Assembly (NCBI GenBank): GCA_050951545.1 | Contig: JBMNJG010000004.1 | Coordinates: 125,406-189,405 of the forward strand | Direction of reading: 5' to 3' | Length of the DNA stretch: 64,000 bases | Source: Limnochordia bacterium | GTDB lineage: Bacteria > Bacillota > Limnochordia > DTU080 | Part shown: in pieces, positions 1 to 64,000 of the stretch | Numbering within the stretch: the stretch's first letter is position 1 | Layout: each line of letters opens with the position of its first letter | Notes under the pieces: generated by a model | The model's input: the letters and a program-made list of their open reading frames with translations, nothing else | Told to the model about the DNA's origin: nothing | Database searches by the model: none | Translations under genes and position numbers: made by a program

Positions 1-581
1 TGCTGCCAGAGCTCCGTCATAAAGGGGATCATTGTCCAATTGACCGTGGCGATGAGTCTGGTTCGCGAGAACAGTTCGATCAACTGAGGCAGAGGGATGG
101 CCGCCAGAAGGTTCTCCCAGTTGATATCCTTAATAGTCTCGAGCTTTCCTAACATGACCTTACCATCGCTGAACTCCAGGGCGTCGGTGTGTCCAGGATC
201 GGCGATAGAGATGACCCGGGCCTTTAGAGCCAACTCCCTAAAGACTGGATGCAAGGGTTGGCCAACGGCACCAATGTACGTAATATCCAGGCCCAGTGCG
301 GCCAGGGCGTTGGCCATAATGGGGCCGTTGCCTCCCAGTTTGACTGCTTTGGGGACGAGCTCGATGTTAGTGGAAAGCCCTGCAGCTTTTGTGATCCTTT
401 CGCCAAGCTCTGCGATGGTGCCAATCTTGGTGTAGGTGTCGGGTGAAGTGCGCTTGTCGACTGCTTCAATGATCTCATCAACGAACCCGTCAAACCCAAT
501 CACAGCTTGGGTCCCAGCTATCTGCGCGCTGCTTAGAGCATCTTTGGCGCGCTGTATCGCGTTCGATATTTCTACAGTCAT
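1..581 (-). CDS. ADP-dependent sugar kinase family protein (ADP-PFK/GK-like), partial; 5' end in window, 3' end beyond position 1
   Basis: Minus-strand translation from ATG at 581 reads MTVEISNAIQRAKDAL...KLGGNGPIMANALAALG. The GGNxxIMAN motif matches the second homolog at 34636. RBS AAGGAGGG lies upstream (revcomp of 586-596). Confidence 0.5.
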   Translation of the reverse strand, partial: MTVEISNAIQRAKDALSSAQIAGTQAVIGFDGFVDEIIEAVDKRTSPDTYTKIGTIAELGERITKAAGLSTNIELVPKAVKLGGNGPIMANALAALGLDITYIGAVGQPLHPVFRELALKARVISIADPGHTDALEFSDGKVMLGKLETIKDINWENLLAAIPLPQLIELFSRTRLIATVNWTMIPFMTELWQ

Positions 582-799
582 GGCAGTCCCTCCTTGAATG
601 GTTTCCCTAGCAGATGGAGTTCGTCTGCCATGCATCTATAACCTCCCTGTGTGCATACCGAAGAGCATGAAGTGTGGGCCAACGGCAAACACTTCGGATG
701 CACAGACAGGCGTATGCTCTTTGACACTGCTGGAGCGGTGTGGTAACCTACAGTGAAAATGACACGGCATCCTTTTACAGGCAGGGGGATATTGTATCG

Positions 800-2584
800 A
801 TGACGTCCAACACGAAGCTCCTTCAATGGGTCAAGAAGATGGCAGAACTCTGCCAGCCAGACGCCGTTTACTGGTGCAATGGATCACAGCAGGAGTATGA
901 CGACCTCTGCGATCTCATGGTCGCTCAGGGTACGTTTGTGAGGCTCAATGAACAGAAACGTCCCGGTAGCTTCCTGTGCCGTTCTCATCCGGATGATGTG
1001 GCGCGCGTAGAAGACAGAACGTTCATCTGTACCCGCCGTCGTGAAGATGCTGGTCCAACGAATAACTGGGTAGACCCTGTGGAGATGAAGACGACCCTGA
1101 AGGGGCTGTTTAGAGGCTCCATGCGAGGGCGGACCATGTATGTGATTCCGTTTAGCATGGGGCCCTTGGGTTCTGACATTTCGCACATTGGGGTAGAGCT
1201 GACGGATTCCCCGTATGTGGTGGCCAACATGCGCATCATGACGCGTATGGGGCAGGCTGTCCTTGACGTATTGGGCCCAGATGGCGATTTCGTGCCCTGC
1301 CTGCATTCTGTAGGTGCGCCGTTGCAGCCGGGTGAGAAGGACGTCCCCTGGCCGTGCAATCCGGAGCACAAGTATATTGTCCATTTTCCCGAGGAGAAGA
1401 GCATTTGGTCCTATGGCAGTGGTTATGGGGGCAATGCTCTCTTGGGTAAGAAGTGTTTTGCGCTGCGCATAGCATCTTATATGGCGCGGGAACAGGGCTG
1501 GCTGGCTGAGCACATGCTTATTGTGGGTTTTGAGTCGCCCGAGGGCGAAAAGACTTATGTGGCCGCTGCCTTTCCCAGCGCGTGTGGCAAGACCAATCTG
1601 GCCATGCTCATCCCGCCTGCGCATCTCGAGGGCTGGAAGGTCTGGACGGTCGGCGACGACATCGCGTGGATCAAACCGGGCCAGGATGGTCGCTTATATG
1701 CCATCAATCCCGAGGCAGGTTTCTTTGGTGTGGCACCAGGGACATCCATGTCGTCTAACAGGAACGCCATGCTGTCAATCCGCGCGAACTCCATTTTCAC
1801 CAACGTAGCGCTCACTCCTGATGGGGATGTCTGGTGGGAGGGTATGAGCGAGACTCCGCCAGCGTCATGTATCGACTGGCTGGGACAGGAATGGACCCCG
1901 GACAGCGGTCGGCCAGCGGCCCATCCTAACGCTCGTTTTACCGCTCCGATCGCACAGTGCCCGGTTGTGGATCCAGCTTGGGATGACCCCCAGGGCGTGC
2001 CCATTAGTGCTTTCGTGTTCGGTGGTCGCCGTGCCAACAATGTACCCTTGGTCTTTGAGGCCTATAACTGGGGACACGGAGTCTACTTGGGGGCCACCAT
2101 GGGCTCTGAGACAACCGCAGCCGCTGCAGGTGCCGTGGGTCGGGTGCGAAGAGATCCTTTTGCCATGCTGCCGTTTGCTGGCTACCACATGGGAGATTAC
2201 TTTGCGCATTGGATCAGCATGCGCAAACGGGTGGCACACCCTCCGCGTTTTTTCCACGTCAACTGGTTCCGTAAGAATGAAGAGGGTAACATCGTGTGGC
2301 CTGGATTCGGCGAGAACATGCGCGTAATGAAGTGGATTGTCGACCGTTGCCGAGGGCGGGTCGGGGCTGTCGAAACACCGTTAGGATGGGCGCCTGAGCC
2401 CGGCGACTTTGACCTAGGTGATCTGCCGGACTTCACCGCCGAGGACCTGGCCTGGGTGCAATCTATTGATCGAGAAGACTGGAAGAGAGAAGCGCATGAA
2501 CAAGACGAGTTGTTCATCCAGCTTCATGATCGGCTACCCAAGGATCTGCTCTGTGAACGGGAGCTTCTAATATCCCGCCTCTAG
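800..2584 (+). CDS. pckG: Phosphoenolpyruvate carboxykinase (GTP)
   Basis: Carries the [13 protein letters not shown] kinase-1a motif and [21 protein letters not shown], hallmarks of GTP-PEPCK. Length is about 595 aa. The start was set at ATG 800 (MTSNTKLL) rather than the track's upstream start. Confidence 0.88.
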
Positions 2585-2606
2585 GGCTGGTTGCAGGTTT
2601 CGTGTG

Positions 2607-2631
2607 GAGGGGGGCTGAGTGTGCCCCCCTC
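2607..2631. terminator. Hairpin between convergent pckG and the lipoprotein gene (9-bp GC-rich stem gaggggggc/gcccccctc, 7-nt loop)
   Basis: A perfect inverted repeat is visible in the sequence between two convergent stop codons. Confidence 0.45.
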
Positions 2632-2639
2632 TGTTGGAC

Positions 2640-3710
2640 CTACGATGCAATGTAGACGATGCTGACCACTTCTGAGCGGTTGCTCTCTTGGCCGCCCTGG
2701 TCAACAGCAGTGACAACCACCTCGAGAACCCTGCCCGCGCCCAGTTGTTTGGTCGGATGGGTGTAGAGCCTTGTCCCTGCGTCGACTTCGTGTACCAGGC
2801 CGAATTTGTCGAGCGGATCTTGCCGCAGATAGATACGGTATCCTTCGAGGTCACCCTCTGCATCTGGTACTTCAGGCCAGCTGATGTGCAGGCCGTCGCC
2901 TGTGATCGCTAGTTCCACATTGGTGGGGGCGGGTGGCGGATTGTCAATATTGCCGATGACCACGCACTCGCCAGTTACAGGATCCCACTGCAGAGAGGTT
3001 GTGCGTCCGGGCAAGATGCTTACTGTGTCCCAGTGGCTTTCATAGATCCGATCCTTGGCATAGAAGGAGTTGCTATACAGGGCGATGCTGTAGTCGTAGG
3101 TACCAGCTGGCAGCATCTTCGTCGCTGTCAGTGTACCGTCTGGCTCTTCCGTCATCGAGGTATAGCCACCTGGGTTAATGTAGAGGCGACCTTTCTGTGC
3201 TGCATGTAGTTGCGGATGAGCTTCTGGGTTCACAGTGACAGTAAGATAGCCTGGCAGAGGCCGTAGCACTAGCTCAAGCGTGGCGGTGTTGTTGGGCAAG
3301 ATGCTGACATCGCCTTCGGCTTCATAGACTGCTTCGTCAGTGTCATCACAGACGCGCAGGGCTACGTGCCACACGCCAGGAAGCAAGTCCCCGACGGTCG
3401 CTGAGGCTTGAGAATCTACCACAGGAACTTGCTGTGTGCGCTGCCTGCCATCTTTGCTTACAATGAGAGTGACCGCAGAGGCATCGGGGGATAGGTCGGG
3501 AATGGAAGACAAGTTGGCGGCAATCATGAGACGACCGGAAGCCTGTGAGTCTTCTTGGACATTACTCAGGCGGTTCACGCTTCGCATGGGCAGTAGACTG
3601 CACCCGCCAGCGAGTGCCGCTATTGCCACGACAGTTGCCGCTCTCCACACCAAGGAGCGCCATCGGCTTTTGGGTAGTTGCCCAGCTCGTAAGAGAGGAG
3701 ATGTGCTCAT
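2640..3710 (-). CDS. Putative lipoprotein with a C-terminal fibronectin-III-like domain
   Basis: The N-terminal signal peptide ends in the lipobox-like LAGGC. The C-terminus has PPPAPTNVELAITGDGLHISWPEV...YRIY (FN3-like). GGAGG RBS lies upstream. Confidence 0.5.
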   Translation of the reverse strand: MSTSPLLRAGQLPKSRWRSLVWRAATVVAIAALAGGCSLLPMRSVNRLSNVQEDSQASGRLMIAANLSSIPDLSPDASAVTLIVSKDGRQRTQQVPVVDSQASATVGDLLPGVWHVALRVCDDTDEAVYEAEGDVSILPNNTATLELVLRPLPGYLTVTVNPEAHPQLHAAQKGRLYINPGGYTSMTEEPDGTLTATKMLPAGTYDYSIALYSNSFYAKDRIYESHWDTVSILPGRTTSLQWDPVTGECVVIGNIDNPPPAPTNVELAITGDGLHISWPEVPDAEGDLEGYRIYLRQDPLDKFGLVHEVDAGTRLYTHPTKQLGAGRVLEVVVTAVDQGGQESNRSEVVSIVYIAS

Positions 3711-3966
3711 GTCCTTGGGCCTCCTATCTCCCTCCGGGTGGCCCGTATATCATAGCCTGTAAGCACCGGAGTACCAAACGCGCTAGGCACGCTTGTCGCA
3801 CCGTTTGGGCAGAACGGGCACCGGACGAGCCTTTGCCAGACTCGCTCGCACGCCCGATTCGCCTCCCAGCACAGCGGAGCGTCAGGAGTCATGGACAGAT
3901 AACTGCTTTTGCACTATGATGAGAAATGAAGCTGGAAAGCATGTTCGTTGCGGAAAGGGGAAGCGC

Positions 3967-5367
3967 ATGGCTAAGAGCCAGCTCGACCTCAGTTACGAGT
4001 ACAAGTATGGGTTTCGCGATGCGGAGAACTATGCCTTTAAGAGCCAGAAGGGCTTGAGCAAGGAGATCGTGGCTCAGATATCAGAGATGAAAGGCGAGCC
4101 AGCGTGGATGCGAGAACTGCGCCTGCGCGCCTACGAAATATTCGTGAGCAGACCCATGCCCACCTGGGGTGCCGATCTATCAGGGGTCGACTTCCAAGAC
4201 ATCTTCTACTACGTGCGGGCTAGCGAAAGGCCTGGTCAGACGTGGGATGAGGTTCCTACGGAAATCAAGAACACGTTTGATCGCCTCGGTATTCCCGAGG
4301 CTGAGCGCAAGTTTCTGGCAGGGGTTTCTGCTCAATATGAGTCAGAGGTGGTCTACCAGAGTATTCACAGCGATCTGAAGCGGCAGGGAGTCATCTTCTG
4401 TGATACGGACACGGCCCTGCGCGAGCATCCGGAGTTGTTCCGTGAGCACTTCGGTACAGTGGTACCACCTACCGACAACAAGTTCGCAGCGCTGAACTCT
4501 GCAGTATGGAGCGGCGGCAGCTTTATCTGGGTTCCGGAGGGGGTCAGCGTGGATATTCCATTGCAGGCTTACTTCCGTATCAATACGGAGAACATGGGGC
4601 AGTTCGAACGAACTTTGATCATATGCGAGCCTGGCAGTTTCGTGCACTACGTAGAAGGGTGCACTGCGCCTCAGTACTCATCAAGCTCGCTTCACAGTGC
4701 TGTCGTTGAGATCATCGTCAAAAAGGGTGCTCGTTGTCGTTACAGCACGATCCAGAACTGGTCCAAGAACGTCTACAACCTCGTTACTAAGCGCGCTCAC
4801 GCTCATGAAGAGGCGACTATGGAGTGGATTGACGGCAACCTAGGCAGTCTTGTCACCATGAAGTATCCCGCTGTCTACATGTTGGGGCGCGGCGCCAAGG
4901 CAGACATCCTTTCCATCGCTCTCGCTAGTGCTGAGCAGCAGCTAGATGCGGGTGCCAAGGTAGTACACGCAGCTCCAGATACCACCTCCACGGTCGTCTC
5001 CAAGTCGATCAGCGTTGCAGGCGGGCATACCACCTATCGGGGACTCGTGCACATCGCGGGCAATGCGCAAGGCAGTAGAACCAAGGTCAACTGCGATACC
5101 CTGATTTTTGATGAAACGTCGAAATCAGACACGATTCCGCGCATCCAGGTACACAGCGACGATGTGACGATGGAGCATGAGGCTACAGTGTCAAAGGTAA
5201 GCGAGGAGCAGCTATTCTATCTCCAGAGCAGGGGCTTGAGCGAAGAGCAGGCTACCATGATGATCGTGATGGGTTTCATCGAACCATTCGCCAAGGAGCT
5301 GCCCATGGAGTATGCAGTAGAGCTCAACCGTCTCATTCAACTCGAGATGGAAGGTTCGGTGGGCTGA
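3967..5367 (+). CDS. sufB: Fe-S cluster assembly protein SufB
   Basis: Opens [18 protein letters not shown]... and is SufB-like throughout. The start was reset to ATG 3967 (the track ORF begins at 3793). Confidence 0.85.
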
Positions 5368-5389
5368 GAAGCGGGGAGGTTCCCGTGAG

Positions 5390-6484
5390 TTGCGCAGGTG
5401 GGGTACAAAGCTGTTCCTGGCACTATCGGTTCTTGTTTTTGCCCTTGATCTCTTTCTGCGTGGTGCCCTTCTGGAGTGGGGTGCTAAGTCTCCAGCGATC
5501 TGGGCAGGGGAGTACCATCGGCTGTTCAGCGCCACTTTCTTGCACGCTGATCTTCGTCATCTTCTGTTTAACATGTATGCTCTGTTTGTGTTCGGCAGTG
5601 TTGTGGAGAACCTCGTAGGCTCCGTTCGGTTCTGCATAGTATTCCTGCTGGGAGGGGCTGCAGGTTACGTAGCTAGTCTACTCGTGCAGCCCCAGTCGTT
5701 GGCTGTCGGAGCCTCCGCAGCCATTTTTGGTCTCATTGGCTATACAGTACATTTTCGCCTGCGGCGGTTGCCCAAGCGATACATGCGTATCGATACTGAG
5801 TTGCTTCAGATTCTGGGACTCAATCTTCTCATTGGTCTCCTAGTGCCGCGCATCGATCAGATCGCGCATGTAGGGGGCTTCTTGGGTGGGGCCTTGGCTG
5901 GTTCGCTGGTCGGGCTACCCAGCCCGGAGGGCCAGAGAAGCCCGACCAGCATTGAGAGGGCTATGGGCCTGCTGCCATTTGCCCTCATGGCAGCATTGGT
6001 GCTCAGCCCAGAGTGGGTCTTGACTACAACGCGGGCCATTTCGCCAGATGTCGGGGCGTATGTAGATCGTCGCTATGGTCCGTATATCCAGCCTCTGCGA
6101 GCCGATGCACAGATACTGATGTGGATCTACAGCGACGGGCGTGAGGGGGGTTGGCAGCCAGTGGACAAGGTGTTGCAGATTGATACGCGGCGGCCCGCAC
6201 AACTAGCTTTATTCTGGCGGTGGGAAAAGGGCCGCGGCGCGACCACGGCGGGGTTCCCCTACGTTGTCCATTGGGAACGTCTGGACCCCAGCGGGCAGGT
6301 AACGGCTTATCATATGGAGACGGGCACCGCCTATGCACCGGATCCGGACCCCACTCTGATCTATGCCAGGAGCAGCATGCCAGTTGCCATTGGGCGCTGG
6401 CAGGTGCGACTCGTGGTCGATGGTCGTGAGGTTTGGAGGCAGCGCTGTGATGTGGTGGAGGAAGGGAGAAGAGCAGAAGGATGA
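5390..6484 (+). CDS. Rhomboid-family intramembrane serine protease with a long C-terminal extracytoplasmic extension
   Basis: GASAAIFGL (GxSG) and the HVGGFLGGALAG histidine-bearing TM segment are present. Likely TTG start with GGGGAGG RBS. Confidence 0.7.
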   Translation: MRRWGTKLFLALSVLVFALDLFLRGALLEWGAKSPAIWAGEYHRLFSATFLHADLRHLLFNMYALFVFGSVVENLVGSVRFCIVFLLGGAAGYVASLLVQPQSLAVGASAAIFGLIGYTVHFRLRRLPKRYMRIDTELLQILGLNLLIGLLVPRIDQIAHVGGFLGGALAGSLVGLPSPEGQRSPTSIERAMGLLPFALMAALVLSPEWVLTTTRAISPDVGAYVDRRYGPYIQPLRADAQILMWIYSDGREGGWQPVDKVLQIDTRRPAQLALFWRWEKGRGATTAGFPYVVHWERLDPSGQVTAYHMETGTAYAPDPDPTLIYARSSMPVAIGRWQVRLVVDGREVWRQRCDVVEEGRRAEG

Positions 6485-7329
6485 GTCAAGTGGTCTATTT
6501 GAACGGATCGTTTGTGCCCTATGCAGAAGCAGTAGTTCCCATAGAGGATCGCGGTTTTGTCTTCGCGGATGGCGTCTACGAAGCGGTTCGCTTCTACGGA
6601 GGGAAGCCTTTTGCGTTGGATGAGCATCTCGCTCGCTTGGAGCGTAGTGCGGCAGCTATCGACCTCGAGCTACCTGCTGTGGAAGAGCTTGCCATGGCCA
6701 CTCGCGAGACAGTTGTGCGCAACAGATGCTCAGACGCTGTTGTCTATCTGCAGGTGACACGAGGTAGCGCTCCCCGCAAACATGAGTTTCCCGTACCGAG
6801 CACTACCCCCACTGTCTTCATGATCGCTCGTGAGGTTGCTCGCCCTGATGCCAAGCGGCTGGCTGCAGGCGTAGCCTGTATCACGGTTCCAGACATACGT
6901 TGGCATCGGTGCAACATCAAGTCGATTGCTCTGCTGCCGAATGTGCTCGCTAAGCAACAGGCGGCCGAGGCTGGTGCGGCTGAGGCGGTTTTAGTGCGTG
7001 ACGGAGTCGTGACTGAGGGGGGGAGCTCCAATTTCTTCCTCGTCCGCGATAGCTGCCTGTTCACACATCCGGCTGATGAGCATATCCTCGCGGGGATCAC
7101 CCGCGGTATCGTGCTTTCCTTGGCTCGCGAGCTGCGGATCGAGGTACGAGAAGAGAAGTTCGGTCTTTCAGAAGTGGAAACGGCCAATGAGGCCTTTATT
7201 TCCAGTACGGGCATTGAGATCTTGCCTGTCACGACCATAGATGACAGGCGTGTGGGATGCGGGCTTCCGGGCCCCGTGACTATGCGCCTTTGGCAAGCAT
7301 ACGATGCACGAATTGCTCAGCTGTCATAG
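6481..7329 (+). CDS. Class IV aminotransferase (D-amino-acid or branched-chain aminotransferase family)
   Basis: Opens MSQVVYLNGSFVPYAEAVVPIEDRGFVFADGVYEAVRFYGG, typical of fold-type IV PLP enzymes. ATGA overlap with the upstream gene. Confidence 0.72.
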   Translation: MSQVVYLNGSFVPYAEAVVPIEDRGFVFADGVYEAVRFYGGKPFALDEHLARLERSAAAIDLELPAVEELAMATRETVVRNRCSDAVVYLQVTRGSAPRKHEFPVPSTTPTVFMIAREVARPDAKRLAAGVACITVPDIRWHRCNIKSIALLPNVLAKQQAAEAGAAEAVLVRDGVVTEGGSSNFFLVRDSCLFTHPADEHILAGITRGIVLSLARELRIEVREEKFGLSEVETANEAFISSTGIEILPVTTIDDRRVGCGLPGPVTMRLWQAYDARIAQLS

Positions 7330-7391
7330 ATCACAGGGGGCGAGCTCGTATGAGACTCGCCCCACAGTCGCTCCTCATAACACAGTCGACG

Positions 7392-8231
7392 TCAGTGCGT
7401 GAGTTGCAGCCTGAGGCTCAGATCAAGGACGGGCGCTGAGTGTGTAAGCCAGCCCATCGAGATAATATCAACGCCCGTGGCAGCCACCGTGGCGATGTGC
7501 TCGATTCGGATGTTTCCGGAGGCTTCAACGAGGGCTCGGCGGTCGATCCTGATGACAGCTTCGCGCATGGTCTCGGGATCCATGTTGTCCAACATGATGG
7601 TGTCTACGCGGGCTGCCAGTGCCTCATCCACCTGAGCAAGGGTCTCCACCTCGACTTCGATCTTCACCAAATGGCCAATTCGCTCGCGTACTCGTCGGAC
7701 TGCTTCGCTGATACCGCCTGCTACGGCCAGATGGTTGTCCTTGATCAGCACTGCATCGTCGAGCCCGAGACGGTGGTTGAAGCCACCGCCCACGCGCACC
7801 GCGTATTTCTCAAGGGCTCGTAGGCCTGGGGTGGTCTTACGTGTGTCTACGATGCGGGTGGCATAGGGGGCAACGGCCTCTACTGCCAATGCCGTTGCAC
7901 TAGCGATACCAGAGAGGCGCTGGAGGAAATTCAGGGCCACGCGCTCGCCCAAAAGAACGCTCGCCGCTGGGCCCCGCAGGTGAAGCACTGTATCTCCGGG
8001 CTTCACGTCGGTGCCATCCGGAGCGTCGACGGTCATCTCCACGTTGGGTTCCAGCAGTTGAAAGGTCAGCATAGCTACTTCAATGCCAGCGATTCGTCCA
8101 GCCGCTTTGGCGACGATCTTGCCTCTTGCTTCGCTGCTCGATGGCACAATCGCTTCGGTAGTTAGATCGCCGTATCCGATGTCCTCATGAAGGCTACGGC
8201 GGACCGTTTCTTCAAGCCAGATGGGATTCAC
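7392..8231 (-). CDS. nadC: Nicotinate-nucleotide pyrophosphorylase (quinolinate phosphoribosyltransferase)
   Basis: Full-length similarity pattern to NadC. Sits immediately downstream of nadB on the same strand. Confidence 0.85.
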   Translation of the reverse strand: MNPIWLEETVRRSLHEDIGYGDLTTEAIVPSSSEARGKIVAKAAGRIAGIEVAMLTFQLLEPNVEMTVDAPDGTDVKPGDTVLHLRGPAASVLLGERVALNFLQRLSGIASATALAVEAVAPYATRIVDTRKTTPGLRALEKYAVRVGGGFNHRLGLDDAVLIKDNHLAVAGGISEAVRRVRERIGHLVKIEVEVETLAQVDEALAARVDTIMLDNMDPETMREAVIRIDRRALVEASGNIRIEHIATVAATGVDIISMGWLTHSAPVLDLSLRLQLTH

Positions 8232-8263
8232 GTGCTTGCTCCTTTGCAGTATCTTTCCTCCGT

Positions 8264-9862
8264 TTACGATAAAGGCGAGGCATGCTCCAAAGGACCATCC
8301 GTGAACGAGATAACAAACACCCCGTCACGGTTGGTCGCGACACGCCGTTGCGCCCACCATGTCTGTTCAGAAGGGAAGTCCTTTCGGTAGTGGCCTCCTC
8401 GGCTCTCCTCGCGGGTAGCGGCTGCGTTGACGATCGCTTCTGCCACCTGCAGCATATTACATGCTGGATGCGTATGCGCAGCGTCTGTTGACGCGAGAAG
8501 AGCGAGCTCTTCTTTCGCCTTGGTAAGGCCGGGGGAACTGCGTTCAATTCCGGCCCTGTCCCACATAAGCTCCTGTAGGCGCTGGACGAGCTGATCGCTT
8601 TCGGGGGCTTGCGAGGGTGGCGAAGGCTGGGACATAGGACCAGCGGGCCTAGCCTTGGCACTTACGTGTGGAGTCAGAGGAGGCATGCCTTCTATCGCTG
8701 ACGCTACGCGTGCCGCGAAGACCATCCCTTCCAGGAGTGAGTTGCTGGCCAGGCGGTTAGCGCCATGAACTCCAGTGCACGCAACTTCACCGCAGGCGAA
8801 GAGCCCGGGCACTGCCGTGGCTCCTTCGGTATCGGTCTGCACCCCTCCCATGATGAAGTGAGCAGCAGGGGCTACTGGTATCAGCTCGTGCCGCGGATCG
8901 ATCCCTCGCTCACTGCACAGACCGAAGATAGTAGGAAAGCGAGTGGCGAAGCGTTCGCCCATATGCGTAGCGTCAAGATAGACTGCGCTGCCTCGCTGCA
9001 TCTGCTCGAAAATGGCGCGGGCGACCACATCCCGTGGCGCCAGCTCTTGCCAGGGATGAATGGCGGACATGAAACGCTGGCCCTGTGCATTGAGTAGACG
9101 GGCGCCCTCGCCTCGTACAGCTTCGGAAATCAGAGGCATCGGGTTGGCATCTGTGGCTAGTGCCGTAGGGTGAAACTGCACGAACTCCATGTCTAGCAGT
9201 CGGGCTCCCGCTCTGATAGCCATGGCCTGACCATCACCAGTGGCCACAGTGGGATTGGTCGTATAGCGGTACAGCTGCCCGCAACCGCCTGAGGCCAGTA
9301 CCGTGGCTCGGGCAAGACACCAGGAAAGCTCTCCGGACTCCGCGAGCAAGGCAGCACCAACACAGCGACCGCCACTGACGAGCAACTCAAGAGCCAGGCA
9401 TCGCTCAACAATCGTCAGGTTGGGTGTGCGTCTAGCGTGGTCAGCCAGTGACTCTGTGAGTTCGGCGCCTGTGGCATCGCCTCGGGCGTGAACAATGCGT
9501 CGATGGCTGTGTGCAGCTTCCCTGCCCAAGACAAGCTCCCCTGATGGCGAACGATCAAAATGGGTTCCCAGAGATATCAGGTCAAGTATGCGCTGGGGAC
9601 CTTCGGTCACCAACACGGCCACCGCTTCCTCTAGACAAAGACCAGCGCCAGCCTGCAACGTATCATAGAGGTGCGCCTGTGGGGAATCCGACTCGCTGAT
9701 GGCGGCAGCGATACCACCCTGAGCGTACCATGTGTTGCTCTCAAGCAGCCGGCCTTTGGTGACGAGGGTCACCGAACCATGTGCTGCGGCTCGGATGGCC
9801 GTGTAGAGACCAGCTACACCACTACCGATAATAAGGAAATCAGTTTTCCGATGCTCTGTCAT
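8264..9862 (-). CDS. nadB: L-aspartate oxidase
   Basis: N-terminal FAD-binding DFLIIGSGVAGLYTAIRAA. Succinate dehydrogenase/fumarate reductase flavoprotein-like throughout. Confidence 0.88.
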   Translation of the reverse strand: MTEHRKTDFLIIGSGVAGLYTAIRAAAHGSVTLVTKGRLLESNTWYAQGGIAAAISESDSPQAHLYDTLQAGAGLCLEEAVAVLVTEGPQRILDLISLGTHFDRSPSGELVLGREAAHSHRRIVHARGDATGAELTESLADHARRTPNLTIVERCLALELLVSGGRCVGAALLAESGELSWCLARATVLASGGCGQLYRYTTNPTVATGDGQAMAIRAGARLLDMEFVQFHPTALATDANPMPLISEAVRGEGARLLNAQGQRFMSAIHPWQELAPRDVVARAIFEQMQRGSAVYLDATHMGERFATRFPTIFGLCSERGIDPRHELIPVAPAAHFIMGGVQTDTEGATAVPGLFACGEVACTGVHGANRLASNSLLEGMVFAARVASAIEGMPPLTPHVSAKARPAGPMSQPSPPSQAPESDQLVQRLQELMWDRAGIERSSPGLTKAKEELALLASTDAAHTHPACNMLQVAEAIVNAAATREESRGGHYRKDFPSEQTWWAQRRVATNRDGVFVISFTDGPLEHASPLS

Positions 9863-9957
9863 GCCGCTAGAATCAGTCCTATCTAAAGGGAGCGCGAATG
9901 GCGAGCTGTCTAGGGCGACGGGCCGGGGTGTGTGCCGCGGCCCATCGTATGCTGATG

Positions 9958-11007
9958 CTAGAGATTAGCGCAGATCAGGTCGCCGATTTCGCTCGTAGAG
10001 TATCCCATGCGGCCCGCCGCCATGCTGTCTAGCATGGGGCAGACCTTCGCTATGGCCTGCTCAACGGCTGTCCCTGCTTCGCTGTTGCCCAGCGCGTCCA
10101 GCATCATCGAGACCGCGGAAATGGCCGCCAATGGGTTGATCACATTCCTGCCTGTGTACTTCGGCGCGGAGCCACCAATGGGCTCGAACATCGATACACC
10201 TTCAGGGTTGATGTTGCCACCTGCGGCGATGCCCATGCCTCCCTGAATGATTGCCCCAAGATCCGTAATGATATCGCCGAACATGTTATCCGTGACAATG
10301 CAGTCGAACCACTCGGGGTTTTTCACCATCCACATGACGGTGGCGTCTACGTGAGCGTAATCGCGTTGGATGTCGGGGTACTCCGTAGAGCCCAGTTCGT
10401 GAAAAGTCCGTTCCCACAGGTCAAAGGCAAAGGTGAGTACATTAGTCTTGCCGCATAGGGTGAGCTTCCGCTGTCTGTTGCGCTTGCGGGCGAGCTCAAA
10501 GGCGTAGCGCAGGCAACGCTCAACACCTCGCCGTGTGTTCACAGACTCCTGTATGGCCACCTCATCGGGTGTTCCGCGCCGTAGAAATCCACCTGCACCA
10601 GTGTAGAGACCTTCGGTATTTTCGCGGACGACCATGAAGTCGATCTCAGCGGGACCTTTGTCTTTTAGGGGGGTCTCTACGCCTGGGTAGAGCTTTACAG
10701 GACGCAGGTTGATGTACTGGTCCAACTCAAAACGGAGGCGCAGCAAAATCCCCTTTTCCAAGACACCAGGCTTAACCTCTGGGTGCCCGATGGCACCAAG
10801 ATAGATGGCATCAAACTGCCGCAACTCGTCCACCGCTGAGTCAGGAAGAACTTCGCCGGTACGTAGGTAGCGTTCGCCGCCAAAATCGTAGGTCACCGTT
10901 TCGTAGCGGAAGCCGTACTTGGCAGCCACCGCTTCGAGTACTTTCAATCCCTCGCGAACCACTTCCGGGCCGGTTCCGTCGCCCCCAATAACTGCGATCC
11001 TGTACAT
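9958..11007 (-). CDS. Isocitrate/isopropylmalate dehydrogenase family protein (LeuB/tartrate dehydrogenase-like)
   Basis: Opens [17 protein letters not shown]..., with [10 protein letters not shown] and ENTEGLYTG motifs. 349 aa. Confidence 0.75.
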
Positions 11008-11119
11008 GGACAGCCTCCCCAGTGAATCGTGTCACGCTGTGCGGGCACTTGAAGAATCAAGCTTCGTTGACGTCGCCTTTTCTCCTGCCAGGAGCATGCT
11101 TCTCACGCTGTATACAAGC

Positions 11120-12166
11120 CTACGCAAGCCAACGGCGCATGAACGGCCATATGCCCGCCTTGTAGTATCGGTGACCACCCTCGCCAGTGTAGAGCTCACA
11201 GCGCTCGCCCACACCAGCTGCCGTATACGCTTCTTTCACCCTCTCGAATGCAGCCTGTGTAGCTTCATAGGGGAAGATGGGGTCTGTGCGGCCAGCTACG
11301 GCCAAAAAGGCGCGAGGGGCAGTGAGGCTGGCCACGTCATACATCTCGGCAACGGCCAACAGGCCTGGCACGTAGTTGCATTCGCAGTGGCGTATAGAAC
11401 CGATAGAGTGCTCGAACGTACAGAAATAAGAGGATGGAGCGCTAACCGTGATTCGCTCGTCACAGGCGCCAGCGAACAGGGAGACGGTACCGCCACCCGA
11501 GTTTCCTGTGACAGCGACCCGCGAAGTGTCAATCTCAGGGCGCGTGGTCGCGTAATCGATCAAACGCATCACATCCCAGACACGCTCACCAATCAAGGTT
11601 CTGCCAAACATCATGGCGTGCATTTGCATTGTGCGACAGGAGTTGTTCGCATCCTTGTCGATCTCAGGTTGGCGGCGCAGCCCCGCGAAACCTCGCATGT
11701 CAGGGGCGATAGCCACATAGCCTTCGCGCACAGCCTGCAAGGCGACATCACGTTCACCAGCTTCTAGGTCTTTGCGCTCAGCTTCAGTCTCCCACATCCC
11801 AACGTACGTCTTTTTCGCCGCTTTTCCGTGACCGTGGGGAGTAATGACGAGCGGAAGGGCTCCGTCTTGTGTTTTGGGGCGCAGCAGATAGAAGGGCACC
11901 ATAAAGCCCGGCTCCGTCTCTAGTGTCCACTCTTCGCGGAGATGATCGTCCATCTCCTCAGTCCCTATTTGCCGGGCTACAGGGGCATTGCTGCAACGAG
12001 CAGAGATTCTGTTGAGCCCCAGGAGTTTGTGCAGATACGGTCGGAAATCGCGCTGCCAGGCCTCGAATTCCGCTTTCGTCTTGGCGCGGCAGGCGAAAGG
12101 ACGGTAGCTCTCCGACGCGAGTACGTGTACATAGTTATCCGGTGTGAGCTGCAAGGTTTCGGTCAT
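11120..12166 (-). CDS. Alpha/beta hydrolase (esterase/dienelactone-hydrolase-like)
   Basis: GNSGGG nucleophile elbow. Start reset to ATG 12166 (MTETLQL) with GGAGG RBS. The track's N-terminal extension looks non-coding. Confidence 0.6.
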   Translation of the reverse strand: MTETLQLTPDNYVHVLASESYRPFACRAKTKAEFEAWQRDFRPYLHKLLGLNRISARCSNAPVARQIGTEEMDDHLREEWTLETEPGFMVPFYLLRPKTQDGALPLVITPHGHGKAAKKTYVGMWETEAERKDLEAGERDVALQAVREGYVAIAPDMRGFAGLRRQPEIDKDANNSCRTMQMHAMMFGRTLIGERVWDVMRLIDYATTRPEIDTSRVAVTGNSGGGTVSLFAGACDERITVSAPSSYFCTFEHSIGSIRHCECNYVPGLLAVAEMYDVASLTAPRAFLAVAGRTDPIFPYEATQAAFERVKEAYTAAGVGERCELYTGEGGHRYYKAGIWPFMRRWLA

Positions 12167-12306
12167 ATAGCCCACGCCTCCCTTTCTAAGGAATGGCTTG
12201 ATACCAGAATGGGGTTCTAGTCCAGATGTCGGGATCCTTCCACTCGGCGCAGGAGAAAGGCGTCTTTCCAGGAAATCTGTCGGTGTTTCTCGAGATGCGG
12301 TAGGAT

Positions 12307-14256
12307 GTGAAAGGGGAGCGTCGCTTGGCTCAGGTAGGTTCTGATGCGGTCGTGGCACGCAAGCGAGGGCGCCGCGGACGCGTGGCAGCGCTTGTGGGAG
12401 CATGGTTGGGGCTCGTGGTCTGGGCAGCGGCTAGTTACGCGCCTTTGGATCAGCTAGGCGTGGAACTCTATCGACCGTATTTCCTCCCCTGTGCTACTGT
12501 GCTATCGCTGTGGCTGCCCCTAAGCCGGGCAATTGATTGGGTGCGCACCCGTCGCGTAGAAAGCGGTGCAGTTTACCTGCTCTTGGCCGTCGGTTCGGTT
12601 CTGGCCGGGAGGTGGTCGGATGCGGTGCTTATTCTCAGTGTTGGGACGTCAGTGTCTGCACTCCGTGCCTCATTATGCGAGCGGGCTAGCCAGCCTGTTG
12701 AGATGTGGCAAGAGGTTTTGGATGCCGCTCAGGCTGCAGCGCAGACCTCCAGCCAAGTCACGGATGACGGTGGCCTCGCCACGGTGGTTGTCCCGACAGA
12801 CACGGTGGTCCCATATGATGGTTTCGTCTTGGGCGACGGGGCGTGGGTGGCCTCCTTCTGGGCAGAGTCTCCCACGGTCAGCCTAGAGCCCGAAGACCCA
12901 GTCTTTGCGGGTGATATCAACCTAGGTGATCCACTGAGTCTCGTGGTCGCTCGTAGCGGAGCTGACACGGTGCTCTCTCGCACGGTGGCCATGGGGCAAG
13001 CTGCTCTATGTCAGGGTGAGGGGGCGAATGTGCTGCTCTCTGCACTCAACAGGTGGTCCTTGGTGTGTACCATAGCAGCCGTGGTGATGGCCGTGGGTCT
13101 CCCCGTGCTGTGGGGCGCCTCCGTCAAAAGGGTATTGGTTAGAAGCATGAGTCTCGTGGCGCTAGCGATCCCTGGGGCTTGGTCTGTAGCTGCTGAACTG
13201 CCGCATGTCGCAGCAGTAGGGGCTGCTTTGCGCAGAGGCGTGATTCCTATGTACCAATCGGTTCTTAGTCGAGTTGCTCGGTTGCGAATGCTCGTGGTCG
13301 TGAATGTGACGACGATTACCAGTCGCCAGGCACTGGTCGTCGACGTACTGCCCCTGAAGCCGCAGGCGTGCGCCCCTGATGAACTGCTAACTGTGGCAGC
13401 CGCAGTAGAGACTGCGGCCAGGGCGAGCCATCCTTTTGCAAGAGCCATTCGCCGAGCATCTCGTAACGAAAAGCTTGCTTTGCCGCATGCTGAGCAAGGG
13501 AGGCAGTGGCCTGGTTTGGGTGTTTCAGCTCTCGTGGACGGGCACCATTGCCTAGTGGGCAATGAGGATCTGATGCGGCAACATGGGCTGAACACAGCTG
13601 CCTTAGATCATTTGGTCGCTCAGACGAGAGAGGATGCGTGTGTACCCATCTTCTGTGCCGCCGATGGCCACATCCTTGGCGTGCTAGGTATCAGCGAGAC
13701 GGAGTGTCAAGCGTGGCCGCGCACAAGTGCTCGACTGGAGAAACTCGGAGTGAAATCACTACTGCTCAGCAGTAGTGATTCGGACAGGCAGCAGCGTACT
13801 GCGTGGTTGCCCGCAAACAGCTGGGAAGTGACGCTGCTAGGTGGTCAGGAGCTGTCTACACTACGAGCTTGGGCAGGGCCTGGAGCCGTCATCGGTGTGG
13901 CTGCCGACGTTGACAGCGAACCTACGATGCTTCAGCAAGCTGATCTGGGCATCGGGCTAGGACCGATAGCGCTTCTGGGCGATGAAGGCCAGCTGGCGCT
14001 ACCCAGACGCAATCTTGGTGACCTTCCCTGGCTTATCATGCAGGCGAGGCGTTTGCGGAGGAGGGCTGTCGTGATCGGTCTTGCTGCAGTGCTTTCGCGC
14101 CTAGCGCTGGCAGTGATGGTATTGCGCGGCCACTTCGAGACTCTCCAAGTGGTGCTGTTCGATGGGGCGGCGGCCGTGATACTCACAGGGGCCGCTTGGC
14201 GTCTACTGGGACGTCGATCGCCCAGCATGCCTCGGCCTTCGGCAGCCAGCAAGTAG
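12307..14256 (+). CDS. Degenerate (pseudo-enzyme) P1B-type ATPase homolog; catalytic motifs lost
   Basis: Co-linear with heavy-metal P-type ATPases: TM6 CPC replaced by AIP, TGES by TVSL, DKTGT by NVTTIT, HP present as SHPFARAI, VDGxxxxVGN retained, TGDN by SSSD, GDGxND by ADVDSE. GTG start; start uncertain. Confidence 0.6.
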   Translation: MKGERRLAQVGSDAVVARKRGRRGRVAALVGAWLGLVVWAAASYAPLDQLGVELYRPYFLPCATVLSLWLPLSRAIDWVRTRRVESGAVYLLLAVGSVLAGRWSDAVLILSVGTSVSALRASLCERASQPVEMWQEVLDAAQAAAQTSSQVTDDGGLATVVVPTDTVVPYDGFVLGDGAWVASFWAESPTVSLEPEDPVFAGDINLGDPLSLVVARSGADTVLSRTVAMGQAALCQGEGANVLLSALNRWSLVCTIAAVVMAVGLPVLWGASVKRVLVRSMSLVALAIPGAWSVAAELPHVAAVGAALRRGVIPMYQSVLSRVARLRMLVVVNVTTITSRQALVVDVLPLKPQACAPDELLTVAAAVETAARASHPFARAIRRASRNEKLALPHAEQGRQWPGLGVSALVDGHHCLVGNEDLMRQHGLNTAALDHLVAQTREDACVPIFCAADGHILGVLGISETECQAWPRTSARLEKLGVKSLLLSSSDSDRQQRTAWLPANSWEVTLLGGQELSTLRAWAGPGAVIGVAADVDSEPTMLQQADLGIGLGPIALLGDEGQLALPRRNLGDLPWLIMQARRLRRRAVVIGLAAVLSRLALAVMVLRGHFETLQVVLFDGAAAVILTGAAWRLLGRRSPSMPRPSAASK

Positions 14257-14318
14257 GGGAGGGGAGCAGCAAGCCCCCCAATCGCTGCTCCTAGCGGTAC
14301 GGCGATTGGGGGGGATGA

Positions 14319-15797
14319 TCAGGCATGAGGCCCGCACAGGGTGATTGCCTTGCGAATGCGCTCGAGGCAGCTCTGACGGCCTAGAATCTCCATGCTCTCG
14401 ACGAGCGGCGGGCTAACCAAGCGCCCTGTGATGGCGATGCGCAAGGGCTGGAAAGCATCCCTGGCCTTGACTTCAAGCTGCTCAGCGACACCCCGCACAG
14501 CCGCCTCTAGGTCGGTGGGCTGCCAGGGCGTGTGTGACAGCTTCTCCTCTAGAGTCATGAGAACTCGTTTTGCCTTGGCTGTCAGGGCCTTCTTCACAGC
14601 TTTGGGGTCGTACTGCGGTGGGCAGAAAAAGAAATCGGTGATGGCGCCGATTTCTGACAGCACCTTGATGCGCTCTTGTGCTAAGGCGACCACTTTTTCT
14701 AACCGCTCTAGTTCGATACCTTCGGGAGGCCCAGATAGGTATCCCGCTTTCTGCAGAAAGGGGACACAGGCTTGAGTGAGCTCGTCGATTGGCATCGAGC
14801 GGATGTAGTAGCCGTTGAGCCATTCGAGCTTTGTCAGATCGAAAATCGAGGGCGCTCTTGTGACCCGGTCGAGGCTGAATTCGGCTATCATGCGTTCGCG
14901 GCTTATCTCTTCGTTGCCGTCGACTGGTGACCAGCCCATGAGGACCAGGAAATTCAGCAAAGCTTCGGGCAGGAAACCCTTGTCGCGGTAGTCTCCGACG
15001 AAACTATCGCCGTGGCGTTTGCTGAGTTTCGTACGATCTGAGCCCAGGATGTGACCTACGTGAGCGATAACAGGCGGCTCTGCCCCCAGGGCTTCGTAGA
15101 TCAGGATCTGCTGAGGCGTGTTGCTGATGTGTCCCTCGCCTCGGATGACATGGGTGATGCGCATCTCAATGTCGTCAACGGCCACGGCGAAGTTATAGGT
15201 AGGTACACCGTTGCTGCGCACAATGATCGGGTCGGACATGTCATCGGTAGGGGTCTGTATCTGTCCTCGTAAAATGTCTTCGAAGCAGACCACGCTGCCA
15301 TCGGGAACGCGAAAGCGGATGGTTGGCTGGCGTCCCTCTCGCTCCAGAGCGGCCCTTTGGGTTGCACTCAGATGCAGACAGCGGCGGCTGTACGTGTATC
15401 CCGCGCCCTTCTCTTGCGCCTGGGCTCTCTCGGTAGCAAGCTCTTCTGGCGTGCAGTAGCAGAAGTACGCGTGATCCGATTCGATCAGGCGCTTGGCATA
15501 GCGATCGTAGATGCCTAGCCGCTCCATCTGCCGGTAGGGTCCATAGGCACCGCCTATGTCGGGGCCTTCATCCCAAGTTAGGCCGAGCCAGCGCATCTCA
15601 TTGTAGATCACGCTTTCCCATTCAGGTTTGGATCGCTCTTGGTCGGTATCTTCAAACCGCAGAATAAAAACGCCATTCTGACTGCGGGCAAACAGCCAGT
15701 TGAAAAGCGCTGTATGCAGGTTGCCGACGTGGATGGGCCCCGTGGGAGAAGGTGCCATGCGCACGCGGACCTGTGTCTCCTGTGCCACTCGTATCAC
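14319..15797 (-). CDS. gltX: Glutamate--tRNA ligase
   Basis: HIGH-region APSPTGPIHVGNLHTALFNWLFAR, with FILRFEDTD and a KLSKR-type motif. Confidence 0.9.
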   Translation of the reverse strand: MIRVAQETQVRVRMAPSPTGPIHVGNLHTALFNWLFARSQNGVFILRFEDTDQERSKPEWESVIYNEMRWLGLTWDEGPDIGGAYGPYRQMERLGIYDRYAKRLIESDHAYFCYCTPEELATERAQAQEKGAGYTYSRRCLHLSATQRAALEREGRQPTIRFRVPDGSVVCFEDILRGQIQTPTDDMSDPIIVRSNGVPTYNFAVAVDDIEMRITHVIRGEGHISNTPQQILIYEALGAEPPVIAHVGHILGSDRTKLSKRHGDSFVGDYRDKGFLPEALLNFLVLMGWSPVDGNEEISRERMIAEFSLDRVTRAPSIFDLTKLEWLNGYYIRSMPIDELTQACVPFLQKAGYLSGPPEGIELERLEKVVALAQERIKVLSEIGAITDFFFCPPQYDPKAVKKALTAKAKRVLMTLEEKLSHTPWQPTDLEAAVRGVAEQLEVKARDAFQPLRIAITGRLVSPPLVESMEILGRQSCLERIRKAITLCGPHA

Positions 15798-16142
15798 TCC
15801 TCAGAGTATCCTTCTACGTTGAAACATGGCAGGTGGTAGGTCACCATGCATGATTGTACCATACCGCAATACTGACGCGCTTGGTCTGCTTGCTTTCTGG
15901 CCGCTCCGAGAAAATCGAGTGATGCTGTACGGGTGCACGTCGGCGGCTGCTCTCAGTGTTCGCAGTTTGTGACACAAGCTTGCCACCGATAGTGTACGTT
16001 ACGGCGGTGTCAGGAAGCCTTATTCGAGGTTTAGCTCTGCCGATTTCTCGACATAGAGTCATTGCTATAGGAAGGATACTATGGAGGTCTAAGGGAAATG
16101 TGGAGGTGTAATAGGTAGTTATCAACTGAGGGGGTTGAGACA

Positions 16143-17480
16143 ATGGCGCGTCAGATTCGCTGGTGTTTGGCAGTATGCTTGGTGCTCGCTTTGGTCTGGA
16201 TACCAGGGGCCTTGGCGAAGGAACAGGTGGTCTTAAAGTGGACCACATGCTGTGGGCAGGTGGATCGCCACGAGCTGTTTCAGTCGTGGGCACGGCGCTA
16301 TGAGTCCCGTAATCCAGGAATAAAAGTCGAGTGGGAGTACCCTTCTGGTAGCTATGGGGCCGTATTGTTAACGCGAATCGTTGGGGGTGCGGGCCCTGAT
16401 GTGATGTGGATCGGAGGTGCCTACTCAGAGCTGGCCGACCTATTCGCCTCAGTTGACGACATGCGCACGCGCACTGGTGGGCCACTGCGCGATGTCATGC
16501 CTTCGGTGTTTCCCCTGTTCTCGTGGGGAGGGAAGCTAGGTGCTGCACCCTACGGGGCCAACACAGTGCCGTTCTTCATCAACCAGCGCCTCTTCGCTGA
16601 GGCAGGTCTCCAGGTACCGTCACCCAGCTGGACCTGGGATGATTTCCTGGTCTTGATCAAGCGTCTTACGGCGGATCTCGATGGCGATGGCGAGCCCGAC
16701 AGATGGGGCTTTGATATTCGTTCCGGTGGGTACCAAGGTACTGCGGTGTCGTGGGGGGGAGCACCGTTCACCCCGGACGGACGAAAGGTGGCCTTCAACA
16801 ACCCCATTACGGTTGGGGTTACGCAGATTATCGTGGATCTGGTGACCAACAAGCACGGGCCCTATCAGTTACCTGCAGGCCGGGGTGACTTCGCGGCCGT
16901 AGCTAGGTCAGGTGCGGCGGCCATTGTGGCGGGCGGTGTCTGGGGGGTTCCTGCTCTGCGTCAGTTGCCCGAGGATGAATGGGAGGGCATCATCTTCCCT
17001 GGTTATGAGTATCAGGGTGAGCGATATCACGGCACGTATCTCTCAGGAGAGGCGTGGGCCATCTCAAACACAACACCCTACCCAGCAGAGGCTCGGCGCT
17101 TTGTGGAGTTCTTGCTGGATAAGGAGCAGATGCGCGAGTTCGCTCGTCTGGGCGGCATCATCCCCACCCAGCAAGCGGTGGCTCGGGAGTTCTTCCACCC
17201 ATCGACCTCGAAGCCACAAAATATGGCGGCATTCTTGGATTGCCTCGAGGTGGGCAAGCCTCTCTGGAACACCCACCCCGCTGGTAATGAGGTGATTACC
17301 CGGTCAGGTACGGTCTGGTCAGACCTCTGGGCAGGTAGACTGCCTGCCATCACAGCTTACGAGCAGATGGAAGTGATTGGGAACGCCGTCTTGGCCGACT
17401 TTCTGGGCAAAGAAGCAGTAAGGTATTCTCTAGGCGGTCCGTCTCATTCTATAATGACAAGTATGGTTGACGCCTGCTGA
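16143..17480 (+). CDS. ABC transporter substrate-binding protein (family 1, sugar-type), copy 1 of array; divergent, C-terminus frameshifted relative to copies 2-4
   Basis: Signal peptide then KEQVVLKWTTCCGQ... Roughly 85-90% identity to copies 2-4 judged by eye. A 1-nt difference (tttctggg vs ttttggg) removes the canonical stop and extends the ORF 20 codons through the terminator hairpin. Confidence 0.7.
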   Translation: MARQIRWCLAVCLVLALVWIPGALAKEQVVLKWTTCCGQVDRHELFQSWARRYESRNPGIKVEWEYPSGSYGAVLLTRIVGGAGPDVMWIGGAYSELADLFASVDDMRTRTGGPLRDVMPSVFPLFSWGGKLGAAPYGANTVPFFINQRLFAEAGLQVPSPSWTWDDFLVLIKRLTADLDGDGEPDRWGFDIRSGGYQGTAVSWGGAPFTPDGRKVAFNNPITVGVTQIIVDLVTNKHGPYQLPAGRGDFAAVARSGAAAIVAGGVWGVPALRQLPEDEWEGIIFPGYEYQGERYHGTYLSGEAWAISNTTPYPAEARRFVEFLLDKEQMREFARLGGIIPTQQAVAREFFHPSTSKPQNMAAFLDCLEVGKPLWNTHPAGNEVITRSGTVWSDLWAGRLPAITAYEQMEVIGNAVLADFLGKEAVRYSLGGPSHSIMTSMVDAC

Positions 17481-17495
17481 TTAGCGGGCGTCAAC
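17466..17495 (+). terminator. Intrinsic-terminator-like hairpin after SBP copy 1 (gttgacgcctgc/gcgggcgtcaac, loop tgatta), followed by attatctcttt
   Basis: 12-bp stem with one G-U pair. Repeated identically at 18946..18975 and 20426..20455. Confidence 0.5.
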
Positions 17496-17623
17496 ATTAT
17501 CTCTTTGCATAGTTGCTAGACAATGGGGGTCGTAGGTAGAAGGAGATCAATAGAGTCGAAGGGAAACAGGGAGGTGAAATTGTCAGCTATCAAAGCTATC
17601 AGATCGAGGGGGGTTATCACAGA

Positions 17624-18901
17624 ATGACGCGTCCGATTCGCTGGTGTTTGGCACTGTACTTGGTGCTCGCTTTGGTTTGGATACCAGGGGCCTTGGCGAA
17701 GGAACAGGTGGTCTTGAAGTGGACCACATGCTGTGGGCAACTGGATCGTCACGAGCTGTTTCAGTCGTGGGCGCGCCGCTATGAATCTCGTAATCCGGGA
17801 GTTAAGGTGGAGTGGGAGTACCCTGCTGGGAGCTATGGGAACGTGTTGCTGACCCGGATCGTTGGCGGCGCGGGACCTGACGTCATGTGGATCGGGGGCG
17901 CCTACTCACAGTTAGCTGACCTATTCGCCTCTGTGGAAGACATGCGAACGCGCGCTGGGGGGCCGCTGCGTGAGGTCATGCCCCAGGTATTCCCTCTTTT
18001 CACTTGGGGAGGGAAGCTGGGTGCGGCACCTTACGGGGCGAACACGGTGCCGTTCTTTGTCAACCAACGCCTTTTCGCTGAAGCAGGTCTGAGAATACCT
18101 CCACCCAACTGGACCTGGGATGATTTCCTCGTCTTGGTCAAGCGTCTTACTGTGGATCTCGATGGCGATGGCCAGCCCGATCGATGGGGTTTTGACATCC
18201 GCTCCGGAGGATACCAGTTGACCGCGCTCTCCTGGGGAGGAGCACCCTTCTCGCCTGACGGGCGCAAGGTGGCCTTCAATAACCCCATCACGGTTGGGGC
18301 TACACAAACTCTCGCAGATCTAGCAAACAACAGACACGGCCCCTATCAGTTGCCAGCAGGCCGAGGTGACTTCGCGGCAGTGGCGAGGTCTGGCGTGGTG
18401 GCTGTCGTAGCGGGCGGTGTCTGGGGGGTTCCTGCTCTGCGTCAGTTGCCCGAGGATGAATGGGAGGGCATCGTCTTTCCTGCCTATGAATATCAGGGTG
18501 AGCGCTATCACGGCTCCTATCTGTCAGGTGAGGCGTGGGCGATCTCTAACACAACACCATACCCAGAAGAAGCACGGCGGTTCGTAGAGTTCCTGCTGGA
18601 GAAGGAGCAGATGCGTGAGTTCGCCCGTCTGGGCGGCATCATTCCGACCCAGCAGTCGGTGGCCCGGGAGTTCTTCCACCCATCGACCTCGAAGCCACAA
18701 AACATGGCGGCATTCTTGGATTGCCTCGAGGTGGGCAAGCCTCTATACAATATCCACCCCGCTGGAAATGACATCATCTCCCGGTCTGGTCCGGTCTGGT
18801 CAGAGCTGTGGGCAGGCAGAATGCCCGCCTCTGCGGCACTAGAACAGATGGAGGTGATCGGAAACGCCGTCTTGGCCGACTTTTGGGCAAAGAAGCAGTA
18901 A
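17624..18901 (+). CDS. ABC transporter substrate-binding protein (family 1), array copy 2
   Basis: Translation identical to copy 3. GGGGGG RBS. Secretory signal ALA|KEQ without a lipobox Cys. Confidence 0.75.
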   Translation: MTRPIRWCLALYLVLALVWIPGALAKEQVVLKWTTCCGQLDRHELFQSWARRYESRNPGVKVEWEYPAGSYGNVLLTRIVGGAGPDVMWIGGAYSQLADLFASVEDMRTRAGGPLREVMPQVFPLFTWGGKLGAAPYGANTVPFFVNQRLFAEAGLRIPPPNWTWDDFLVLVKRLTVDLDGDGQPDRWGFDIRSGGYQLTALSWGGAPFSPDGRKVAFNNPITVGATQTLADLANNRHGPYQLPAGRGDFAAVARSGVVAVVAGGVWGVPALRQLPEDEWEGIVFPAYEYQGERYHGSYLSGEAWAISNTTPYPEEARRFVEFLLEKEQMREFARLGGIIPTQQSVAREFFHPSTSKPQNMAAFLDCLEVGKPLYNIHPAGNDIISRSGPVWSELWAGRMPASAALEQMEVIGNAVLADFWAKKQ

Positions 18902-18945
18902 GGTATTCTCTAGGCGGTCCGTCTCATTCTATAATGACAAGTATG

Positions 18946-18975
18946 GTTGACGCCTGCTGATTAGCGGGCGTCAAC
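18946..18975 (+). terminator. Same hairpin, copy after SBP 2
   Basis: Identical sequence, part of the 1480-bp repeat. Confidence 0.5.
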
Positions 18976-19103
18976 ATTATCTCTTTGCATAGTTGCTAGA
19001 CAATGGGGGTCGTAGGTAGAAGGAGATCAATAGAGTCGAAGGGAAACAGGGAGGTGAAATTGTCAGCTATCAAAGCTATCAGATCGAGGGGGGTTATCAC
19101 AGA

Positions 19104-20381
19104 ATGACGCGTCCGATTCGCTGGTGTTTGGCACTGTACTTGGTGCTCGCTTTGGTTTGGATACCAGGGGCCTTGGCGAAGGAACAGGTGGTCTTGAAGT
19201 GGACCACATGCTGTGGGCAACTGGATCGTCACGAGCTGTTTCAGTCGTGGGCGCGCCGCTATGAATCTCGTAATCCGGGAGTTAAGGTGGAGTGGGAGTA
19301 CCCTGCTGGGAGCTATGGGAACGTGTTGCTGACCCGGATCGTTGGCGGCGCGGGACCTGACGTCATGTGGATCGGGGGCGCCTACTCACAGTTAGCTGAC
19401 CTATTCGCCTCTGTGGAAGACATGCGAACGCGCGCTGGGGGGCCGCTGCGTGAGGTCATGCCCCAGGTATTCCCTCTTTTCACTTGGGGAGGGAAGCTGG
19501 GTGCGGCACCTTACGGGGCGAACACGGTGCCGTTCTTTGTCAACCAACGCCTTTTCGCTGAAGCAGGTCTGAGAATACCTCCACCCAACTGGACCTGGGA
19601 TGATTTCCTCGTCTTGGTCAAGCGTCTTACTGTGGATCTCGATGGCGATGGCCAGCCCGATCGATGGGGTTTTGACATCCGCTCCGGAGGATACCAGTTG
19701 ACCGCGCTCTCCTGGGGAGGAGCACCCTTCTCGCCTGACGGGCGCAAGGTGGCCTTCAATAACCCCATCACGGTTGGGGCTACACAAACTCTCGCAGATC
19801 TAGCAAACAACAGACACGGCCCCTATCAGTTGCCAGCAGGCCGAGGTGACTTCGCGGCAGTGGCGAGGTCTGGCGTGGTGGCTGTCGTAGCGGGCGGTGT
19901 CTGGGGGGTTCCTGCTCTGCGTCAGTTGCCCGAGGATGAATGGGAGGGCATCGTCTTTCCTGCCTATGAATATCAGGGTGAGCGCTATCACGGCTCCTAT
20001 CTGTCAGGTGAGGCGTGGGCGATCTCTAACACAACACCATACCCAGAAGAAGCACGGCGGTTCGTAGAGTTCCTGCTGGAGAAGGAGCAGATGCGTGAGT
20101 TCGCCCGTCTGGGCGGCATCATTCCGACCCAGCAGTCGGTGGCCCGGGAGTTCTTCCACCCATCGACCTCGAAGCCACAAAACATGGCGGCATTCTTGGA
20201 TTGCCTCGAGGTGGGCAAGCCTCTATACAATATCCACCCCGCTGGAAATGACATCATCTCCCGGTCTGGTCCGGTCTGGTCAGAGCTGTGGGCAGGCAGA
20301 ATGCCCGCCTCTGCGGCACTAGAACAGATGGAGGTGATCGGAAACGCCGTCTTGGCCGACTTTTGGGCAAAGAAGCAGTAA
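19104..20381 (+). CDS. ABC transporter substrate-binding protein (family 1), array copy 3
   Basis: Identical to copy 2 at the sampled nucleotides and in the full translation. Confidence 0.75.
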   Translation: MTRPIRWCLALYLVLALVWIPGALAKEQVVLKWTTCCGQLDRHELFQSWARRYESRNPGVKVEWEYPAGSYGNVLLTRIVGGAGPDVMWIGGAYSQLADLFASVEDMRTRAGGPLREVMPQVFPLFTWGGKLGAAPYGANTVPFFVNQRLFAEAGLRIPPPNWTWDDFLVLVKRLTVDLDGDGQPDRWGFDIRSGGYQLTALSWGGAPFSPDGRKVAFNNPITVGATQTLADLANNRHGPYQLPAGRGDFAAVARSGVVAVVAGGVWGVPALRQLPEDEWEGIVFPAYEYQGERYHGSYLSGEAWAISNTTPYPEEARRFVEFLLEKEQMREFARLGGIIPTQQSVAREFFHPSTSKPQNMAAFLDCLEVGKPLYNIHPAGNDIISRSGPVWSELWAGRMPASAALEQMEVIGNAVLADFWAKKQ

Positions 20382-20425
20382 GGTATTCTCTAGGCGGTCC
20401 GTCTCATTCTATAATGACAAGTATG

Positions 20426-20455
20426 GTTGACGCCTGCTGATTAGCGGGCGTCAAC
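20426..20455 (+). terminator. Same hairpin, copy after SBP 3
   Basis: Identical sequence, part of the 1480-bp repeat. Confidence 0.5.
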
Positions 20456-20583
20456 ATTATCTCTTTGCATAGTTGCTAGACAATGGGGGTCGTAGGTAGA
20501 AGGAGATCAATAGAGTCGAAGGGAAACAGGGAGGTGAAATTGTCAGCTATCAAAGCTATCAGATCGAGGGGGGTTATCACAGA

Positions 20584-21861
20584 ATGACGCGTCCGATTCG
20601 CTGGTGTTTGGCACTGTACTTGGTGCTCGCTTTGGTTTGGATACCAGGGGCCTTGGCGAAGGAACAGGTGGTCTTGAAGTGGACCACATGCTGTGGGCAA
20701 CTGGATCGTCACGAGCTGTTTCAGTCGTGGGCGCGCCGCTATGAATCTCGTAATCCGGGAGTTAAGGTGGAGTGGGAGTACCCTGCTGGGAGCTATGGGA
20801 ACGTGTTGCTGACCCGGATCGTTGGCGGCGCGGGACCTGACGTCATGTGGATCGGGGGCGCCTACTCACAGTTAGCTGACCTATTCGCCTCTGTGGAAGA
20901 CATGCGAACGCGCGCTGGGGGGCCGCTGCGTGAGGTCATGCCCCAGGTATTCCCTCTTTTCACTTGGGGAGGGAAGCTGGGTGCGGCACCTTACGGGGCG
21001 AACACGGTGCCGTTCTTTGTCAACCAACGCCTTTTCGCTGAAGCAGGTCTGAGAATACCTCCACCCAACTGGACCTGGGATGATTTCCTCGTCTTGGTCA
21101 AGCGTCTTACTGTGGATCTCGATGGCGATGGCCAGCCCGATCGATGGGGTTTTGACATCCGCTCCGGAGGATACCAGTTGACCGCGCTCTCCTGGGGAGG
21201 AGCACCCTTCTCGCCTGACGGGCGCAAGGTGGCCTTCAATAACCCCATCACGGTTGGGGCTACACAAACTCTCGCAGATCTAGCAAACAACAGACACGGC
21301 CCCTATCAGTTGCCAGCAGGCCGAGGTGACTTCGCGGCAGTGGCGAGGTCTGGCGTGGTGGCTGTCGTAGCGGGCGGTGTCTGGGGGGTTCCTGCTCTGC
21401 GTCAGTTGCCCGAGGATGAATGGGAGGGCATCGTCTTTCCTGCCTATGAATATCAGGGTGAGCGCTATCACGGCTCCTATCTGTCAGGTGAGGCGTGGGC
21501 GATCTCTAACACAACACCATACCCAGAAGAAGCACGGCGGTTCGTAGAGTTCCTGCTGGAGAAGGAGCAGATGCGTGAGTTCGCCCGTCTGGGCGGCATC
21601 ATTCCGACCCAGCAGTCGGTGGCCCGGGAGTTCTTCCACCCATCGACCTCGAAGCCACAAAACATGGCGGCATTCTTGGATTGCCTCGAGGTGGGCAAGC
21701 CTCTATACAATATCCACCCCGCTGGAAATGACATCATCTCCCGGTCTGGTCCGGTCTGGTCAGAGCTGTGGGCAGGCAGAATGCCCGCCTCTGCGGCACT
21801 AGAACAGATGGAGGTGATCGGAAACGCCGTCTTGGCCGACTTTTGGGCGCAGAAAAAGTAG
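20584..21861 (+). CDS. ABC transporter substrate-binding protein (family 1), array copy 4
   Basis: Identical to copies 2 and 3 except the last 4 residues (WAQKK vs WAKKQ). Repeat identity ends at 21848. Confidence 0.75.
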   Translation: MTRPIRWCLALYLVLALVWIPGALAKEQVVLKWTTCCGQLDRHELFQSWARRYESRNPGVKVEWEYPAGSYGNVLLTRIVGGAGPDVMWIGGAYSQLADLFASVEDMRTRAGGPLREVMPQVFPLFTWGGKLGAAPYGANTVPFFVNQRLFAEAGLRIPPPNWTWDDFLVLVKRLTVDLDGDGQPDRWGFDIRSGGYQLTALSWGGAPFSPDGRKVAFNNPITVGATQTLADLANNRHGPYQLPAGRGDFAAVARSGVVAVVAGGVWGVPALRQLPEDEWEGIVFPAYEYQGERYHGSYLSGEAWAISNTTPYPEEARRFVEFLLEKEQMREFARLGGIIPTQQSVAREFFHPSTSKPQNMAAFLDCLEVGKPLYNIHPAGNDIISRSGPVWSELWAGRMPASAALEQMEVIGNAVLADFWAQKK

Positions 21862-21905
21862 CATCGTGTGCCTGTTGTCTGCGGCTTTATGATGGGAAGC
21901 ACGCG

Positions 21906-21933
21906 CATAGGCGCCCGGGTTCGGGCGCCTATG
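21906..21933. promoter_or_regulatory. Perfect 12-bp-arm palindrome (cataggcgcccg ggtt cgggcgcctatg) between SBP copy 4 and the Gfo/Idh/MocA gene
   Basis: Exact inverted repeat with no downstream T-run. Candidate operator or RNA stem rather than a terminator. Confidence 0.35.
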
Positions 21934-21963
21934 CCTACCAACCAGGAAGAAAGGGATGAAAGT

Positions 21964-22974
21964 ATGAGTAGGGTCCGTCTGGCAGTGGTTGGTTGCGGGG
22001 CGATGTTCAATACTCACGCTCAGGGTCTGAAGCAGCTGCTCGATCGTGTTGAGATCACCTATGCAGTCGATGCTGTTGAGGATAGGGCGCAGAAAGCGGC
22101 AGCGCAGTTTCCAGGCACCAAGGCCGCTACAGACTACCGACAGGTACTCGACGAAGTCGATGCGGTGATGCTGGTTCTGCCATACCACCTTCACCATCCG
22201 GTAGCCAAGGCATGCCTCGGTGCTGGCAAGCATGTGCTCCTAGAGAAACCCATGGCCAACAGCGAGGCAGAATGCCTGGATCTAATCGAAACAGCGGAAA
22301 GGTCTGGCCAGGTGTTCATGATCGCCTACTGCATGCGCTTCCATCCTCTGGTGCTCGCCATGAAAAAGCTACTGGATGAGAGAGCCTATGGCGATGTGTT
22401 CCAGGTCTCGATCTGGACGGAGCAGCTGACCATTCGTCCGCCTGATCACTGGTCACACCTACCATCAACGGGTGGGGGGCAGCTGTTTACGCATGGGTGT
22501 CACTACATCGACATCCTCCTCTGGCTCTTGGGTCGGCCACTGCGGGGCACACATATCGGTACGGAATTTGGCACCCCTTGGATGAGCAGAGAAGGGACCA
22601 GCAACGTCTGCCTCGAGTTCGAAGGTGGTCGGCTGGCTTACCACTTCGGGACATGGGGCGCTAGAGGCACGCGCCTAGGGTACGCTTTCCATGCCCACTG
22701 CACTGACGGCATGATAGAAGCAGATATCCGACACAGTCGACTAGTCGTGCACCGAAGAGGTCAGCAGATCGTGCTTGTTGAGAGCGCAGCTGGCAAACAG
22801 ACTGAAAATGAGATGCATCACTTTCTCGAGTGCATTGAGACAAGCAGGCGGCCGCTGACCGACGGGCCCGGAAGTCTGCAGGGTCTGAGAGTGATCTGGC
22901 GACTGTATGAGGCTGAACGGCAACAGACAGTGGCCGATCTGCGTGGATTGGGTCTTGACGAGTACCAACGGTAA
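21964..22974 (+). CDS. Gfo/Idh/MocA family NAD(P)-dependent oxidoreductase
   Basis: Opens MSRVRLAVVGCGAMFNTHAQ with a Rossmann N-terminus. Start reset to ATG 21964 with AGGAAGAAAGGG RBS. Confidence 0.75.
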   Translation: MSRVRLAVVGCGAMFNTHAQGLKQLLDRVEITYAVDAVEDRAQKAAAQFPGTKAATDYRQVLDEVDAVMLVLPYHLHHPVAKACLGAGKHVLLEKPMANSEAECLDLIETAERSGQVFMIAYCMRFHPLVLAMKKLLDERAYGDVFQVSIWTEQLTIRPPDHWSHLPSTGGGQLFTHGCHYIDILLWLLGRPLRGTHIGTEFGTPWMSREGTSNVCLEFEGGRLAYHFGTWGARGTRLGYAFHAHCTDGMIEADIRHSRLVVHRRGQQIVLVESAAGKQTENEMHHFLECIETSRRPLTDGPGSLQGLRVIWRLYEAERQQTVADLRGLGLDEYQR

Positions 22975-23100
22975 ACTTTCTGTGGCTCTATGACAACCGC
23001 ACGGACAACAACATTGCCAGAGGCTTGTTCTCACGCCCAGAGATAAGGAACACGGGTACGATCGGGATTTCGTCATGCACGAGCTAGGGAGGGAGAGTCT

Positions 23101-24402
23101 ATGACGTTATTCATGATGTTAACCGACAGGGCGAGATGGGGAACCGGACAGCGAATATTTCGACTGATGCTTGCTATGATGTTGTTGCTGCACATAGCCA
23201 CTGGGACAGTGAACAGTGCGGATAAGACAAAGGTGACGATGAGTACATGGGGATCACCGGAGTTCTGGGATCTGCACGAGGAAGGCATTGCCGAGTTTGA
23301 GAAGTTGAACCCACAGATAGATGTCGAGCTTCTGCGCCTACCCTGTTGCGATAAGCAATACTGGGAAGCGGTTATGGTCAGAAGTGCGGCAGGGCAGATG
23401 CCCGATGTCTTTCGCATCTGGTCAACCCAACAGACAGACATCTACCGCTCTGGGCTGGCCTTGGATATTTCCTCATATGTTTCTAAGGATGCCACGTATT
23501 TCAAGCAGTTTTTCGTTCCTCCGCTAGGCCTGGGCAAGCGCACCTATGCCCTCGCTGATGTGGTAATAGTCAACTATCTCCATACCAATGAGGACATGAT
23601 GGCCAAAGTGGGATTGGAGTCGCCAGCCGATCTGTACGTCAAGGGAGCGTGGGACTACCGCGCGCTCGAGGCGACGTCGCGTCGCGTAGCGCAACGCGAC
23701 GAGCACGGCAATCCGAAGGCCTTAGGGATGATCATGATCGTGCCTGACGTCTTTTTCGTTGGTGCGTGGGTGCAGATCTTTGGCGGCAGCTGGTTTGATG
23801 CTGAATTCCGTGCTTCTCAGTTTAACCAGCCTCCGGCTCTGCAAGCTCTGACGTGGTTGCAGGAGCGCTTGTCGGAGGGTAGCTTCGTCGCTAACGGTCG
23901 GTACGCTTCCTTGGAGAAGGCTGGGGAATGGGGATTGTGGTTTCAGTGGAACCTGCCCCCGGCGCCTGGTGGAGCCTATGGCAACATGCAAGCTGGCTAT
24001 GTGCCATTCCCGCGAGGACCAGCTCGTGACACGACGAGCTTCCGCGTGGAGCCGTGGGCGGTGGCTGCAGCCAGTAAGCATCCGCAAGAGGCGTATGAAC
24101 TCATCAAGTACATGGCAGGTCCGGGAATACGCTTCATGATCGGAAAGCAGGGGAAGGTGCCCAACTATCGCCCATCCATGGGGCTTCTGAATGCTCACGC
24201 CTCTCGCTTCGCCTACGGACTTGGCCCGCTACAGCAGCAACTCGACAAGATGGTTCCTCAGCCTGTGCCTCCTGAGCAGCGGCGGATATATGACACTCTG
24301 TTCCCCGCACTGCGTAGCATCGCAGAGGGCCAGATAGGCGCACAAGCTGCGATGGATGATGTAGCACGCCAGGTAGACGCCATCCTGCAATCAGTTAACT
24401 GA
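23101..24402 (+). CDS. ABC transporter substrate-binding protein (family 1, carbohydrate)
   Basis: Signal peptide plus SBP_bac_1-like composition. GGGAGGGAG RBS. Confidence 0.7.
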   Translation: MTLFMMLTDRARWGTGQRIFRLMLAMMLLLHIATGTVNSADKTKVTMSTWGSPEFWDLHEEGIAEFEKLNPQIDVELLRLPCCDKQYWEAVMVRSAAGQMPDVFRIWSTQQTDIYRSGLALDISSYVSKDATYFKQFFVPPLGLGKRTYALADVVIVNYLHTNEDMMAKVGLESPADLYVKGAWDYRALEATSRRVAQRDEHGNPKALGMIMIVPDVFFVGAWVQIFGGSWFDAEFRASQFNQPPALQALTWLQERLSEGSFVANGRYASLEKAGEWGLWFQWNLPPAPGGAYGNMQAGYVPFPRGPARDTTSFRVEPWAVAAASKHPQEAYELIKYMAGPGIRFMIGKQGKVPNYRPSMGLLNAHASRFAYGLGPLQQQLDKMVPQPVPPEQRRIYDTLFPALRSIAEGQIGAQAAMDDVARQVDAILQSVN

Positions 24403-24436
24403 TGAAGCAAGCACATACAAAGGGGCTGAACACACT

Positions 24437-26737
24437 GTGGCTTCCGATCTCGGGGAGAATGCTTTGCTGGAACACACGAAATCAAGCTGTGCTTTTAGGA
24501 CAGGATCCGGTGTCTTTGTGCGCATCGAGGCCATCTCGCCACACATCATGCGCTGGCGTCTATCCCATGACGGGAAGTGGAGGCAGTCCCCGCTTAACAG
24601 GTATGGGTTTGTCAGTGAGAATGTGGGGAGTGACAGTCCGCACATTGTGCTCACCGAGCGCCCGGATGCCATCCAGCTGGCCACTGAAGTGTTGCAGGTG
24701 CGCACAGAACGCGCCTCTGGGCGGATGCAGTTCTGTAACGCCTCGGGGCGCCGTCTACTCCAGGGAAGTGCTACCGACGGTTTCAGGGTAAGCGCCGAGG
24801 GCCATGTGGCCAGCTTTGACATTGGCCCAGATGAGCTTTTTTACGGTTTCGGTGATCAGAATCGAGAACGGTTAGAACACCGAGGCACAAGTCCTCGCAT
24901 GTGGGTGACCAATGTCAACCGCTACATCCCCATCCCCTTCTTCATGAGCAACCGAGGGTATGGGATGCTCGTCAACACCACCCGAGATCTCGCTTTCGAT
25001 ATAGGAAGTAAGTCGGCCGATCGTTTGACCTTCACAGTCATCGGTACCGATGTCGACTTCTACTTCATCTACGGACCGGAGCCTGCGGCCATTCTCGATC
25101 ATTACACTCGATTGACGGGAAGACCCACGCTACCGCCAAAGTGGTCATTCGGTCTGTGGTTTGTCTGTCGCACGCAGGCGAATGATCATGAAGTGATTAC
25201 CGATGCTTATACTTTCCGTCGCGAAGGTATTCCTTGCGATGCCATCATGCTGGAGCCCGGTTGGATGCAGACCTTCTACGACGCTTCTGTGAAGAAGGAT
25301 TGGCACGTAGAACGTTTTCCCATTCCATCGTATAGCCGTACGGGTCCTGACAACTTCCCTGCGGCACTCAAGAGAATGGGCTTCAAAATCGGTCTATGGG
25401 AATGCAATGACTATGATCTGTCCATAGAGGCTGAGCGCCGACTCATGAGCCAAGAAGAGATGGATGCCCGAGACCAGGATCGCGGGGTGGACGACGGCAC
25501 AAGCGAAGCGATCTACTTGGAGCCCGATGAGCATCTACGTATGCCTAGACGGCTTGATTCGCTGACTCAGAAGAACGAACCGTGGTTTGAGCATCACAAG
25601 AAGTTCATCGATCAGGGCGTGGACTTTTTCAAGCAGGATGGGGCCTATCAAGTTCTGGATCACCCGGACCGTCTCTGGGCGAACGGAATGACAGATGCTG
25701 AGATGCACAATTTGTACCCCCTGTTGTACTCGCAGCAAATGTACGAGGGCTTCAAGGAGTATACGAAGCGGCGACCCTGTTGCTTTACGCCAGCTGGTTG
25801 GGCTGGTTTGCAGCGCTACACGGGCACCTGGACCGGAGACACAGGTGGTGGCCCAGGCACTATTCTGGCTTGTCTCAATTTGGCTATGAGCGGCCATCAC
25901 CTCGTCACGTGTGATATGCAGGTAACGAGCAAGGAGGGCATCCACTACGGTTTTCTCCTTCCTTGGGCACAGGTCAACAGCTGGAACTACTGGCGGCATC
26001 CGTGGCTTCTCGGCGATGAGCTCGGGCCTATCTTCAAGGAGTATGCAGAACTGCGCTACCGCCTTCTGCCATACATCTATAGCTGCGCTTATGAAGCCCA
26101 TCTGACTGGCATGCCACTGATGCGACCGATGCCCCTGGCCTTTGCCACCGAGCCAGAATCTCATAACTATCTACGGCAGTGGATGTTTGGCCCGGCGCTC
26201 TTAGTGGGGGCCTTCTGCGATGAGCTATATCTGCCAGGCAGTGGAGTCTGGCACGATTACTGGACGGGAGAGTGCATTCAGGCGCCGTGTACCATTGTCT
26301 ACACTGCACCGCCCAATCGAGGCGGAGCTCTGTTTGTCAAGGGCGGTACGCTTCTTCCAATGGCGCCGCCTCAGCCTTATGTGGGGTCAGCTCCAGCGAA
26401 CACGATGACACTCGAGGTATTCCCCGGCGCTGACGGCCATTTCCGGCTATATGACGATGACGGGGTCAGTCTGGACTATGAACACGGTCGTTACGCGGTG
26501 ACGCCATTCTGCGTGAAGCAGGAGACCAATGCTCTGACCATCGGTATTGGCGAGCGTCAGGGAAGCTATTCTGGCATGCCTGACCAGGTGCTTTATACGC
26601 TGGAGGTTCACATGCCAGAGCAGCCCGCGCGCGTGAGCACAGATGCTGGCGAAGCCAAGTGGTGCCACAAGGATGGTCTGTTGCGGGTGGATCTGGGTGC
26701 AGTGGGCCGCAAGGGATGTGTGTGCAAAATCATGTAG
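24437..26737 (+). CDS. Glycoside hydrolase family 31 (alpha-glucosidase/alpha-xylosidase-like)
   Basis: 766 aa carrying the GH31-type HNLYPLL motif and KQDGAYQV region. GTG start. Confidence 0.7.
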   Translation: MASDLGENALLEHTKSSCAFRTGSGVFVRIEAISPHIMRWRLSHDGKWRQSPLNRYGFVSENVGSDSPHIVLTERPDAIQLATEVLQVRTERASGRMQFCNASGRRLLQGSATDGFRVSAEGHVASFDIGPDELFYGFGDQNRERLEHRGTSPRMWVTNVNRYIPIPFFMSNRGYGMLVNTTRDLAFDIGSKSADRLTFTVIGTDVDFYFIYGPEPAAILDHYTRLTGRPTLPPKWSFGLWFVCRTQANDHEVITDAYTFRREGIPCDAIMLEPGWMQTFYDASVKKDWHVERFPIPSYSRTGPDNFPAALKRMGFKIGLWECNDYDLSIEAERRLMSQEEMDARDQDRGVDDGTSEAIYLEPDEHLRMPRRLDSLTQKNEPWFEHHKKFIDQGVDFFKQDGAYQVLDHPDRLWANGMTDAEMHNLYPLLYSQQMYEGFKEYTKRRPCCFTPAGWAGLQRYTGTWTGDTGGGPGTILACLNLAMSGHHLVTCDMQVTSKEGIHYGFLLPWAQVNSWNYWRHPWLLGDELGPIFKEYAELRYRLLPYIYSCAYEAHLTGMPLMRPMPLAFATEPESHNYLRQWMFGPALLVGAFCDELYLPGSGVWHDYWTGECIQAPCTIVYTAPPNRGGALFVKGGTLLPMAPPQPYVGSAPANTMTLEVFPGADGHFRLYDDDGVSLDYEHGRYAVTPFCVKQETNALTIGIGERQGSYSGMPDQVLYTLEVHMPEQPARVSTDAGEAKWCHKDGLLRVDLGAVGRKGCVCKIM

Positions 26738-26759
26738 TAGAAGTAGGGGAGGACTAGTC

Positions 26760-28037
26760 ATGAGGATGATCGGGCGAAAGAGCACGGCTTGTCGTATTCT
26801 TATGGTCTTCGCAGTGGTGTTTTCCAGTGTACTGGCTCAAGGGGCTAAGGTGCAACTCGTACACTTCACGTACTCGGGCCATGGCGAGCGATGGCAGGCG
26901 TGGCTGGGGGCCATCGCGAAGGATTTCGAGGCTGCTACAGGTATTGGCGTAAGGGTAGAGGTGTCGATGAGCAGCGGCGACTACCAGCCCAAGCTGTTGA
27001 CAATGGTGGCTGGTGGAGTGGCGCCCGATGTCACTGATGCTCATCCCATGCTGGCGGCACCTTTCATCGCTCAGGACATTTTCGAAGACCTGGGCCCGTA
27101 CATCAAGCGAGACAAGGTGCCGTTGGAGCGGATACCTCCTGCGATTGTCAGAGGGGTACAGACACCTGATGGTGTGATGTGGGGTCTCCCAGTCAGCGTC
27201 TACCCGGTCGTTACGTTCTTCAATGCCGATATGTTTGCAGAAGCCGGAATAGCCAACCCTATTCAGCTTGGCGAAAACTGGACCTGGGAAACGGCAACCA
27301 CGAGTGCTCAACGGCTGACTGTTGATGCGGACCGGGATGGCGTGCCCGAACGCTATGGTCTCAACGCTATCTCCGCACGCTATGAACAGCAGGTTCATCA
27401 GGCAGGCGGCACTCTCTACGATCGCCTCGTCTATCCTACAAACAGCCGCTTCAACACGCCACCAGTTCAAACTGCACTCCAATGGATTCAGTCTCTATAC
27501 GTTGACCGACTGGCATCAACTAGCGGCAATGTGCAGGTGTATCGTGGCAATGCTGCGTTTAGCGTGACAGAAGGCCCAGGTTTTATCTCGGCATACTACC
27601 AAGACGTCCCCTTTAGCTGGGATATCGCCGTTCAGCCCAAGGGCCCTGCCAATCGCGCCGCACGCGTCAACCCTGATGGTTTTCAGATCTTGGCAGCTAG
27701 TCAACACAAAGATGCCGCATGGAAGTGGATCCATTTTCTGACTACGAGTGTGGATAACCAACTGGAGTTGGTAAGATACACTAGCCGCATGCCCGCTCTG
27801 AGGGAGGCCATGCTGCGTTACCCGAAAGTGAGTACGGGAAAGCAACCGGATAACTGGTATGCGCTGGTTGATACAGCCTTCGATCCCGACGGCTATGCCG
27901 CCTACGTAATCCCCAACGCCACGGTCATCGATCCTGTGGTAAACGCGGTGCTTAACCGGATATGGCGGGGCGAGATAGCCGTGGCCACTGCGCTGGAGCA
28001 GATCGACCAACAGGTGAACGCATTGCTTCGGCCATAG
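26760..28037 (+). CDS. ABC transporter substrate-binding protein (family 1)
   Basis: Opens MRMIGRKSTACRILMVFAVVFSSVLAQG (signal peptide) and is SBP-like thereafter. Start reset to ATG 26760 with GGGGAGG RBS. Confidence 0.7.
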   Translation: MRMIGRKSTACRILMVFAVVFSSVLAQGAKVQLVHFTYSGHGERWQAWLGAIAKDFEAATGIGVRVEVSMSSGDYQPKLLTMVAGGVAPDVTDAHPMLAAPFIAQDIFEDLGPYIKRDKVPLERIPPAIVRGVQTPDGVMWGLPVSVYPVVTFFNADMFAEAGIANPIQLGENWTWETATTSAQRLTVDADRDGVPERYGLNAISARYEQQVHQAGGTLYDRLVYPTNSRFNTPPVQTALQWIQSLYVDRLASTSGNVQVYRGNAAFSVTEGPGFISAYYQDVPFSWDIAVQPKGPANRAARVNPDGFQILAASQHKDAAWKWIHFLTTSVDNQLELVRYTSRMPALREAMLRYPKVSTGKQPDNWYALVDTAFDPDGYAAYVIPNATVIDPVVNAVLNRIWRGEIAVATALEQIDQQVNALLRP

Positions 28038-28115
28038 GCCTGCAGGCGAAGCAAGCGCGGCTAGAGAAGCAGAACGGCAGGGTTAACCCGTGGGCCAGTT
28101 GAATGGGGGCATACA

Positions 28116-29372
28116 ATGGCGAACGATCATCCAAGAATCCGCGTGGGGGTGGTGGGCGTCAGGCGCGGCCGGACCTTCATGAATCAGGCGCCCGCCGCCG
28201 GGATGGAGCTCGTCGCGATCTGCGATACATGGGAAGAGAAGCTGAGAGAGGTCAATGCGAAGTATAACGTGGCGACATACACAGACTACGACGCTTTTCT
28301 AGAACACGATATGGATGCGGTCGTTACCGCCAACTACTTCCACCAGCACGCGCCCTTGGCGATCAAAGCTCTGCGAGCTGGCAAGCATGTCATGAGCGAA
28401 TGCGCGGCTTGTCATACGCTTGCGGAGGGAGTAGCGCTGTGTCGTGAGGTCGAGCGGAGCGGGCTGATCTACATGTTGGCTGAGAACTACCCATATACAG
28501 CAGCCAACCTTGAGTTACACCGGCTGTACCAAGCAGGAGCCATTGGTGAGGTCATGTACGCGGAGGGAGAGTACAACCATCCCATGAAAAGGGAGGACTG
28601 GATGCGCATCTCTCCTGGTCTCAGACACTGGCGCAACAATCTGGCGGCGACCTACTACTGCACGCACGCCCTGGCTCCACTGATGCACATCACTGACACC
28701 ATGCCGGTCTCCGTAAACGCCTTGGCTATACCCTGGGCGAAGCCAGACCCGCTTAGTGTCAGACGTCAAGATGCTGGGGCTGTCACTCTCTGTCGCATGG
28801 GCAATGGTGCTGTCTTTCGCCTTTTCGGCATCAACGTTCCGGGGCACAGTATTTGGTACCGCCTGCATGGATCACGCGGCTTGGCTGAACTGACGAGAGG
28901 TGGAGGCTATTGGGGTCCCGGTCACGTGCGCCTCGCGCATGACCCATGGGATGTGTTGCCAGGTGAAGAGGAGGAGCGGATTTATGCTCCTGAGTTTCCA
29001 GCCTGGGCTCAGAGAGCAGCAGAGGCGGGACATGGTGGCGGAGACTTCTTTACGAGTTACCTGTTCGCTGAGGCCATTCGAACTGGTGAGCAGCCGTATC
29101 TCAACGTCTATCGGGGCGTGGCTATGTCAGTGGTGGGCATACAGGCCTGGAAATCCTGCCTGGAGAATGGCCAGCCCTATGAGATCCCGGATTTCACGGA
29201 CGAAAAGGCGCGTGCATTGCACGAGAACGACCACTGGTCCCCATTTCCGGAGGATGCTGGTCCTGGCCAGCCGTTTCCAAGCATTCGGGGCGATATCCAG
29301 TCGACGCCAGAAGCAATCGCTTATGCCCGCCAACTCTGGGAGGAGCAGCTTGGTTTTCGCGAGCAAGACTGA
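28116..29372 (+). CDS. Gfo/Idh/MocA family oxidoreductase
   Basis: Opens MANDHPRIRVGVVGVRRGRTF... with an N-terminal Rossmann fold. Confidence 0.75.
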   Translation: MANDHPRIRVGVVGVRRGRTFMNQAPAAGMELVAICDTWEEKLREVNAKYNVATYTDYDAFLEHDMDAVVTANYFHQHAPLAIKALRAGKHVMSECAACHTLAEGVALCREVERSGLIYMLAENYPYTAANLELHRLYQAGAIGEVMYAEGEYNHPMKREDWMRISPGLRHWRNNLAATYYCTHALAPLMHITDTMPVSVNALAIPWAKPDPLSVRRQDAGAVTLCRMGNGAVFRLFGINVPGHSIWYRLHGSRGLAELTRGGGYWGPGHVRLAHDPWDVLPGEEEERIYAPEFPAWAQRAAEAGHGGGDFFTSYLFAEAIRTGEQPYLNVYRGVAMSVVGIQAWKSCLENGQPYEIPDFTDEKARALHENDHWSPFPEDAGPGQPFPSIRGDIQSTPEAIAYARQLWEEQLGFREQD

Positions 29373-29375
29373 GCT

Positions 29376-30029
29376 TTGAGGGCGAGGGTGACAGATGTGG
29401 AGCGGGTGATTCACGTCATCGTCAACGGTATTCAGCTGCATCTAGAGACGCGGCCTGGGTTGTTCTCGCCCGCTCGGCTAGATCCGGGGACGCTCGCCAT
29501 GCTATCGGTTACGAAGCTGGCACCTAGGGAGAAGGTGCTAGATCTCGGCTGCGGATACGGGCTTGTCGGTATCTACATGGCCAGACTGTGTGGTGCACAG
29601 CAGGTGGTGATGTCGGATGACGATCCGCTCGCGCTTGAGGTGGCTCGTCGAAACGCGGTCAGCAATGGCCTAGAGGATATCCGGGTTCTCTTGAGCGACG
29701 GGTTTGAGCAGATTGCTGATGAGGACTTCACGCTGATTATGGCGAACCCGCCCTATCATGCTGATTTCTCTGTGCCCAAGGGTTTCATCGAGGGGGCTCG
29801 ACGCCATCTGACCGTCGGTGGGCGTTTGGTGATGGTGGTTAAGCGCGTGACATGGTACAGAAACAAGATGCAGAGTGTCTTTGGCGGGGTACGGGTGACA
29901 CTAGCAGACGGCTACGCAGTGCTGGAGTCAGAGAAACGGGGTGGCTCGCCGAGAGCAAAGCCTATCAAGGCCACGACCAAGAAGCACTTGCGTCGTGTTC
30001 AGGCCTCCGCTGCAAGAAAGCGCCATTAG
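29376..30029 (+). CDS. Class I SAM-dependent methyltransferase (RsmC/MTS-like, NPPY motif)
   Basis: VLDLGCGYGLVG (motif I) and MANPPYH (motif IV). Confidence 0.65.
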   Translation: MRARVTDVERVIHVIVNGIQLHLETRPGLFSPARLDPGTLAMLSVTKLAPREKVLDLGCGYGLVGIYMARLCGAQQVVMSDDDPLALEVARRNAVSNGLEDIRVLLSDGFEQIADEDFTLIMANPPYHADFSVPKGFIEGARRHLTVGGRLVMVVKRVTWYRNKMQSVFGGVRVTLADGYAVLESEKRGGSPRAKPIKATTKKHLRRVQASAARKRH

Positions 30030-30084
30030 TTGAGGATGTGAATGGCGCGACTCAGGGTCGCGCCATTCGATATCTGCAGCGAAG

Positions 30085-33000
30085 CTAGCACTTCGTGTAG
30101 CCGCAAGCCTTGCAGACGAAGCAGCCCTCTTCGCGAGCAAGGGCGGCGATACCGCAGGTGGGGCACAGATCCATACCGGAGCCAAAATCAATCGTGACTT
30201 GGATGCCCTGACTGCGTTGACTGTCCTCTATATGCACCTTTAGTGTCTTGGCCAAGGCATCAGGCACCGACGAGATGCGATTGATACCAAAGCCAACTGA
30301 CGTAGAACCTCCGATGTCAGAGAGGTGTTTCACCAGCATCTGGACTTTCTCATCTGCGGTCTTCATCCCGGCGTGTTTCAGGAATAGGGTAGCCAGCCTT
30401 CCGAGTGCTTCAGACATCGCGGAGATGTCACTTCCTGCCTTGCCGATGTTGAGGAAGACTTCGATGGGATCGCCTTGATACTCGTTTACCGTAATGAACG
30501 CTTTGCCCAACGGCGTCAGCCACTCATATGTCGCACCAGACAATTTGTGAGGCCTACCGGGCCACCGACGCTCTCTTTCTGGCGCAGGTACATCGGCTGG
30601 AGGTGCTTGAGCAGGGGCCTCTTTGTGCGCTTCGTCGGGTGTTTCTTCCTTCTTGGTCAGCACCTGCTCATTGCGTGAACCGTCTCGATAGATGGTGACA
30701 CCTTTGCAGCCCAGTTCATAGGCGTACTCGTAGAGTTCCTTCGTTTGCTCGAGGCTATAGTGATTGGGCGCGTTGGCGGTCTTGCTGATGGAGGAGTCGG
30801 TCCACGCTTGTATGGCTGCCTGCACCTGAATATGCTCTTTCGGAGCCAGTTCCATGGCCGAGACAAAGTAGTCGGGTAGATTGTCGAGCTGGCTTTCGAG
30901 CTCGGGATGCTGCCTGAAATACTCAGCTACGATGCGTTCTTGCACCTCATTGACACCAAGGCGTCCTTTGCGCCAGTAGGTCCATGAGTAATAGGGTTCG
31001 ATGCCAGTACTAGTTCCAATCATCGTTCCTGTAGAGCCAGTTGGCGCCTGGGTGAGTACACACACATTGCGCATCCCTTTTTCCTCGATATGTGCTCGCA
31101 CGTGTTCCGGCAGCTTCTTAACGAACCCGCCTTGTAGGTACTTCTCTTTGTCAAATTTGGGAAAGGCGCCCTTTTCCGCCGACAGATTGGCACTTGCCGA
31201 ATACGCTTCCGTGGCTATGAACCGGTAAAGCTCGTCAATGAACTCGAGGCTTTCGGGCGAACCGTAGCGTATTCCCATACGGATGAGCATCTCGCCCAAG
31301 CCCATGGTACCCATGCCCACCCGGCGTTGCCCTTTCTGAACATCCTCGTTTTGGGGAAAGAAATACGGGGTGATGTCAATGATGTTGTCAAGGAAGCGCA
31401 CACCCGCATGGATGGCGCGACGCAATGACTCCCAATCTACACTAGCCTCGCCAATGGGACCTGCGGCGAAACGACTCAGGTTGATGTGTCCGAGATTGCA
31501 GACTCCCCAAGGGGGCAGGGGCTGTTCGGCACAGTTATGCACAATCAGTCCGTTGGCGCAGAAAGCGCTGGCCTGCTCTACCGTCAGATCATAGACCATC
31601 TCTTGGCCATCCGGCACAAGCGCCTTGAAAGTGGCCACAAAGCGCTCATCGCCAGTTTGGGGTGCCAATGCCTGGAGTTCGCTCTGTTTGTCCGAATCCA
31701 AGAGACCGATCTGTTCTTGAAGGCGCCTAAGGCTAGGGCCACTGATCTGTAACTGTGAGGAGGCACGAAGACGACCCAAGATACCGAAGTTGAGCAGCAA
31801 CAGCTGCACAGCTTGCAGAAACTGCTCCGAATCGCTCGCCAACGCCACTGCATTGCTCTCATTGTCGACAAACGCGTGGGCTGTGAACAGAGACTGTAGG
31901 AAGCCCATCTGCATCTCTCGGGTGCCCTGAAGTACGTGATAGGGTAGGTGGGAGCAGCTGGTGTCAGCGCCCAGGCTGCGGCCTAGCTCCAACGAACCGC
32001 TTTTACCGAAGGCTCCTCCCCGATTGTGTATGAGGATGCCGTCGCCGGGTGTCAGGTCTTGCGCTTGTACCCAGCCGCGATTGTCAGTGAGAAGACGATG
32101 GTCAGCAGTGAGGCGTAGTTCGAAACCTTCCTCGGTAGTGAGGCGGAACACGGGTTTGAACCCCGAAGCAAAAACCTCCGAAGCTGGTGTGAATGGTGGA
32201 GAGCCCAGGCGCGAATCCGTGGCGACGTTGAGAGCAGAATTGCGCAGATACAGATCATCGGTGCGCCAAAGCCCTTGATCTGTGTAAAGGATACTATCGC
32301 CAGTGACACATGGGTTGGTGCTGATCAGATCCTCGAAGTACCAGCTATTGGAGTACTCGTTCATACGCTCGAGAAAGACCACACCAGGTTCGGCGCTCAT
32401 CCACGCAGACTCCATGATGGTGTTCCATATTTCGCGAGCTTTCAGCGTACGATGTGTCTTGACTGGTTTGCCAAGCTTGCGCCATCGCTGCATGCTGCCG
32501 TCCCACAGTTCATCATACTCGGGGTCCTGCGTATCTGGGAACTCGAGGTTCCAGTTGGCGTCCTCTCTTACGGCTTCCATGAAGGCGTGGCTGATGGCAA
32601 CGGAGATATTGGCGTTATTGATGGCTTGCATGTCGCGCTTGGCCTTGATGAACTCCAAGAGATCAGGGTGCCAGTCTTCCAGAATAAGCATGAGGGCGCC
32701 TCTGCGGCTTCCGCCTTGCTCAACCAGGCCCGTAGCAAAGCTAAATAACGCCCCCCAGCTCACAGAGCCGGAGCTGCGTCCGTTGACCCCTGCAACATAA
32801 GACAGGCGCGGCCGCAGGGCAGAAAGGTTTATACCGACACCACCGCCTCGAGACATGATCTCCACCATGTTGCCCAGAGTATCGATGATCGCCTGTCGAG
32901 AGTCGATGCCACCATCACCGTCGGGGCGGATGGGGATGACGTAGCAGTTATAGGCTGTGAGATTCTGTCCCGTACCTAACATCGCGTTTATGCGCCCACC

Positions 33001-33432
33001 TGGGCTAAAACGAAAATCACCTAAGAGCCAGCGGAACTCCTTTCTCAGTTCAGCCTGCTTTGTTGGTTCCTCCACGGTCACCACGCTGCGCGCCATGCGA
33101 TCCCACATGTCTTCCGGGAGAAGCTCAAGCGGCTTATCTACTTTTTTGCGATCCTGAACGAAAAGCTCGCCCGAGCTTTTGAGCTCTATGGACAGCATGT
33201 CACCATCTATTGAGCGGACAACGCCCACGTCCTTTTGCGGAAACCGGGGGTCCTCCTTCACCAGTACGACGACGGTGTCGCCCGGTGCGATTCTCTTGTT
33301 AGGATCCTTCATGGCGTAGCGATCAAGGAAAATGAGTTCGGAGATGCCATCGAGAGTCACGCGCTCCTCCTCTGCGTCTGACGTGACAGATGGTGTGGGG
33401 TGAGGTTGGGAGTTGGGTAGAGATGATGTCAA
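30085..33432 (-). CDS. nrdJ: Adenosylcobalamin-dependent ribonucleoside-diphosphate reductase (class II, NrdJ) containing one intein
   Basis: The class II active-site motif TNP|C...AEQPLPPWGVCNLG is split by an insertion. C-terminal Zn-ribbon CPTCG...CKACG is present. Mature extein is about 856 aa. Confidence 0.85.
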   Translation of the reverse strand: MTSSLPNSQPHPTPSVTSDAEEERVTLDGISELIFLDRYAMKDPNKRIAPGDTVVVLVKEDPRFPQKDVGVVRSIDGDMLSIELKSSGELFVQDRKKVDKPLELLPEDMWDRMARSVVTVEEPTKQAELRKEFRWLLGDFRFSPGGRINAMLGTGQNLTAYNCYVIPIRPDGDGGIDSRQAIIDTLGNMVEIMSRGGGVGINLSALRPRLSYVAGVNGRSSGSVSWGALFSFATGLVEQGGSRRGALMLILEDWHPDLLEFIKAKRDMQAINNANISVAISHAFMEAVREDANWNLEFPDTQDPEYDELWDGSMQRWRKLGKPVKTHRTLKAREIWNTIMESAWMSAEPGVVFLERMNEYSNSWYFEDLISTNPCVTGDSILYTDQGLWRTDDLYLRNSALNVATDSRLGSPPFTPASEVFASGFKPVFRLTTEEGFELRLTADHRLLTDNRGWVQAQDLTPGDGILIHNRGGAFGKSGSLELGRSLGADTSCSHLPYHVLQGTREMQMGFLQSLFTAHAFVDNESNAVALASDSEQFLQAVQLLLLNFGILGRLRASSQLQISGPSLRRLQEQIGLLDSDKQSELQALAPQTGDERFVATFKALVPDGQEMVYDLTVEQASAFCANGLIVHNCAEQPLPPWGVCNLGHINLSRFAAGPIGEASVDWESLRRAIHAGVRFLDNIIDITPYFFPQNEDVQKGQRRVGMGTMGLGEMLIRMGIRYGSPESLEFIDELYRFIATEAYSASANLSAEKGAFPKFDKEKYLQGGFVKKLPEHVRAHIEEKGMRNVCVLTQAPTGSTGTMIGTSTGIEPYYSWTYWRKGRLGVNEVQERIVAEYFRQHPELESQLDNLPDYFVSAMELAPKEHIQVQAAIQAWTDSSISKTANAPNHYSLEQTKELYEYAYELGCKGVTIYRDGSRNEQVLTKKEETPDEAHKEAPAQAPPADVPAPERERRWPGRPHKLSGATYEWLTPLGKAFITVNEYQGDPIEVFLNIGKAGSDISAMSEALGRLATLFLKHAGMKTADEKVQMLVKHLSDIGGSTSVGFGINRISSVPDALAKTLKVHIEDSQRSQGIQVTIDFGSGMDLCPTCGIAALAREEGCFVCKACGYTKC
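31534..32310 (-). other. Intein (259 aa) inserted in the NrdJ active-site loop
   Basis: Begins with Cys (CVTGDSILYT) immediately after the extein TNP. Ends with ...GLIVHN followed by the +1 extein Cys (CAEQPL). The internal FLQSLFTAHAFVD may be a degenerate LAGLIDADG remnant. Confidence 0.8.
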
Positions 33433-33479
33433 GGAATGAGTCCTCCTTCTGAAAAAGACTTCGACACTTTGCCCCAGAC

Positions 33480-33965
33480 CTATCGTGAGTCTTCGTCGGG
33501 CTGGCTATGATGGAGCAGCTTCTGGAGTTCGTTCATGAAGCGCTGGATGTCGCCAAACTGGCGATACACTGATGCAAAGCGTACGTAGGCGACCTCATCG
33601 ATTTCGCGCAGCCCTTGCATTACCAGTTCGCCTACACTTCGTGAAGAGATCTCTTGCTCCATGCGATTGCGCAAGGTTGTCTCTACCTGATCGACAAGGT
33701 TCTCTAGGGTGGCTAGGGCAACTGGTCGCTTCTCACACGCGGTGAGGAGGCCGCGCAGTATCTTCTGGCGATCAAACTCCTCGCGCCTACCGTCCTTCTT
33801 GATCACCATGAGCGGTACAGACTCCACACGTTCGTAGGTAGTAAAGCGACCGTCACAACACGCACAGGCGCGACGGCGCCGAATGGCACGACCTTCGGAC
33901 GTTGGACGGGAGTCAACGACGCGGCTGTCCACTTCTCCACAGTAAGGGCATTTCACTATGTACAC
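33480..33965 (-). CDS. nrdR: Transcriptional repressor NrdR
   Basis: Zn-ribbon CPYCG...CxxC followed by an ATP-cone. GTG start at 33965. Sits directly upstream of nrdJ on the same strand. Confidence 0.85.
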
Positions 33966-34635
33966 CTGCTAGCACAACATATGGTACCCAGATCAGTATA
34001 GACCCCTACATCTTGACCGTCAAAAGAGATTAGATCACGTTTGGATGTGTCTGACTCCCATTTTCGCGTGCGCAGGAGCTTTTGCTCGCTATCTTGGACA
34101 GACTACAGTAGTGGTCCAGAGGAGTACGCATGCCCGCACAGCATCACATGATCCTCTGGGGAGGTGAGTGTTCATGGGAAACATAGGCACATACGATGCT
34201 TTGTTACGTATAGGCACCGGCGCTTTGGCCTTGGCGTGGGCGAGTAGCCGATCCCGCTGGAGCGGGATTACGTCGCTTGTCGCAACTTGTGGCGCTGTGC
34301 TTGTCGGGGAAGGCATCACTCGTTTCAGCCCTCTCTATGCTGTCATGTCTCTGACAACTGTCGAGGATGAGGGAGAAAAGGTGATCTTGCGTGTGGGCCC
34401 GGTGACCTATCGCCGCCGCCCCCATAGTTCGAGAGCTGGATGCACGCTATGGGGCGTGACTCAAGACACGACCCTGCTGACGAATCACCTGAGCTCAGTT
34501 CGCTGTCGGCGAACAAGACGGACTGGCATTCACCGCGACGATGGGAGCCTACTTGACCTAGTGGCAGGGAAAGCGCGCCAGATGTGGAAGAACCAGAGCG
34601 TGCGCAAAGCAGCTCAGGGAGGGTCAGGTAATAGT

Positions 34636-36084
34636 ATGGCAAATATCGATCAGCTTCGTAATACATGGAATCAGCTTTACCAGGAGAATTTGTCCGAAGG
34701 GTTCGCCGCTGTGCGCGACTTGCCAGGTGTAGTGGTGGGTATTCACTCAGTCATCGACGGACTCAAGCGCCTCGATGTCGCTCAGCTCGAACAGGTTTTG
34801 GCGGACGATCCAGACTTGGCGGATGCTGCTCTGGAGGCGAGCGAAAAGGAGCTTGTGCCAGGCGAGATCAACACCCCGCGCGATTTTATCATTGGGTTGT
34901 TCACATCCTTTAGTCGGGGCAAGGCCCTGCAGCTTATGATTCGGCAAGAGTCAGCCTTTAATTGGGCACTGGAGAAACTCGGCTATGACTTTCTCCGTAT
35001 GGGTGGTACTTCGGGTAACATGGCCAACTCGTTGTCACCGCTGGGTTTTCCCATGGTGGTCTACGCCAATCCGCTCACACGTGAGTTGGCCGAGCTTTTC
35101 GTCGACAGGCCGAACTTGAAGGTGTTGGCCGCTGATGGCACCCCGAAGCCGCCAAAAGAAGCTGCTCAAGGCGAGGGTATCAAGGCGCTGCACCTGATCG
35201 TGGAGTATTCCACTGGCGACACTGTCACTGTGAAGGGCAAGAAGATCACCACGCCACGGGCCAATCGGTTCATTGCCGCCTGGAACCCTGTCAACAATAA
35301 GTTGCAGATTGATCCCACATGGAAGACGAATTTCCTAGCTATGGCAGATCAGGTCAGTCACTTTGTGGTCTCCGGTTTCCATATTCTCTCGGAGCGCTAT
35401 CCGGATGGTACCACGTATGCGGACTATCTGGCTCCTGTAGGCGAGTACCTGGCCGAGGTGCGCGCTCGCCACCCGCATCTGCGCCTGCACTATGAGTTTG
35501 CCAGCATCGCGAGCTCACATATCCGTCGCGGCATCCTCAAAGACATCTTGCCAAGAGTGCACAGTCTTGGACTCAATGAGGTAGAGCTGGCAGCTGTGCT
35601 AGACGACATCGGTGCAGTCGAAGAGGCTGCGGCCATGCGCAGGGAGGAAGGCATGGCGGCTATTCTCAAGGGTATGGATCGGTTGATGCGCCATACAGGT
35701 CTCGATCGCATTCAGCTGCATGATTTGGGCTACTACCTCACCTTGGTTCGTCCTGGCTATGCACCGCAGGAGAAGACGCGTACGGGCCTGATCTTGGCGG
35801 CGACTCTGGCAGCGAGCCGCACAGCAACGGGCAAGGTAGGTACTGAGGCTGAGATACGACAAGGCCTAGAGTTCCCGTTCATGGATGCCGCTCTTAAGAA
35901 GGCTGCGGAGATCAGCGAGTTTATCGGTGACGAGCAGTTGACGAAGACGGGTCTGGGCACGTGGAAGGACTGGCAGGTTGCCTATTTGCCGACCCGCGTG
36001 GTACCAAAGCCAGTGCTGACTGTAGGCCTGGGCGACCTAATCTCCGCATCGGCGTTCACAGTGGGCAGTCCTACCCACGCCTAG
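34636..36084 (+). CDS. ADP-dependent sugar kinase family protein (ADP-PFK/ADP-GK-like)
   Basis: GGTSGNMANSLSPLG and the C-terminal TVGLGDLISASAF motif, both characteristic of ADP-dependent PFK/GK. GGGAGGG RBS lies before ATG 34636. Continuous in frame with an upstream DUF2892-like segment (see findings). Confidence 0.65.
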   Translation: MANIDQLRNTWNQLYQENLSEGFAAVRDLPGVVVGIHSVIDGLKRLDVAQLEQVLADDPDLADAALEASEKELVPGEINTPRDFIIGLFTSFSRGKALQLMIRQESAFNWALEKLGYDFLRMGGTSGNMANSLSPLGFPMVVYANPLTRELAELFVDRPNLKVLAADGTPKPPKEAAQGEGIKALHLIVEYSTGDTVTVKGKKITTPRANRFIAAWNPVNNKLQIDPTWKTNFLAMADQVSHFVVSGFHILSERYPDGTTYADYLAPVGEYLAEVRARHPHLRLHYEFASIASSHIRRGILKDILPRVHSLGLNEVELAAVLDDIGAVEEAAAMRREEGMAAILKGMDRLMRHTGLDRIQLHDLGYYLTLVRPGYAPQEKTRTGLILAATLAASRTATGKVGTEAEIRQGLEFPFMDAALKKAAEISEFIGDEQLTKTGLGTWKDWQVAYLPTRVVPKPVLTVGLGDLISASAFTVGSPTHA

Positions 36085-36102
36085 TTGCCTCCAAAAGAAG
36101 AA

Positions 36103-36140
36103 ACCGGTCGGTCATGTGCGGCCGACCGGTCCCTGAGCTT
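36103..36140. terminator. Bidirectional terminator hairpin between convergent ADP-kinase and cysK (accggtcgg...ccgaccggt, then ctttt)
   Basis: 9-bp perfect stem directly beyond both stop codons. Confidence 0.45.
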
Positions 36141-36141
36141 T

Positions 36142-37071
36142 TCATACTTCCTGCCACAACTCGGTGGAGAGGTAGCGTTCCCCAGTATCCGGCAAAATGA
36201 CAACAACAAGTTGGCCTTTGTTCTCTGGCCTGGTGGCGACAACAGAAGCTGCGTAGGCCGCGGCACCTGACGAGATGCCGACCAACACGCCCTCCTGGCG
36301 GGCTAGTTGACGGGCGGTTTCCATGGCCTCCTCGTCCCGGACTTGGAGGACCTCATCGATGAGTCGAGGGTCGTAGACATCCGGTACGAAACCAGCTCCG
36401 ATCCCCTGGATCTTATGTGGCCCGGGAGCGCCCCCGGAGAGCACCGGAGACCCGGCTGGCTCTACAGCGATTGTGCGAACCGCTGGCTTGTGCTTTTTCA
36501 GGCCTGCGGCGACGCCAGTGGCCGTGCCTCCTGTGCCTACAGTGCTCACGACAATGTCTACCGCCCCGTCTGTGTCACGCCAGATCTCCTCAGCGGTAAT
36601 ATCCCTATGAATCTGCGGATTTGCTGGATTGGAGAACTGCATCGGTACGAACGTGTCGGGCAGCTGACGTGCCAGCCCCTGCGCCTTGGCTATGGCTCCA
36701 GCCATGCCCTCAGCTCCTGGCGTGAGAATCAGCTCGGCTCCATATGCTTTGAGTAGCGCGCGACGCTCGCTACTCATTGTGTCGGGCATCGTCAGAATAA
36801 GCCTGTATCCTTTTGCCGCACAGACCAAAGCCAAGCCAATGCCTGTATTGCCGCTAGTAGGCTCAATCACCACTGTCTGTGAGCTCAAGAGGCCCTGCGC
36901 TTCGGCCGCGGCGATCATGTTGAAGCCGACGCGGTCTTTCACGCTTCCTCCGGGGTTAAAGCACTCCAATTTGGCGTACACATCGGCACCAGTGCGCTCG
37001 CTGATGTGGTTGAGCCTCAGCAGAGGCGTGTCGCCGATGAGATCAATGACGGAACTGGCCACTCTTGCCAT
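36142..37071 (-). CDS. cysK: Cysteine synthase A (O-acetylserine sulfhydrylase)
   Basis: PLP-lysine region PGGSVKDR and GNTGIGLA. 309 aa. Confidence 0.88.
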
Positions 37072-37162
37072 GCTGCATCTCCTTCTGGGAACAGGGCTCC
37101 GAGTGCATTCATGCTAGCATGAGTTGTCTGTGGGTGCAAGGACAGGACAGGTCATGAAAACA

Positions 37163-37191
37163 TTGACAGGAGGCCGGAGGCCAGGTATACT
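37163..37191 (+). promoter_or_regulatory. Sigma-A-type promoter TTGACA-17-TATACT driving the SAM riboswitch and metY-metX
   Basis: Hexamers TTGACA (37163-37168) and TATACT (37186-37191) with a 17-nt spacer, about 35 nt upstream of the aptamer. Confidence 0.5.
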
Positions 37192-37229
37192 CCAGATAAT
37201 CTGCACCACCAAAAGTGCATACTGGCAAG

Positions 37230-37402
37230 AACTCTTATCTAGAGTGGCAGAGGGACTGGCCCGATGAAGCCCGGCAACCGGCAACCCGTGTGGTTGTGTC
37301 ATGGTGCTAATTCCTGCAGGATCACAGATCCTGGAAGATGAGAGGGAGTCTGCAGATGATTTTTCGTCAATATGCCTCTCCCTTTCTCAGGAGAGGTTTT
37401 TT
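37230..37402 (+). ncRNA. SAM-I (S-box) riboswitch with terminator expression platform
   Basis: CTCTTATCtAGAGtGGcaGAGGGACTGGCCCGATGAAGCCCGGCAACC...GGTGCTAATTCCTGCAG...GATGAGAGG matches the S-box consensus. The terminator CCTCTCC-loop-GGAGAGG+TTTTTT lies at 37374-37402. Confidence 0.85.
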
Positions 37403-37430
37403 GCGTGCCAGATCAAGGAGGTCAACACCG

Positions 37431-38720
37431 ATGACATCAGCAAGCGAGTATCATTTCGATACACTAGCGGTTCATGCAGGTCAGGAGCCCGATCCTACGA
37501 CGGGTTCATGTGCGGTGCCCATTTACCAGACTGCGGCGTATGTCTTTCGCGATGCCGAGCACGCGGCCGATCTTTTCGCCCTCGAGCAGTCCGGTTACAT
37601 CTACAGCCGCTTGTCGAACCCCACGACCGCGGTCTTTGAAAGGCGCATGGCTACGCTAGAGGGAGGCGTCGGCGCCTTGGCAGTGGGGGCCGGACAGACT
37701 GCAGAGCTGTTCGCTGTGTGCAACATCGCTGGCGCAGGGGATGAGATCATCTCTTCAGCCAGTCTGTACGGCGGCACTTACACGCTATTTGGCAACACAC
37801 TGCGCAGGCTCGGCGTCACGGTTAAGTTTGTGGAACCCGGTGATCCGGAGAGCTTCCGCAGCGCCATCGGTCCGCATACCCGAGCTATCTATGCGGAGAC
37901 AATTGGTAACCCCAGGCTGGATGTGCTGGATATTGAGGCTGTTGCCAGCGTTGCGCATGAGAATGGGATTCCGCTTATCGTCGACAACACATTCGCTACG
38001 CCATATCTGTGCCGTCCCTTGGAGTGGGGAGCCGACGTCGTCATCCATTCCGCCACGAAGTGGATCGGCGGTCATGGCAGTTCGATTGGCGGAGTGATTG
38101 TCGATGGTGGCCGTTTCGCCTGGGACAATGGCAAATTCCCCGAGTTAACCCAGCCCGATAGCAGCTATCATGGCGTGGTCTACACAGAGCATTTCGGGCC
38201 CGCCGCTTATATTGCGAAGTGCCGTCTGCAGCTCATGCGAGACATGGGCGGGCCGCTCGCGCCATTCCACAGTTTCCTCTTTCTTCAGGGCCTCGAGACC
38301 TTGGCTGTACGAATGGAACGCCATGCCCGAAATGCTCAGGCAGTAGCACGTTTTCTCTCTGAGCACCCTGCCGTTAACTGGGTCAGTTATCCCGGGCTGC
38401 CAAGTCACGCCTCTTTTGCTCTAGCTCAAAAGTACTTGCCTCAAGGTGGTGGAGCTGTGGTCACGTTCGGTATCCGGGGTGGCAGGGAGGCTGGACGACG
38501 CTTCATTGGCGCTCTCGAGCTATTCGCTCTTGTAGCCAACGTGGGCGACACCCGATCACTCGTCATTCATCCAGCATCGACAACGCACCACCAGCTCACA
38601 CGCGAGGAGCAGGCGGCCAGCGGCGTAAGCGAGGATTTGATTCGGCTCTCAGTTGGCATCGAAAACGAACGGGATATCCTCGCAGATCTGGACCAGGCTT
38701 TGAGGCGAGCGGTCTCCTAA
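37431..38720 (+). CDS. metY: O-acetylhomoserine aminocarboxypropyltransferase (O-acetylhomoserine sulfhydrylase)
   Basis: Opens [21 protein letters not shown]-lysine ATKWIGGHG. Start reset to ATG 37431 with AAGGAGG RBS. The track ORF upstream is riboswitch sequence. Confidence 0.85.
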
Positions 38721-38763
38721 GGTGAGTGTGTCAGCGATCGCGTAAGAAAGGAGCATCTGTCCG

Positions 38764-39924
38764 ATGGCCTATCTGACTCAAACAGTGCCCCGCAGTGCAT
38801 TTCCGAACTTGAAGCGTCGTCCGTTCATGCGCTACTTCACTTTGGATCAGAGCGTACCATTCGTTTTAGACTGTGGGCTAGAGTTTGGGCCGGTGACCCT
38901 GGCCTATGAGACCTACGGCAAGCTAAACGCGGCTCGCGACAACGCTATACTCGTAGCCCATGCGCTTACGGGTGATTCCCATTGCGCTAGCCACGGCAGC
39001 CATGATCCGGAGGCTGGTTGGTGGGAGTCACTTGTGGGCCCAGGACGTGTCTTTGATACCCGCCGCTACTTTGTCATCTGCAGCAATGTGCTCGGTGGAT
39101 GCCAGGGCTCGACGGGACCAGCGAGTTACGATCCGTCTACCCAGGAACCCTATGCCATGCGCTTCCCAGTGATTACGATCCGGGATATGGTTCGTGCTCA
39201 GAAGGCGCTTGTCGAGCATCTGGGCATCACCCGTTTAGCAAGCGTGGTGGGGGGATCGATGGGAGGCATGCAGGCACTGACGTGGGCAGTGGAGTTTCCG
39301 GGTGCTGTAGACTCTCTCATGGTGATCGCGGCTCCAGGAAGAGCATCGTCGCAGTCTATCGCCTACAACGAGGTCATGCGGCGGGCTGTTATGACAGACC
39401 CACAATGGAAATCAGGCGACTATTATGGCACGCCGGGGCCAGTAAATGGACTCATGACGGCGCGCATGCTGGGCATGATCACGTACCAGAGTGACCAATC
39501 GATGATGCTCAAGTTTGGGCGAGGTGTTGTGGGCAATAGCATAGGTGATCTGTTTTGTATGGGCACGCAGTTTCAGGTCGAGAGTTACCTGCACTACCAG
39601 GGCACCAAATTGGTCGAGCGATTTGATGCCAACACCTATCTATACCTGACCCGAGCTATCGACCTTTTCGATCTCAGCCTGGGCTATGCCTCCTATGAGG
39701 CTGCCCTAGACCGCATCTCGTGCCCGGTCCTTGTGGTGGGGGTTTCCTCTGATATCCTTTATCCTACTTGGCAGCAAGAGGAGATTGCCGCGCTTCTCAG
39801 AAGTCAGGATAAGCGAGTCGAATATGAGACGATAGAGACGCCATATGGACATGACGGGTTCTTGATCGAGTTCGAGAAGATGGTCCCCGTGTTGAAGGTT
39901 TTTTTGTCCCGGTGCAGCAACTGA
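38764..39924 (+). CDS. metX: Homoserine O-acetyltransferase
   Basis: GGSMGGMQALTWA nucleophile elbow and an alpha/beta-hydrolase MetX pattern. The start may be the internal ATG 38827. Confidence 0.82.
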   Translation: MAYLTQTVPRSAFPNLKRRPFMRYFTLDQSVPFVLDCGLEFGPVTLAYETYGKLNAARDNAILVAHALTGDSHCASHGSHDPEAGWWESLVGPGRVFDTRRYFVICSNVLGGCQGSTGPASYDPSTQEPYAMRFPVITIRDMVRAQKALVEHLGITRLASVVGGSMGGMQALTWAVEFPGAVDSLMVIAAPGRASSQSIAYNEVMRRAVMTDPQWKSGDYYGTPGPVNGLMTARMLGMITYQSDQSMMLKFGRGVVGNSIGDLFCMGTQFQVESYLHYQGTKLVERFDANTYLYLTRAIDLFDLSLGYASYEAALDRISCPVLVVGVSSDILYPTWQQEEIAALLRSQDKRVEYETIETPYGHDGFLIEFEKMVPVLKVFLSRCSN

Positions 39925-39939
39925 AGACTAGTCTATACG

Positions 39940-40518
39940 TTGGAGGGGGAGCGGTACTGCTTGTCTACTGGATGCCTGATATTCATCATGGGTCGCCAGC
40001 GATCGGGTAAAGATACGGCCGCTGACTACTTGGTGCACTACTACGGTTTTCACAAGATCTCTTTGGCTAAGCCTGTCTACGACATCGCTCGTAGGCTATG
40101 CGGCATGGTTGGCAAAGACCGGGGGTTACTGATTGACATTGGCGTCAAGATGCGTGAGATTGACCCCGATGTCTTTCCGAAAGCGCTCTGGCGGGAGGCT
40201 GTAGGTTGCTCAGAGGGTGCAGACGAGCAGCTCTCGTTGCCCGCAAACACGCGCATCGTGGTACCTGATACGCGTTTTCCGAACGAGTGGGATTTCTTTA
40301 AGAAACGGGGTGGCAGAGGTATTCGCGTGGTTGCTTCGCAGGAAATACGAGCCCGACGACCGGGCTATCACGCAGAGTTTGAGCTAGATCCTACAGAGAC
40401 TGGCCTCGATAGTGCCCCGGCGGATGCCGTGATCACCAACGAGGGCAGCTATGGCGCCTTCTATGACGCTCTCGATCTTTTCCTGACTCGCGATGTGGGA
40501 CTTGAGCGCGTGGGATGA
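39940..40518 (+). CDS. Deoxynucleoside monophosphate kinase-like protein (phage T4 gp1/Dnk family)
   Basis: LIFIMGRQRSGKDTAADYL, IVPDTRFPNE and ITNEGSYGAFY align with T4 Dnk motifs (LIFLSGVKRSGKDTTADF, IVPDTRQDHE, ITNDGSLEELF). TTG start at 39940 or 39961. Confidence 0.55.
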   Translation: MEGERYCLSTGCLIFIMGRQRSGKDTAADYLVHYYGFHKISLAKPVYDIARRLCGMVGKDRGLLIDIGVKMREIDPDVFPKALWREAVGCSEGADEQLSLPANTRIVVPDTRFPNEWDFFKKRGGRGIRVVASQEIRARRPGYHAEFELDPTETGLDSAPADAVITNEGSYGAFYDALDLFLTRDVGLERVG

Positions 40519-40593
40519 TGTAGTCTCGGGGTGTGTTGGGCAGCTGCGTGCTGCGAACCAGATACCGAGCAGCAAGAAAGCGAGGTGCGGTCT

Positions 40594-41646
40594 ATGGCAG
40601 ACACGGAATCCACTAAGCAAGTCGTGAGGTTGGGGTTTGTGGGTTGTGGCTCTCATGCCCGTCTGGCATTGTACCCGAAGATTCATCGCGTTCCTGAGCT
40701 TGATCTTGTGGCTGTCTGTGATCTCAACGAGGCCCGTCGAACCAAGACAAAGCGTGACTTCGGTGCGCTGTATGACTACGCCGATCTACATACCATGTGC
40801 GACAAACAAGAGCTCGATGCCATCTGTATCGTGGGACCTCCGTTTATGCAGTATGAGGTCGGAATGGAGGTTCTTAAGCGCTACCGTCTGCCGATATTTC
40901 TCGAAAAGCCACCTGCGCTCACCTATGCGCAGGCTCTGGAACTGGCACAGGCTGCCAAAGAAGCAGGCGTGTTCGGCATGACTGGCTTCATGAAGCGCTT
41001 TGCCCCAGCTTACGTTGCTGCAGAGCGTATCTGTCGAAGCGACAGTTTCGGGCGTGTGACTCTGGTGGATTTACGCTACACTCACGGTCCCTACCCCCTT
41101 ATTTGGGGACTCTCACCCGAACCGTACTGCTGCCTTGTGGGAAACAGCTGCCACATTCTCGATCTGGCTAGGTTCTTTGGTGGCGATGTGGCAGAGCTGT
41201 ATGCCCGTCTCTGGTACCCAGGTTCGGGCGGTAGCTTCGCCTTTGCCATCACCCTTGCGTATACCAATGGGGCAGTGGGCCTGATCAACTGCAATGGAAC
41301 TGATGATGCGGGATGGATCATGCGAGAGCACTGTGCGGTAAGCGGCATCTGTGCGAGCGTGGAAGTCGATGATATGACCCATCTGCGCTATCGCAGTGGC
41401 GAACGCTGGGATAGTGGTCCGGAGGTGCGATCGTGGCATCAGGGTCAGATCATGCATCCCCACGCAGTTGCTGGCAGCACTGGTAATGACGACTATGGCT
41501 ATCAAGGCGAACTCCAGCACTTTGCACGATGTGTGCTGGGTACACAGGCCCCTCGTTCGACACTGCTTGACGGGGCCAAGTGTCTACAGATGGCGGAAGC
41601 CATATGGCAGAGCGCACAATCCAGACAACCCGTATCACTGACCTAG
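40594..41646 (+). CDS. Gfo/Idh/MocA family oxidoreductase
   Basis: VVRLGFVGCGSHARLALYPK Rossmann N-terminus. Start reset to ATG 40594. Confidence 0.72.
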   Translation: MADTESTKQVVRLGFVGCGSHARLALYPKIHRVPELDLVAVCDLNEARRTKTKRDFGALYDYADLHTMCDKQELDAICIVGPPFMQYEVGMEVLKRYRLPIFLEKPPALTYAQALELAQAAKEAGVFGMTGFMKRFAPAYVAAERICRSDSFGRVTLVDLRYTHGPYPLIWGLSPEPYCCLVGNSCHILDLARFFGGDVAELYARLWYPGSGGSFAFAITLAYTNGAVGLINCNGTDDAGWIMREHCAVSGICASVEVDDMTHLRYRSGERWDSGPEVRSWHQGQIMHPHAVAGSTGNDDYGYQGELQHFARCVLGTQAPRSTLLDGAKCLQMAEAIWQSAQSRQPVSLT

Positions 41647-41666
41647 CGGACTGAGGAGGCGTTCAC

Positions 41667-42569
41667 ATGATTCGCTTAGGAATTGTCGATTTTGATTCGT
41701 CGCATACGGTGGCTTTTACTCAGATCCTCAATCACACCCATCCCTCACAGGAGCAGTGGGTCGAAGGAGCCAAAATCGTTGCTGGCTGTGCATTGCCTTC
41801 GGAGATTCAGACCGAAGCGAAAGTCAGGGAGTATGCGGAACGCTGTGCAGCCTATGGCGTTGAGATGGTAAGCTCTCCGGAGGAGCTCATCGGGAAAGTG
41901 GACGGAGTGATGCTCGAATCGGATGATGGTCGAACGCATCTTGAGCGGGCGCGGCTGTTTCTACAGGCTGGTGTGCCAACCTGGATTGACAAGCCACTCA
42001 CCTTCTCTTTGGCGGAGGGGCGAGAGATTCTACAACTGGCCGCTACACATAAGGCACCGCTTTTTTCTGCCTCTTCATTGCGGTTTGCTTCTGAGGTGGC
42101 TGATGTGCGACAAAACAAGGAAACCTATGGCGGTGTCTTGGGAGCTATCACCTACAGCCCGGCGAAAGACCAGGGGCCTAACCCTGGACTCATCTACTAC
42201 GGTATCCACGCCATCGAGATGCTCTATGGATTGATGGGTGCAGGATGCCAGTGGGTGAGCAGCGCCGAAAGTCCGCACGGCATCGTCGTCACTGGTCAGT
42301 GGGATGACGGGCGGATCTGTTCGCTGCGCGGCACAACCGAAGGTGCACACTCCTATGGGTTTACCGCCTGGTGCGAGAAGACTGTCGTGCAAAAAGTGGT
42401 GAACGCAAGTTTTATCTACCGGGAGCTCATGAAGCAGGTGGTCAGGTTTTTCCAGACAGGTGTCTCACCAGTGGCGCCTGAAGAGACGCTAGAGACGATT
42501 GCTTTTGGCCGGGCCGCGCTCGCGTCGCTGCAGAGGCAGGGCCAGCGTGTGTCACTAGAACGCTGCTAG
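41667..42569 (+). CDS. Gfo/Idh/MocA-like oxidoreductase
   Basis: Opens MIRLGIVDFDSSHTVAFTQILNH with similarity to oxidoreductase-family N- and C-terminal domains. Confidence 0.55.
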   Translation: MIRLGIVDFDSSHTVAFTQILNHTHPSQEQWVEGAKIVAGCALPSEIQTEAKVREYAERCAAYGVEMVSSPEELIGKVDGVMLESDDGRTHLERARLFLQAGVPTWIDKPLTFSLAEGREILQLAATHKAPLFSASSLRFASEVADVRQNKETYGGVLGAITYSPAKDQGPNPGLIYYGIHAIEMLYGLMGAGCQWVSSAESPHGIVVTGQWDDGRICSLRGTTEGAHSYGFTAWCEKTVVQKVVNASFIYRELMKQVVRFFQTGVSPVAPEETLETIAFGRAALASLQRQGQRVSLERC

Positions 42570-42573
42570 CGAC

Positions 42574-43182
42574 ATGCATGATGCAAGAAGGAGTTCGACA
42601 AACGTGACCGATGCAAGGACAATTGACGAGGTAACGCGTGAAAAGGCTTGGCAGCTACTTACTCAGCATGTTTCGAACGAGGGTCTGCTCAAGCATGCCC
42701 TGGCAGTGGAGGCCTGCATGCGCGCCTATGCGCGCAAGTACAGTCAGGATGAGGAAAGATGGGCGGTGACCGGACTGCTGCACGATGTGGATTTTGAGCA
42801 GCATCCCTCCCCCGAAGAGCACCCTGCGGTAGGGGTGGCGCTGTTGCGTGAAGAGGGGTACCCCGAGGACATTGTGGAAGCCGTGGCAGGACACGCCGAC
42901 CGCCTGCAAGTACCCCGTACATCACGCATGGCCAAAGCGCTCTATGCAGTCGATGAGCTGTCTGGCTTTGTTACAGCCGTGGCTCTTGTGCGCCCGTCCA
43001 AAAGAGTGGCAGATGTAAAGGTCAGCTCCGTTAAGAAGAAGATGAAAGACAAGGCCTTTGCTCGCGCCTGCGACCGAGAGCAGATGCGACGGTCAGCTGA
43101 GGAGCTGGGTGAGCCCTTTGACGCGCATGTGGAGCTTGTCATCCAAGCAATGTCAGAGGCGGCCGATACCTTAGGGCTATAG
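42574..43182 (+). CDS. HD-domain phosphohydrolase
   Basis: LLHDVD...HPAVG...GHAD HD-superfamily metal-binding residues. Confidence 0.65.
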   Translation: MHDARRSSTNVTDARTIDEVTREKAWQLLTQHVSNEGLLKHALAVEACMRAYARKYSQDEERWAVTGLLHDVDFEQHPSPEEHPAVGVALLREEGYPEDIVEAVAGHADRLQVPRTSRMAKALYAVDELSGFVTAVALVRPSKRVADVKVSSVKKKMKDKAFARACDREQMRRSAEELGEPFDAHVELVIQAMSEAADTLGL

Positions 43183-43187
43183 AAGCA

Positions 43188-43754
43188 TCAGGCACGCGGC
43201 AGGATGAGGTGAAACACCTCCTGCCGCGTCTTTTCATCTGTGCGGAAGCCGCCACGCAAAGCGGAGGTGATGGTTAGGCTGCCCGGCTTTCTTATGCCGC
43301 GCATACTCATACACATATGCTCTGCTTCGATCACGACGCAGACGCCACGTGGTTTCAGTCGTTCAACAAGCAGGTCTGCGATCTGAGACGTAAGCCGTTC
43401 TTGCATCTGGGGCCTGCGAGCCATGCCTTCGACTACCCGGGCCAGCTTGCTCAGGCCTGTAACTCGTCCACGCGTGGGTATGTAGGCGACGTGGGCCTTA
43501 CCGATAAAAGGGAGGAAATGGTGTTCACACATAGAGTAAAAGGCGATGTTTTTGACCAGGATCAGTTCTTCATGGCCCTCTTCGAACACAACTTCTAGAT
43601 GATGCCCGACATCTTCATACAAGCCGGCAAAGATCTCTTGGTACATCTCCGCAACGCGGCGCGGCGTGTCCTGAAGCCCTTCGCGATCCGGATCTTCACC
43701 TATTGCTTCAATCATCATCCGCATCGCCGTGCGGATCTTTTCTTGATCAACCAC
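43188..43754 (-). CDS. folE: GTP cyclohydrolase I
   Basis: [20 protein letters not shown] and zinc-ligand region. 188 aa. Confidence 0.88.
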
Positions 43755-43952
43755 ATGTATCGCCTCCAGTTGATGGCTCCGTCATTCTCCTAAGGGCCGA
43801 CTTCCTCCTGCATGGGTCCCCATGTGCATATTGCCGTGTCAACTCGAAGATGAGTTGAATCTATCGAGGTCCGTTCTTGCTCATTCGACACGTTTCTTTG
43901 GCTTTACCTGATAGCATGTGCTGCACCATGGGACTAGGTGGTGCCTTGTTGC

Positions 43953-46181
43953 ATGTCAAAGCGTTTCGCTTCCCAGCCATCCACATTCTCCACTCGCCAA
44001 GCTCAAAGACGGACAAGCACCCTTCGGCGGTTGGTCTTCCTGTTGTACCGGCTTTTTGCGGCATCTGATGCGTGGGCCATCAACGTACTCAGTTTCTTGG
44101 CAGGGCGAGCTGGTCTCATGGGCGAGATCCATCCCTTTGGAATCGCGTTGTTCTTCATCACATTGCGGACGGGCCATCGAGTGCGGGCCGTGTCCACGGC
44201 ACTGAGCGTTCTGGCAGGTTTGGCTACTGTGGCTGGCTTGGGTCGAGTAATGAGCGTTACTGCGGCGCTAGTAGCAGCCTATCTTTTCCAGAAAACACAG
44301 AAGAGCTCATCTGATCCGGTGGCCTGGCCTGGGGCCCTAGAGCTAACGGGCCTGCTGACGATCACTCGTCTGGCCGAGGGCTATGTGCTGGGTATTACGC
44401 CTCGGAGCGTGGCGGTGATCCTCTTAGAGGCTATGATGGTGTTGCTGGCCACGTTGCTCTTTGCGCCCTTGGCCCGGTTGGTGCGGGAAGAATGGCCTTA
44501 CAGGCTGCATAGGGAGCAGCTCGTATCTGTCGGATTGGCAGCTGTTGTGGTAGGCATGGGGCTGGGGGGGCTCAGCGTCGGCCCCGTACAGCTGTGCGAA
44601 GTGTGGAATCGTTGGGTAACACTTGTGGCGGCCCTGTTGGGGCACGGGGCCATTGGTGCTGCTCAGGGAGTAGCCCTTGGCATCATGGCGGAGCTGTCAT
44701 CTCTGCGTCTGTTAGGCGGCGGGGTAGGGGTATATGGTATCTCGGGACTGCTGGGAGGACTGTTCAGCAATGGTGGCAAGGTCACCGTAATAGCAGGTTT
44801 TCTTGTAGGGAATCTGATCGCCTCGGTACAGGCTGTGTCGGGCGAGAGCATCGTCATGGGCTTTGCGCACTCGTTGGCTGCAATTGCCCTCTTTGTGGCC
44901 ACTCCCGAACGGTTCATATGGCGATTAGCCAGGGCTATCCCAGGTACCGAAGCTGAGACTGCGGTAGCAGCCGCACGAGAGATCCACCTGCGAGAGACTG
45001 TGACCGAAAGACTCGAGCAGCTGTCCGGAATATTCGGTGAGTTAGCTGAGGTATTCGCCGAGGTGCACCATGGCAAGCCCTCGGTTAGCCAGCACGCGGG
45101 TGATCTATCGATGCGTCTCGAGCAAGCGCATCAGATTGTGCCGAGCCAGCTTCGCGGATTGCAGCAGATCGCCGCGCATATCGCGGAACAGGTACGGGTG
45201 GACACTGGGCGTTCGGAGGAACTCGAAGCGCGTGTGTCAGAAGAACTGATGCGACGAAATATCCCGTATGCTGAGCTACGGGTCCTGCACGCTGCGGGAG
45301 AGCATCCGGAGGTGAGCCTTGTCTACAACAGAGCTTGCGATGGGGAGGGCAGTTGCTGCCGTCAGGTGGCTCAAGCAGTGACCTCAGCCTTGATTGAGAC
45401 CTATACACCCTGGCAGATCGAATGTAGGGGACGTCAAGGAGGTTGCCGCATTCGGCTTCTTCCCGAACGACCCTATGAGCTTATCGTGCGAGGGGCCACT
45501 CTGGCGAAGGAGCTCGGAGGCGTATCAGGAGACACTTATGCCAAGGCCGAACTGGCGGATGGGAAGGTAGCCTTGTTACTCAGTGACGGCATGGGGGTGG
45601 GTCCACGGGCAGCACTGGAAAGCAGGGCCACGGTCACGATGCTGCAGAGACTGATCAGTGTGGGCTTTGACCGAGAGTTTGCTGTACAGACTGTAAACTC
45701 AGTGATGCTGTTGCGCTCATTTGAGGAGACCTACGCAACATTAGACCTGGCCGTAATCGATCTGTTCTCCGGTGAGTTGGAGTTTCTCAAGATCGCCTCC
45801 GCTCCCAGCTTTATCCGTCGCAAGCGGAATGTGGAGGTGATCCGCTCCAATTCGCTCCCAGTAGGCATTCTCAGTGATATCAAGGTTCCGACGCAAAGAA
45901 GCCAGCTACATGCGGAAGACATACTTGTGATGGTTACTGATGGTGTTCTCGATGCATTGCCGGAAAGATTGGACCCGGAGGAGTGGTTAGCGCGCTACAT
46001 ACGTCGAGACACGGGTGACGACGCCATGGGCTTGGCAGAAGGCCTCCTGACCCTAAGTGGCGAGAAGGCAGGCGACATACGAGATGACATGACTGTCGTT
46101 GTGGCAAAGCTATTGCGGCGCACGGTGGATCTCGAGACGCTGCTGCGGGGTGACCTTCCGGTTTTCCATCGGCACCGATAG
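43953..46181 (+). CDS. spoIIE: Stage II sporulation protein E (SpoIIE) PP2C-type phosphatase with polytopic N-terminal membrane domain
   Basis: N-terminal multi-TM region resembles B. subtilis SpoIIE (GRAGLMGEIHPFGIALFF). C-terminal PP2C (LLSDGMGVGPRAA...VTDGVLDA). Start uncertain: 43938 GTG or 43953 ATG. Confidence 0.75.
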   Translation: MSKRFASQPSTFSTRQAQRRTSTLRRLVFLLYRLFAASDAWAINVLSFLAGRAGLMGEIHPFGIALFFITLRTGHRVRAVSTALSVLAGLATVAGLGRVMSVTAALVAAYLFQKTQKSSSDPVAWPGALELTGLLTITRLAEGYVLGITPRSVAVILLEAMMVLLATLLFAPLARLVREEWPYRLHREQLVSVGLAAVVVGMGLGGLSVGPVQLCEVWNRWVTLVAALLGHGAIGAAQGVALGIMAELSSLRLLGGGVGVYGISGLLGGLFSNGGKVTVIAGFLVGNLIASVQAVSGESIVMGFAHSLAAIALFVATPERFIWRLARAIPGTEAETAVAAAREIHLRETVTERLEQLSGIFGELAEVFAEVHHGKPSVSQHAGDLSMRLEQAHQIVPSQLRGLQQIAAHIAEQVRVDTGRSEELEARVSEELMRRNIPYAELRVLHAAGEHPEVSLVYNRACDGEGSCCRQVAQAVTSALIETYTPWQIECRGRQGGCRIRLLPERPYELIVRGATLAKELGGVSGDTYAKAELADGKVALLLSDGMGVGPRAALESRATVTMLQRLISVGFDREFAVQTVNSVMLLRSFEETYATLDLAVIDLFSGELEFLKIASAPSFIRRKRNVEVIRSNSLPVGILSDIKVPTQRSQLHAEDILVMVTDGVLDALPERLDPEEWLARYIRRDTGDDAMGLAEGLLTLSGEKAGDIRDDMTVVVAKLLRRTVDLETLLRGDLPVFHRHR

Positions 46182-46225
46182 CATGTATAATAGGAGCGAG
46201 AGCCACGTCTTACTGGAGTGACAAG

Positions 46226-47641
46226 ATGTCGCACATGCTCCGTCCAAAGGTAGAAGCCTTGATACACCGTTACGGCATGGTGGTGCCAGGTGACGGTGTT
46301 ATTGTCGCGTGCTCAGGAGGTCCGGACTCGCTGACTCTTCTAGGGTTGCTCGTGGCTTTACGGAAAGACTACAGCCTGTGCCTAACCGCTGTCTACATCG
46401 ACCATGGCCTGCGCCCTCAAGCTGCTGAAGAGGGCGAATACGTGAAGCATATGGCCCGGCGATGGGGAGTGCCAGCACTCGTGCGTCGCGTGGAAAGGGA
46501 TCTGCATGTGACTGGAGAGTCTGTTCAAGCGCAGGCCCGTCAGGAGCGCTATCGTCTTCTGGACGAGGTGGCTCGTCAGGTGGGTGCCGCTCGTATTGCC
46601 ACAGGGCACACTGCTGACGATCAGGCTGAGACTCTGGTGATGCGCTTCGCACGCGGTACTGGTTGCTGCGGGCTTGCAGGTATCTTGCCAGTGGTTGGCA
46701 GAGTCATCCGGCCGTTGTTGCTTGTGCGCCGCGAAGAGACCGAAGACTACTGCGCCAGGCAAGGGATTGTTCCCGTCCATGACCCGAGCAACGACGAGGA
46801 TGTCTACTTGCGTAATCGAGTTCGCCACCACCTCATGCCTGAGCTTTCTGCCTTTAACCCCCGGTTCGTGGAGGTTTTGGCTAACCTGGCAGAATCCGCT
46901 CGCGCCGAGAATGAGTGGATGGAGCAAGAGGCAGCGAAGCTGCTGGCTAGCGCTGTTCATACAGACGGCGGGTGGTGGTTTCCCACGCTAGCTTTTCTAG
47001 ACCAGCCGTTGGCATTGCAGCGCCGTGCCTTGCGCGCTCTTCTGCGCAGGTTGGTTTCGGGACGAGAACTGGGCTTTGATCATGTGGGAGCTGTCCTGGA
47101 TATGCTAGTTCGTGGACAGACGGGGGCCAGTGTATCTTTGCCTGGAGGTCTTGTGGCCTGGGCGGAAAAAGAGGGCTTCTGGGTAGGACCCCAAAGACCT
47201 GTTGTCGAATTTGATATCGTCTTAGCAGCACCAGGGCGTGTTCGTCTTCCTGGTTCTGATCTGTGTCTTGATGCTGCTGTTCAGGCAGGAGGGCTTGACT
47301 GTATAGGCGAAGTGGAGTATCGAAGGACGAAAACCAGGCGACCATGGGAGCCCAATGGTGAGAGCGTTGTTTTCGACCGGCAGCGAGTTCAAGGGCGTCT
47401 ACGCGTTCGCAATTGGCGTGCAGGTGATCGTTTTCGCCCGCTGGGTATGCCAGGAGAGAAGAAGCTGCAGGATATGTTCGTGGATGACGGGATTCCCAAG
47501 CGCTGGCGCGATCGCTTGCCCGTTGTGGTTGACGACCAGGGGATTCTATGGGTTGCAGGAGCCAAACTGGCTGACAGGGCGAAGATTACCTCCACTACGA
47601 AAGTGCTCGTTGAGCTGCGTTTGTGCAGAAACGATGCATAG
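46226..47641 (+). CDS. tilS: tRNA(Ile)-lysidine synthetase
   Basis: PP-loop VACSGGPDSLTLL. Position follows spoIIE as in Bacillus. Confidence 0.85.
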   Translation: MSHMLRPKVEALIHRYGMVVPGDGVIVACSGGPDSLTLLGLLVALRKDYSLCLTAVYIDHGLRPQAAEEGEYVKHMARRWGVPALVRRVERDLHVTGESVQAQARQERYRLLDEVARQVGAARIATGHTADDQAETLVMRFARGTGCCGLAGILPVVGRVIRPLLLVRREETEDYCARQGIVPVHDPSNDEDVYLRNRVRHHLMPELSAFNPRFVEVLANLAESARAENEWMEQEAAKLLASAVHTDGGWWFPTLAFLDQPLALQRRALRALLRRLVSGRELGFDHVGAVLDMLVRGQTGASVSLPGGLVAWAEKEGFWVGPQRPVVEFDIVLAAPGRVRLPGSDLCLDAAVQAGGLDCIGEVEYRRTKTRRPWEPNGESVVFDRQRVQGRLRVRNWRAGDRFRPLGMPGEKKLQDMFVDDGIPKRWRDRLPVVVDDQGILWVAGAKLADRAKITSTTKVLVELRLCRNDA

Positions 47642-47790
47642 CATGGAAGTGCAAGACTATGCTCACCTGCCCACCTATGCTATAATGGATCGCATAAGAT
47701 TATCGGATCACATGTTCCCATTGCACTGTCGACGCCTGTCAGGGTGGGTCATCCGCCCTTTTTGTGTGCTGCTTGAGGGGAGGGCGCGTT

Positions 47791-49746
47791 TTGAAAAGGT
47801 TTCTCAGGGGTATCAGCCTATACTTGCTGATCGCCGTCCTGGCAGTCTCCATCGTGAGTAGCCTGTATTCGCCGCAAGACCCAAGGAAGCCCATTAGTTA
47901 CAGTGATTTCATGCGCTTACTTGATCAGGGGAAAATCGCGAGTGTGCGTCTCATCGGCGAACAGGCTCTTGAGGGTGTGCTGACAGATGGCAATAGATTC
48001 TCCACCTATGTACCAGTAGGCACGATGAACCTGGGTGATCGCCTTACCGCAGCTGGGGTAGAGGTCGACGCTCAACCGGCGCCGCCCACGCCTTGGTGGG
48101 TGGCTCTACTGCCGAACATCATTACGCTGGTCATTTTTGTTGCCATTTGGCTTTTTATCCTGAATCAGATGCAAGGCAGCAATAACAGAGCGATGTCTTT
48201 TGGCAAGAGTCGCGCGAAGCTACACACCGAGGATAAGCCCAAGGTTCGTTTCGAGGATGTGGCAGGTGTCGATGAGGCCAAGCAAGAGCTTGCTGAGGTA
48301 GTCGAGTTCCTGAAACAGCCGAAAAAATTCGTGGAGATAGGGGCGAAGATTCCCAAAGGCGTGCTGCTAATGGGGCCTCCGGGCACTGGCAAGACTCTGC
48401 TGGGTAGGGCTGTGGCCGGTGAGGCAGGGGTTCCCTTCTTCACCATATCAGGTTCGGATTTTGTGGAGATGTTTGTCGGCGTTGGTGCCTCGCGTGTACG
48501 TGACCTGTTTGAGACGGCCAAGAAGAATAGCCCTTGCATCATTTTCATCGATGAACTTGATGCAGTGGGCCGTCAGCGCGGGGCTGGTTTGGGTGGCGGA
48601 CATGATGAGCGTGAGCAAACGCTCAACCAGCTTCTGGTGGAGCTGGACGGTTTTGAGTCGAGCAGTGGCATTATTGTCATGGCGGCCACCAACAGGCCGG
48701 ATGTTCTCGATCCGGCGCTGTTGCGTCCCGGCCGCTTTGATCGTAAGGTTATCGTCGACCGCCCGGACGTGGATGGGCGTGAGGCGATCCTCAAGATCCA
48801 TGCTCGTAACAAGCCGCTGGCCGACGATGTGGATCTGGAGGTTCTGGCTAAGAGCACCCCTGGGTTGTCTGGGGCTGATCTAGAGAACATGCTTAATGAA
48901 GCAGCCATTTTGGCGGCACGGCGTAACAAGAGAGCCGTCAGTATGGCAGAAATGGAAGAGGCCGTCGATCGCGTTATCATGGGTCCACAGCGCCCAAGCC
49001 GCCGGGTGACAGAGAGAGACAAAGAAGTCTTTGCCTTTCACGAAGCTGGGCATGCGGTCGTTGCCTATCTCCTACCTAATGGTGATCCCGTGCACAAGGT
49101 GACCATCGTCGGGCGAGGGTTTGCTGGTGGATATACCATGACCCTACCCGAAGAAGAGAGAGTCGTGCACACCCGAGCTCAGATGAAGGACATTCTGACA
49201 GACATGCTCGGAGGGCGGGCTGCAGAAGAGATCGCCTTTGACAAAGAGGAGATCACCACCGGGGCGCAAAATGACCTGGAGCGCGTGACAAAGCTGGCTC
49301 GTAGGATGATCACGGAGTGGGGCATGAGCGAGCGGCTTGGGCCGATTACCTACGGCCAACAGCACGAAGAGCAGATTTTCTTAGGGCGAGACATTTCTCG
49401 GCAGCGCAACTACAGTGAGGAGATTGCCGCGGCCATTGACCAGGAAGTACGTGAACTGGTAGATGAGGCGTACCAGAGGGCCCTTGGTCTTTTACGGGCC
49501 AATTGGGGCAAGCTGACTGCCGTTGTCGAGGCACTGAAGGAAAAAGAGACGCTAAATCGTGATGCCTTCGAGCGGATCATGGAGGCCGCACCGGAACAGG
49601 CGGCTCCCGCTGCGCGAGAATCTAGTAACGAAGCTATGGCACCGGACGTTGTTCCTCAGCTGGCACGTCCTGCGGAGGCCAAGTCGGATAAGCCTCGGAG
49701 CCTGGACAAACCAAAGGCAGCTAAGCCTGCCGTGGGTCTTGAGTAG
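47791..49746 (+). CDS. ftsH: ATP-dependent zinc metalloprotease FtsH
   Basis: Walker [18 protein letters not shown] zinc motif. Likely TTG start 47791 with GGGGAGGG RBS (track start 47764). Confidence 0.88.
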
Positions 49747-49753
49747 GAGGCCG

Positions 49754-50140
49754 ATGGATCTGGACCGTTTGACCTTGCAGGGGATGCTCTTTCATGGAAC
49801 CCACGGCGTCTATGTTGAAGAGGCTCGCCTTGGGCAGCGTTTTGAGCTCGACGTGGATCTGCACACGAATGCAGACCATGCGGGCATGAGTGACCAGTTG
49901 GAAGATGCGATCAACTACGGTGATGTATACCGGAGTGTGCGCGGTATTGTTGAGGGACGCCGTTTTCGGCTGATCGAAGCCTTGGCGACGGCTGTTGCCA
50001 GAGAGCTACTGCGGGAGTTTCTGACATTGGAGGCCGTTACGGTGCGTGTGCGAAAACCTCATGCTCCGATCAACGGTGTGCTGGATGGGGTAGAAATACA
50101 GATCCATCGTACACGCGATTGGTTCGAGGCCTTGGAGTAG
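49754..50140 (+). CDS. folB: Dihydroneopterin aldolase
   Basis: Opens MDLDRLTLQGMLFHGTHGVYVEEARLGQRFELDVDL. 128 aa. Start reset to ATG 49754 with AGGAGG RBS. Confidence 0.8.
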   Translation: MDLDRLTLQGMLFHGTHGVYVEEARLGQRFELDVDLHTNADHAGMSDQLEDAINYGDVYRSVRGIVEGRRFRLIEALATAVARELLREFLTLEAVTVRVRKPHAPINGVLDGVEIQIHRTRDWFEALE

Positions 50141-50151
50141 GAGCATGGTCG

Positions 50152-51078
50152 ATGCAGCCGTGGGAACAGACACCTGTAGAGAAAGCACGAGCCGCGATTC
50201 TGGAGGAGTTACGGGGTTCTGAAGGCCCCGTGTCGGGGCAGGCACTCAGTCAGCAGCTGGCCATCGGGCGCAATGCGGTCTGGAAGCACGTAGAAGCTTT
50301 GCGCGAGATGGGCTACCGAATAGAAGGCAAGACGCGCCGGGGCTATCGTTTGCTGTCGATCCCTGAGGCTCCTCTACCCTTTGAAATCACGCACGGCCTA
50401 GCGACTCATACGTTGGGCCGTTCTGTGATCTTCTTGCCTGTCGCGGGGTCTACGAACGACGTGATCCGCGATCTGGCCAAGCAGGGGGCTCCGGAAGGCC
50501 TCCTGGTGGTGGCGGACAGCCAGCTTGCGGGAAGGGGCAGACGCGGACACATGTGGGAGTCGCCTGCCGGGGGCGGCTTGTGGGTATCGGTGCTTCTGCG
50601 GCCCGCGTTGGCACCTGCCCAGGCGCCACTTTTGGCGCTTCTGGCAGCTGTGGCAGTGGCGGTAGCGATACGGAAACAGACTGGGTTGGAGGCCCTAGTC
50701 AAATGGCCTAACGACGTGCTCATCAGCGGGCGCAAAGTGTGTGGTGTCTTGGTGGAGATGGCCGCCGAAAGCGAATCAATCCATTACGTCGTGATCGGCA
50801 TGGGGATTAACGTCAACCTGACAAGAGAGCAGTTGCCTGAGGCACTGCGATCCTCAGCTACCTCCCTGCGCGAAGAGTGCCGGGGTCGTGTTTCTCGGGT
50901 GGCCCTATTGCGCACGATTCTGCGTGAAATGGAGCTTCGCTACGATGCCCTAGTAACGAGCGGGCCAGAGTCACTAGTGGAGGAGAACCGTTCGCTTTCA
51001 GCAGTCTTAGGTGAAGGAGATTTGCGTGGTCAGTGTATCTGGTGTGCAGCGGGGGCTGGCGATAGGTATAGAGAATGA
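50152..51078 (+). CDS. birA: Biotin--[acetyl-CoA-carboxylase] ligase / bio-operon repressor BirA; C-terminus apparently frameshifted
   Basis: N-terminal HTH, central BPL domain (GRGRRGHMWESPAGGGL). The conserved C-terminal domain (GLAIGIENDGALRVRL...GEVSVR) is encoded in the +1 frame at 51011-51163. Confidence 0.7.
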   Translation: MQPWEQTPVEKARAAILEELRGSEGPVSGQALSQQLAIGRNAVWKHVEALREMGYRIEGKTRRGYRLLSIPEAPLPFEITHGLATHTLGRSVIFLPVAGSTNDVIRDLAKQGAPEGLLVVADSQLAGRGRRGHMWESPAGGGLWVSVLLRPALAPAQAPLLALLAAVAVAVAIRKQTGLEALVKWPNDVLISGRKVCGVLVEMAAESESIHYVVIGMGINVNLTREQLPEALRSSATSLREECRGRVSRVALLRTILREMELRYDALVTSGPESLVEENRSLSAVLGEGDLRGQCIWCAAGAGDRYRE

Positions 51079-51200
51079 CGGTGCATTGCGCGTACGATTG
51101 GCCTGTGGAGATGAGAAGCTGTTCTACGCTGGTGAGGTATCGGTGCGCAGCCGAATGCCTTGACTTGAGGATGCGTGGGCAATGCGTTGATGTGGTATCA

Positions 51201-51230
51201 TTGTCACCTGAGTGCGATAAGGCGGGTGAC
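51201..51230. promoter_or_regulatory. Candidate BirA operator: TGTCACC-N16-GGTGACA palindrome upstream of bioY
   Basis: Perfect 7-bp inverted repeat with a 16-nt spacer, about 20 bp upstream of the bioY start. Geometry matches Firmicute BirA boxes (TGTnAAC-N-GTTnACA type). Confidence 0.5.
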
Positions 51231-51251
51231 ATATAGGGGGGGGTACGTCCT

Positions 51252-51845
51252 GTGCAGCAGGGATCTGACCCGGCGCCATACGAGCAACTTGAACAGGTGC
51301 GGGAGCTCACGCGTTCAGCGCTCTTTGCATCTTTGACCGCCGTGGGGGCTTGGATGGCTCTTCCGATTCCTTTGAGTCCAGTGCCCTTGACGCTACAGGT
51401 GCTATTCATGCTCATGTCGGGGATGCTCTTGGGGGGCCGACAGGGTGCTGCAAGTCAAGCCTTGTACGTGGTCATGGGAGGACTAGGTCTGCCAGTCTTC
51501 TCTAGAGGAGGCGGAGGTGTGGGCGTGTTGCTCGGACCTACCGGCGGCTATCTCATAGGCTTCATCCCCGCAGCGTGGCTGACGGGTACTCTAGCGGAAC
51601 GCCTGCGAAGGGTCACACCAGAAGGGCATTGGTTGCGGGGGATCGGGTATGTAGTTGCAGGATTAGTTGGCGTGACGTGCCTTCACAGCGTGGGTGTGGC
51701 ACGGCTGACTTCAGTGTTGCATATCGAATGGCCTAAGGCGTTTGCCGTCGGCTCCTTGCCGTTCCTCGTAACGGATAGTCTGAAAGCGATAGTCGCTGCT
51801 CTACTGGTGGTAGGGTTAGAAAAACGTGGCTTAGGAAAAGCCTAA
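51252..51845 (+). CDS. bioY: Biotin transporter BioY (ECF S-component)
   Basis: Polytopic membrane protein with a BioY-like sequence (LTLQVLFMLMSGMLLG...LGPTGGYLIGF). Confidence 0.8.
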   Translation: MQQGSDPAPYEQLEQVRELTRSALFASLTAVGAWMALPIPLSPVPLTLQVLFMLMSGMLLGGRQGAASQALYVVMGGLGLPVFSRGGGGVGVLLGPTGGYLIGFIPAAWLTGTLAERLRRVTPEGHWLRGIGYVVAGLVGVTCLHSVGVARLTSVLHIEWPKAFAVGSLPFLVTDSLKAIVAALLVVGLEKRGLGKA

Positions 51846-51875
51846 GGGATCGGCGGGAGAGGGGGGCGAGCCTAG

Positions 51876-53192
51876 ATGATTACGGTAATCGGCGGTGGCT
51901 TGGCAGGTACGGAGGCAGCTTGGCAGGCTGCGAATCTGGGTGTCGACGTGATCTTATATGAGATGCGGCCCGAAGAACCGACCCCAGCTCATACGAGCGC
52001 GGATCTGGCGGAGTTGGTCTGCAGCAACTCACTCGGGAGTAATCTGCTAAGCAGCGCCTCTGGTCTGCTGAAGGAAGAGATGCGACAGTTGGGCTCAATA
52101 CTGATGGCGGCAGCGGATGAGACGGCTGTCCCGGCTGGGAGTGCATTAGCCGTAGACAGAGCAGCCTTTGCGCAGCTAGTCACTGACCGTATTGCGACGC
52201 ATCCGCGCATTACCATCGTGCGCGAGCAGGCACGCAACATCCCTGACGGTATCTGCATCATCGCCAGTGGGCCGCTGACGTCGCCAGCACTGGCAGGGGA
52301 GATTCAGAGGCTTACGGGTGCTCACGATCTGTACTTCTATGATGCCGCTGCTCCTATTGTCACGTTCGAGAGCCTTGACACGACTAAGGGGTACTGGGCC
52401 GGACGCTATGGCAAGGGCGGCGACGACTACTTTAACTGTCCAATGAGCAAGCAGGAGTACCTTTGCTTCTGGGAGGCACTTGTGCATGCTGAGAAGCATG
52501 ACGGGCACATAGAAGAGCCGTTGCGTTTTTTCGAGGCATGCGTGCCCATAGAGGAGCTAGCAAGCCGGGGTGCTCATACCATGCGTTTCGGCCCGATGCG
52601 TCCGGTGGGCCTAGCCGATCCAGCCACAGGCAGGAGGCCGTACGCTGTGGTACAGTTGCGTAAGGAAAACCGAGAGGGCAGTCTGCTTAATCTCGTCGGC
52701 TTTCAGACTCGTCTCAAGTGGAATGAGCAGCGGCGGGTCTTTCGCATGATACCCGGCTTGGCTGAAGCGGAGTTTGCTCGTTTTGGGGTAATGCACCGTA
52801 ACACCTTTCTCAATGCACCTCGAGTGTTGCGACCGACGTACCAGTGGCGCCAACGCGACACCCTTTTCTTCGCTGGCCAAATCACGGGTGTAGAAGGCTA
52901 TGTGGAGTCTGCAGGTTCCGGACTGATTGCTGGTCGTAATGCCGCACGCCTGGCCAAAGGGCAGAGTGCACAATTTCTACCGACAGAGACCATGCTCGGT
53001 GCGTTGGCAGAGTACATTACGACGGCGAATCCCGCCTACTTCCAGCCCATGAATGCCAACTTTGGCCTCCTGCCTTCCGGTGTCGACGTGAAGGACCGTG
53101 CCCAGCGCAAGCAGCTACTGGCCGAGAGATCACTCAGCACTCTGGAGCGCTGGCAAAGCGAAGTGGGCAATACTGATCTCTCACAGAGGTAG
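51876..53192 (+). CDS. trmFO: Methylenetetrahydrofolate--tRNA-(uracil54-C5)-methyltransferase
   Basis: Opens MITVIGGGLAGTEAAWQAA with FAD-binding. 438 aa, TrmFO/Gid family. Confidence 0.85.
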   Translation: MITVIGGGLAGTEAAWQAANLGVDVILYEMRPEEPTPAHTSADLAELVCSNSLGSNLLSSASGLLKEEMRQLGSILMAAADETAVPAGSALAVDRAAFAQLVTDRIATHPRITIVREQARNIPDGICIIASGPLTSPALAGEIQRLTGAHDLYFYDAAAPIVTFESLDTTKGYWAGRYGKGGDDYFNCPMSKQEYLCFWEALVHAEKHDGHIEEPLRFFEACVPIEELASRGAHTMRFGPMRPVGLADPATGRRPYAVVQLRKENREGSLLNLVGFQTRLKWNEQRRVFRMIPGLAEAEFARFGVMHRNTFLNAPRVLRPTYQWRQRDTLFFAGQITGVEGYVESAGSGLIAGRNAARLAKGQSAQFLPTETMLGALAEYITTANPAYFQPMNANFGLLPSGVDVKDRAQRKQLLAERSLSTLERWQSEVGNTDLSQR

Positions 53193-53210
53193 TCGAGCAC
53201 ATCATCGGTG

Positions 53211-54008
53211 TTACCATACCGTGGCGCCTCCTTCGACGGGCAGTATCACGCCTGTTACGAAGGCGGCCTCTTGGGATGCCAGGAATACGGCTGCGGCAGC
53301 GATATCATCGGGAGTGGCCACCCTCCCCAGCGGATGTCTGCCAATGATGTCATCCCAGAGGGGTGAATCCTTCATCAGATCTGCAGTCATCGGCGTCATT
53401 ACCCAGCCTGGAGCGATGGCGTTCACCCGGATGCCCCTGGGAGCATAACTGATGGCCATCGCTCGAGTAAGGGCGACAAGACCGCCTTTACTGGCTACGT
53501 AGGCGTGGGTGTCGTGCGGTGGCCGAGGCCCAATGAGCGCGTCATCCGAGGCGATATGCACGATACTTCCGCGCTGTTCTGTGATAAGGGGTAGGAAGTA
53601 CTTGCAGGTCAGATAGACTGCTGTCAGGTTCGTGGTCAAGACTCTGTGCCAAGTGTCTTCCGGGCACACATCCACGGGTCCATCACCTAGTGGGCGGCCA
53701 CTTATGCCAGCACTGTTGACGAGGATATCCAGTTTGGCCCATCTGTCGGCAATCGCCTTGGCGGCTGCACCGACTTGCTGCGGCTGAGTGATGTCGGCCG
53801 TCAAGCAGACCAGGGGGCCTGACTCGGCGGCAAGTTTGCGCATGCCCTCTTGATCGATATCGATGAGTGCAACCTCAGCCCCTGCCGCCAAGAAGTGGCG
53901 GGCGATAGCCGATCCGATGCCACCAGCACCTCCTGTAATGACGGCTCTCAGACCTGCCAGGCGGCCACCCGGGATAGATGGTATCATTGCTATGGCTCCC
54001 TTCATCAA
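53211..54008 (-). CDS. SDR-family oxidoreductase
   Basis: TGGAGGIGSAIA glycine-rich NAD(P) motif. YxxxK expected. Confidence 0.75.
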   Translation of the reverse strand: MMKGAIAMIPSIPGGRLAGLRAVITGGAGGIGSAIARHFLAAGAEVALIDIDQEGMRKLAAESGPLVCLTADITQPQQVGAAAKAIADRWAKLDILVNSAGISGRPLGDGPVDVCPEDTWHRVLTTNLTAVYLTCKYFLPLITEQRGSIVHIASDDALIGPRPPHDTHAYVASKGGLVALTRAMAISYAPRGIRVNAIAPGWVMTPMTADLMKDSPLWDDIIGRHPLGRVATPDDIAAAAVFLASQEAAFVTGVILPVEGGATVW

Positions 54009-54145
54009 ACCAGACTTTGGCAGAATGTAACCCTAGACTTCCAGCTTCTACTATACCAAACACAGACTGCATTTCGTTGTGGAGAAGCCTAGCACGCTAA
54101 TGGTACAATGGAATCATCAACTTGAAACCGTAAAGAGGCGAATGG

Positions 54146-54805
54146 ATGAATCTAGTCATGGCCAACTTGCCATTCCAAAACGGGGAGCGTGTTGTTTTTC
54201 AGGGCGATAGTATCACCGACGTGGGTCGCCGCCGCAACGTCATGTTTGACCTCGGCAATGGCTACGTCACGATGATCCGAGGACTGATCTCTGCGCTGCG
54301 TCCTGACCTGCAAGTGGACATTCTTAATCGGGGCAATTCGGGAGATCGCACTACTGAGTTGGTGGAGCGTTGGCAGCAAGACTGTCTCGACCTCAAGCCA
54401 GACTGGCTTTCGATCTTCATAGGTGTCAACGATGTCTGGCGTAAGCGTACGGAGAAACAGGGTGGTCAAAGGCATGTGCCGCTTTCGGAGTACGTGACCA
54501 ACTATCGCCGCTTGCTTGACCAAGCACAGCGAGCAGGTATCCCGCATCTGGTACTTGTCTCACCTACCTTCATCGATAAGTACCTAGAAAGCGATCTCAA
54601 TGAGTTGCTGGGCGAATACGATGTAGCGGTACGAGGGCTAGCCAAGGAGTATGGAGCACTGTATGTACCCTTGCGTCAACGCCTCCTGGAGGTTCTGCAG
54701 CGTAGCCCTGAGATTGAGTGGCTGAGCGATGGCTGCCACCCCACGCCCGCGGGGCACGCCCTGATCGCTGCCACCTGGTTGGAGACGGTAATTCAAGGAG
54801 CGTAG
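54146..54805 (+). CDS. SGNH/GDSL hydrolase family protein
   Basis: N-terminal GDSIT motif and a C-terminal DGxHP block. Confidence 0.7.
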   Translation: MNLVMANLPFQNGERVVFQGDSITDVGRRRNVMFDLGNGYVTMIRGLISALRPDLQVDILNRGNSGDRTTELVERWQQDCLDLKPDWLSIFIGVNDVWRKRTEKQGGQRHVPLSEYVTNYRRLLDQAQRAGIPHLVLVSPTFIDKYLESDLNELLGEYDVAVRGLAKEYGALYVPLRQRLLEVLQRSPEIEWLSDGCHPTPAGHALIAATWLETVIQGA

Positions 54806-54890
54806 CAGGCCTCTCTTCGCAGTTCGCCTGGTTGCATGGGCACATAGCGATCGTCGCGACTGGGACAAACTGTGGAGGAGGTGATCAGAG

Positions 54891-55574
54891 TTGACTCGTC
54901 GTGCGTCGTTGGTCGTGCTGTCGACTATAGTGCTTGTGCTCTTTTGCTTGGCGGTTGTCGAACCCGAGGCCCGCGCGACACTTTACTGGGGTAGCAGAGG
55001 CACTGATGTGCGCACCCTGCAATGGCGCCTTTCTCAATGGGGTTACTACCGGGGCACCGTAGATGGCGTGTTTGGCGCACAGACTGCCGCGGCGGTGCGA
55101 GATTTTCAGCGAAAAAACGGGCTGCCAGTCGATGGCATCGTGGGCGCAGCCACGTGGGTAGCTCTAGGTCTTGGGGGAGGGGCTGCTTCCCCTTCCGTCG
55201 CTGCGCCAGTCTCTTACGGAACGTCAACACAGACACTGTTATCGCGCTTGGTCGCTGCCGAGGCCCGCGATGAGCCATATGTGGGGCAGGTGGCAGTAGC
55301 AGCAGTTGTACTTAACAGGGTGGCGGACCCGCGCTTTCCCAATACGCTCGCGGGTGTAGTATACCAGCCACATGCTTTCGAATCGGTAAGTAATGGGTTG
55401 GTTTGGGCGCGCAGCCCAACTTCCGTGGAGCAGCGAGCCGCACGTGATGCCTTGACTGGCTGGGATCCTTCCTACGGGTCTGTGTTCTTCTGGAACCCGT
55501 CGAAACCAGTCAGCTCATGGATCTGGACGCGCTCGATCGTGGCCAGAATAGGCAACCACGTCTTTGCGTACTGA
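54891..55574 (+). CDS. sleB: Spore cortex-lytic enzyme SleB-like cell-wall hydrolase
   Basis: N-terminal PG_binding_1 repeat (TLQWRLSQWGYY...DGVFGAQTAAAVRDFQ) plus C-terminal Hydrolase_2 domain (VVLNRVADPRFPNTLAGVVYQP). TTG start with GGAGGAGGTGAT RBS. Confidence 0.75.
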   Translation: MTRRASLVVLSTIVLVLFCLAVVEPEARATLYWGSRGTDVRTLQWRLSQWGYYRGTVDGVFGAQTAAAVRDFQRKNGLPVDGIVGAATWVALGLGGGAASPSVAAPVSYGTSTQTLLSRLVAAEARDEPYVGQVAVAAVVLNRVADPRFPNTLAGVVYQPHAFESVSNGLVWARSPTSVEQRAARDALTGWDPSYGSVFFWNPSKPVSSWIWTRSIVARIGNHVFAY

Positions 55575-55612
55575 GTATGCGAGGCTGCTCCTCTGACAGG
55601 AGAGGATCAGCA

Positions 55613-56743
55613 ATGCCAGCAGAACTTGACCTGGTGACAATCCGCAGGGATCTGCATCAGTATCCAGAGACCGCTTTGAATGAGCATCGGACCGCCCGGG
55701 TCATCGCTAACCACCTGCAATCACTAGGGCTGCAGCCGCGATTTGTGGCTACTACAGGCGTGGTGGCTGAGATATCGGGTGTTCAGAAAGGGCCTGTCGT
55801 AGCCCTGCGAGCGGACATCGATGCCCTGCCAGTACAGGAACAAAGTGCAGTGGAGTTCGCCAGCCGACAGCCTGGGGTGATGCATGCCTGTGGGCATGAT
55901 GTGCACACCACGGTGTTGCTCGGGGCCGCTCAGCTGCTGTGTCAGGCTCGCCATGAGCTGCGCGGCAGAGTTCGTCTGATCTTCCAGCCAGCCGAAGAGA
56001 CGACTCAGGGAGCCCGAGCCTTGGTCGAGGCCGGGGTCATCGAGCAGGTGGCGGCCATCTTTGGCCTCCACAACTATCCGAGTCTGGCAGCAGGGCAGGT
56101 CGCCTTTCGCACAGGCCCTCTGATGGCCGCCTCTGATCGTCTGCGGATAGTGGTGCGTGGCCGAGGCGGCCACGCTGCGCAGCCGCATCTCACAGCCGAT
56201 CCGTTAGTGGCTGCCGCAGCTGTCTTGATGGGGCTGCAGACCGCTGTAAGCCGCCTGGTGGATCCTCTGGAACCGTTGGTTGTGAGCATCGGTCACCTGA
56301 CTGGCGGAAGCACATTCAACGTGATTCCCGATGTGGCCATGATGGAGGGTACGGTGCGCTGCTTCAGCTCGGCACTGCGCTCCGCCTTGCCGCAGCAGTT
56401 GCGGAGCATCGTCACGGGGATCGCAGAAGGCCACCGTTGCGGTGCCGAGGTAGAGTACCTGCCTATGGTTCCACCAGTCACAAATGATCCTTTCTTGACT
56501 GAACTCGCTATGCGGTGTGCGACTGACCTTTTCGGCGTAGAGAGCACCTCGCTCGCGCAACGCTCCTTGGCGGCGGAAGATTTCGCCGTGTACCAGCAGC
56601 AGGTGCCTGGATGTTTTTTCTGGCTGGGTTCGGGTGGGTCCCATGGGTGGCACCATCCCGAGTTCTGTATCGATGAGCGAGCACTGGACGTGGGGGCGCG
56701 TCTGCTGGCTAAGATCGCCATGGAGGCAACAAAAGCTCTGTAG
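55613..56743 (+). CDS. M20D-family amidohydrolase (aminoacylase/HipO-like)
   Basis: MHACGHDVHT metal-binding motif. Start reset to ATG 55613. Confidence 0.75.
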   Translation: MPAELDLVTIRRDLHQYPETALNEHRTARVIANHLQSLGLQPRFVATTGVVAEISGVQKGPVVALRADIDALPVQEQSAVEFASRQPGVMHACGHDVHTTVLLGAAQLLCQARHELRGRVRLIFQPAEETTQGARALVEAGVIEQVAAIFGLHNYPSLAAGQVAFRTGPLMAASDRLRIVVRGRGGHAAQPHLTADPLVAAAAVLMGLQTAVSRLVDPLEPLVVSIGHLTGGSTFNVIPDVAMMEGTVRCFSSALRSALPQQLRSIVTGIAEGHRCGAEVEYLPMVPPVTNDPFLTELAMRCATDLFGVESTSLAQRSLAAEDFAVYQQQVPGCFFWLGSGGSHGWHHPEFCIDERALDVGARLLAKIAMEATKAL

Positions 56744-56802
56744 ATCCGTCTTGCCCGGGGCATACTGACGACAGGCATGCCGAGGCTTGACGGGGGGATA
56801 GC

Positions 56803-57387
56803 GTGAAACGCGCGTGGATCTGGGTGCTTATTGGCGGAGTGTTGCTTGGAGTGGCTGGTGTCTATGCTATCGGCAGCAGAAGTCAGCCGCCAGCCGAGAT
56901 ACGGATACCCAAACCGTCACAGGTGACAACTGAACGTCTCAAGCTGGAGCAGGTGGCTAGTAGCGGTCTAGCAGGTTCTCTAGAGCTTAAGAAGGCAGAG
57001 AAGACGCCACAGGGATGGGTGGTGCAGCTGCGCACTGATGCGAATCACGCCAACTTAGGCTCGCTGCTCGAGCAAGCCAAGGCTGTGTTCGCTGAGGTGA
57101 AGCGGACCAAAATACCTGTTGCCGCATTGGAGCTAGACATCCGCACGGATGAGCTGCGGGACGAATTTGGAAGGCAGCTGACGAATGAGCCGATTGCCAG
57201 GCTTGGCCTCACGGGAGAGACTTTTGCCAAGATCGTGTGGGATGAATTTGATCCGCGGGATTTTGCACGCGTGGCCGATGATTACTGGCTACACGTCAGA
57301 TTGCGTCCTCAGCACGATACCATGCTCGAGGGGAAAAAGAAGGACGAAGAGCACGGCGCCATCTCAGTTCGGAAACCTGGCCCTTGA
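56803..57387 (+). CDS. Hypothetical membrane-anchored/secreted protein
   Basis: N-terminal hydrophobic segment. No recognisable domain. Confidence 0.35.
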   Translation: MKRAWIWVLIGGVLLGVAGVYAIGSRSQPPAEIRIPKPSQVTTERLKLEQVASSGLAGSLELKKAEKTPQGWVVQLRTDANHANLGSLLEQAKAVFAEVKRTKIPVAALELDIRTDELRDEFGRQLTNEPIARLGLTGETFAKIVWDEFDPRDFARVADDYWLHVRLRPQHDTMLEGKKKDEEHGAISVRKPGP

Positions 57388-57391
57388 TAGG

Positions 57392-58096
57392 CTACTTGTC
57401 TCGTCCGGAGCTCCATACACGACCACCGTCTGCGGGCTCGATGCACCGGGGGTGGTCGTTGGCAGGCGAGTTGGCCAGGGGTAGCACTTCATAGCCTTCC
57501 AGACCGGGTATCGGGCGAGGAGCCAGCAGGCCTTGCAGAGCTGTCGGGTCAAAATGGCAGTGGTCAAGCCATTGGTCTGTCTCTTTAGGGGAAAACAAAA
57601 TGGCTGGCATCCGATGATGAACGGCCCCTACGGTCGCGTTGGCCTTTGTCGTGACAATCGTGAATGTGCGCAGCGGCCCTTGTGGCGAAAGCCACTCTTC
57701 CCACAGACCAGCCAGGCCGAAAGGCTGACCCGCATCTAGCCTGAAATGAACGGGCACCTTTCTACCTGCATATGTATGCCATTCATAGAACCCGGTAGCA
57801 GGGATAACACACCGACGTTGTTGGAAGGCCTGTCGAAAAGCGGGTCTTTGCGCGAGAGTCTCGGCCCTAGCGTTGATCATTCTTTGGCCTATGGAGATCT
57901 CCTTGGCCCAATGCGGCACTAACCCCCAGCGCAATAGGGCTGCTTGTCGCCCGTGCAGGGGATCTTGGTAGATGCTTACTGCCAGCTGACTCGGTGCTAT
58001 GTTGTAGCGGGCGGCGAAGCCCACTGGCATCTGTGGCACGGCGAAGAGCCGGGCCAATAGCTCCGCGTTGCTGGCCAGAGAGAAACGGCCACACAT
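57392..58096 (-). CDS. SOS-response-associated peptidase (SRAP/YedK family) abasic-site processing protein
   Basis: Begins MCGRFSL (catalytic Cys2). Start reset to ATG 58096 with GGAGGG RBS. Confidence 0.75.
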   Translation of the reverse strand: MCGRFSLASNAELLARLFAVPQMPVGFAARYNIAPSQLAVSIYQDPLHGRQAALLRWGLVPHWAKEISIGQRMINARAETLAQRPAFRQAFQQRRCVIPATGFYEWHTYAGRKVPVHFRLDAGQPFGLAGLWEEWLSPQGPLRTFTIVTTKANATVGAVHHRMPAILFSPKETDQWLDHCHFDPTALQGLLAPRPIPGLEGYEVLPLANSPANDHPRCIEPADGGRVWSSGRDK

Positions 58097-58118
58097 GTTC
58101 TTTCCCTCCGTTTCGTGA

Positions 58119-59201
58119 TCAGTGATAGCCAAGCAGTGCTCTTTTCTCTCTGTGGTAGTACAGGTAGTTATCCAAAGGGACTCCGCATGGAACGCGGTGA
58201 TCAACGTGGGGAATGAAGCCGCCCTCTTCTACCACTGGTGCTAGGCGCTTGAGCTCATTCAGAATAGCGTCTCGATCTCGATAGAGCACCATCTTGTCAA
58301 AGCCACCTAGCAGAAGCAGCTCCTTGCCGTACTTACGGCGCAGCATGACAGGATCAGACCCTGCCCGCACCTCAATGGGGAACATGCAGTTGTAGCCAGC
58401 CTCAAGCCAGATATCGACCACCTCAGTGATGTTACCGTCGCAGTCCGTCCAGATGACGTCCACACCATGTTGGCGCAAGAGGCAAGAGATGCGTTTGTAG
58501 CGCGGCAGCAGAAACTCCCGTAGCATCGCCGGGCTAAACAGCGGCCCGTTGTTGAAGCAGAAGTCTTCCCACCCAGCGGCGTAGTCAAACTCGATGCGTT
58601 CCAGAAACGGCGTGATCCCATGCATGATCAGTTGGCATTGGGTTTCCACCATATCATCTACCAGCTCGGGATCATCGTAGGCCAACAAAGCGATCTGCTC
58701 AAATCCCGTCCAATCGCGAGGTTTGCCCAGCAGAGAGCCAATGTTGATCCCTACAGGAACCTCACTTCGCCGACATCGCTCGGCTATCTCGTCCATATTG
58801 GCCACTTGTCGCTGTGGTGAACGAGGGTTGAGACGCTCCTTAAAGCAGCTCCAAGACGCCCGATCCTTGATTGGAAATTCCAGGTAGTGGGGGATGCTTG
58901 CTTCTCCGCTATCGTGTACTTCGCAAATCACCCCTTCGGCGTCTTGGTACACCCTGCGACCATCCTCGACGCGCAGGGTTCTCGCCTTGAATGACGGAAT
59001 CAGTCCCAGAGGGGGGCCGACGATGACCTTGCGGTCGAGGCCGAAGTAGGCATCCGCCGCCTTCTCATCTTTGACCTCAACCGGAAGTCCCTGAGCATGC
59101 CATTCCGGGTAGAGCTGGTCCCAGTAGCCAAACTCATAGTTGGGAATCCGATCTACCTTCTGGAAGTGGAAGACCCTTTGCCAACGCTCTCTTGGGTTCA
59201 A
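58119..59201 (-). CDS. Uroporphyrinogen-decarboxylase-fold methyltransferase (MtaA/CmuA-like, putative methylcobamide methyltransferase)
   Basis: URO-D-like composition. Last gene of the corrinoid-protein / RACo operon. Confidence 0.5.
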   Translation of the reverse strand: MNPRERWQRVFHFQKVDRIPNYEFGYWDQLYPEWHAQGLPVEVKDEKAADAYFGLDRKVIVGPPLGLIPSFKARTLRVEDGRRVYQDAEGVICEVHDSGEASIPHYLEFPIKDRASWSCFKERLNPRSPQRQVANMDEIAERCRRSEVPVGINIGSLLGKPRDWTGFEQIALLAYDDPELVDDMVETQCQLIMHGITPFLERIEFDYAAGWEDFCFNNGPLFSPAMLREFLLPRYKRISCLLRQHGVDVIWTDCDGNITEVVDIWLEAGYNCMFPIEVRAGSDPVMLRRKYGKELLLLGGFDKMVLYRDRDAILNELKRLAPVVEEGGFIPHVDHRVPCGVPLDNYLYYHREKRALLGYH

Positions 59202-59236
59202 GGCTCATGCACCTCACAAGGGGGTAATGCTGCCTA

Positions 59237-61054
59237 TCAGAAGAACATGGCTTCGACGAATCTCTCCTGAAATGCCAGTTCGCCGCCTAGATCCACATGC
59301 TCAGCTCGTTTGGCCAGCTCAACGCAAGCAGTGCGGGCAGTCCTAGAGGTAAGGGCCAACACAGCACCTGCTCCAGCGGCATTGCCCAGAGATCGAATGC
59401 GGGGCAGGGGCAGAGGTGGCAACAGCCCGATGCACAGGGCACTGTCTTTGCGGACATAAGTGCCGAAGGCACCAGCTAGCAGAACCTCATCGAGTTCGGT
59501 AGCCAGTATGCCGGCGCGCAGGCAGCAGATGTCGACCGCTGCTCGAATCGCGCCCTTGGCCAGCTGCACCTGACGAATGTCTGCTTGCGTGAAGTCGATC
59601 GTCTGTGGCCTCTCAGTGAGACGGAAAACAATCCCACCATCTGTCTCTACCAAGTGACCAGCGAGACCCGGTTTGCCTGCAGCGGCGACCTCTTCGGAGG
59701 ATCGCAGGCGTCCAGTCTCATCAATCACGTCGAGGCGTACCAGCTCAGCCACAAGATCAATGAGTCCGGAACCACAGATGCCTCTGGCTGAATCATTGTC
59801 ACCCAGCACATGTAACTGCACGCCATCAGGATTCAGGGCGACGCCGTCGATAGCTCCGGGTTCAGCGCGCATGCCGTTCAGGATCTGTACTCCTTCAAAG
59901 GCGGGCCCTGCGGCAGCTGAGCAGGCCCATATGCGCCCATTGGCAGAAAGAAGGATCTCACCGTTAGTACCTAGATCGATCAGGAGGCGCGGCTTGTTGT
60001 CTGATAGCAGTTGGCCAGCGACGGCGGCTGCTACAGCGTCGGCCCCCACAAACCCACCGACAAGTGGACCACTCCAAAGCAGCGTGTCCGGAAAGCCATC
60101 GATGCCAAGCGCGGCTGCGGTCGTGAAAACCTCAGATCTGTGCACAGGCAGATAGGGCGATTGGCCAAGTCGTCTGGGAGACAGCCCCAAAAGCAGATGG
60201 TGCATACAGGTGTTTCCTACAACGCTCATGGCCACGATGTCGCTGGGCGCCACCGTTTTTGAAGCTGCCAAGGCACTCGCCATTTCGCCCATGGTAGAGG
60301 TGATCTCACCATGCAGAAGCTGCAGGCCCTCGCGCGTAGAAGCCACATCGATACGCGACATGACATCAGCCCCGTGCGCCGCCTGTGGATTGGCACGAGG
60401 CAATGCCCCTACTACCTCCCTGCTTTGCAGGTCTACGAGATAGGCGACCAGCGTGGTGGTCCCTATGTCGAAAGCCACCCCGTAGTAGCAGAGGCGGTTT
60501 TGACCTACTGGGCGAACACAAAGCAACTGCTCGGCAAAACTGGCCACTTCCAGCTCTTGAACGTCGCCAGCGAGAGCCTCAGGCATCATGCGCAGCAGGC
60601 CAATGTGAGGCGACTCAGCCTGAATGGTACCATTGCTAGCCGATACGAGACGTTCCCAGTCAGAGAGAGACTCCGGTAACGCTGGCGGCAACTGGATCCG
60701 TTGGAGCTGAAGGTTGCTATCGCCGACATGCAGATCGCCGTAGCCATCTACTAGGATGGCGGAGTCTGAAGCTTTTGGTAATGAGTGAACCAAAACCTCG
60801 CCTCCCGATGAACGGGCCTGGCAGATAAGGCGAATGCCTGTGGCGAGATCCGCAGCAGAGAGATGCTGGAGTTCGGTAGCGTTGGGAGCCTGCAAGGCTC
60901 CGGTTACGAGCGCTCGGCATTTTCCGCATGAGCCACGACCATTGCAGGGGAGTGTGATACTCTCCCCTGCGGCCATAAGGCTATCGGCAAGAAGAGCGCC
61001 TTGTTTCATCTGTAGGCGGAGAATCCCCTCAGCAGTGTTTCTAGCGAATGACAT
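59237..61054 (-). CDS. Corrinoid reductive activation protein (RACo-like; N-terminal [2Fe-2S] ferredoxin + ASKHA ATPase domain)
   Basis: CNGRGSCGKCRALV plant-type ferredoxin Cys cluster, followed by an ASKHA/DUF4445-like ATPase domain. Confidence 0.65.
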   Translation of the reverse strand: MSFARNTAEGILRLQMKQGALLADSLMAAGESITLPCNGRGSCGKCRALVTGALQAPNATELQHLSAADLATGIRLICQARSSGGEVLVHSLPKASDSAILVDGYGDLHVGDSNLQLQRIQLPPALPESLSDWERLVSASNGTIQAESPHIGLLRMMPEALAGDVQELEVASFAEQLLCVRPVGQNRLCYYGVAFDIGTTTLVAYLVDLQSREVVGALPRANPQAAHGADVMSRIDVASTREGLQLLHGEITSTMGEMASALAASKTVAPSDIVAMSVVGNTCMHHLLLGLSPRRLGQSPYLPVHRSEVFTTAAALGIDGFPDTLLWSGPLVGGFVGADAVAAAVAGQLLSDNKPRLLIDLGTNGEILLSANGRIWACSAAAGPAFEGVQILNGMRAEPGAIDGVALNPDGVQLHVLGDNDSARGICGSGLIDLVAELVRLDVIDETGRLRSSEEVAAAGKPGLAGHLVETDGGIVFRLTERPQTIDFTQADIRQVQLAKGAIRAAVDICCLRAGILATELDEVLLAGAFGTYVRKDSALCIGLLPPLPLPRIRSLGNAAGAGAVLALTSRTARTACVELAKRAEHVDLGGELAFQERFVEAMFF

Positions 61055-61074
61055 GAGTCACAGGGAACCCCATT

Positions 61075-61707
61075 TCAGGCAACGAGTGATTTGGCCACAT
61101 CTACAGCGGAACCAGCGTCAGGCGCATAGGCATCGGCGCCAATTTCCTGAGCGAAGGCATCGGTGATCGGAGCGCCACCAATAATCACCTTCACCTGGTC
61201 GCGTAGACCTTTCTCGACAAGAAACTTGATTGTCTGTGCCATAGCGGGCATGGTAGTGGTAAGTAGGGCTGACATGCCTAGAATATGGGGCTGGTGCTCG
61301 CGAACCGCCTCCACGAACCTCTCTGGTGAGACATCGATGCCCAGGTCCACAACGTCAAATCCGGCTCCCTCTAGCATCATAGCCACGAGTTTCTTGCCGA
61401 TATCATGCAAGTCGCCTTTTACCGTGCCTATGATTACCTTGCCAATGGGCTGCAGGTCAGACTCAGAGACTAAGGGTTTCACGATGGCGAGCCCGGCATT
61501 CATGGCCCTAGCTGCGATGAGCACTTCGGGCACATAGATCTCATTATTCTTGAACCTGTCAGCGACGACCTCCATACCAGCTATCAGGCCTTGGTTGATA
61601 AGCTCTGCAGGCTTGGTGCCACTGGCGATAGCTTCGTTTATCAGTCGTTCGGTCTCTGGGGCTCTTCCATTGATGACCGCCTGCGCAATCTGCTGGAACT
61701 GACTCAA
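61075..61707 (-). CDS. Corrinoid (cobalamin-binding) protein, MtaC/MtbC-like
   Basis: B12-binding-2 cap plus GDLHDIGKKLV (DxHxxG) and a Rossmann-like B12-binding domain. TTG start with GGGAGGG RBS. Confidence 0.75.
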   Translation of the reverse strand: MSQFQQIAQAVINGRAPETERLINEAIASGTKPAELINQGLIAGMEVVADRFKNNEIYVPEVLIAARAMNAGLAIVKPLVSESDLQPIGKVIIGTVKGDLHDIGKKLVAMMLEGAGFDVVDLGIDVSPERFVEAVREHQPHILGMSALLTTTMPAMAQTIKFLVEKGLRDQVKVIIGGAPITDAFAQEIGADAYAPDAGSAVDVAKSLVA

Positions 61708-62121
61708 AAGTGACTCCCTCCCTATTCGGATAGTGGGGCTCTACTTAAGCAGTGGTAGTGCAGATTTCGCCCACGTGCTAATCTTCTCCTTGTTTTTTCG
61801 CGGTTCGGTTGGGTACCCTTTACTGGATCATCAACGGCAAGCCAGTCTTTATTTCGCGTATTCCCGACCAGGAGGCCTTTCGTCAGAGATCCTGGAGGGG
61901 ACGTGTCCAAGATGAACTGCGACTCCTAGGCCCTTTCGCTTCGCGACGCGTATAATAACACTGGAATATGCTTTTCGCGCTTTCTGTGTACTGTCGAATG
62001 GGAGGAGTGGCGCATGCCAGCGTGTGGATGGAGTTCGTTTCCTCCGGAAACAGCCAGCGACACTGCGGGAGCGGTGCAGCCTGCGAGTGATCAAGTGCGA
62101 CAAATAGCAGGGGCAGGGAGG

Positions 62122-62367
62122 ATGACTTGCCGCAGAGAGCAGCCGACCTTTCAAGGCCAACTGGAGGATCTAGAGGGCGTTCTGGTGACCTTGTACACCA
62201 CTAGCGGTCGAAGTGTGGGCGGTCGGATTGAGCAGGTCTATCGAGACTACCTGACGTTTGTCTCTGGAGGTGTCCAGGAAGCGATTCCGCTCAGTCAGAT
62301 AACGAACCTCCGAGTGTGTCCCGCAGTCGCGGCGAATTCTCAAGCGACAACTGTCGTTGTTGGGTAG
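62122..62367 (+). CDS. Small DUF2642-like protein (Firmicute spore-associated small protein family)
   Basis: LEGVLVTLYTTSGRSVGGRIEQVYRDYLTFVSGGVQEAIPLSQITNLRV pattern. Start reset to ATG 62122 with GGGAGG RBS. Confidence 0.45.
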   Translation: MTCRREQPTFQGQLEDLEGVLVTLYTTSGRSVGGRIEQVYRDYLTFVSGGVQEAIPLSQITNLRVCPAVAANSQATTVVVG

Positions 62368-62643
62368 ACGCACGTATGTCACCCGGCTGGAGAGCTCAGG
62401 CTGTACGCCTGGGCTCTCCGTATTGTCTACGCACGTGGCTCTATTTTCTGCGCGTGTGTGCGGAAGTCCCGCGTCAGCCATGCGTCATATGGTGCGCGAG
62501 GTTCATCCGGATGTGCTGCTACGGGGGTAGCCGATCCCGATGAGGTTGGAGGCCTCGGAGACCACCCTGAGCTGCTTGAACTTTACGCGCCATGGCGCAA
62601 TGTCTGCCTGGCCTCATCCACACGGGAGCATCATTCATCCCGC

Positions 62644-63972
62644 CTACAGAGGGTACATCTTGAACAGGATCTGAGCCAGGACGATCTTGGTGATCATCCC
62701 TACGGGGTAGGCAATGGCGTAGCTCAGATTGGGTAGCTCTGATTGGGACCGCTCGTTCGAGTAGACCAGAGCGGCAGGTTGCGTCTGCAGACCAGAGAGG
62801 GTACCGATGGCCAGGGCCATGGGCACTTTCAGCACCTTGTGGTAGATAAAGAGGGTGAGGCTACCATAGATGAAGGTGACAGCGGCGCCACCAAGCAGAA
62901 CCAGAGGTCCCAGTTCCTTGAAGGTCGAGGCGAAGTCGTATCCCGAGCGTGTACCAATACCCGCCAGAAACAGGACAATGCCTAGTTGCCGCACGGTGTG
63001 ACTCACGCCGTCGGGCATGCTCCACACGAGGCGACCAGTACGGCCAGCCCGACCGAGAATCAGGGCCGCGATAAGAGGCCCGCCCACGAAACCAAGCCGA
63101 AAGGAGAGTCCCCCAGGCAGTGGGATGGGCACCAGACCCAAGAGAAGCCCCAAGGAGATTCCCAGGGGCATGGTGAGAAGATTGAGCCCCTCCACCTCGA
63201 GTTTCTGCGGTTCTTTGCTCTCTGCGTCAGCGAGCGAGGCAGTGTGCTCTCTGGCTTCTTGCGCAAAGTCAACGCGCCATATGACGGAGAACATATGGAT
63301 GGCGAGAATAATACCAATAACTCCAAAAGGGTAGGTGAGAGAGTACCCCACGACTGGCTCAGCCAGAAGCCGCTCTGCGAAAGGCTCGCCGCTGGACTTC
63401 AGTGCTTCGATGACCGCTGCCAGTGCGGGAGTATTCGTAAGGCTGCCTGCAAAGAGGCCAGCGACAAGAGTGCGTGGCAGATGCAACAGACGGCCTACCC
63501 ACGCAGAAAGCAGACAAGCCAATGCCAAGAGAGCAACCCCGAGCGAGACATCGCGGAGCCCATGACGTCGCAAGGCGGTAAAGAAAGCAGAGCCCGAAGA
63601 AAGGCCTACGCCATAGACAAACAGAATGAGGCCCAACTGATAGACAATCTCGGGTAACCCCAGTTGTGGATGTAGGGCGCCAAGGGCCAGACCGACAAAG
63701 AGAATGGCGGCGACTCCTAGGCGGAAGCTTCCGATACGCACCTCGCCCAGTCTGTAACCTAGGCCAATCACCACGAATAGCAGCAGCAATGGGTTGGCCA
63801 AGAAAAGATCGACAAGTGGATCAAGGTAGTGCAACCGTATTAACCTCCAGTCTCTTCCGTGCCTCCTGGCTGAGCGCAGGAGGTCTGCTATGCGAGTTAG
63901 GTCAAAGGCACTTGGCTGCCGTGACGACCATGGAAACGGGTAAGCGTGGTATAGCCTACCTCTTTCGCCCAT
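62644..63972 (-). CDS. AAE-family (aspartate:alanine exchanger / YidE-YbjL-like) transporter
   Basis: Polytopic membrane protein with the GLGYRLGEVRIGSFRLG motif typical of Asp-Al_Ex repeats. True start probably downstream of the track start. Confidence 0.55.
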   Translation of the reverse strand: MGERGRLYHAYPFPWSSRQPSAFDLTRIADLLRSARRHGRDWRLIRLHYLDPLVDLFLANPLLLLFVVIGLGYRLGEVRIGSFRLGVAAILFVGLALGALHPQLGLPEIVYQLGLILFVYGVGLSSGSAFFTALRRHGLRDVSLGVALLALACLLSAWVGRLLHLPRTLVAGLFAGSLTNTPALAAVIEALKSSGEPFAERLLAEPVVGYSLTYPFGVIGIILAIHMFSVIWRVDFAQEAREHTASLADAESKEPQKLEVEGLNLLTMPLGISLGLLLGLVPIPLPGGLSFRLGFVGGPLIAALILGRAGRTGRLVWSMPDGVSHTVRQLGIVLFLAGIGTRSGYDFASTFKELGPLVLLGGAAVTFIYGSLTLFIYHKVLKVPMALAIGTLSGLQTQPAALVYSNERSQSELPNLSYAIAYPVGMITKIVLAQILFKMYPL

Positions 63973-64000
63973 TGCGCAGCTGCCCCCAGTTGGAGGCCCA

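Follow-up and report, generated by a model that had tools for sequence, protein, structure and literature searches.

P-type ATPases are defined by phosphoaspartate chemistry. The closest described systems to the protein considered here are the P1B-2 exporters of Zn2+, Cd2+ and Pb2+, ZntA (4UMV/4UMW) and CadA (7QBZ), and the P1B-1 Cu+ ATPases of the CopA type (3RFU, 7R0G). The phosphorylation motif, DKTGT, is kept in 99.8% of known P-type ATPases (PMC3896382). In their survey, Pedersen et al. (2014) found variants of it in 22 of 9,634 P-type ATPases (0.23%); these were single point changes that received no further analysis and were suggested to be “non-functional or highly specialized” (PMC3896382). 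Our literature searches on P-type ATPases that are inactive or pseudoenzymes, on FUPA families, on ATPases of Limnochordia and on operons combining an ATPase with IscA returned nothing relevant beyond that study, and a term search of a 2023 review of the field (PMC10654040) turned up no passage on inactive members. The original prediction for the gene described below held that no bacterial family of its kind had been described, and this agrees with the literature searched, in which only the single-residue variants appear (PMC3896382).

The product of this gene descends from the P1B-2 pumps, is catalytically dead and has been maintained by purifying selection. The gene lies in a 64-kb stretch of Limnochordia DNA (the window, by which we mean the whole stretch analyzed) and is an intact ORF of 649 codons with a GTG start and zero internal stops. 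The true start is probably the TTG at 12325, giving a product of 643 residues; AAAGGGGAG stands before this codon, and the NCBI copy of the protein has 643 residues. Residue numbers in Table 1 and below are those of the 649-residue form.

Table 1. Genes around the ATPase-like ORF and the domains and motif equivalents of its product (positions are those of the window)
Feature	Residues	Position	Strand	Remarks
nadC		7392-8231	-	conserved anchor gene
nadB		8264-9862	-	conserved anchor gene
Iso_dh		9958-11007	-	conserved anchor gene
Abhydrolase_7 / CE15-like esterase		11120..12166	-	348 aa; divergent neighbor
ATPase-like ORF		12307..14256	+	catalytically dead P1B-2-derived membrane protein
Arg-rich cytosolic N-terminus, MA, MB, M1, M2	1-147	12307..12747	+	from AF2 secondary structure
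A (actuator) domain	148-221	12748..12969	+	
TGES equivalent	W185-A-E-S188	12859-12870	+	
M3-M4	222-312	12970..13242	+	
CPC equivalent	I288-P289-G290	13168-13176	+	helix-breaking Pro invariant, both Cys gone
P-domain, first half	313-345	13243..13341	+	
DKTGT equivalent	V332-N-V-T-T336	13300-13314	+	
N-domain	346-468	13342..13710	+	keeps E368, H375-P376, G403xG405, G418-N419
P-domain, second half	469-570	13711..14016	+	
TGD equivalent (second P-domain half)	S488-S-S-D491			
PEDK equivalent (second P-domain half)	G512-G-Q-E515			
GDGxND equivalent (second P-domain half)	A533-DVDSE538			
ADLGIGLG (second P-domain half)	545-552			
M5-M6 and C-terminus	571-649	14017..14253	+	R598 (ZntA K693), D619 (ZntA D714)
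gltX		14319..15797	-	convergent downstream neighbor; syntenic in close orthologs

That the product is a full-length homolog of the P1B-type ATPases, as had been predicted, is borne out by Pfam, NCBIfam, PDB, AF2 and Foldseek comparisons. It matches the Pfam family E1-E2_ATPase (PF00122) at 4e-10 (39.9 bits against a gathering cut-off of 28.1) and the heavy-metal P-type ATPase model TIGR01525 at 1e-35, while PF00702 (Hydrolase) gives no match even at E<=10. PGAP names it “hypothetical protein” because its scores against TIGR01525 (123.5 bits, cut-off 346.25) and TIGR01512 (89.7 bits, cut-off 313.5) fall below the curated thresholds; some pipelines label such proteins “cation transport ATPase” or “Cd2+/Zn2+-exporting ATPase”. 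The best single-sequence match in the PDB is CopA 3RFU (7.8e-24), and CadA 7QBZ and ZntA 4UMV align across almost the whole length. The AF2 model (pLDDT 84.9, pTM 0.77) has eight transmembrane helices, including the extra N-terminal pair MA and MB that is a P1B feature, and by fold it belongs with the P-type ATPases, with co-linear M1-M6 and A, P and N domains. Its best Foldseek matches are CopA 7R0G (2.9e-26), ZntA 4UMW and CadA 7QBZ, with E-values for these three pumps from 1e-23 to 1e-26 across ~640-700 columns.

The placement of the gene opposite gltX, part of the original description, was confirmed, and the Abhydrolase_7 gene is probably not a functional partner because its synteny is confined to close Limnochordia orthologs. 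A functional link to either neighbor was rejected as a general explanation, since relatives at 34-39% identity have different neighbors. A scan for promoters and terminators found nothing exceeding chance.

Within this well-preserved fold, HMMER and MAFFT alignments leave zero catalytic motifs intact. Motif registers were placed by HMMER, and MAFFT agrees with them except that it shifts the TGD equivalent two residues toward the C-terminus, to D493. Three of the motifs had originally been read in another register. The phosphorylated Asp was thought to have become Asn, but the nucleophile aligns to V332 and the Asn takes the place of the Lys; the window protein lacks an Asp here in either register, and neither Asp nor Glu occurs in this motif in the protein or its closest orthologs. 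TGES aligns to W185-A-E-S188 and not to TVSL, so that Glu and Ser are retained and Thr and Gly are gone, and CPC aligns to I288-P-G290 and not to AIP, so that the Pro is retained. Orthologs carry VPG, LPG or LPS at the latter position, none of them a CPx-type motif (CPC, CPH or SPC). The TGD equivalent, S488-S-(S)-D491, has lost Thr and Gly, the P-domain Lys aligns to E515, and in the GDGxND equivalent, correctly predicted to be ADVDSE, Asn has been replaced by Ser and the final Asp by Glu. The protein thus has neither the phosphorylatable Asp of DKTGT nor the TGE(S) loop nor the TGD, Lys and GDGxND residues that characterize a P-type ATPase. Realignment had been named at the outset as a check that could overturn the prediction, but two alignment methods in both registers recovered neither a catalytic Asp nor a CPC, and motif mis-assignment was rejected.

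Other parts of the ancestral sequence persist. The HP (S374-HPFARAI), VGN (V417-G-N419) and ADLGIGLG stretches are retained, as the original prediction said, and so is G403xG405. Its statement that every metal-binding motif is degraded goes slightly too far: both cysteines of the CPC are lost, but the M6 Asp, D619, is invariant. In the alignment to ZntA, an Arg that is conserved across the decayed clade, R598, stands where the pump has its M5 Lys. The TGES loop is absent in P0028 and P0029 (WNPL and WDNQ), and the A-domain is dispensable because it is deleted entirely in P0030. The HP dipeptide, a P1B feature that the clade of the window protein keeps, is DP in P0028 and DG in P0029, and several clade members no longer have the first Gly of GxG.

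Sequence evidence from the motif signature, the tree and positional orthologs supports descent of this protein from a Zn/Cd-type P1B-2 pump. The initial assignment to a “CopA/ZntA-type” can be narrowed to ZntA/CadA-type because M5 and M6 carry the K/R and Asp pattern and the CopA signatures are absent. The nearest relatives are annotated as Cd/Zn exporters and the tree nests the series among Cd/Zn pumps; on these observations, together with the signature, a CopA ancestry was rejected in favor of Cd/Zn P1B-2. The gene is the terminal stage of a stepwise decay at one conserved locus in Limnochordia-like Firmicutes. SufBD-Rhomboid-Aminotran_4-nadC-nadB-Iso_dh flank it and the loci of P0028, P0029, P0030, P0032, P0209, P0059, L038 and L040, with nadC-nadB-Iso_dh serving as the anchor that establishes positional orthology with intact and intermediate pumps. 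One living ortholog, P0059, is a Cd/Zn-type pump with every motif intact. Four forms are partly decayed (P0209, P0210, P0212 and P0032), the nucleophile Asp and/or the CPC having been lost piecemeal according to the motif table. The fully decayed forms, including the window gene, make up a monophyletic clade that has lost all motifs, the HMA metal-binding domain and both partners of an ancestral gene cassette; comparison of N-termini shows that the HMA domain is absent from the window protein and survives in degenerate form in the intermediates. The ancestral state is a three-gene cassette consisting of a small 2-TM protein, the pump and an IscA/HesB-like Fe-S carrier, adjoining nadC-nadB-Iso_dh and SufBD. 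The partners are found only alongside intact and intermediate forms, and in the window lineage gltX holds the position of the IscA-like gene.

The tree recovers the decay series as monophyletic (bootstrap 99) and the all-lost clade with bootstrap 100 on a stem of 0.97 substitutions per site, and it places the intact P0059 as sister to P0209, in which the nucleophile is changed from D to G (bootstrap 100). As a separate observation, DKTGT variants also occur in unrelated single lineages: P0068 (NKTGI), P0160 (NKRGT) and P0165 (AKTGT). A search for a SECIS element after the TGA at 9967-9969 in L031 gave no Rfam match and no significant hairpin.

The distribution of constraint along the protein has been inverted relative to working pumps. 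The N-domain has the lowest pN/pS of any region (0.12-0.21), M3-M4 are constrained about as much as the protein average, and M5-M6 are among the least constrained regions (0.32-0.40). Relative to overall identity, N-domain identity is 1.13 in the clade versus 0.89 in 147 canonical pairs, whereas that of the DKTGT segment is 0.85 versus 1.17, and the first P-domain half that contains this segment is the least conserved cytosolic segment within the clade. The N-domain has also gained residues specific to the clade (K-P-Q-A-C355, H413, C415, C445 and C450), and its Cys count is 3-6 in the clade versus 0 in canonical forms. Retained ATP binding was weakened as a common function by the HP and GxG changes described above, and it cannot be the activity shared by all members because P0028 and P0029 lack the nucleotide-pocket residues that the window clade retains.

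A decaying pseudogene was rejected on two of the checks originally proposed, dN/dS and the state of the reading frame. Across four orthologs at 63-75% identity the gene has a dN/dS of 0.10-0.15, with flanking genes at 0.03-0.08, values that are approximate because dS is close to saturation in the deep comparisons. Neutral simulation at the same divergence predicts 11-23 stops and left the frame open in 0 of 5000 replicates; the real frame is open in all of the roughly nine lineages found, at 34-75% identity. The broader idea of a non-functional relic, whether a remnant open by chance or an artefact of assembly or annotation, draws some support from the pace of evolution, about twice that of syntenic housekeeping genes (ATPase/nadB identity ratio 0.43-0.60), and from the rarity of the family, which is confined to a handful of lineages among 5.8 billion protein clusters and 241 million metagenome records; a second, word-indexed search using the clade alignment added zero members. 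It can also point to the sole unsaturated comparison, with a 99% identical strain, in which the gene shows 3 synonymous and 4 nonsynonymous changes and its neighbors 11 and 2, a ratio that hints at weaker constraint on the gene but is drawn from few differences and is not significant (Fisher p=0.12). Nevertheless, identical or near-identical proteins have been recovered from many independent assemblies, divergence within the close clade approaches that of a housekeeping gene (75% versus 89% for gltX), and new residues have been fixed and conserved, so that a relic is very improbable and this reading is already largely refuted. The original view that the fold is kept and the ORF intact while the thiolate site in the membrane and the chemistry of phosphorylation are lost is therefore supported, and it identifies a non-pumping pseudo-ATPase rather than a decaying pseudogene. 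As an enzyme homolog that lacks essential catalytic residues and is under purifying selection, the protein is a putative pseudoenzyme, very likely one that does not pump and yet is functional. We regard it as extremely improbable that it is still an active ATPase using some non-canonical chemistry, such as another acidic residue as phosphoryl acceptor. Candidate residues do exist in relatives: P0028-P0030 (W-D-[VA]-T / A-D-R-T) have an Asp two residues after the canonical site, and P0004 has one in place of the Lys. In addition, the window clade keeps the adenine-pocket residues of the N-domain. The absence of any acidic residue from the motif of the window protein and its closest orthologs argues against such chemistry, as do the changes at the P-domain Lys, GDGxND, TGD and the TGE loop, the A-domain deletion in P0030 and an undetectable PF00702.

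If the protein does not pump, it might still conduct. The full 8-TM architecture, the invariant P289 and D619 and the average constraint on M3-M4 would suit a passive conduit, a facilitator or channel, either ungated or gated by a ligand, that would be built from the proline kink of M4, the Asp of M6 and the eight-helix pathway and would work with no ATP-driven cycle. We consider this improbable given that both Cys ligands of the high-affinity site have been replaced by aliphatic residues and Gly, that the Arg in place of the M5 Lys should neutralise D619 permanently, that M5-M6 are so weakly constrained, and that the strongest constraint falls on a cytosolic N-domain that would be superfluous for a simple pore. 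A somewhat different possibility, rather unlikely in our estimation, is that the protein regulates or scaffolds another protein within its cell, such as a working P1B pump or the machinery that handles Fe-S and metals, by analogy with pseudokinases that regulate active paralogs; it would act through headpiece-headpiece or membrane contacts. In the ancestral cassette, which lies among SufBD, FeS_assembly_P and Rieske genes, the pump is coupled with a small membrane protein and an IscA-like Fe-S carrier, and constraint on the N-domain surface is compatible with a protein interface. Moreover, catalysis has been lost repeatedly with the gene retained, even within the cassette, which suggests that an activity independent of ATP turnover predated complete decay. 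Against such a partnership, the fully decayed clade has neither cassette partner at the locus, neither an IscA-like gene nor a second P-type ATPase was found anywhere in the 64-kb window, and comparison of adjacent genes across this clade found no conserved partner. To our knowledge, heteromeric regulation among P1B ATPases is not established.

We infer that the likeliest role of the protein is that of a non-pumping, membrane-anchored binding or scaffold protein; among the channel, sensor and scaffold roles first suggested, the evidence leans away from a channel and toward binding or scaffolding. Phosphoenzyme formation would be impossible, and with no phosphoenzyme there would be no E1/E2 transport cycle. 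The eight-helix membrane domain would serve as an anchor, its former ion site shut by a permanent R598-D619 pair, predicted from the alignment to ZntA, that would replace the Lys-Asp counter-ion pair of that pump. The selected activity would now reside in the cytosolic headpiece, mainly in the N-domain with its acquired and conserved Cys and His residues; at the membrane, this domain would bind either another protein or a ligand, be it a thiophilic metal, a cluster or perhaps, as before, a nucleotide. This specific arrangement, an N-domain binding module on a locked membrane anchor, is a possibility that we put forward tentatively. More doubtful is the proposal that Cys355, His413, Cys415, Cys445 and Cys450 form a thiolate-rich metal or Fe-S site in or beside the old adenine pocket; the site is predicted from sequence, and it would turn the dead pump into a sensor or carrier (metal, redox or Fe-S) anchored in the membrane, one grown from the ancestral association with an IscA-like carrier and the Suf locus. 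Taken as a whole, the account combining the decay series with a non-pumping, membrane-anchored role is probably correct.

A selected lineage that has kept the eight-helix, three-domain fold and lost the catalytic apparatus indicates that this scaffold can serve beyond pumping. Because all stages of decay survive at one locus in related genomes, the intact, partly decayed and fully decayed orthologs form a rare natural time series of the birth of a pseudoenzyme, one that reveals the order of motif loss, the timing of partner-gene loss, the shift in constraint and the gain of new residues. There is a practical side as well, since labeling these proteins as Cd2+/Zn2+-exporting ATPases would mislead inventories of metal resistance in anaerobic-digester communities. 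Should the predicted metal or Fe-S site of the N-domain prove true, this would be the first described family of pseudo-P-type ATPases to have acquired a new function, and its living intermediates would document how it did so.

The window protein is co-linear with ZntA and CadA through MA, MB, M1-M6 and the three cytosolic domains (A, P and N). The Pro of M4, the Asp of M6, the N-domain motifs HP, GxG and VGN and the ADxGIAMG block are common to all three proteins, and its positional orthologs nest the window protein phylogenetically within P1B-2. It differs from the two pumps in that the nucleophile Asp is gone, together with the thiolates of CPC, Thr and Gly from TGE, the Lys of the P-domain, the Mg-phosphate ligands of TGD and GDGxND and the HMA domain, in having Arg for the M5 Lys, and in a conservation pattern that is reversed within its clade, with the N-domain most and the phosphorylation segment least constrained. 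CopA-type ATPases share the overall fold and provide the best PDB and Foldseek matches, but the M5/M6 signatures YN and MxxSS are lacking in the window protein, which carries the P1B-2 pattern in their place. For many pseudokinases an allosteric or scaffolding role has been defined, and the likeness to them and to the pseudophosphatases of the HAD and PTP folds is a general one: the fold is kept, catalysis is lost, purifying selection continues and constraint has moved to a binding surface. The DKTGT variants of Pedersen et al. are likewise P-type ATPase homologs with no intact phosphorylation motif; whereas those are single-residue changes, the clade described here has lost every catalytic motif and forms a conserved, monophyletic and selected lineage whose decay can be traced step by step.

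The protein encoded by the focal gene is unambiguously a homolog of the P1B-type ATPases. It matches the Pfam E1-E2_ATPase model over the gathering score (4e-10) and the NCBIfam model TIGR01525 ('heavy metal translocating P-type ATPase') across residues 159-604 (1e-35), HMMER aligns it with Legionella CopA (3RFU; 7.8e-24), and alignments with CadA (7QBZ) and ZntA (4UMV) span residues ~64-90 to ~636. A confident AlphaFold2 model (pLDDT 84.9, pTM 0.77), computed from an alignment of 36 sequences, shows eight membrane helices plus three domains: A (beta-rich), P (Rossmann-like) and N (inserted). Its Foldseek matches are CopA (7R0G; 2.9e-26), ZntA (4UMW) and CadA (7QBZ) over ~640-700 aligned columns. 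Every curated functional threshold is failed: PF00702 (Hydrolase) gives no match even at E<=10, and TIGR01525 reaches 123 of the 346 bits required. Ancestry and fold place the protein in the P1B-2 branch of the P-type ATPases; the functional definition (phosphoaspartate, CPx) excludes it. It is named 'hypothetical protein' by PGAP and 'cation transport ATPase' by IMG.

As the original prediction had held, each catalytic motif is broken. The registers come out the same in HMMER against 3RFU and in several MAFFT alignments, apart from the TGD equivalent, whose Asp lies two residues further on, at D493, in a single MAFFT run (A4). Three of the registers first proposed were off by 1-4 residues, although the losses themselves stood; the claimed replacement of the nucleophile Asp by Asn did not, since Val occupies that position and Asp is absent in either register. 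No residue able to take up the phosphate is left, the Mg/phosphate ligands and the thiolate metal site have disappeared, and the A-domain loop is altered. Retained are H375-P376, E368, G403xG405, G418-N419, ADLGIGLG, the M4 Pro and the M6 Asp (D619, equivalent to ZntA D714), with the M5 Lys (ZntA K693) changed to Arg (R598).

Features of the focal gene, its protein and related loci (L-numbers denote loci carrying homologs)
Feature	Location	Detail
Focal ORF	window 12307..14256 (+)	649 codons, GTG start, no interruption
Shine-Dalgarno-like AAAGGGGAG	window 12310-12318
Probable TTG start	window 12325	643 aa
SufBD, Rhomboid, Aminotran_4, nadC (-), nadB (-), Iso_dh (-)	window, just upstream of focal gene
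Mechanical ORF	window 11120-12403 (-)	427 aa
Hydrolase gene	window 11120-12166 (-)	348 aa from internal ATG 12166
Antisense ORFs (several)	window 12500-14250 (-), e.g. 13011-13595	87-194 aa
P0030 gene	L027 3295-4992	565 aa
Ribonucleotide reductase large subunit	L029 6322-10089; L038 6269-8173
Cassette partner genes	L028 7693-7935 and 10375-10728
Cassette partner genes	L030 9725-9958 and 12234-12590
Cassette partner genes	L031 9646-9879 and 12237-12593
Further cassettes	L032; L033
Upstream HMA reading frame of P0059	L031 9906-10001	opens at ATG 9906
TGA codon	L031 9967-9969	…VAGMT-TGA-ADCAAQFE…
TGES equivalent	focal protein	W185-A-E-S188
CPC equivalent	focal protein	I288-P-G290
DKTGT equivalent	focal protein	V332-N-V-T-T336
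TGD equivalent	focal protein	S488-S-(S)-D491
P-domain Lys of PEDK equivalent	focal protein	E515
GDGxND equivalent	focal protein	A533-D-V-D-S-E538

No Shine-Dalgarno-like site lies upstream of the GTG, and the TTG is probably the true start because the AAAGGGGAG element precedes it at a suitable distance; the NCBI copy (MGI6609531.1) is likewise 643 aa long. The mechanical ORF on the opposite strand overlaps the start of the focal gene, and its orthologs begin at the internal ATG. Its product is an Abhydrolase_7/CE15-like hydrolase (glucuronoyl esterase, AXE1, DLH), whose gene, placed between Iso_dh and the ATPase-like gene, appears to be an insertion specific to the close Limnochordia lineage. 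The antisense ORFs over the focal gene look typical of ~60% G+C DNA, with no sign of coding.

Nei-Gojobori dN/dS for the focal gene is 0.10-0.15, the corresponding values being 0.07-0.08 (gltX) and 0.03-0.06 (hydrolase), with dS near saturation; a neutral simulation was therefore added, in which the frame stayed open at the observed divergence in none of 5,000 replicates and 11-23 stops were expected. The gene is under purifying selection and is not a decaying pseudogene. A 99% identical strain (L034) differs from the window by three synonymous and four nonsynonymous codons in the focal gene and by 11 and two in three pooled neighbors, which hints that the gene is less constrained than housekeeping genes, the numbers being too small for more (Fisher p=0.12).

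When 5.8 billion protein clusters were searched by word index, only three close relatives emerged, P0002 (75% identity), P0003 (63%) and the partial P0004 from a Limnochordia MAG (65%), beyond which identity falls to canonical pumps at <=30%. All three share the degraded motifs and the gene order Abhydrolase_7 (-), gene (+), gltX (-). In an exhaustive HMMER scan of 1.84 billion representatives only nine proteins scored <1e-30, including P0028, P0029 and P0030 at 38-39% identity, in which CPC is replaced by LPG, LPG and LPS, respectively, and which also lack DKTGT, TGE, TGD, the P-domain Lys and GDGxND. L038 (34%) and a few loci resembling P0003 came from a metagenome scan, and clade members in the species-level genome collection are restricted to Limnochordia and uncultured Clostridia/Firmicutes MAGs. 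The decayed family is real but rare, and confined to uncultured organisms. P0030 shows a clean deletion of the whole A (actuator) domain with the membrane, P and N parts kept, a form found in at least eight near-identical sequences from independent assemblies. The ribonucleotide reductase genes near two of the loci carry intein/LAGLIDADG homing-endonuclease domains unrelated to the finding, and an NrdR/ATP-cone gene adjoins in L029 and L031.

All or parts of the SufBD-Rhomboid-Aminotran_4-nadC-nadB-Iso_dh backbone flank P0028, P0029, P0030 and L038/L040, and the same backbone surrounds P0032, the best match outside the clade (27% identity). P0032 is still PF00702-positive and keeps TGE, HP, GxG and the Lys, with CPC changed to SPS, DKTGT to SQTGI and GDGxND to GDDEED. 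Searching with P0032 yielded four further proteins: P0059, with all motifs intact and a full backbone locus; P0209, also with the full backbone, whose changes are limited to D>G in DKTGT, HP>HA and N>S in GDGxND; and P0210 (DKSGT, CPW, TAET) and P0212 (GKTGI, SPH, TGAA), both on short contigs with a three-gene cassette only. In a bootstrapped neighbor-joining tree (618 columns, 200 replicates) the whole series forms one clade (bootstrap 99) within the Cd/Zn-type P1B-2 pumps, so the 'CopA/ZntA-type' label of the original prediction holds for P1B homology but narrows to a ZntA/CadA-type ancestry, the CopA type being set aside. The fully decayed proteins form a monophyletic group (bootstrap 100; stem 0.97 substitutions per site) with P0032 as its sister (77), and the D>G form P0209 is the sister of intact P0059 (100); this topology implies at least two independent losses of the nucleophile. 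Identities of nadB, nadC and Iso_dh between these same genome pairs are 52-89%, and the ratio of ATPase to nadB identity drops from 0.83 (intact versus D>G) to ~0.45 (intact versus fully decayed).

Each of the five intact or intermediate genes lies in a cassette with genes for a two-helix membrane protein (77-80 aa; 58-77% identical between loci; no Pfam match) and an IscA/HesB-like protein (117-119 aa), in a SufBD/FeS_assembly_P/Rieske neighborhood. We found no literature on such a cassette. Both partners are absent from all fully decayed loci and from the whole 64-kb window. Four of the five cassette ATPases lack the catalytic Asp, the CPC site or both, and this repeated loss beside an Fe-S carrier gene suggests that an activity independent of ATP turnover is older than complete decay. 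The cassette ATPases have an N-terminal HMA domain with an already degenerate CxxC (CTES, CADG, CTDR, CADS), and this domain is missing throughout the fully decayed clade. At the P0059 locus an upstream ATG opens a complete HMA domain, and the annotated start of this sole fully intact ortholog is probably wrong; in this domain TGA takes the place of the first CxxC Cys, which makes the codon either a nonsense mutation or the selenocysteine of a UxxC site, and the hairpin that follows is not significant (z=-0.9) and has no Rfam match.

The M5 Lys is Arg only in the fully decayed clade, and the M6 Asp is present in every member of the series except P0212 (Glu). Conserved N-domain gains are likewise confined to the decayed clade: an insertion of two residues with C355 at its end, followed by H413, C415, C445 and C450. 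Its N-domains hold 3-6 Cys, relative to none in canonical and intermediate forms (two in P0212). Among close relatives pN/pS is lowest in the N-domain (0.12-0.21) and highest in the former DKTGT segment and M5-M6 (0.27-0.41). Relative to overall identity, the N-domain stands at 1.13 for the clade, compared with 0.89 for 147 pairs of canonical P1B pumps, and the DKTGT segment at 0.85 and 1.17. Constraint has shifted to the Cys/His-enriched N-domain, reversing the canonical pattern.

We consider the focal protein very probably a functional pseudoenzyme that does not pump. With registers corrected and ancestry narrowed, the original prediction was essentially right. Such a protein would neither cycle nor pump; its membrane domain would serve as an anchor, with the old ion site closed by the R598-D619 pair by analogy with K693-D714, the counter-ion pair of ZntA (structures 4UMV/4UMW), and its headpiece, mainly the N-domain, would bind a ligand or partner. 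This picture of a binding module on a locked anchor is tentative, and we would not be surprised to see it replaced. The whole A-domain is dispensable in one lineage, and selection persists with its focus on the N-domain. The new Cys and His residues suggest a thiophilic ligand. Nucleotide binding is plausibly kept in the window clade, which retains every pocket residue; as a function common to the whole clade it is ruled out, since HP is missing from P0028 and P0029.

The dead pump may alternatively act as a passive metal or ion conduit, a reading to be weighed with eight predicted membrane helices on one side and the putative R598-D619 closure and relaxed M5-M6 on the other. It may also regulate another protein, a role that a constrained headpiece could serve as well as ligand binding, and the cassette partners are missing from the decayed loci. 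Non-canonical catalysis would make use of the kept HP and GxG pocket and is unlikely in a protein stripped of phosphate acceptor and Mg ligands, as is a non-functional relic in view of the open, selected frame. A non-pumping pseudoenzyme is the reading we prefer, and its interest goes beyond curiosity: the ortholog series records the birth of a pseudoenzyme and the relocation of constraint to its N-domain.

Literature searches on pseudoenzymes or pseudo-ATPases gave nothing relevant, and a search of a 2023 review of the field's open questions (PMC10654040) for inactive or pseudo members yielded no relevant passage. Among the best 150 representatives, three unrelated single-lineage P1B homologs lack the nucleophile Asp, namely P0068 (NKTGI/SPQ), P0160 (NKRGT/NPY) and P0165 (AKTGT/CPH), and P0113 (DKTRT) and P0169 (DKTNT) keep it. 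The former three look like separate CopA/CopB-like cases. Loss of the nucleophile is thus a recurrent event among P1B pumps, although remodelling as thorough as that of the decayed clade is seen in none of the three.

What the first reader, a model, noticed from the sequence alone, without database searches (positions are those of the whole stretch)
16143..21861. Four tandem SBP genes; three sit in perfect 1480-bp direct repeats
Copies 2-4 of a family-1 solute-binding protein gene, each with its own leader, RBS and terminator hairpin, repeat with 100% identity at a 1480-bp period (17405-21848). A roughly 85-90% identical, older copy 1 lies upstream. Perfect kilobase-scale tandem triplication is unusual in a finished bacterial chromosome. 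It points to very recent adaptive gene amplification (dosage of a scavenging SBP), ongoing RecA-mediated expansion and contraction, or an assembly artefact. Each unit carries a terminator, so copies would be transcribed individually.
Basis: seen in the sequence. Interest (0 to 1): 0.7.

Follow-up and report, generated by a model that had tools for sequence, protein, structure and literature searches.

The report
Recent tandem amplification of a sugar-binding-protein gene
A gene for a periplasmic sugar-binding protein sits in three perfectly identical head-to-tail copies next to an older sister gene, a real and recent gene amplification made by unequal recombination between the two sister genes; it is a clear natural example of a well-known process.

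Summary
Window 17404-21848 is an exact direct repeat of period 1480 (three units plus 5 nt, no mismatches). It carries three 425-aa family-1 solute-binding-protein (SBP) genes. An older paralogue lies upstream (84.7% nt, 87% aa).

The unit boundary lies inside the gene's 3' end. Copies 2 and 3 are chimeras: a young-type body joined to copy 1's last codons, terminator hairpin and leader. The array therefore arose by unequal exchange between the tails of copy 1 and the original copy 2 (now copy 4), then expanded on the 1480-nt repeat.

- The novel junction occurs in assemblies from seven other samples.
- A different 304-kb metagenome contig (99.9% identical) has the same 1+3 array.
- A strain 0.4% diverged reads through with only 1+1.
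- A related lineage has two diverged copies, and two related species have one.
- The 3' end of copy 1 exists in four recombinant haplotypes, so the locus is recombinationally active.
- The window's own haplotype carries a +1 frameshift that may be a consensus artefact.

An artefact in the duplication itself is very unlikely. The copy number of three rests on two long contigs. A dosage benefit is inferred, not shown. The host is an uncultured Limnochordia-like Bacillota. No ABC permease gene lies in the 64 kb. This is a known kind of event and of modest interest.

The parts
16143..17480 (+). SBP copy 1, the older paralogue. It reads as 445 aa in this window because one extra nucleotide in GACTTTCTGGGC (17398-17409) shifts the frame over the last codons. 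Other assemblies encode 425 aa ending FWAKKQ.
   Evidence: exact 445-aa product not on record
17382..17408 (+). Exchange region. A short patch of imperfect homology between the tails of copy 1 and the young copy (17-nt identical block, two differences, then TGGGC). The exact repeat starts at 17404.
17404..18883 (+). Amplified unit 1: last 18 nt of an SBP gene in copy-1 form, terminator hairpin, leader and RBS, then young-type SBP body.
18884..20363 (+). Amplified unit 2, identical to unit 1.
20364..21843 (+). Amplified unit 3, identical to unit 1. It is followed by TGGGC (21844-21848), after which the native copy-2 end and downstream DNA begin.
17624..18901 (+). SBP copy 2 (425 aa), a chimeric gene: young body plus the copy-1-type last four codons (AKKQ*).
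19104..20381 (+). SBP copy 3, identical to copy 2.
20584..21861 (+). SBP copy 4, the original second paralogue with its native end (AQKK*).
17466..17495 (+). Terminator-like hairpin of copy 1 (13-bp stem). It is repeated at 18946-18975 and 20426-20455. An orthologous hairpin lies between the two copies of the related lineage L119.
17606..17613 (+). GAGGGGGG ribosome-binding site 10 nt before the ATG of copy 2. It is repeated at 19086-19093 and 20566-20573. Copy 1 has GAGGGGG at 16128-16134.
   Evidence: read from the sequence
21905..21934 (+). A different 13-bp hairpin after copy 4 with no U tract. The Gfo/Idh/MocA gene starts at 21964.
14319..15788 (-). gltX (glutamyl-tRNA synthetase), the conserved left flank of the locus in all relatives.
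21964..28037 (+). Lineage-specific block of Gfo/Idh/MocA, SBP5, GH31 and SBP6. It lies between the array and the ancestral right flank, the GH109-like Gfo gene at 28116-29372.

Best explanation
This is a genuine, evolutionarily very recent tandem duplication-amplification (a 'gene accordion') of the second of two old paralogous sugar SBP genes, in an uncultured Limnochordia-like diderm Bacillota bacterium. Step 1 (shown by comparison): an ancestral single SBP gene between gltX and a GH109-like Gfo gene duplicated long ago, giving copy 1 and copy 2. Both have been kept under purifying selection. Step 2 (shown by junction anatomy): an unequal exchange between the 3' tail of copy 1 on one chromatid and the 3' tail of copy 2 on the other duplicated the segment 'copy-1 end + terminator + leader + copy-2 body'. 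The apparent exchange point is confined to the 5 nt TGGGC within a short patch of imperfect homology. This created a chimeric gene and a 1480-nt perfect direct repeat. Step 3 (inferred from established GDA genetics): RecA-type unequal crossing-over on the perfect repeat added a third unit. The same machinery also produces gene-conversion tracts into copy 1's tail. Consequence (inferred): each unit carries its own leader, RBS and terminator hairpin, so the cell has three identical expression units plus the older paralogue. This should raise the periplasmic amount of this binding protein about three-fold. In type I ABC importers the SBP must be in large excess over the transporter, so higher SBP dosage plausibly improves capture of a scarce oligosaccharide. 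Persistence of the array in several samples is consistent with, but does not prove, selection for dosage.
For: Repeat and genes:
- Exact 4445-nt repeat.
- Copies 2 and 3 end like copy 1 of other assemblies (FWAKKQ) and copy 4 ends differently (FWAQKK).

Junction in other assemblies:
- The junction 48-mer is present in L001 (x3), L005, L006, L008, L009, L010 (x2) and L011, from seven JGI samples. It is absent from L122, which has only the native end.
- The independent 304-kb contig Ga0534105_00374 is 99.89% identical, has 8 SNPs outside the array, and shows the same 1+3 gene order.
- Nearly all short-read contigs break at the array.
- L122 (48 differences over 11.5 kb, 9 SNPs in its young copy) reads through copy 1, one young copy and the downstream genes.

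Evolutionary history:
- Related lineage L119/L120 has two tandem copies: a is 91% identical to copy 1, b is 85% to the young type, and a to b is 78%.
- Two related species have gltX, one SBP, then the Gfo gene.
- dN/dS between copy 1 and the young type is 0.10.
- Copy 1's tail has four haplotypes with different old-to-young switch points. The shared stretches at the switches are only 8 nt, too short to be k-mer chimeras.

Expression signals and literature:
- Hairpin, leader and RBS are present in each unit.
- The accordion model and RecA dependence are described in PMC7360770.
- A nutrient-uptake locus amplified with a competitive benefit is reported in PMC5004866.
- A 10-200-fold SBP excess is needed in type I importers (PMC12094219).
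Against: - No reads were available, so the copy number of three rests on two long contigs whose independence (different samples, different tail haplotype, 8 SNPs) is inferred.
- L122's 1+1 state could be a collapsed repeat.
- No promoter was identified in the intergenic region by consensus scan, so separate transcription and a three-fold dosage are assumptions.
- No permease or ATPase partner is encoded in the 64 kb, so the transport context of the SBP is unknown.
- The ligand is unknown: closest PDB relatives are about 20% identical.
- The apparent exchange point has only 5 nt of perfect identity, so the first duplication may have been RecA-independent.
Confidence: 0.8

Rival explanations
1. 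The amplification is real but selectively neutral or transient. It would be accordion noise that happens to be at high frequency in the sampled population, with no benefit from extra SBP.
For: Tandem amplifications arise and collapse stochastically at high rates without selection (PMC7360770; PMC11721125). Nothing here measures expression or fitness. A 1+1 strain coexists in related samples.
Against: Perfect 1.5-kb tandem repeats are expected to segregate quickly without selection. Yet the same 1+3 state is seen in two assemblies that differ by SNPs and by tail haplotype. The junction also recurs in seven samples. Both paralogues are under purifying selection.
Confidence: 0.3
2. The array is older than it looks. 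In this reading three copies have existed for a long time and are kept identical by continual gene conversion (concerted evolution), not by a recent expansion.
For: Gene conversion is demonstrably active at this locus: three different conversion tracts reach into copy 1's tail. The first 100 nt of copy 1 and the young type are 93% identical, against 71% to the copy-1 orthologue. The array is identical between two strains that differ elsewhere.
Against: A strain only 0.4% diverged has a single young copy carrying 9 private SNPs. There are zero differences over 2 x 1480 nt in both long assemblies. Conversion has not homogenised copy 1 (dS 0.65).
Confidence: 0.1
3. Assembly artefact. The true genome would have one young copy, or a different number, and the assembler inflated or mis-set the count.
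For: Perfect repeats are a classic source of copy-number error. The window's copy-1 tail has an odd +1 indel exactly at the repeat boundary. That indel looks like a consensus mixture of two haplotypes (old GA-TTTCTGGGC, young GACTTT-TGGGC, window GACTTTCTGGGC), and its 445-aa product is not on record anywhere.
Against: The chimeric junction exists in seven other samples' contigs, so at least two young copies are real. A second long contig from another sample, with a different tail haplotype, gives the same count. A 4.4-kb array is easily spanned by single long reads (general knowledge). Outside the tail there are no indels between the two long assemblies over about 17 kb.
Confidence: 0.07

Closest known systems
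Gene duplication-amplification ('gene accordions') of tandem paralogue arrays, e.g. the csa1 tandem-lipoprotein locus of Staphylococcus aureus USA300 (PMC7360770)
   Same: Both are arrays of similar secreted or envelope protein genes. Recombination between paralogues changes copy number, close strains differ in copy number, perfect repeats allow further expansion and contraction, and dosage is expected to scale with copies.
   Different: Here copy-number dynamics are inferred from metagenome contigs, not measured. The organism is uncultured. The amplified gene is a sugar SBP and not an immunogenic lipoprotein. RecA dependence is untested.
isd heme-uptake locus duplication and amplification in Staphylococcus lugdunensis HKU09-01 (PMC5004866)
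   Same: Both are natural isolates or populations carrying a tandem duplication of a nutrient-acquisition locus. In isd, higher dosage of binding proteins gives an advantage when the nutrient is limiting.
   Different: The isd unit is a whole multi-gene locus with an experimentally shown benefit. Here a single 1.48-kb gene unit is amplified, its transporter partner is not in the unit, and the benefit is only inferred.
CUT1-type oligosaccharide-binding proteins of type I ABC importers (e.g. AbnE 6rjy, RafE 2i58, Tlet_1705 5ci5)
   Same: The protein matches Pfam SBP_bac_1 and SBP_bac_8, is about 425 aa, has an N-terminal signal peptide, and its best sequence and fold matches are all oligosaccharide SBPs.
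   Different: Identity is only about 20%. No NCBIfam equivalog matches. The gene is never next to permease genes in any lineage examined, and the ligand is unknown.

Membership tests
Tandem gene duplication-amplification (GDA) | Head-to-tail direct repeats of an identical unit | tested here: met
   Three units of 1480 nt with 0 mismatches at 17404-21848.
Tandem gene duplication-amplification (GDA) | A novel join-point sequence that exists only in amplified genomes | tested here: met
   The join of young tail, TGGGC and copy-1-type end is present twice in the window. It occurs in contigs of seven other samples and is absent from the 1+1 contig L122.
Tandem gene duplication-amplification (GDA) | Copy number differs among very close relatives (expansion and contraction) | tested here: inconclusive
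   The window and the 304-kb contig show 1+3, and L122 at 99.6% identity shows 1+1. L122 is a short contig and collapse cannot be excluded without read depth.
Tandem gene duplication-amplification (GDA) | RecA-dependent instability of the array | not testable with these tools
   This needs a cultured strain or a recA mutant. The only indirect support is four recombinant tail haplotypes.
Tandem gene duplication-amplification (GDA) | Gene dosage raises product level and gives a selectable phenotype | not testable with these tools
   No transcript, protein or fitness data are available. Per-unit leader, RBS and hairpin are present.
Bacterial extracellular solute-binding protein family 1 (PF01547), CUT1 sugar SBP | Pfam SBP_bac_1 match above the gathering score | tested here: met
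   106.6 bits against a cut-off of 26, E 3.2e-30. SBP_bac_8 scores 93.2 bits.
Bacterial extracellular solute-binding protein family 1 (PF01547), CUT1 sugar SBP | Export signal and two-lobed periplasmic binding-protein fold | tested here: inconclusive
   The N-terminus MTRPIRWCLALYLVLALVWIPGALA|KEQ looks like a signal-peptidase-I signal without a lipobox (read). This fits a diderm Limnochordia host. The AF2 model is of low confidence (pLDDT 65), although all top Foldseek hits are oligosaccharide SBPs.
Bacterial extracellular solute-binding protein family 1 (PF01547), CUT1 sugar SBP | Encoded with its cognate ABC permeases and ATPase | tested here: not met
   No BPD_transp_1 or ABC_tran hit among about 39 ORFs of 200 aa or more in the 64 kb. 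Orthologues in L012, L013, L126 and L127 are also stand-alone. This is common for SBPs but leaves the partner unknown.
Bacterial extracellular solute-binding protein family 1 (PF01547), CUT1 sugar SBP | Binds a defined sugar ligand | not testable with these tools
   The closest solved relatives are about 20% identical and bind diverse oligosaccharides.

The most novel reading that the evidence does not exclude
This SBP family is encoded as a stand-alone gene, away from any ABC permease, in every lineage examined. It may therefore not be a conventional importer subunit. It could instead be a highly abundant periplasmic binding or sequestering protein, or a sensor partner, whose amount is itself the selected trait. 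In that case the natural population would tune the amount by an actively expanding and contracting gene accordion, visible as coexisting 1+1 and 1+3 states and multiple conversion haplotypes.
Probability: 0.1. Interest if true: 0.55.

Novelty: new member of a known kind. Interest (0 to 1): 0.3.

Why it matters
Tandem amplifications are thought to be a main fast route of bacterial adaptation, but they are mostly documented in cultured pathogens under antibiotic or laboratory selection. Here the whole path can be read from environmental assemblies of an uncultured diderm Firmicute: one gene, then an old duplicate, then an unequal exchange, then a perfect three-unit array, with coexisting conversion haplotypes. 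If read depth and expression confirm it, this would be a clean natural case of dosage tuning of a nutrient-capture protein. It would also be a useful test locus for how well metagenome assemblers handle kilobase tandem repeats. It does not reveal a new kind of system.

Tried and rejected
- Tandem Repeats Finder reported nothing because its longest period is 500. The repeat was instead defined by direct self-comparison.
- An exact 35-nt intergenic pattern found no match in metagenome contigs. The protein-based scan of that collection returned only the same two related species, so no extra copy-number variants came from there.
- The window's 445-aa copy-1 product is not on record.
- Rfam gave no family for the leader or the intergenic region.
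- NCBIfam gave no family for any of the SBPs.
- The consensus promoter scan found no + strand promoter in the intergenic region. I did not pursue promoter prediction, because sigma-70 consensus may not apply to this phylum.
- The AlphaFold model built from an 11-sequence alignment was of low confidence, so I drew no ligand inference from it beyond 'oligosaccharide SBP-like'.
- Contigs L004, L121 and L125 join array DNA to inverted neighbouring DNA. I treated them as chimeras and did not use them.
- Logan and JGI records carry no coverage values in the files provided, so depth-based copy number could not be computed.
- Paper searches for tandem amplification of solute-binding proteins found nothing specific.
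- I considered an IS- or transposon-mediated amplification and rejected it. There are no other repeats or inverted repeats of 60 nt or more in the window, and the junction lies inside the genes.
Full report
**1. The observation**

A direct self-comparison shows one exact run at period 1480, from 17404 to 21848 (4445 nt, three units plus 5 nt, no mismatch). The repeat finder independently gives three 100% copies and a fourth at 87% with spacings of 1481, 1480 and 1480. Tandem Repeats Finder missed the array only because its longest period is 500.

Four ORFs occupy the region: 16143-17480 (445 aa) and 17624-18901, 19104-20381 and 20584-21861 (425 aa each). All match Pfam SBP_bac_1 and SBP_bac_8 far above the gathering scores. 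Copy 1 is 87% identical in protein. It differs at 193 of the first 1260 nt, with dS 0.65 and dN/dS 0.10. It is therefore an old paralogue under purifying selection, not a decaying relic.

Each of the three intergenic stretches holds a 13-bp GC-rich hairpin (-25.5 kcal/mol, z -5.4) followed by a moderately U-rich tail. Each also holds a leader of about 100 nt that is conserved with the region upstream of copy 1 and of orthologues, and a GAGGGGGG ribosome-binding site. No other repeat of 60 nt or more exists in the 64 kb.

**2. Anatomy of the junction**

The unit boundary is not intergenic. It lies 18 nt before the stop codon.

- Copies 2 and 3 end ...GACTTT TGGGC AAAGAAGCAGTAA (FWAKKQ*).
- Copy 4 ends ...GACTTT TGGGC GCAGAAAAAGTAG (FWAQKK*).
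- In other assemblies copy 1 ends ...GATTTC TGGGC AAAGAAGCAGTAA (FWAKKQ*).

Copies 2 and 3 are thus chimeras: a young-type body up to the T before TGGGC, then copy 1's last codons, its terminator hairpin and the leader. This is exactly the product expected from an unequal exchange between the tail of copy 1 and the tail of the original second copy, now copy 4.

The apparent exchange point is confined to the 5 nt TGGGC. It lies within a patch of imperfect homology (a 17-nt identical block, two differences, then TGGGC), at the end of about 1.26 kb of 85% homeology. The first duplication may therefore have been homeologous or microhomology-mediated. The later step to three copies would use the 1480-nt perfect repeat. 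That last step is inferred from the accordion model (PMC7360770), not shown here.

**3. Is it real?**

The exact proteins were looked up in public assemblies. A 304-kb JGI metagenome contig (3300053716, Ga0534105_00374) is 99.89% identical to the window over 21 kb and has the same gene order with 1+3 SBP genes. It is not the same sequence. Eight SNPs lie outside the array, and copy 1's last 75 nt or so are young-type there. Its exact repeat is accordingly 4520 nt long, and all spacings are 1480.

The junction 48-mer occurs in contigs from seven JGI samples: L001, L005, L006, L008, L009, L010 and L011. Almost all short-read contigs of this organism stop at or inside the array, as expected for a true repeat.

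One contig, L122 (3300065795), comes from a strain 0.4% diverged, with 48 differences over 11.5 kb and nine SNPs in its young copy. It reads straight through copy 1, one young copy and the downstream genes, and it lacks the junction. This is probably the un-amplified 1+1 state, though collapse cannot be excluded without read depth.

The duplication is therefore real beyond reasonable doubt. The count of three rests on two long contigs. No read data or coverage values were available.

**4. Ongoing recombination**

The 3' end of copy 1 exists in four haplotypes:

- H1 is fully old-type (L008, L009, L122, L123, L124).
- H2 (L010) switches to young-type between window positions 17360 and 17363.
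- H3 (the 304-kb contig) switches between 17330 and 17336.
- H4 (this window) is old-type up to GCCGA and then reads CTTTCTGGGC.

H4 carries both the young-specific C and the old-specific C (old GA-TTTCTGGGC, young GACTTT-TGGGC). This adds one nucleotide, shifts the frame, and extends the ORF by 20 codons through the terminator hairpin.

The shared stretches at the H2 and H3 switch points are only 8 nt. These haplotypes are therefore not de Bruijn-graph chimeras but gene-conversion tracts of different length from a young unit into copy 1.

H4 is either a patchy heteroduplex repair product or a consensus artefact from mixed haplotypes. Its 445-aa product is not on record anywhere. The frameshift should not be over-interpreted.

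**5. History of the locus**

The closest genomes in the species-representative collection are a Limnochordia MAG (83% protein identity) and 'Clostridia bacterium DTU080' (81%). Both have gltX, one SBP, a GH109-like Gfo gene, a methyltransferase and RNR. They lack the window's block of Gfo, SBP5, GH31 and SBP6 (21964-28037).

A closer lineage seen in two Logan runs (L119, L120) has two tandem copies. Copy a is 91% identical to copy 1, and copy b is 85% identical to the young type. The two are 78% identical to each other, and an orthologous hairpin lies between them.

The order of events is therefore: single gene, then an old duplication before the split of these lineages, then a strain-level amplification of the second copy. 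Within the window lineage the first 100 nt of copy 1 and the young type are 93% identical, against 71% to the copy-1 orthologue. This suggests an older 5' conversion as well.

**6. What the protein is**

Sequence and fold comparisons place it among CUT1-type oligosaccharide-binding proteins such as AbnE, RafE and Tlet_1705, at about 20% identity. The AlphaFold model is of low confidence (pLDDT 65). No NCBIfam family matches.

The N-terminus looks like a signal-peptidase-I signal without a lipobox (read). This fits a periplasmic protein in a diderm Firmicute lineage such as Limnochordia (PMC10665443). SpoIIE and SleB in the window confirm a Bacillota host.

No ABC permease or ATPase gene is present among the roughly 39 ORFs of 200 aa or more that were scanned. 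More distant orthologues (57-60% identity) are also stand-alone genes among housekeeping genes. The conserved neighbour is a GH109-like NAD-dependent Gfo/Idh/MocA protein. The ligand and the transporter partner remain unknown.

**7. Mechanism and meaning**

The best-supported reading is a recent duplication-amplification that triples the expression units of one sugar-binding protein.

- Shown: the repeat, the chimeric junction, its presence in many samples, the comparative history, and the conversion haplotypes.
- Inferred: RecA dependence, separate transcription of each unit, a three-fold dosage, and a benefit.

The benefit is plausible because type I ABC importers need the SBP in 10-200-fold excess over the transporter, and lowering it impairs uptake (PMC12094219). 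Amplification of a nutrient-capture locus also gives a competitive advantage in S. lugdunensis (PMC5004866). Because perfect tandem repeats are unstable without selection (PMC11721125), persistence of 1+3 in two distinguishable strains leans towards selection. A neutral transient state or concerted evolution of an older array cannot be excluded.

**8. Verdict**

The event is a new, well-documented member of a well-known class, not a new kind of system. Interest is modest (0.3). The only less ordinary aspect is that this SBP family is consistently encoded without a transporter, which leaves room for a non-canonical role (probability about 0.1).

Noticed in passing
window 30085-33432 (-); L013 13402-15972: The ribonucleotide reductase large subunit carries an intein with a LAGLIDADG homing-endonuclease domain. 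The orthologue in Clostridia bacterium DTU080 aligns contiguously without it.
   Followed up: partly
window 16143-29372 and 40531-42569: The window holds six SBP genes, four Gfo/Idh/MocA genes and a GH31 glycosidase, but no ABC permease or ATPase gene anywhere in the 64 kb. Orthologues of the amplified SBP at 57-60% identity are also stand-alone among housekeeping genes (L126, L127).
   Followed up: partly
window 21964-28037: The block of Gfo/Idh/MocA, SBP5, GH31 and SBP6 is absent from the syntenic locus of two related species, where the SBP is directly followed by the GH109-like Gfo gene. It is a lineage-specific insertion of unknown origin. SBP5 and SBP6 are at most 27% identical to the amplified SBP.
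   Followed up: partly
window 16060-16100 and 17540-17575 (repeated in each unit); L012, L013, L119 upstream regions: A purine-rich motif (AGAAGGAAATC..GAGTCGAAGGGAAA) lies about 65-100 nt upstream of the SBP start codon. It is conserved across paralogues and species. It has no Rfam match and may be an operator or 5' UTR element.
   Followed up: partly
L004, L121 (=L136), L125, L142: Several small JGI assemblies join array DNA to neighbouring DNA in inverted orientation, for example copy 4 to part of Gfo to inverted gltX. These look like amplification or assembly chimeras, but real inversions between the SBP paralogues were not excluded.
   Followed up: no
window 34168-36084 (+): An ADP-dependent phosphofructokinase/glucokinase domain is fused to an N-terminal YgaP-like transmembrane segment, an unusual architecture for this mostly archaeal-type kinase.
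   Followed up: no
window 12307-14256 (+): A 649-aa protein matches P-type heavy-metal ATPase models only weakly and far below their cut-offs. It is conserved in position in all relatives (62-65% identity). It may be a divergent or degenerate P-type ATPase.
   Followed up: no

Follow-up and report, generated by a model that had tools for sequence, protein, structure and literature searches.

The interval 16143-29372 of the 64-kb stretch of DNA analysed here (the window) holds six SBP_bac_1 solute-binding protein (SBP) genes, one GH31 gene and two Gfo/Idh/MocA genes by Pfam scan (table 1). The orphan status of these SBP genes, which have no linked transporter, is real and is conserved among related loci. 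The explanation that we consider probable, though well short of certain, is that they encode periplasmic CUT1-type receptors placed beside catabolic genes and served by a shared permease/ATPase encoded elsewhere, the dosage of one of them, B, having been raised by unequal crossing-over.

A preliminary description of this DNA had counted six family-1 SBP genes, a GH31 glycosidase and three Gfo/Idh/MocA oxidoreductases. The six SBPs are confirmed: an SBP_bac_1 or SBP_bac_8 domain spans the mature protein in all six ORFs (E 6.5e-17 to 3e-30). So is the GH31 enzyme, which has the full set of four domains, an N-terminal β-sandwich, a TIM barrel and two C-terminal domains (PF13802, PF01055, PF21365, PF17137). 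The third oxidoreductase is not in the interval; two further genes of this kind lie outside the island, at 40531-42569. The island is flanked by GluRS and RNR, both on the opposite strand.

Table 1. Features of the island and of the gene directly downstream, with window coordinates.
Feature	Position	Strand	Basis or remark
SBP_A	16143-17480	+	SBP_bac_1 9e-30
SBP_B1, 425 aa	17624-18901	+	Pfam 3e-30; NCBI MGI6609534/35
SBP_B2	19104-20381	+	sequence identical to B1
SBP_B3	20584-21861	+	identical to B1 apart from the C-terminal tail
Tandem repeat, 3 x 1480 bp + 5 bp	17404-21848	no strand	self-comparison at shift 1480
Terminator-like hairpin	17466-17495	+	further copies at 18946-18975 and 20426-20455
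Gfo1	21964-22974	+	Gfo/Idh/MocA Pfam; PDB 7xr9 match
SBP_C	23101-24402	+	Pfam 6.5e-17
GH31 α-glycosidase	24518-26737 (ORF open from 24437)	+	four GH31 Pfam domains
SBP_D	26760-28037 (alternative start 26643)	+	Pfam 2e-27
Gfo2, GH109-like, NAD-binding	28116-29372	+	PDB 2ixa / 6t2b matches
Methyltransferase gene	29376-30029		directly downstream of Gfo2

Tandem amplification and history of the locus

How did so many receptor genes come to stand together? Part of the array is a perfect tandem repeat of 3.003 x 1480 bp, overlooked in the preliminary description. At a shift of 1480 there are no mismatches across 17404-20368; the repeat families at the locus are D1-D5. Besides the SBP_B body and the intergenic leader, each unit includes a hairpin and the final ~18 nt of an SBP gene. 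The hairpin, with a 13-bp stem and a weak T tail, lies 3' of the SBP stop codon. Since the repeat is perfect, three of the SBPs are a single gene amplified, and the six fall into only three families: A/B (four members), C and D. The repeat junction falls within the 3'-terminal segments that A and B share by homology, a hallmark of unequal crossing-over. SBP_B3, whose original C-terminus lies beyond the end of the repeat, has the tail AQKK where B1 has AKKQ. SBP_A, the older paralogue, is 88% identical to B in amino acid sequence. In SBP_A a one-nucleotide insertion (C at 17403) exchanges the normal end WAKKQ* for a 24-residue out-of-frame tail, which extends into the terminator hairpin. The insertion is missing in L001, there is a single gap over the same segment in each of L002-L004, and the cluster member P0241 retains the normal C-terminus ...ADFWAKKQ. 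The conversion tract differs visibly from strain to strain.

Perfect identity among the B copies and a frameshifted tail in SBP_A are what one would expect of an assembly artefact or of decaying pseudogenes, and assemblers do struggle at this array, as is evident from the ORFs P0266 and P0252, which are chimeric and lie on short metagenome contigs. We nevertheless regard either possibility as extremely improbable. The same four-gene array is present in an independent 304-kb contig (L001) that carries 24 differences elsewhere, and the novel unit-to-unit junction is crossed by four more contigs from other samples (L002-L005); contigs from five metagenome samples thus support the junction, and two assemblies support the copy number. 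Every ORF is intact. The comparison of A with B gives a dN/dS of 0.10 at a dS of 0.65, both paralogues being under purifying selection; judged by this ratio, the SBP genes are functional.

The nearest relatives have only one SBP at the locus. In L006 and L007 the gene order is GluRS / one SBP / Gfo2 / MTS / RNR, and Gfo1 is missing. On the history that we propose, a locus with one SBP gene would have undergone an old duplication to A and B, followed by insertion of the block Gfo1-SBP_C-GH31-SBP_D. Very recent unequal crossing-over between A and B at their 3' ends, with a second round, would then have produced the three identical B copies. As each has its own leader and hairpin, these copies would raise receptor dosage, presumably to the benefit of the cell. 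The same three copies could instead constitute a high-copy periplasmic binding buffer, in which the SBPs mainly retain scarce oligosaccharides and amplification was selected for binding capacity and not for delivery. Retention, however, pays only if a transporter finally takes the sugar, so the idea is compatible with the shared-permease explanation; as an account of what the SBPs mainly do, we think it improbable.

Fold, export signals and cell envelope

The fold was modelled for SBP_B only, and is the two-lobed fold of periplasmic binding proteins (AF2 pLDDT 87.6, pTM 0.85). Foldseek matched it at E 1e-25 to 9xfu, 5f7v, 6rjy and 7bvt; the top of the list consists of oligosaccharide ABC receptors only, with Lmo0181 the second match. 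SBP_C and SBP_D were compared with the PDB by sequence, and the matches of the SBPs are likewise sugar-binding: the closest to SBP_C is Lmo0181, and the same cycloalternan-binding protein is closest to SBP_D (4e-21, full length). Export signals, assigned by hand rules, are n-h-c signal peptides with AXA-type sites in all the window SBPs and in the A/B-family homologues examined, with cleavage predicted between ALA and KE in SBP_B1, NSA and DK (no Cys) in SBP_C, and VLA and QG in SBP_D.

The preliminary description had reported that the SBPs lack a lipobox, and this stands: a motif [LVI][ASTVI][GAS]C at the end of the signal peptide (G+LPP; PROSITE PS51257) was matched by none of the six, nor by the A/B-family homologues examined. 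All the positive controls matched, namely Paenibacillus homologues, which carry classic lipoboxes, and one lipoprotein of the window. The rider that this absence is atypical for a monoderm Firmicute presumes a monoderm host, which is not supported. The NCBI counterparts that are 100% identical to the window proteins (MGI66095xx) come from a contig of 350 kb and are labelled Limnochordia bacterium, and the closest loci in the genome collection belong to a Limnochordia MAG and to DTU080. Limnochordia are diderm, with an outer membrane seen by electron microscopy and outer-membrane gene clusters in every one of the 46 uncultured genomes surveyed (PMC11456536). Signal peptides that are cleavable and not of lipoprotein type are therefore to be expected. 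The host is best read, from its taxon label and this literature, as a diderm member of the Bacillota; the window itself carries no genes for outer-membrane biogenesis.

Suppose, on the other hand, that the organism were monoderm and its SBPs tethered to the membrane through N-terminal signal-anchor helices that are not cleaved, making the missing lipobox a real peculiarity. A single hydrophobic helix is present at the N-terminus of every SBP, as this would require, and the window carries SpoIIE and SleB-like sporulation proteins, which are typical of Firmicutes. Yet the taxon label points to a diderm class that still keeps sporulation genes, and in every SBP a small-x-small site follows straight after the hydrophobic core (ALA before K, NSA before D, VLA before Q). 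We rate the monoderm reading very unlikely. The six SBPs are best regarded as CUT1-type oligosaccharide receptors with SPase-I-type signal peptides and no lipid anchors, presumably free in the periplasm. Where a lipobox is missing in a Firmicute, the type of cell envelope is the first thing to check.

Absence of linked permeases and the enzymes of the island

If these are transport receptors, where is the transporter? Pfam found no BPD_transp_1 permease, ABC_tran ATPase or sugar-type regulator among about 55 large ORFs of the 64-kb window, and the ~10 kb upstream of the window start are likewise free of all three. The preliminary description was thus right about the permease, which was also looked for just outside the operon and is not there, the island ending at GluRS and RNR. 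In denying the window any ATPase or regulator it was right about those of ABC and sugar type; the window does encode NrdR, a BirA-type HTH protein, FtsH and a P-type-ATPase homologue, none of them tied to sugar transport. Counted out to 4 kb, a permease accompanies 0/20 SBP genes of 11 related loci (0/12 for the A/B family, 0/8 where GH31 is linked), against 39/41 for distant homologues from other phyla, by a permease HMM trained on the control loci themselves; precomputed Pfam tables and a transmembrane-helix scan agree with this contrast.

What might the neighbouring enzymes do? The GH31 protein matches 6jr6/6jr8 in the PDB at 5e-64, and then α-xylosidases. The aspartates predicted to serve as nucleophile and acid/base, D374 (FKQDG) and D441 (TGDTGG), do not vary across 23 homologues, and we take them to be equivalent to D416 and D482 of YicI. 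An SBP_C orthologue (44%) is directly upstream of GH31 in L064, and SBP genes also stand immediately upstream of it in L068 and L069. Gfo1, the first gene of the inserted block, scores above the cut-off of no NCBIfam model; among solved structures it comes closest to DgpA, a glycoside 3-oxidising enzyme (PDB 7xr9, 9.5e-26).

Gfo2 combines a Rossmann NAD domain with a GH109 C-terminal domain, and matches E. meningosepticum NagA (2ixa, 6e-16) and Akkermansia AmGH109A (6t2b, 9e-15). Its AGHGGG aligns with GAGHGG of 2ixa and GGHGG of 6t2b, so that it shares the loop His with these GH109 enzymes as well as both domains and the conserved EIPDFT motif; PF21252 matches it weakly and is listed for its homologues. 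A role for the GGHGG loop in GH109 is attributed to Teze 2020, as cited in PMC10755693. GH109 enzymes are usually secreted, whereas Gfo2 has no export signal; its similarity to them is at E ~1e-15, and any glycosidase activity is putative. The Gfo2 family has >4000 matches, and its genes usually stand alone among housekeeping genes. Orthologues (87-89%) come after the SBP in L006 and L007, and this synteny places Gfo2 at the locus before the GH31 block came in. Gfo2 and the downstream methyltransferase gene are probably co-transcribed. The oxidative route for an α-linked glycoside that the preliminary description read from the pairing of GH31 with Gfo/Idh/MocA is weakly indicated: a Gfo gene occurs near this GH31 clade in 13/42 loci, but the genes are non-orthologous among them, and Gfo2 predates the block.

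GH31, Gfo1 and Gfo2 are all without a signal peptide, and their substrates must therefore be imported. For this reason, together with the purifying selection on A and B, among the three roles first suggested for the orphan SBPs (pairing with a permease elsewhere, sensing, buffering), a permease elsewhere is the best supported; presumably it is shared. The SBPs (A/B, C and D) would capture oligosaccharides, perhaps α-gluco-oligosaccharide-like, in the periplasm and dock to this permease and its ATPase. The imported sugars would be processed by the cytoplasmic GH31, the DgpA-like oxidoreductase Gfo1 and the GH109-like NAD enzyme Gfo2.

Two observations on the A/B family would suit a role outside transport just as well. 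The family is without a permease in 6/6 independent contexts, some of them purely housekeeping (hemN/SBP/hrcA-dnaK in L147, OsmC/SBP/GlpP in L148). In the β1-α1 loop it has the motif W-T-T-C-C-x-Q-x-D-R-H-E (WTTCCGQ in SBP_B1), with a conserved vicinal Cys-Cys. Among distant representatives (28-58% identical), 14 of the first 24 keep the CC-x-Q of this motif. The orphan SBPs, A/B especially, might then bind ligands in the periplasm on behalf of a chemoreceptor or sensor kinase, as do ChvE, LuxP and TorT, or have a redox- or metal-linked role through the Cys-Cys pair. But none of the loci has a linked gene for a chemoreceptor or kinase, the neighbours in fold and sequence are all oligosaccharide transport SBPs, SBP_C and SBP_D adjoin a cytoplasmic GH31 that needs import, and dosage amplification suits a capture role. 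We consider a non-transport role unlikely, though not far-fetched. Likewise unlikely is the proposal that A/B is a lineage-restricted subfamily, marked by the vicinal Cys-Cys-x-Gln, that stands outside ABC transport and serves as a stand-alone periplasmic receptor in sensing or in redox- or metal-linked binding; more broadly, Limnochordia would then combine one permease hub with many dispersed receptors.

Genome annotation and metabolic modelling usually deduce transporters from operon structure, an approach that cannot place this receptor set. Its host class, diderm Firmicutes that are common in compost and digesters, has been little studied. Should a single permease hub serve many receptors, the range of substrates would be determined by the gain, loss and amplification of receptor genes; the three identical copies represent such amplification under way in natural populations.

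Comparison with known systems

As in other tandem amplifications by unequal crossing-over between paralogues, the units are identical and head-to-tail, and the junction lies in homologous segments of the paralogues. The mechanism is ordinary; only the cargo is notable, a transporter receptor without its transporter. With CUT1 operons, such as MalEFG and the Listeria cycloalternan operon lmo0178-0184, in which Lmo0181 accompanies GH31 enzymes, the island shares the SBP fold and family and the pairing of an SBP with a cytoplasmic GH31. It differs in having no MalF/MalG-type permease genes or regulator, which the distant homologues of Thermaceae and Mycobacterium have. Receptors encoded apart from their ABC transporter are known also from FhuD1 and FhuD2 of S. 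aureus.

A precedent is the Cbc system of Pseudomonas (CbcX/CaiX/BetX; Thomas 2010, Homes for the orphans, and Chen 2010, as cited in PMC12838199). There too the SBP genes lie away from the permease and ATPase genes and next to catabolic genes for their ligands, and here too one core transporter is presumably shared by several receptors. The present SBPs differ in being of CUT1 sugar type and in belonging to a diderm Firmicute, with a core transporter that is postulated; orphanhood is family-wide, and one receptor gene has been amplified to three identical copies. Because half of the six SBPs are identical through recent tandem amplification, we conclude that the locus illustrates with unusual clarity the orphan binding protein arrangement, which is already known, and is not a new kind of system.

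Gene content of the island

What does the carbohydrate island at 16143-29372 encode, and what does it lack? As the preliminary description had it, six solute-binding proteins (SBPs) are present, together with a complete GH31 alpha-glycosidase (see table). Instead of the three Gfo/Idh/MocA oxidoreductases counted there, the interval holds two, Gfo1 and Gfo2; two further ones lie outside it, within 40531-42569. The latter form a tandem pair, whose second member (300 aa) resembles, by inspection of N-terminal sequences only, the short Gfo 3' of GH31 in the Paenibacillus locus L066.

Features of the window, with coordinates, strand and assignment where given
Feature	Coordinates	Strand	Assignment
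fn3 protein	2640-3710
P-type ATPase homologue	12307-14256	+	heavy-metal type
SBP_A	16143-17480		SBP_bac_1/SBP_bac_8 (Pfam)
SBP_B1	17624-18901	+	SBP_bac_1/SBP_bac_8 (Pfam)
SBP_B2	19104-20381		SBP_bac_1/SBP_bac_8 (Pfam)
SBP_B3	20584-21861		SBP_bac_1/SBP_bac_8 (Pfam)
Gfo1	21964-22974		Gfo/Idh/MocA
SBP_C	23101-24402		SBP_bac_1/SBP_bac_8 (Pfam)
GH31	24518-26737		all four domains present
SBP_D	26760-28037, ORF open from 26643		SBP_bac_1/SBP_bac_8 (Pfam)
Gfo2	28116-29372	+	Gfo/Idh/MocA
RNR large subunit	30085-33432	-	intein ~31579-32307 (Pfam Intein_splicing, LAGLIDADG_3)
Fused sugar kinase gene	34168-36084	+	ADP-dependent glucokinase/phosphofructokinase domain
SAM riboswitch	37232-37344	+	RF00162, 95.8 bits
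PLP enzyme	37338-38720		Cys/Met metabolism
Tandem Gfo, first	40531-41646	+	Gfo/Idh/MocA
Tandem Gfo, second	41667-42569	+	Gfo/Idh/MocA
SpoIIE, TilS, FtsH	within 43938-49746	+
SleB-like protein	54891-55574	+	cell-wall hydrolase

Practically all large ORFs of the window were compared with Pfam. Neither BPD_transp_1 permeases nor ABC_tran ATPases turned up, and regulators of the LacI, GntR, ROK and AraC types were likewise absent. Multi-pass membrane proteins are limited to a rhomboid, the P-type-ATPase homologue, SpoIIE, BioY and an Asp-Al_Ex permease. Nor did a matching metagenome contig contain a permease, an ABC ATPase or such a regulator in the roughly 10 kb upstream of the window start. The earlier claim of a window devoid of permease, ATPase and regulator thus stands for sugar-related genes; for regulators and ATPases at large it is too broad, because the window does encode NrdR, a BirA-type HTH protein and FtsH. 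The island proteins all fall below the NCBIfam cut-offs (the SBPs have no model at all), Rfam finds no leader RNA in the island, and matches in the sigma-70 promoter scan were not above shuffled expectation. The sole Rfam match of the window is a SAM riboswitch directly 5' of a PLP enzyme. Elsewhere, the kinase domain of the fused sugar kinase gene is preceded by an N-terminal YgaP-like transmembrane domain, and a second Khk/ADP_PFK-like gene lies just 5' of the window start (L057).

The SBP_B array and the history of the locus

The stretch 17404-21848 is a perfect tandem repeat of 3.003 copies of a 1480 bp unit. This exceeds the period limit of 500 in Tandem Repeats Finder, and direct shift comparison was used; at a shift of 1480 there were 0 mismatches over 2965 positions. 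B1 and B2 are identical in protein sequence, B3 deviating in its last four residues only, beyond the repeat end. Every unit carries a ~130-nt leader and, 3' of the stop codon, a hairpin with a 13-bp stem. SBP_A shares 88% amino-acid and ~85% nucleotide identity with B (dS 0.65, dN/dS 0.10) and is an older paralogue. The repeat unit opens within the final codons of A and closes at the corresponding position of B; its junction thus falls in homologous 3' ends, the pattern expected if unequal crossing-over was succeeded by another round between the identical units it had produced.

That the array is an artefact, or its genes pseudogenes, we regard as highly improbable. A 304-kb JGI contig (L001) shows the four genes again with unchanged spacing, at 24 differences to the window over 21 kb, and in other samples four shorter contigs read across the novel unit-to-unit junction. 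Both observations argue against misassembly. At 17403 the window has a single extra C that is absent from L001, where a B-like gene-conversion tract over 17336-17403 takes its place; contigs L002-L004 each show one gap across the segment. The extra C frameshifts the end of SBP_A from ...ADFWAKKQ and stop, as in cluster member P0241, to ...ADFLGKEAV...DAC and stop, a tail of 24 residues that runs into the terminator hairpin. From the conversion tract and the insertion we conclude that the array copies are still exchanging sequence. Two chimeric ORFs occur on short JGI metagenome contigs: in P0266 (536 aa), SBP_B residues 1 to ~417 continue into a PhoH-like C-terminus, and in P0252 (287 aa) SBP_B residues 1-65 are followed by sequence of the esterase at 11120-12403 of the window. 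Misassembly at the repeat is the probable cause, the alternative being real rearrangements.

How might the locus have arisen? Its nearest counterparts in the genome collection, L006 (a Limnochordia MAG) and L007 ('Clostridia bacterium DTU080'), share the order GluRS(-), one A/B-type SBP, Gfo2, methyltransferase, RNR(-). Amino-acid identity to the window is 79-83% for the SBP and 87-89% for Gfo2, and A and B resemble one another more than either resembles L006 or L007. It follows that in the window lineage the SBP was duplicated to give A and B, the block Gfo1-SBP_C-GH31-SBP_D was gained between SBP and Gfo2, and B was recently amplified. Beside GluRS, L006 and L007 also keep the P-type ATPase homologue at 62-65% identity. 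In the window this protein scores 123 bits against a family cut-off of 346 and has NVTTIT for the phosphorylation motif DKTGT and IPG for CPC; with motifs so degenerate and a score so far below the cut-off, it is probably catalytically dead. The RNR of the window is split by an intein; its L007 orthologue is without the insert and aligns as residues 1-375 and 619-1115.

Location and orphan state of the receptors

Where do the SBPs reside? As had been noted, a lipobox is missing: none of the six matches the G+LPP or PS51257 patterns. Both patterns fit the GH31-linked SBPs of the monoderm Paenibacillus hodogayensis, and PS51257 fits the fn3 protein of the window (LAGGC). In rule-based signal-peptide calls all six begin with a positively charged n-region that leads into a hydrophobic core and then a small-x-small site, the predicted cleavage sites among them including ALA-KE, NSA-DK and VLA-QG; A/B-family homologues have signal peptides of the same type. 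The verdict 'atypical for a monoderm Firmicute' falls, because the host class has an outer membrane. Proteins 100% identical to Gfo2, SBP_B and SBP_C are found at NCBI under a 'Limnochordia bacterium' MAG, within the consecutive accessions MGI6609534-41 of a 350-kb contig. Limnochordia, a class of Bacillota, are described in PMC11456536 as having an outer membrane, seen by electron microscopy of cultured members; the same article credits Taib et al. (2020) with finding the outer-membrane gene cluster in 46/46 uncultured Limnochordia genomes. Distant homologues likewise track envelope type, those of Thermaceae being without the Cys and those of Mycobacterium having LAAC. We infer that the SBPs are periplasmic; a monoderm host with signal-anchored SBPs is very unlikely. 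The SpoIIE and SleB-like genes indicate that sporulation genes are kept in a lineage reported to be diderm.

Is the missing permease an accident of this window? With HMMs trained on retrieved sequences of SBPs, CUT1 permeases, ABC ATPases, Gfo and GH31 proteins, we counted an SBP gene as linked if a permease lay <=4 kb away. No linkage was found for the A/B family (0/12 SBP genes; window, L006, L007, L147, L148, L150) or for the GH31-linked SBPs (0/8; L064, L065, L066, L068, L069), while distant homologues from other phyla (L008-L056) gave 39/41. Precomputed Pfam tables of the same loci and a hydrophobicity scan concur. The A/B-family SBP lies between hemN and hrcA-grpE-dnaK in L147 and between OsmC and GlpP in L148, and L150 has a cluster of three SBPs with amidohydrolases; L068, with a GH31 at 72% identity, carries four SBPs and an RpiR-like gene, but its 17.8 kb include no permease. 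Lack of a linked permease is therefore a conserved trait of these SBP families and no peculiarity of this window. Since the island is flanked by GluRS and RNR on the opposite strand, no permease can lie just beyond it in the same operon.

What might the receptors bind? Assigned by nearest structure only, SBP_B (predicted structure, pLDDT 87.6) best matches receptors for cycloisomalto-oligosaccharides, cycloalternan, arabino-oligosaccharides and beta-1,2-gluco-oligosaccharides, and its sequence matches concur; SBP_C and SBP_D are nearest to the cycloalternan-binding Lmo0181. The A/B family has few members: a word-indexed search gives 14 clusters at E <= 1e-10, and exhaustive HMMER gives 45 representatives at E <= 1e-30. 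Its motif W-T-T-C-C-[GANS]-Q-x-[DA]-R-H-[ET], residues 33-44 of SBP_B1, occupies the loop joining beta-strand 1 (residues 29-34) and helix 1 (residues 40-56); the equivalent loop of MalE presumably holds the ligand contacts Asp14/Lys15. Of the first 24 distant representatives (28-58% identity), 14 retain CC-x-Q, whereas ordinary SBP_bac_1 outgroups do not have the motif. A conserved vicinal cysteine pair is unusual in an exported receptor and keeps alive a sensing or other non-transport role, above all for the A/B family, which we nevertheless consider unlikely.

The enzymes and a model for the receptors

The nearest PDB entries to GH31 are 6jr6/6jr8, deposited as a candidate alpha-glycosidase and which we take to be the Flavobacterium johnsoniae dextranase, followed by alpha-xylosidases. 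The enzyme reaches no NCBIfam equivalog; its two catalytic-motif aspartates are unchanged across 23 homologues. An alpha-(1,6)/(1,3)-gluco-oligosaccharide or an alpha-xyloside would be at best a reasonable guess at its substrate. In Paenibacillus hodogayensis, L066 encodes two fusions of a full GH31 to a C-terminal AraC-type HTH (4101-7118 and 13430-16459, both minus strand; ~1005 aa), 40% identical in GH31 to the window enzyme. Around them lie lipoprotein SBPs, an ECF sigma factor, a further GH31 and Gfo genes, and the 18 kb contain no permease.

Gfo1 is nearest in the PDB to DgpA, a glycoside 3-oxidising enzyme. Gfo2 shares with GH109 the histidine of the GGHGG loop (AGHGGG in Gfo2) and a C-terminal EIPDFT; that loop is described as catalytic (Teze 2020, as cited in PMC10755693). 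A sulfoquinovosidase or GH188 identity for the Gfo proteins was rejected, the PDB matches favouring GH109 and DgpA. With >4000 members at 62-71% identity in Chloroflexota and Bacillota, the Gfo2 homologues would constitute a large uncharacterised cytoplasmic GH109-like family. Most are solitary genes in unrelated contexts, and we do not count Gfo2 among the functional partners of the SBPs.

Does GH31 travel with Gfo or SBP genes? Among 42 GH31-clade loci with >=8 kb of flank, a Gfo occurs in 13, an SBP in five (closest relatives only, which disposes of a general GH31-SBP linkage) and a permease in one. The 'oxidative route' proposed from the GH31-Gfo pairing is permitted by these 13 loci but weakly supported, because their Gfo genes are not orthologous. 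A literature search gave nothing specific on a GH31 plus Gfo/Idh/MocA pathway or on Limnochordia SBPs.

Neither GH31 nor Gfo1 nor Gfo2 carries a signal peptide; whatever these enzymes act on must therefore be brought across the inner membrane. We favour, with some confidence, a joint reading in which the SBPs would be periplasmic oligosaccharide receptors whose genes are placed with catabolic genes, would dock to a core CUT1 permease and ATPase whose genes lie elsewhere, and would be raised in receptor-to-transporter ratio by the amplification of B. That they serve purely as a binding buffer seems to us decidedly improbable. Receptors encoded with catabolic genes and served by a distant core transporter would match the layout known from the Cbc system and reviewed under the name 'homes for the orphans' (Thomas 2010 and Chen 2010, as cited in PMC12838199).

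Follow-up and report, generated by a model that had tools for sequence, protein, structure and literature searches.

A predicted class 1 intein with a decayed LAGLIDADG remnant beside the thiyl-radical cysteine of a class II ribonucleotide reductase from a Limnochordia bacterium

The nrdR-nrdJ locus and its interrupted reductase gene

We analysed a 64,000-nt stretch of contig JBMNJG010000004.1 from a Limnochordia bacterium, hereafter the window. On its minus strand, positions 30085..33432 form a single ORF of 1115 codons without stop or frameshift, matching NrdJ, RNR-barrel and TSCPD models (the nrdJ precursor, intein included). The match to TIGR02504 (NrdJ_Z) reached 557.5 bits against a cut-off of 399.95, identifying the host enzyme as a class II ribonucleotide reductase (RNR), and Pfam returned Ribonuc_red_lgC (E = 3.6e-115) and TSCPD (E = 2e-9). 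The gene starts with TTG, with GAAGGAGGA 9 nt upstream; an alternative downstream GTG start gives a product of 1091 aa, as called in the homologue P0007.

As the earlier note had described, nrdR lies immediately upstream (33480..33965, minus strand; 161 aa as listed), 47 nt from nrdJ and on the same strand, and its product matches Zn_ribbon_NrdR (4.6e-18) and ATP-cone (1.3e-24). We treat it as context and not as part of the intein; the nrdR-nrdJ order is the same in the related loci L005-L008. Inspection by eye of the region upstream of nrdR found a promoter-like site (TTGACG-17-TATACT) and, just downstream of it, one candidate NrdR box with an 11/16 match to the consensus. An Rfam scan of the whole window returned only a SAM riboswitch at 37232..37344, and no RNA element at nrdR or nrdJ.

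The reductase is interrupted by an in-frame insert of 259 aa (31534..32310, minus strand), running from Cys1 to His258-Asn259. The coordinates first proposed for it were exact but gave no strand; translation of the plus strand is full of stops, placing the feature on the minus strand, where 259 open codons (CVTGDSILYT...ANGLIVHN) stand between ...LISTNP and CAEQPLPPWGVCNLG. The N-extein (32311..33432, minus strand; 374 aa) ends in ...EDLISTNP, its Pro being the -1 residue, and the C-extein (30085..31533, minus strand; 482 aa plus stop) begins with CAEQPLPPWGVCNLG and contains the remainder of the barrel, the TSCPD domain and, at the C terminus, a tail rich in Cys. With a slash for each splice junction, the precursor therefore reads TNP/CVTGD...LIVHN/CAEQPL. 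The active-site motif is indeed interrupted, as the earlier note had claimed, but the split is TNP/C and not TNPC/G: the first Cys belongs to the intein and the second (+1) to the extein.

Three parts can be distinguished in the insert, all on the minus strand. The N-terminal splicing region (31996..32310; intein aa 1-105) contains block A, with Cys1, and block B, TADH (32098..32109; T68/H71). It is followed by the remnant of a LAGLIDADG homing endonuclease (31666..31995; aa 106-215), of which the second half-domain alone survives, with the degenerate motif FLQSLFTAHAFVD (block E; 31864..31902, residues 137-149). The C-terminal splicing region (31534..31665; aa 216-259) contains block F, MVYDLT (D241), and block G, GLIVHN (H258, N259). 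The class 1 residues C1, T68, H71, D241, H258 and N259 are invariant across the 15 members of the intein family that were aligned. Cysteines occur at intein positions 1, 119 and 251, to which the extein adds Cys+1.

The base composition of the intein (56.2% GC, GC3 61.0%) resembles that of the exteins (55.1%, GC3 63.6%) and of the window (57.1%); thus, GC and GC3 carry no mark of recent acquisition, which fits long residence. Four further ORFs overlap the intein or lie antisense to it (31486..31752 and 31961..32278 on the plus strand, 31584..31871 and 32052..32309 on the minus strand); none has a Pfam match at E <= 0.01, and we regard them as fortuitous in DNA of 57% GC. A profile built from the family alignment, which is family-specific and not exhaustive for inteins, matched no ORF of the window other than nrdJ.

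Evidence for an intein and its predicted splicing

Searched alone against Pfam, as the earlier note had suggested, the insert matched Intein_splicing (E = 2e-15, 57.4 bits; cut-off 35.8) and, once, at aa 133-202, LAGLIDADG_3 (E = 1.7e-10, 41.4 bits; cut-off 22.5), and these profile matches are far beyond chance. The NCBIfam model intein_Cterm was also matched (28.8 bits; cut-off 15.6); intein_Nterm reached 21.2 bits, slightly under its cut-off of 24.5, which counts against an intein. Mini-inteins in the PDB matched the insert by sequence, with a best E of 4.9e-11.

The AlphaFold (AF2) model of the insert (pLDDT 93.7, pTM 0.91) indicates that it adopts a predicted HINT fold. Its top Foldseek matches were the endonuclease-bearing inteins TliVMA, PhoVMA, PI-PfuI and PI-SceI (TM on query 0.6-0.7), and the RecA, DnaB, GyrA and gp41-1 inteins were matched with a probability of 1.00, the TM on target of mini-inteins reaching 0.88. 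PI-PfuI (Pyrococcus furiosus RNR, 1dq3), TliVMA (7qsu) and PI-SceI pair a LAGLIDADG alpha/beta unit with the HINT fold, as the model does (TM on query 0.60-0.71), but they are functional endonucleases with two motifs, have 360-454 aa and are only 9-14% identical to the insert in sequence. The host of PI-PfuI is likewise a class II RNR.

Could the 259 aa instead be a lineage-specific domain of NrdJ that is never excised? We found nothing in favour of this reading. Among the 120 best NrdJ homologues, 103 have an uninterrupted NPC[A/G]E and lack the insert, two of them at 85% identity, and the remaining 17 carry an intein at exactly the NP/C site. In intein-free homologues up to 85% identical the motif STNPC[G/A]EQPLP is unbroken, and the corresponding region of a P0008-type allele reads ACNAAYCCNTGYGSNGARCAR. 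The segment is likewise absent from the NrdJ of Thermotoga maritima, the structure of which is solved, and the segment itself scores against intein and LAGLIDADG models and resembles known intein structures. A conserved NrdJ domain is thus almost certainly the wrong reading, and the alignment with homologues, run as a refutation test of the intein, did not refute it. The intein signature of Cys1, His-Asn and Cys+1 was likewise borne out by the ORF, the profiles, the structural model and the fold matches. We conclude that the insert is very probably a canonical class 1 intein with a decayed LAGLIDADG remnant, immediately N-terminal to the thiyl-radical cysteine of NrdJ.

The identity of that cysteine, also named by the earlier note, was confirmed by alignment to T. 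maritima NrdJ, in which the +1 Cys (codon 31531..31533, minus strand) corresponds to C322 (PMC2677866). N320, E324 and C333 are also matched by the spliced sequence STNPCAEQ...CNLG. The +1 Cys is therefore predicted to serve twice, as the second splicing nucleophile and then as the thiyl-radical cysteine of spliced NrdJ. The roles of the four residues (finger-loop Asn N320, thiyl Cys C322, Glu E324 and redox Cys C333) come from structural work on T. maritima NrdJ.

From the conserved residues we infer the following course of splicing. The precursor of 1115 aa would be translated whole, and Cys1, aided by Thr68 and His71 of block B, would rearrange the Pro(-1)-Cys1 bond by an N-S acyl shift. 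The resulting thioester would be attacked by the +1 Cys, giving a branched intermediate; cyclisation of Asn259, helped by His258 and by Asp241 of block F, would then free the 259-aa intein, and an S-N shift would restore a normal Pro-Cys peptide bond. The exteins would join into an NrdJ of 856 aa with the contiguous finger-loop motif STNPCAEQPL and the junction peptide STNPCAEQPLPPWG. Before splicing, the precursor should be inactive because its catalytic loop is interrupted. Many characterised inteins do not favour Pro at -1 (PMC6486613), and splicing could therefore be slow or dependent on conditions, but a native Pro at this position is common to every intein at the NP/C site.

Catalogues have listed inteins at the thiyl-radical cysteine of RNRs for over twenty years. 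The Mth RIR1 mini-intein may occupy the same site. RNRs are the second commonest bacterial intein hosts, with 211 inteins (PMC4760082), and NP/C is their most frequently occupied insertion site (PMC2677866); rir1-b, the most populous allele in PMC4071816, may correspond to the NP/C site described here. The contiguous RIR1 inteins of InBase (Dassa et al. 2009, PMC2677866) resemble the window intein in host family, NP/C insertion, a +1 residue that is the catalytic Cys and an endonuclease of the LAGLIDADG type, and differ in that the window copy lacks half of its endonuclease domain. The metagenomic NrdJ-1 split intein (8ubs) shares the host enzyme and the active-site loop, with a weak sequence match (E = 0.019) and a fold match; unlike the window intein, it is naturally split and free of any endonuclease domain, and its insertion point follows the catalytic Cys, one residue C-terminal to NP/C (PMC2677866).

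Decay of the homing endonuclease and selection on the gene

In a search of 5.8 billion proteins only six matched the intein itself, indicating that its sequence lineage is sparsely sampled, and a scan of genome contigs found three distant same-site inteins. Named NrdJ homologues, at most 75% identical, place the gene among Limnochordia-like Bacillota. Homologous full-length inteins at the same site (P0026, P0028, P0031, P0096, P0001 and L002-L004; MAGs of Limnochordia-like Bacillota, Chloroflexota and Actinomycetes) are 42-58% identical to the window copy, with homology over the full length, and have the same junctions (CVTGD...VVHN/C[A/G]EQ). In contrast to the window copy, with 259 aa, TAHA and no first motif, they have 355-373 aa and both motifs (LGWLVGDG and LFTADG/LFSADG). 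The difference corresponds to loss of the first LAGLIDADG half-domain, which spans about 70 profile positions, together with some 24 more residues; positions 116-186 of the family profile, including LGWLVGDG, are missing. The surviving motif reads LFTAHA where intact relatives have LFTADG or LFSADG and, as FLQSLFTAHAFVD compared with FLQALFTADGHV in the relatives, has exchanged the catalytic Asp for His and the Gly for Ala.

These changes uphold the suggestion of a degenerate LAGLIDADG remnant. An active LAGLIDADG endonuclease has two half-domains and a metal-binding acidic residue at the end of each motif, whereas the window intein has a single half-domain and His in place of that residue; its homing endonuclease is, as far as the sequence can tell, dead and the intein no longer mobile. 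Nor is it a mini-intein, defined by a mere linker and a total of about 130-200 aa, because its 259 aa include a confidently folded LAGLIDADG_3 remnant of about 110 aa. In size class it lies between full-length inteins and mini-inteins.

The same first half-domain deletion occurs in P0016 (265 aa, locus L009) and P0007 (259 aa, loci L005-L008), which also have the Cys of AFCANG in block G and the same neighbouring genes. P0007 differs from the window intein by two residues, both within the endonuclease remnant; P0016 is 64% identical over the intein, has lost slightly fewer residues from the second deleted stretch and has the motif LFSVSG. Only in the short C-terminal splicing part are synonymous sites unsaturated against L009, and the L005 sequence is near-identical, so that only relative dN is informative. 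[quoted passage not shown] The low dN indicates that the exteins and, to a lesser degree, the splicing parts are under purifying selection, which implies a functional spliced enzyme and lends indirect support, through the exteins, to the predicted autocatalytic excision and extein ligation. In the remnant, pN (about 0.31) is below pS (about 0.77), indicating that it is not evolving neutrally, and its predicted fold is confident (block means 89-98); the remnant could retain a residual structural or other role.

This pattern also bears on whether nrdJ is a pseudogene harbouring a dead intein, in a cell whose dNTPs come from a different RNR gene. In favour of this, decay of the endonuclease part is evident, a related contig (L001) has nrdJ and its intein split into several ORFs, and a second RNR could lie outside the visible 64 kb. 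However, the 1115-codon ORF is intact here, all splicing residues are intact and invariant, the strong purifying selection extends over both exteins (dN 0.06-0.10 against L009, with none non-synonymous against L005), and nrdR-nrdJ synteny is conserved, making a pseudogene highly unlikely.

MAGs of Ardenticatenaceae, Actinomycetes and Ktedonobacterales harbour same-site inteins of about 366 aa in which the two LAGLIDADG motifs are intact, which points to a mobile past. The element probably arrived at the NP/C site through homing, then lost endonuclease function by half-domain deletion and loss of the catalytic Asp, and is now kept by vertical inheritance, at a late stage of the homing cycle (described in PMC7765530). 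It would persist vertically because any inexact excision would ruin an active site that the cell needs.

Possible regulation of splicing and significance of the intein

The earlier note had proposed that splicing acts as a redox or temperature checkpoint on dNTP supply, which is speculation. Under such a reading the intein would be domesticated, and gated splicing would switch on dNTP supply post-translationally. Oxidation would tie Cys1 in a disulfide to Cys+1, Cys251 or Cys119, locking the precursor in an inactive form until reducing conditions return. The cysteines involved (1, 119, 251 and Cys+1) are present, and Cys251, in the block G strand (AFCANG), is found only in the lineage of the window intein, P0007 and P0016, relatives having V, A, I or T. 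The intein, although immobile, has also been kept across a divergence at which dS is saturated, and Pro-1 may slow the first splicing step. There are precedents in other hosts: in the Mycobacterium smegmatis DnaB intein a Cys-Cys disulfide formed under H2O2 stalls splicing (PMC6195587), other cases of conditional splicing exist, and the Aquifex R2 intein improves iron loading (PMC8772380). M. smegmatis DnaBi1 (PMC6195587) resembles our case in its replication-related host enzyme and in cysteines that could form an inhibitory disulfide; it differs in being a class 3 intein of a helicase with an experimentally proven switch, whereas in the window intein the cysteines alone are seen.

Nothing particular to the window NrdJ favours regulation, however, and the intein's retention needs no explanation beyond how hard it is to delete such an insert precisely from an essential active site. 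Relatives 85% identical dispense with any intein, and oxidation is possible in principle for any intein with Cys1 and Cys+1, so that the cysteines are no evidence for a redox gate. We consider a domesticated regulatory intein unlikely. It is similarly improbable that the immobile intein has been co-opted such that the folded half-domain and the lineage-specific Cys251, near the splice junctions, make splicing redox-conditional. Were this so, the thiyl-radical cysteine would be freed only under reducing conditions, setting a post-translational gate on dNTP synthesis atop transcriptional control by NrdR, and an RNR would join the hosts known for conditional protein splicing.

The decayed intein is an ordinary example of a known element and follows the textbook pattern. 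It matters for annotation, since the true product is the 856-aa NrdJ and automatic annotation may give such precursors a wrong name, as in a homologue of 75% identity labelled 'LAGLIDADG family homing endonuclease'. As a compact intein with a native Pro at -1, a junction that many engineered inteins handle badly (PMC6486613), it is a possible engineering scaffold. Two more intein lineages also occupy the NP/C site. Within one NrdJ clade, the site may be empty, hold an intein with an intact endonuclease or hold a member of a graded decayed series (259-373 aa), offering a snapshot of the homing cycle.

Identity of the nrdJ insert

The nrdJ precursor is encoded by an uninterrupted ORF of 1115 aa (30085..33432, (-), from the ORF listing), and translation gives the insert as 259 open codons, CVTGDSILYT...SAFCANGLIVHN, at 31534..32310 (-), between ...YFEDLISTNP on the N side and CAEQPLPPWGVCNLGHINL... 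on the C side. The interval assigned to an intein in the earlier note was exact; its plus-strand reading contained many stops in translation, placing the feature on the minus strand. The whole precursor scores as a B12-dependent ribonucleotide reductase (RNR), with matches to Pfam Ribonuc_red_lgC (3.6e-115, residues 163-915, bridging the insert) and TSCPD (2e-9), and to NCBIfam TIGR02504 NrdJ_Z (557.5 bits; cut-off 399.95).

The insert alone matched Pfam Intein_splicing (2e-15, 57.4 bits; cut-off 35.8), LAGLIDADG_3 (1.7e-10, residues 133-202) and NCBIfam intein_Cterm (28.8 bits; cut-off 15.6), with intein_Nterm slightly below its cut-off (21.2 versus 24.5 bits), as well as the solved mini-inteins Npu DnaB (4.9e-11) and Spl DnaX (5.5e-7) and the Mtu RecA and Mxe GyrA inteins. 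Using the spliced 856-aa NrdJ, with the insert removed, as query, we found the active-site motif in all 120 best homologues listed, uninterrupted (NPC[A/G]E) in 103 and split at exactly the same position in 17. The site is empty (TNPCGEQPLP) in P0008 and P0009, two homologues 85% identical to the window NrdJ. This alignment with intein-free NrdJ, a check named in the earlier note, favours an intein over a normal NrdJ domain. An AlphaFold2 model from the 15-sequence family alignment (mean pLDDT 93.7, pTM 0.91, every residue at least 70) led to the same answer, since the leading Foldseek matches in the PDB were all inteins: the endonuclease-bearing TliVMA (7qsu, E=7.8e-12, TM on query 0.71), PI-PfuI (1dq3, 0.70) and PI-SceI (about 0.6) span the whole model, and mini-inteins such as Mtu RecA (2in0, TM on target 0.88, rmsd 2.2) span its splicing half. 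The observation is thus confirmed, and the structural claims built on it are supported.

Directly upstream, across a 47-nt gap carrying GAAGGAGGA 9 nt ahead of the nrdJ TTG start, lies nrdR (33480..33965, (-); Zn_ribbon_NrdR 4.6e-18, ATP-cone 1.3e-24). By eye, 33966..34030 (-), upstream of nrdR, holds a promoter-like TTGACG-17 nt-TATACT followed by GTACCATATGTTGTGC, which agrees with the NrdR-box consensus at 11/16 positions. Divergent from nrdR, 34168..36084 (+) encodes a YgaP-like transmembrane segment followed by an ADP-dependent phosphofructokinase/glucokinase family part (ADP_PFK_GK, 2.5e-72), called as two genes in the syntenic locus L005; members of this family are known mainly from archaea and eukaryotes. 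A SAM-I riboswitch (RF00162, 37232..37344, (+), 95.8 bits, E=8e-22) directly precedes the ORF at 37338..38720. Three tandem ORFs of exactly 425 aa (17624..18901, 19104..20381 and 20584..21861, (+)), with starts 1480 nt apart, look like a triplicated gene, and L005 has a 425-aa SBP_bac_1 sugar-binding protein in the syntenic region.

Insertion at the radical cysteine and predicted splicing

In phmmer, STNPCAEQPLPPWGVCNLG aligned with S318-T-N320-P-C322-G-E324...C333-NLG of Thermotoga maritima NrdJ (1xje, E=7.5e-59), numbering its residues from the printed alignment of the spliced active-site region. In that structure the thiyl radical forms on C322, N320 and E324 take part in catalysis, and C333 belongs to the redox pair. 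Because Cys+1 aligns with C322, the first C-extein residue is the radical cysteine itself, and would serve first as second splicing nucleophile and later as a catalytic residue of NrdJ. The intein had been rightly placed at this cysteine, although the split is TNP↓C and not TNPC↓G as first read. NP↓C, directly N-terminal to the radical cysteine, is the classical and most commonly occupied RNR intein site, and the NrdJ-1 split intein is inserted one residue beyond it (Dassa et al., PMC2677866); bacterial RNR inteins number 211, second only to DnaB (Novikova et al., PMC4760082).

The terminal Cys and His-Asn and the following Cys+1 recognized from the first reading are all present, and the class 1 set is complete and invariant in 15/15 aligned family members: Cys1 (block A), Thr68-x-x-His71 (TADH, block B), Asp241 (MVYDLT, block F), His258-Asn259 (block G) and Cys+1. 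These conserved residues suggest the standard four-step pathway, in which an N-S acyl shift at Pro(-1)-Cys1 would be followed by trans-thioesterification to Cys+1, Asn259 cyclisation and an S-N shift, yielding the 856-aa NrdJ and a free 259-aa intein. The precursor should be inactive, because 259 residues interrupt the catalytic finger loop.

The native -1 residue is Pro, badly handled by many natural and engineered inteins (PMC6486613); all inteins at NP↓C share it and are evidently adapted to it, yet with such a junction splicing could be slow or depend on conditions. The earlier note went further, proposing conditional splicing as a redox or temperature checkpoint on dNTP supply. Conditional splicing occurs with temperature in the P. 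horikoshii RadA intein and under oxidative stress in the M. smegmatis DnaB intein (PMC6195587), and improved iron loading is reported for the Aquifex R2 intein (PMC8772380). Here, the only hints are the three intein cysteines, including the lineage-specific Cys251 in the block G strand, plus Cys+1; their presence is no evidence of regulation, and the site is empty in relatives at 85% identity. We consider such a checkpoint very improbable.

Sporadic occupation of the site

Among homologues ordered by identity to the window extein, inteins come and go: 259 aa at 98%, an empty site at 85% (two homologues), 265 aa at 82%, 400 aa from a different lineage at 80%, an empty site at 76% (two homologues), and 340 and 373 aa at 75%. 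Such interleaving in close relatives is the usual sporadic pattern for a mobile element. A second lineage occupies the identical site in P0010, P0027 and P0029 (400-414 aa), starting CF[A/V]GSTR and ending ...IVAHQ↓C, with C-terminal Gln and not Asn, and P0107 holds a third type (CFHPDTRI...FVVHN, 376 aa), which brings to three the intein lineages competing for this position within a single NrdJ clade. A same-site intein in a Ktedonobacterales MAG (L004:4001-5095) ends ...GLVVSN↓C, with Ser at the usually His penultimate position. A related nrdJ with an intein at this site, in ENA ERZ25039577 contig_100701 (L001:6001-9260), is broken into at least five ORF calls, implying frameshifts that reflect either misassembly or decay of the gene. 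The embedded intein also explains an annotation error in P0014 (Limnochordia bacterium MAG, 1247 aa), whose whole NrdJ precursor is named 'LAGLIDADG family homing endonuclease' at NCBI.

Endonuclease decay and constraint

Same-site relatives of 355-373 aa (P0001, P0026, P0028, P0031, P0040 and P0096) carry the motifs LGWLVGDG and FLQALF(T/S)(A/S)DG, and copies of about 366 aa in Ardenticatenaceae, Actinomycetes and Ktedonobacterales MAGs (L002-L004) likewise retain both LAGLIDADG motifs. In the window intein, ...LELGRSLG is joined directly to ADTSCSHLPYHVL, and nothing remains of the first motif or of the half-domain around it; the family profile aligned at positions 1-115 and 187-363, with about 71 match states missing. 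Some 24 further residues are gone from the second half as compared with full-length relatives, and the surviving motif, FLQSLFTAHAFVD, has His for the metal-binding Asp and Ala for Gly. The suspected degenerate LAGLIDADG remnant is thus borne out, and the endonuclease is probably inactive, given that a single half-domain without its catalytic acid falls short of known LAGLIDADG requirements. Other family members (305-340 aa) show intermediate decay (LVGSR, LVGHG, TASG, SAAG, TADA), forming the graded series in the clade that the homing cycle (PMC7765530) predicts, with the window intein at a late stage.

The near-identical P0007 copies lie on four syntenic contigs (L005-L008), where a YgaP-like TM gene, nrdR, nrdJ and an MTS methyltransferase gene keep their order; L005-L007 also have a GFO/IDH/MocA oxidoreductase, a sugar-binding protein and GH31. 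Over the whole gene, L005 differs from the window at five synonymous and two non-synonymous positions, the latter both in the endonuclease remnant. The more distant locus L009 (P0016; aligned N-extein 90% and C-extein 85% identical) has a 265-aa intein with the same half-domain deletion and unusual Cys in AFCANG, indicating that the loss predates the split of these lineages. Against L009, where synonymous sites are saturated everywhere except in the short C-terminal splicing part, dN rises from 0.063 (N-extein) and 0.101 (C-extein) to 0.182 and 0.215 (N- and C-terminal splicing parts) and 0.392 (remnant; pN about 0.31, pS about 0.77). These values indicate strong purifying selection on the host enzyme and moderate constraint on the splicing module, and the remnant is least constrained, yet not neutral. 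GC content is 56.2% in the intein and 55.1% in the host gene, compositions that are indistinguishable.

The intein sequence itself returned only six protein matches in an index of 5.8 billion proteins, indicating a thinly sampled lineage, a matter of sampling and not of kind; the element is of a well-known type, not a new one. Its selection pattern and host-like composition fit an intein that has resided here for long, no longer moves, passes on by vertical inheritance and is still obliged to splice.
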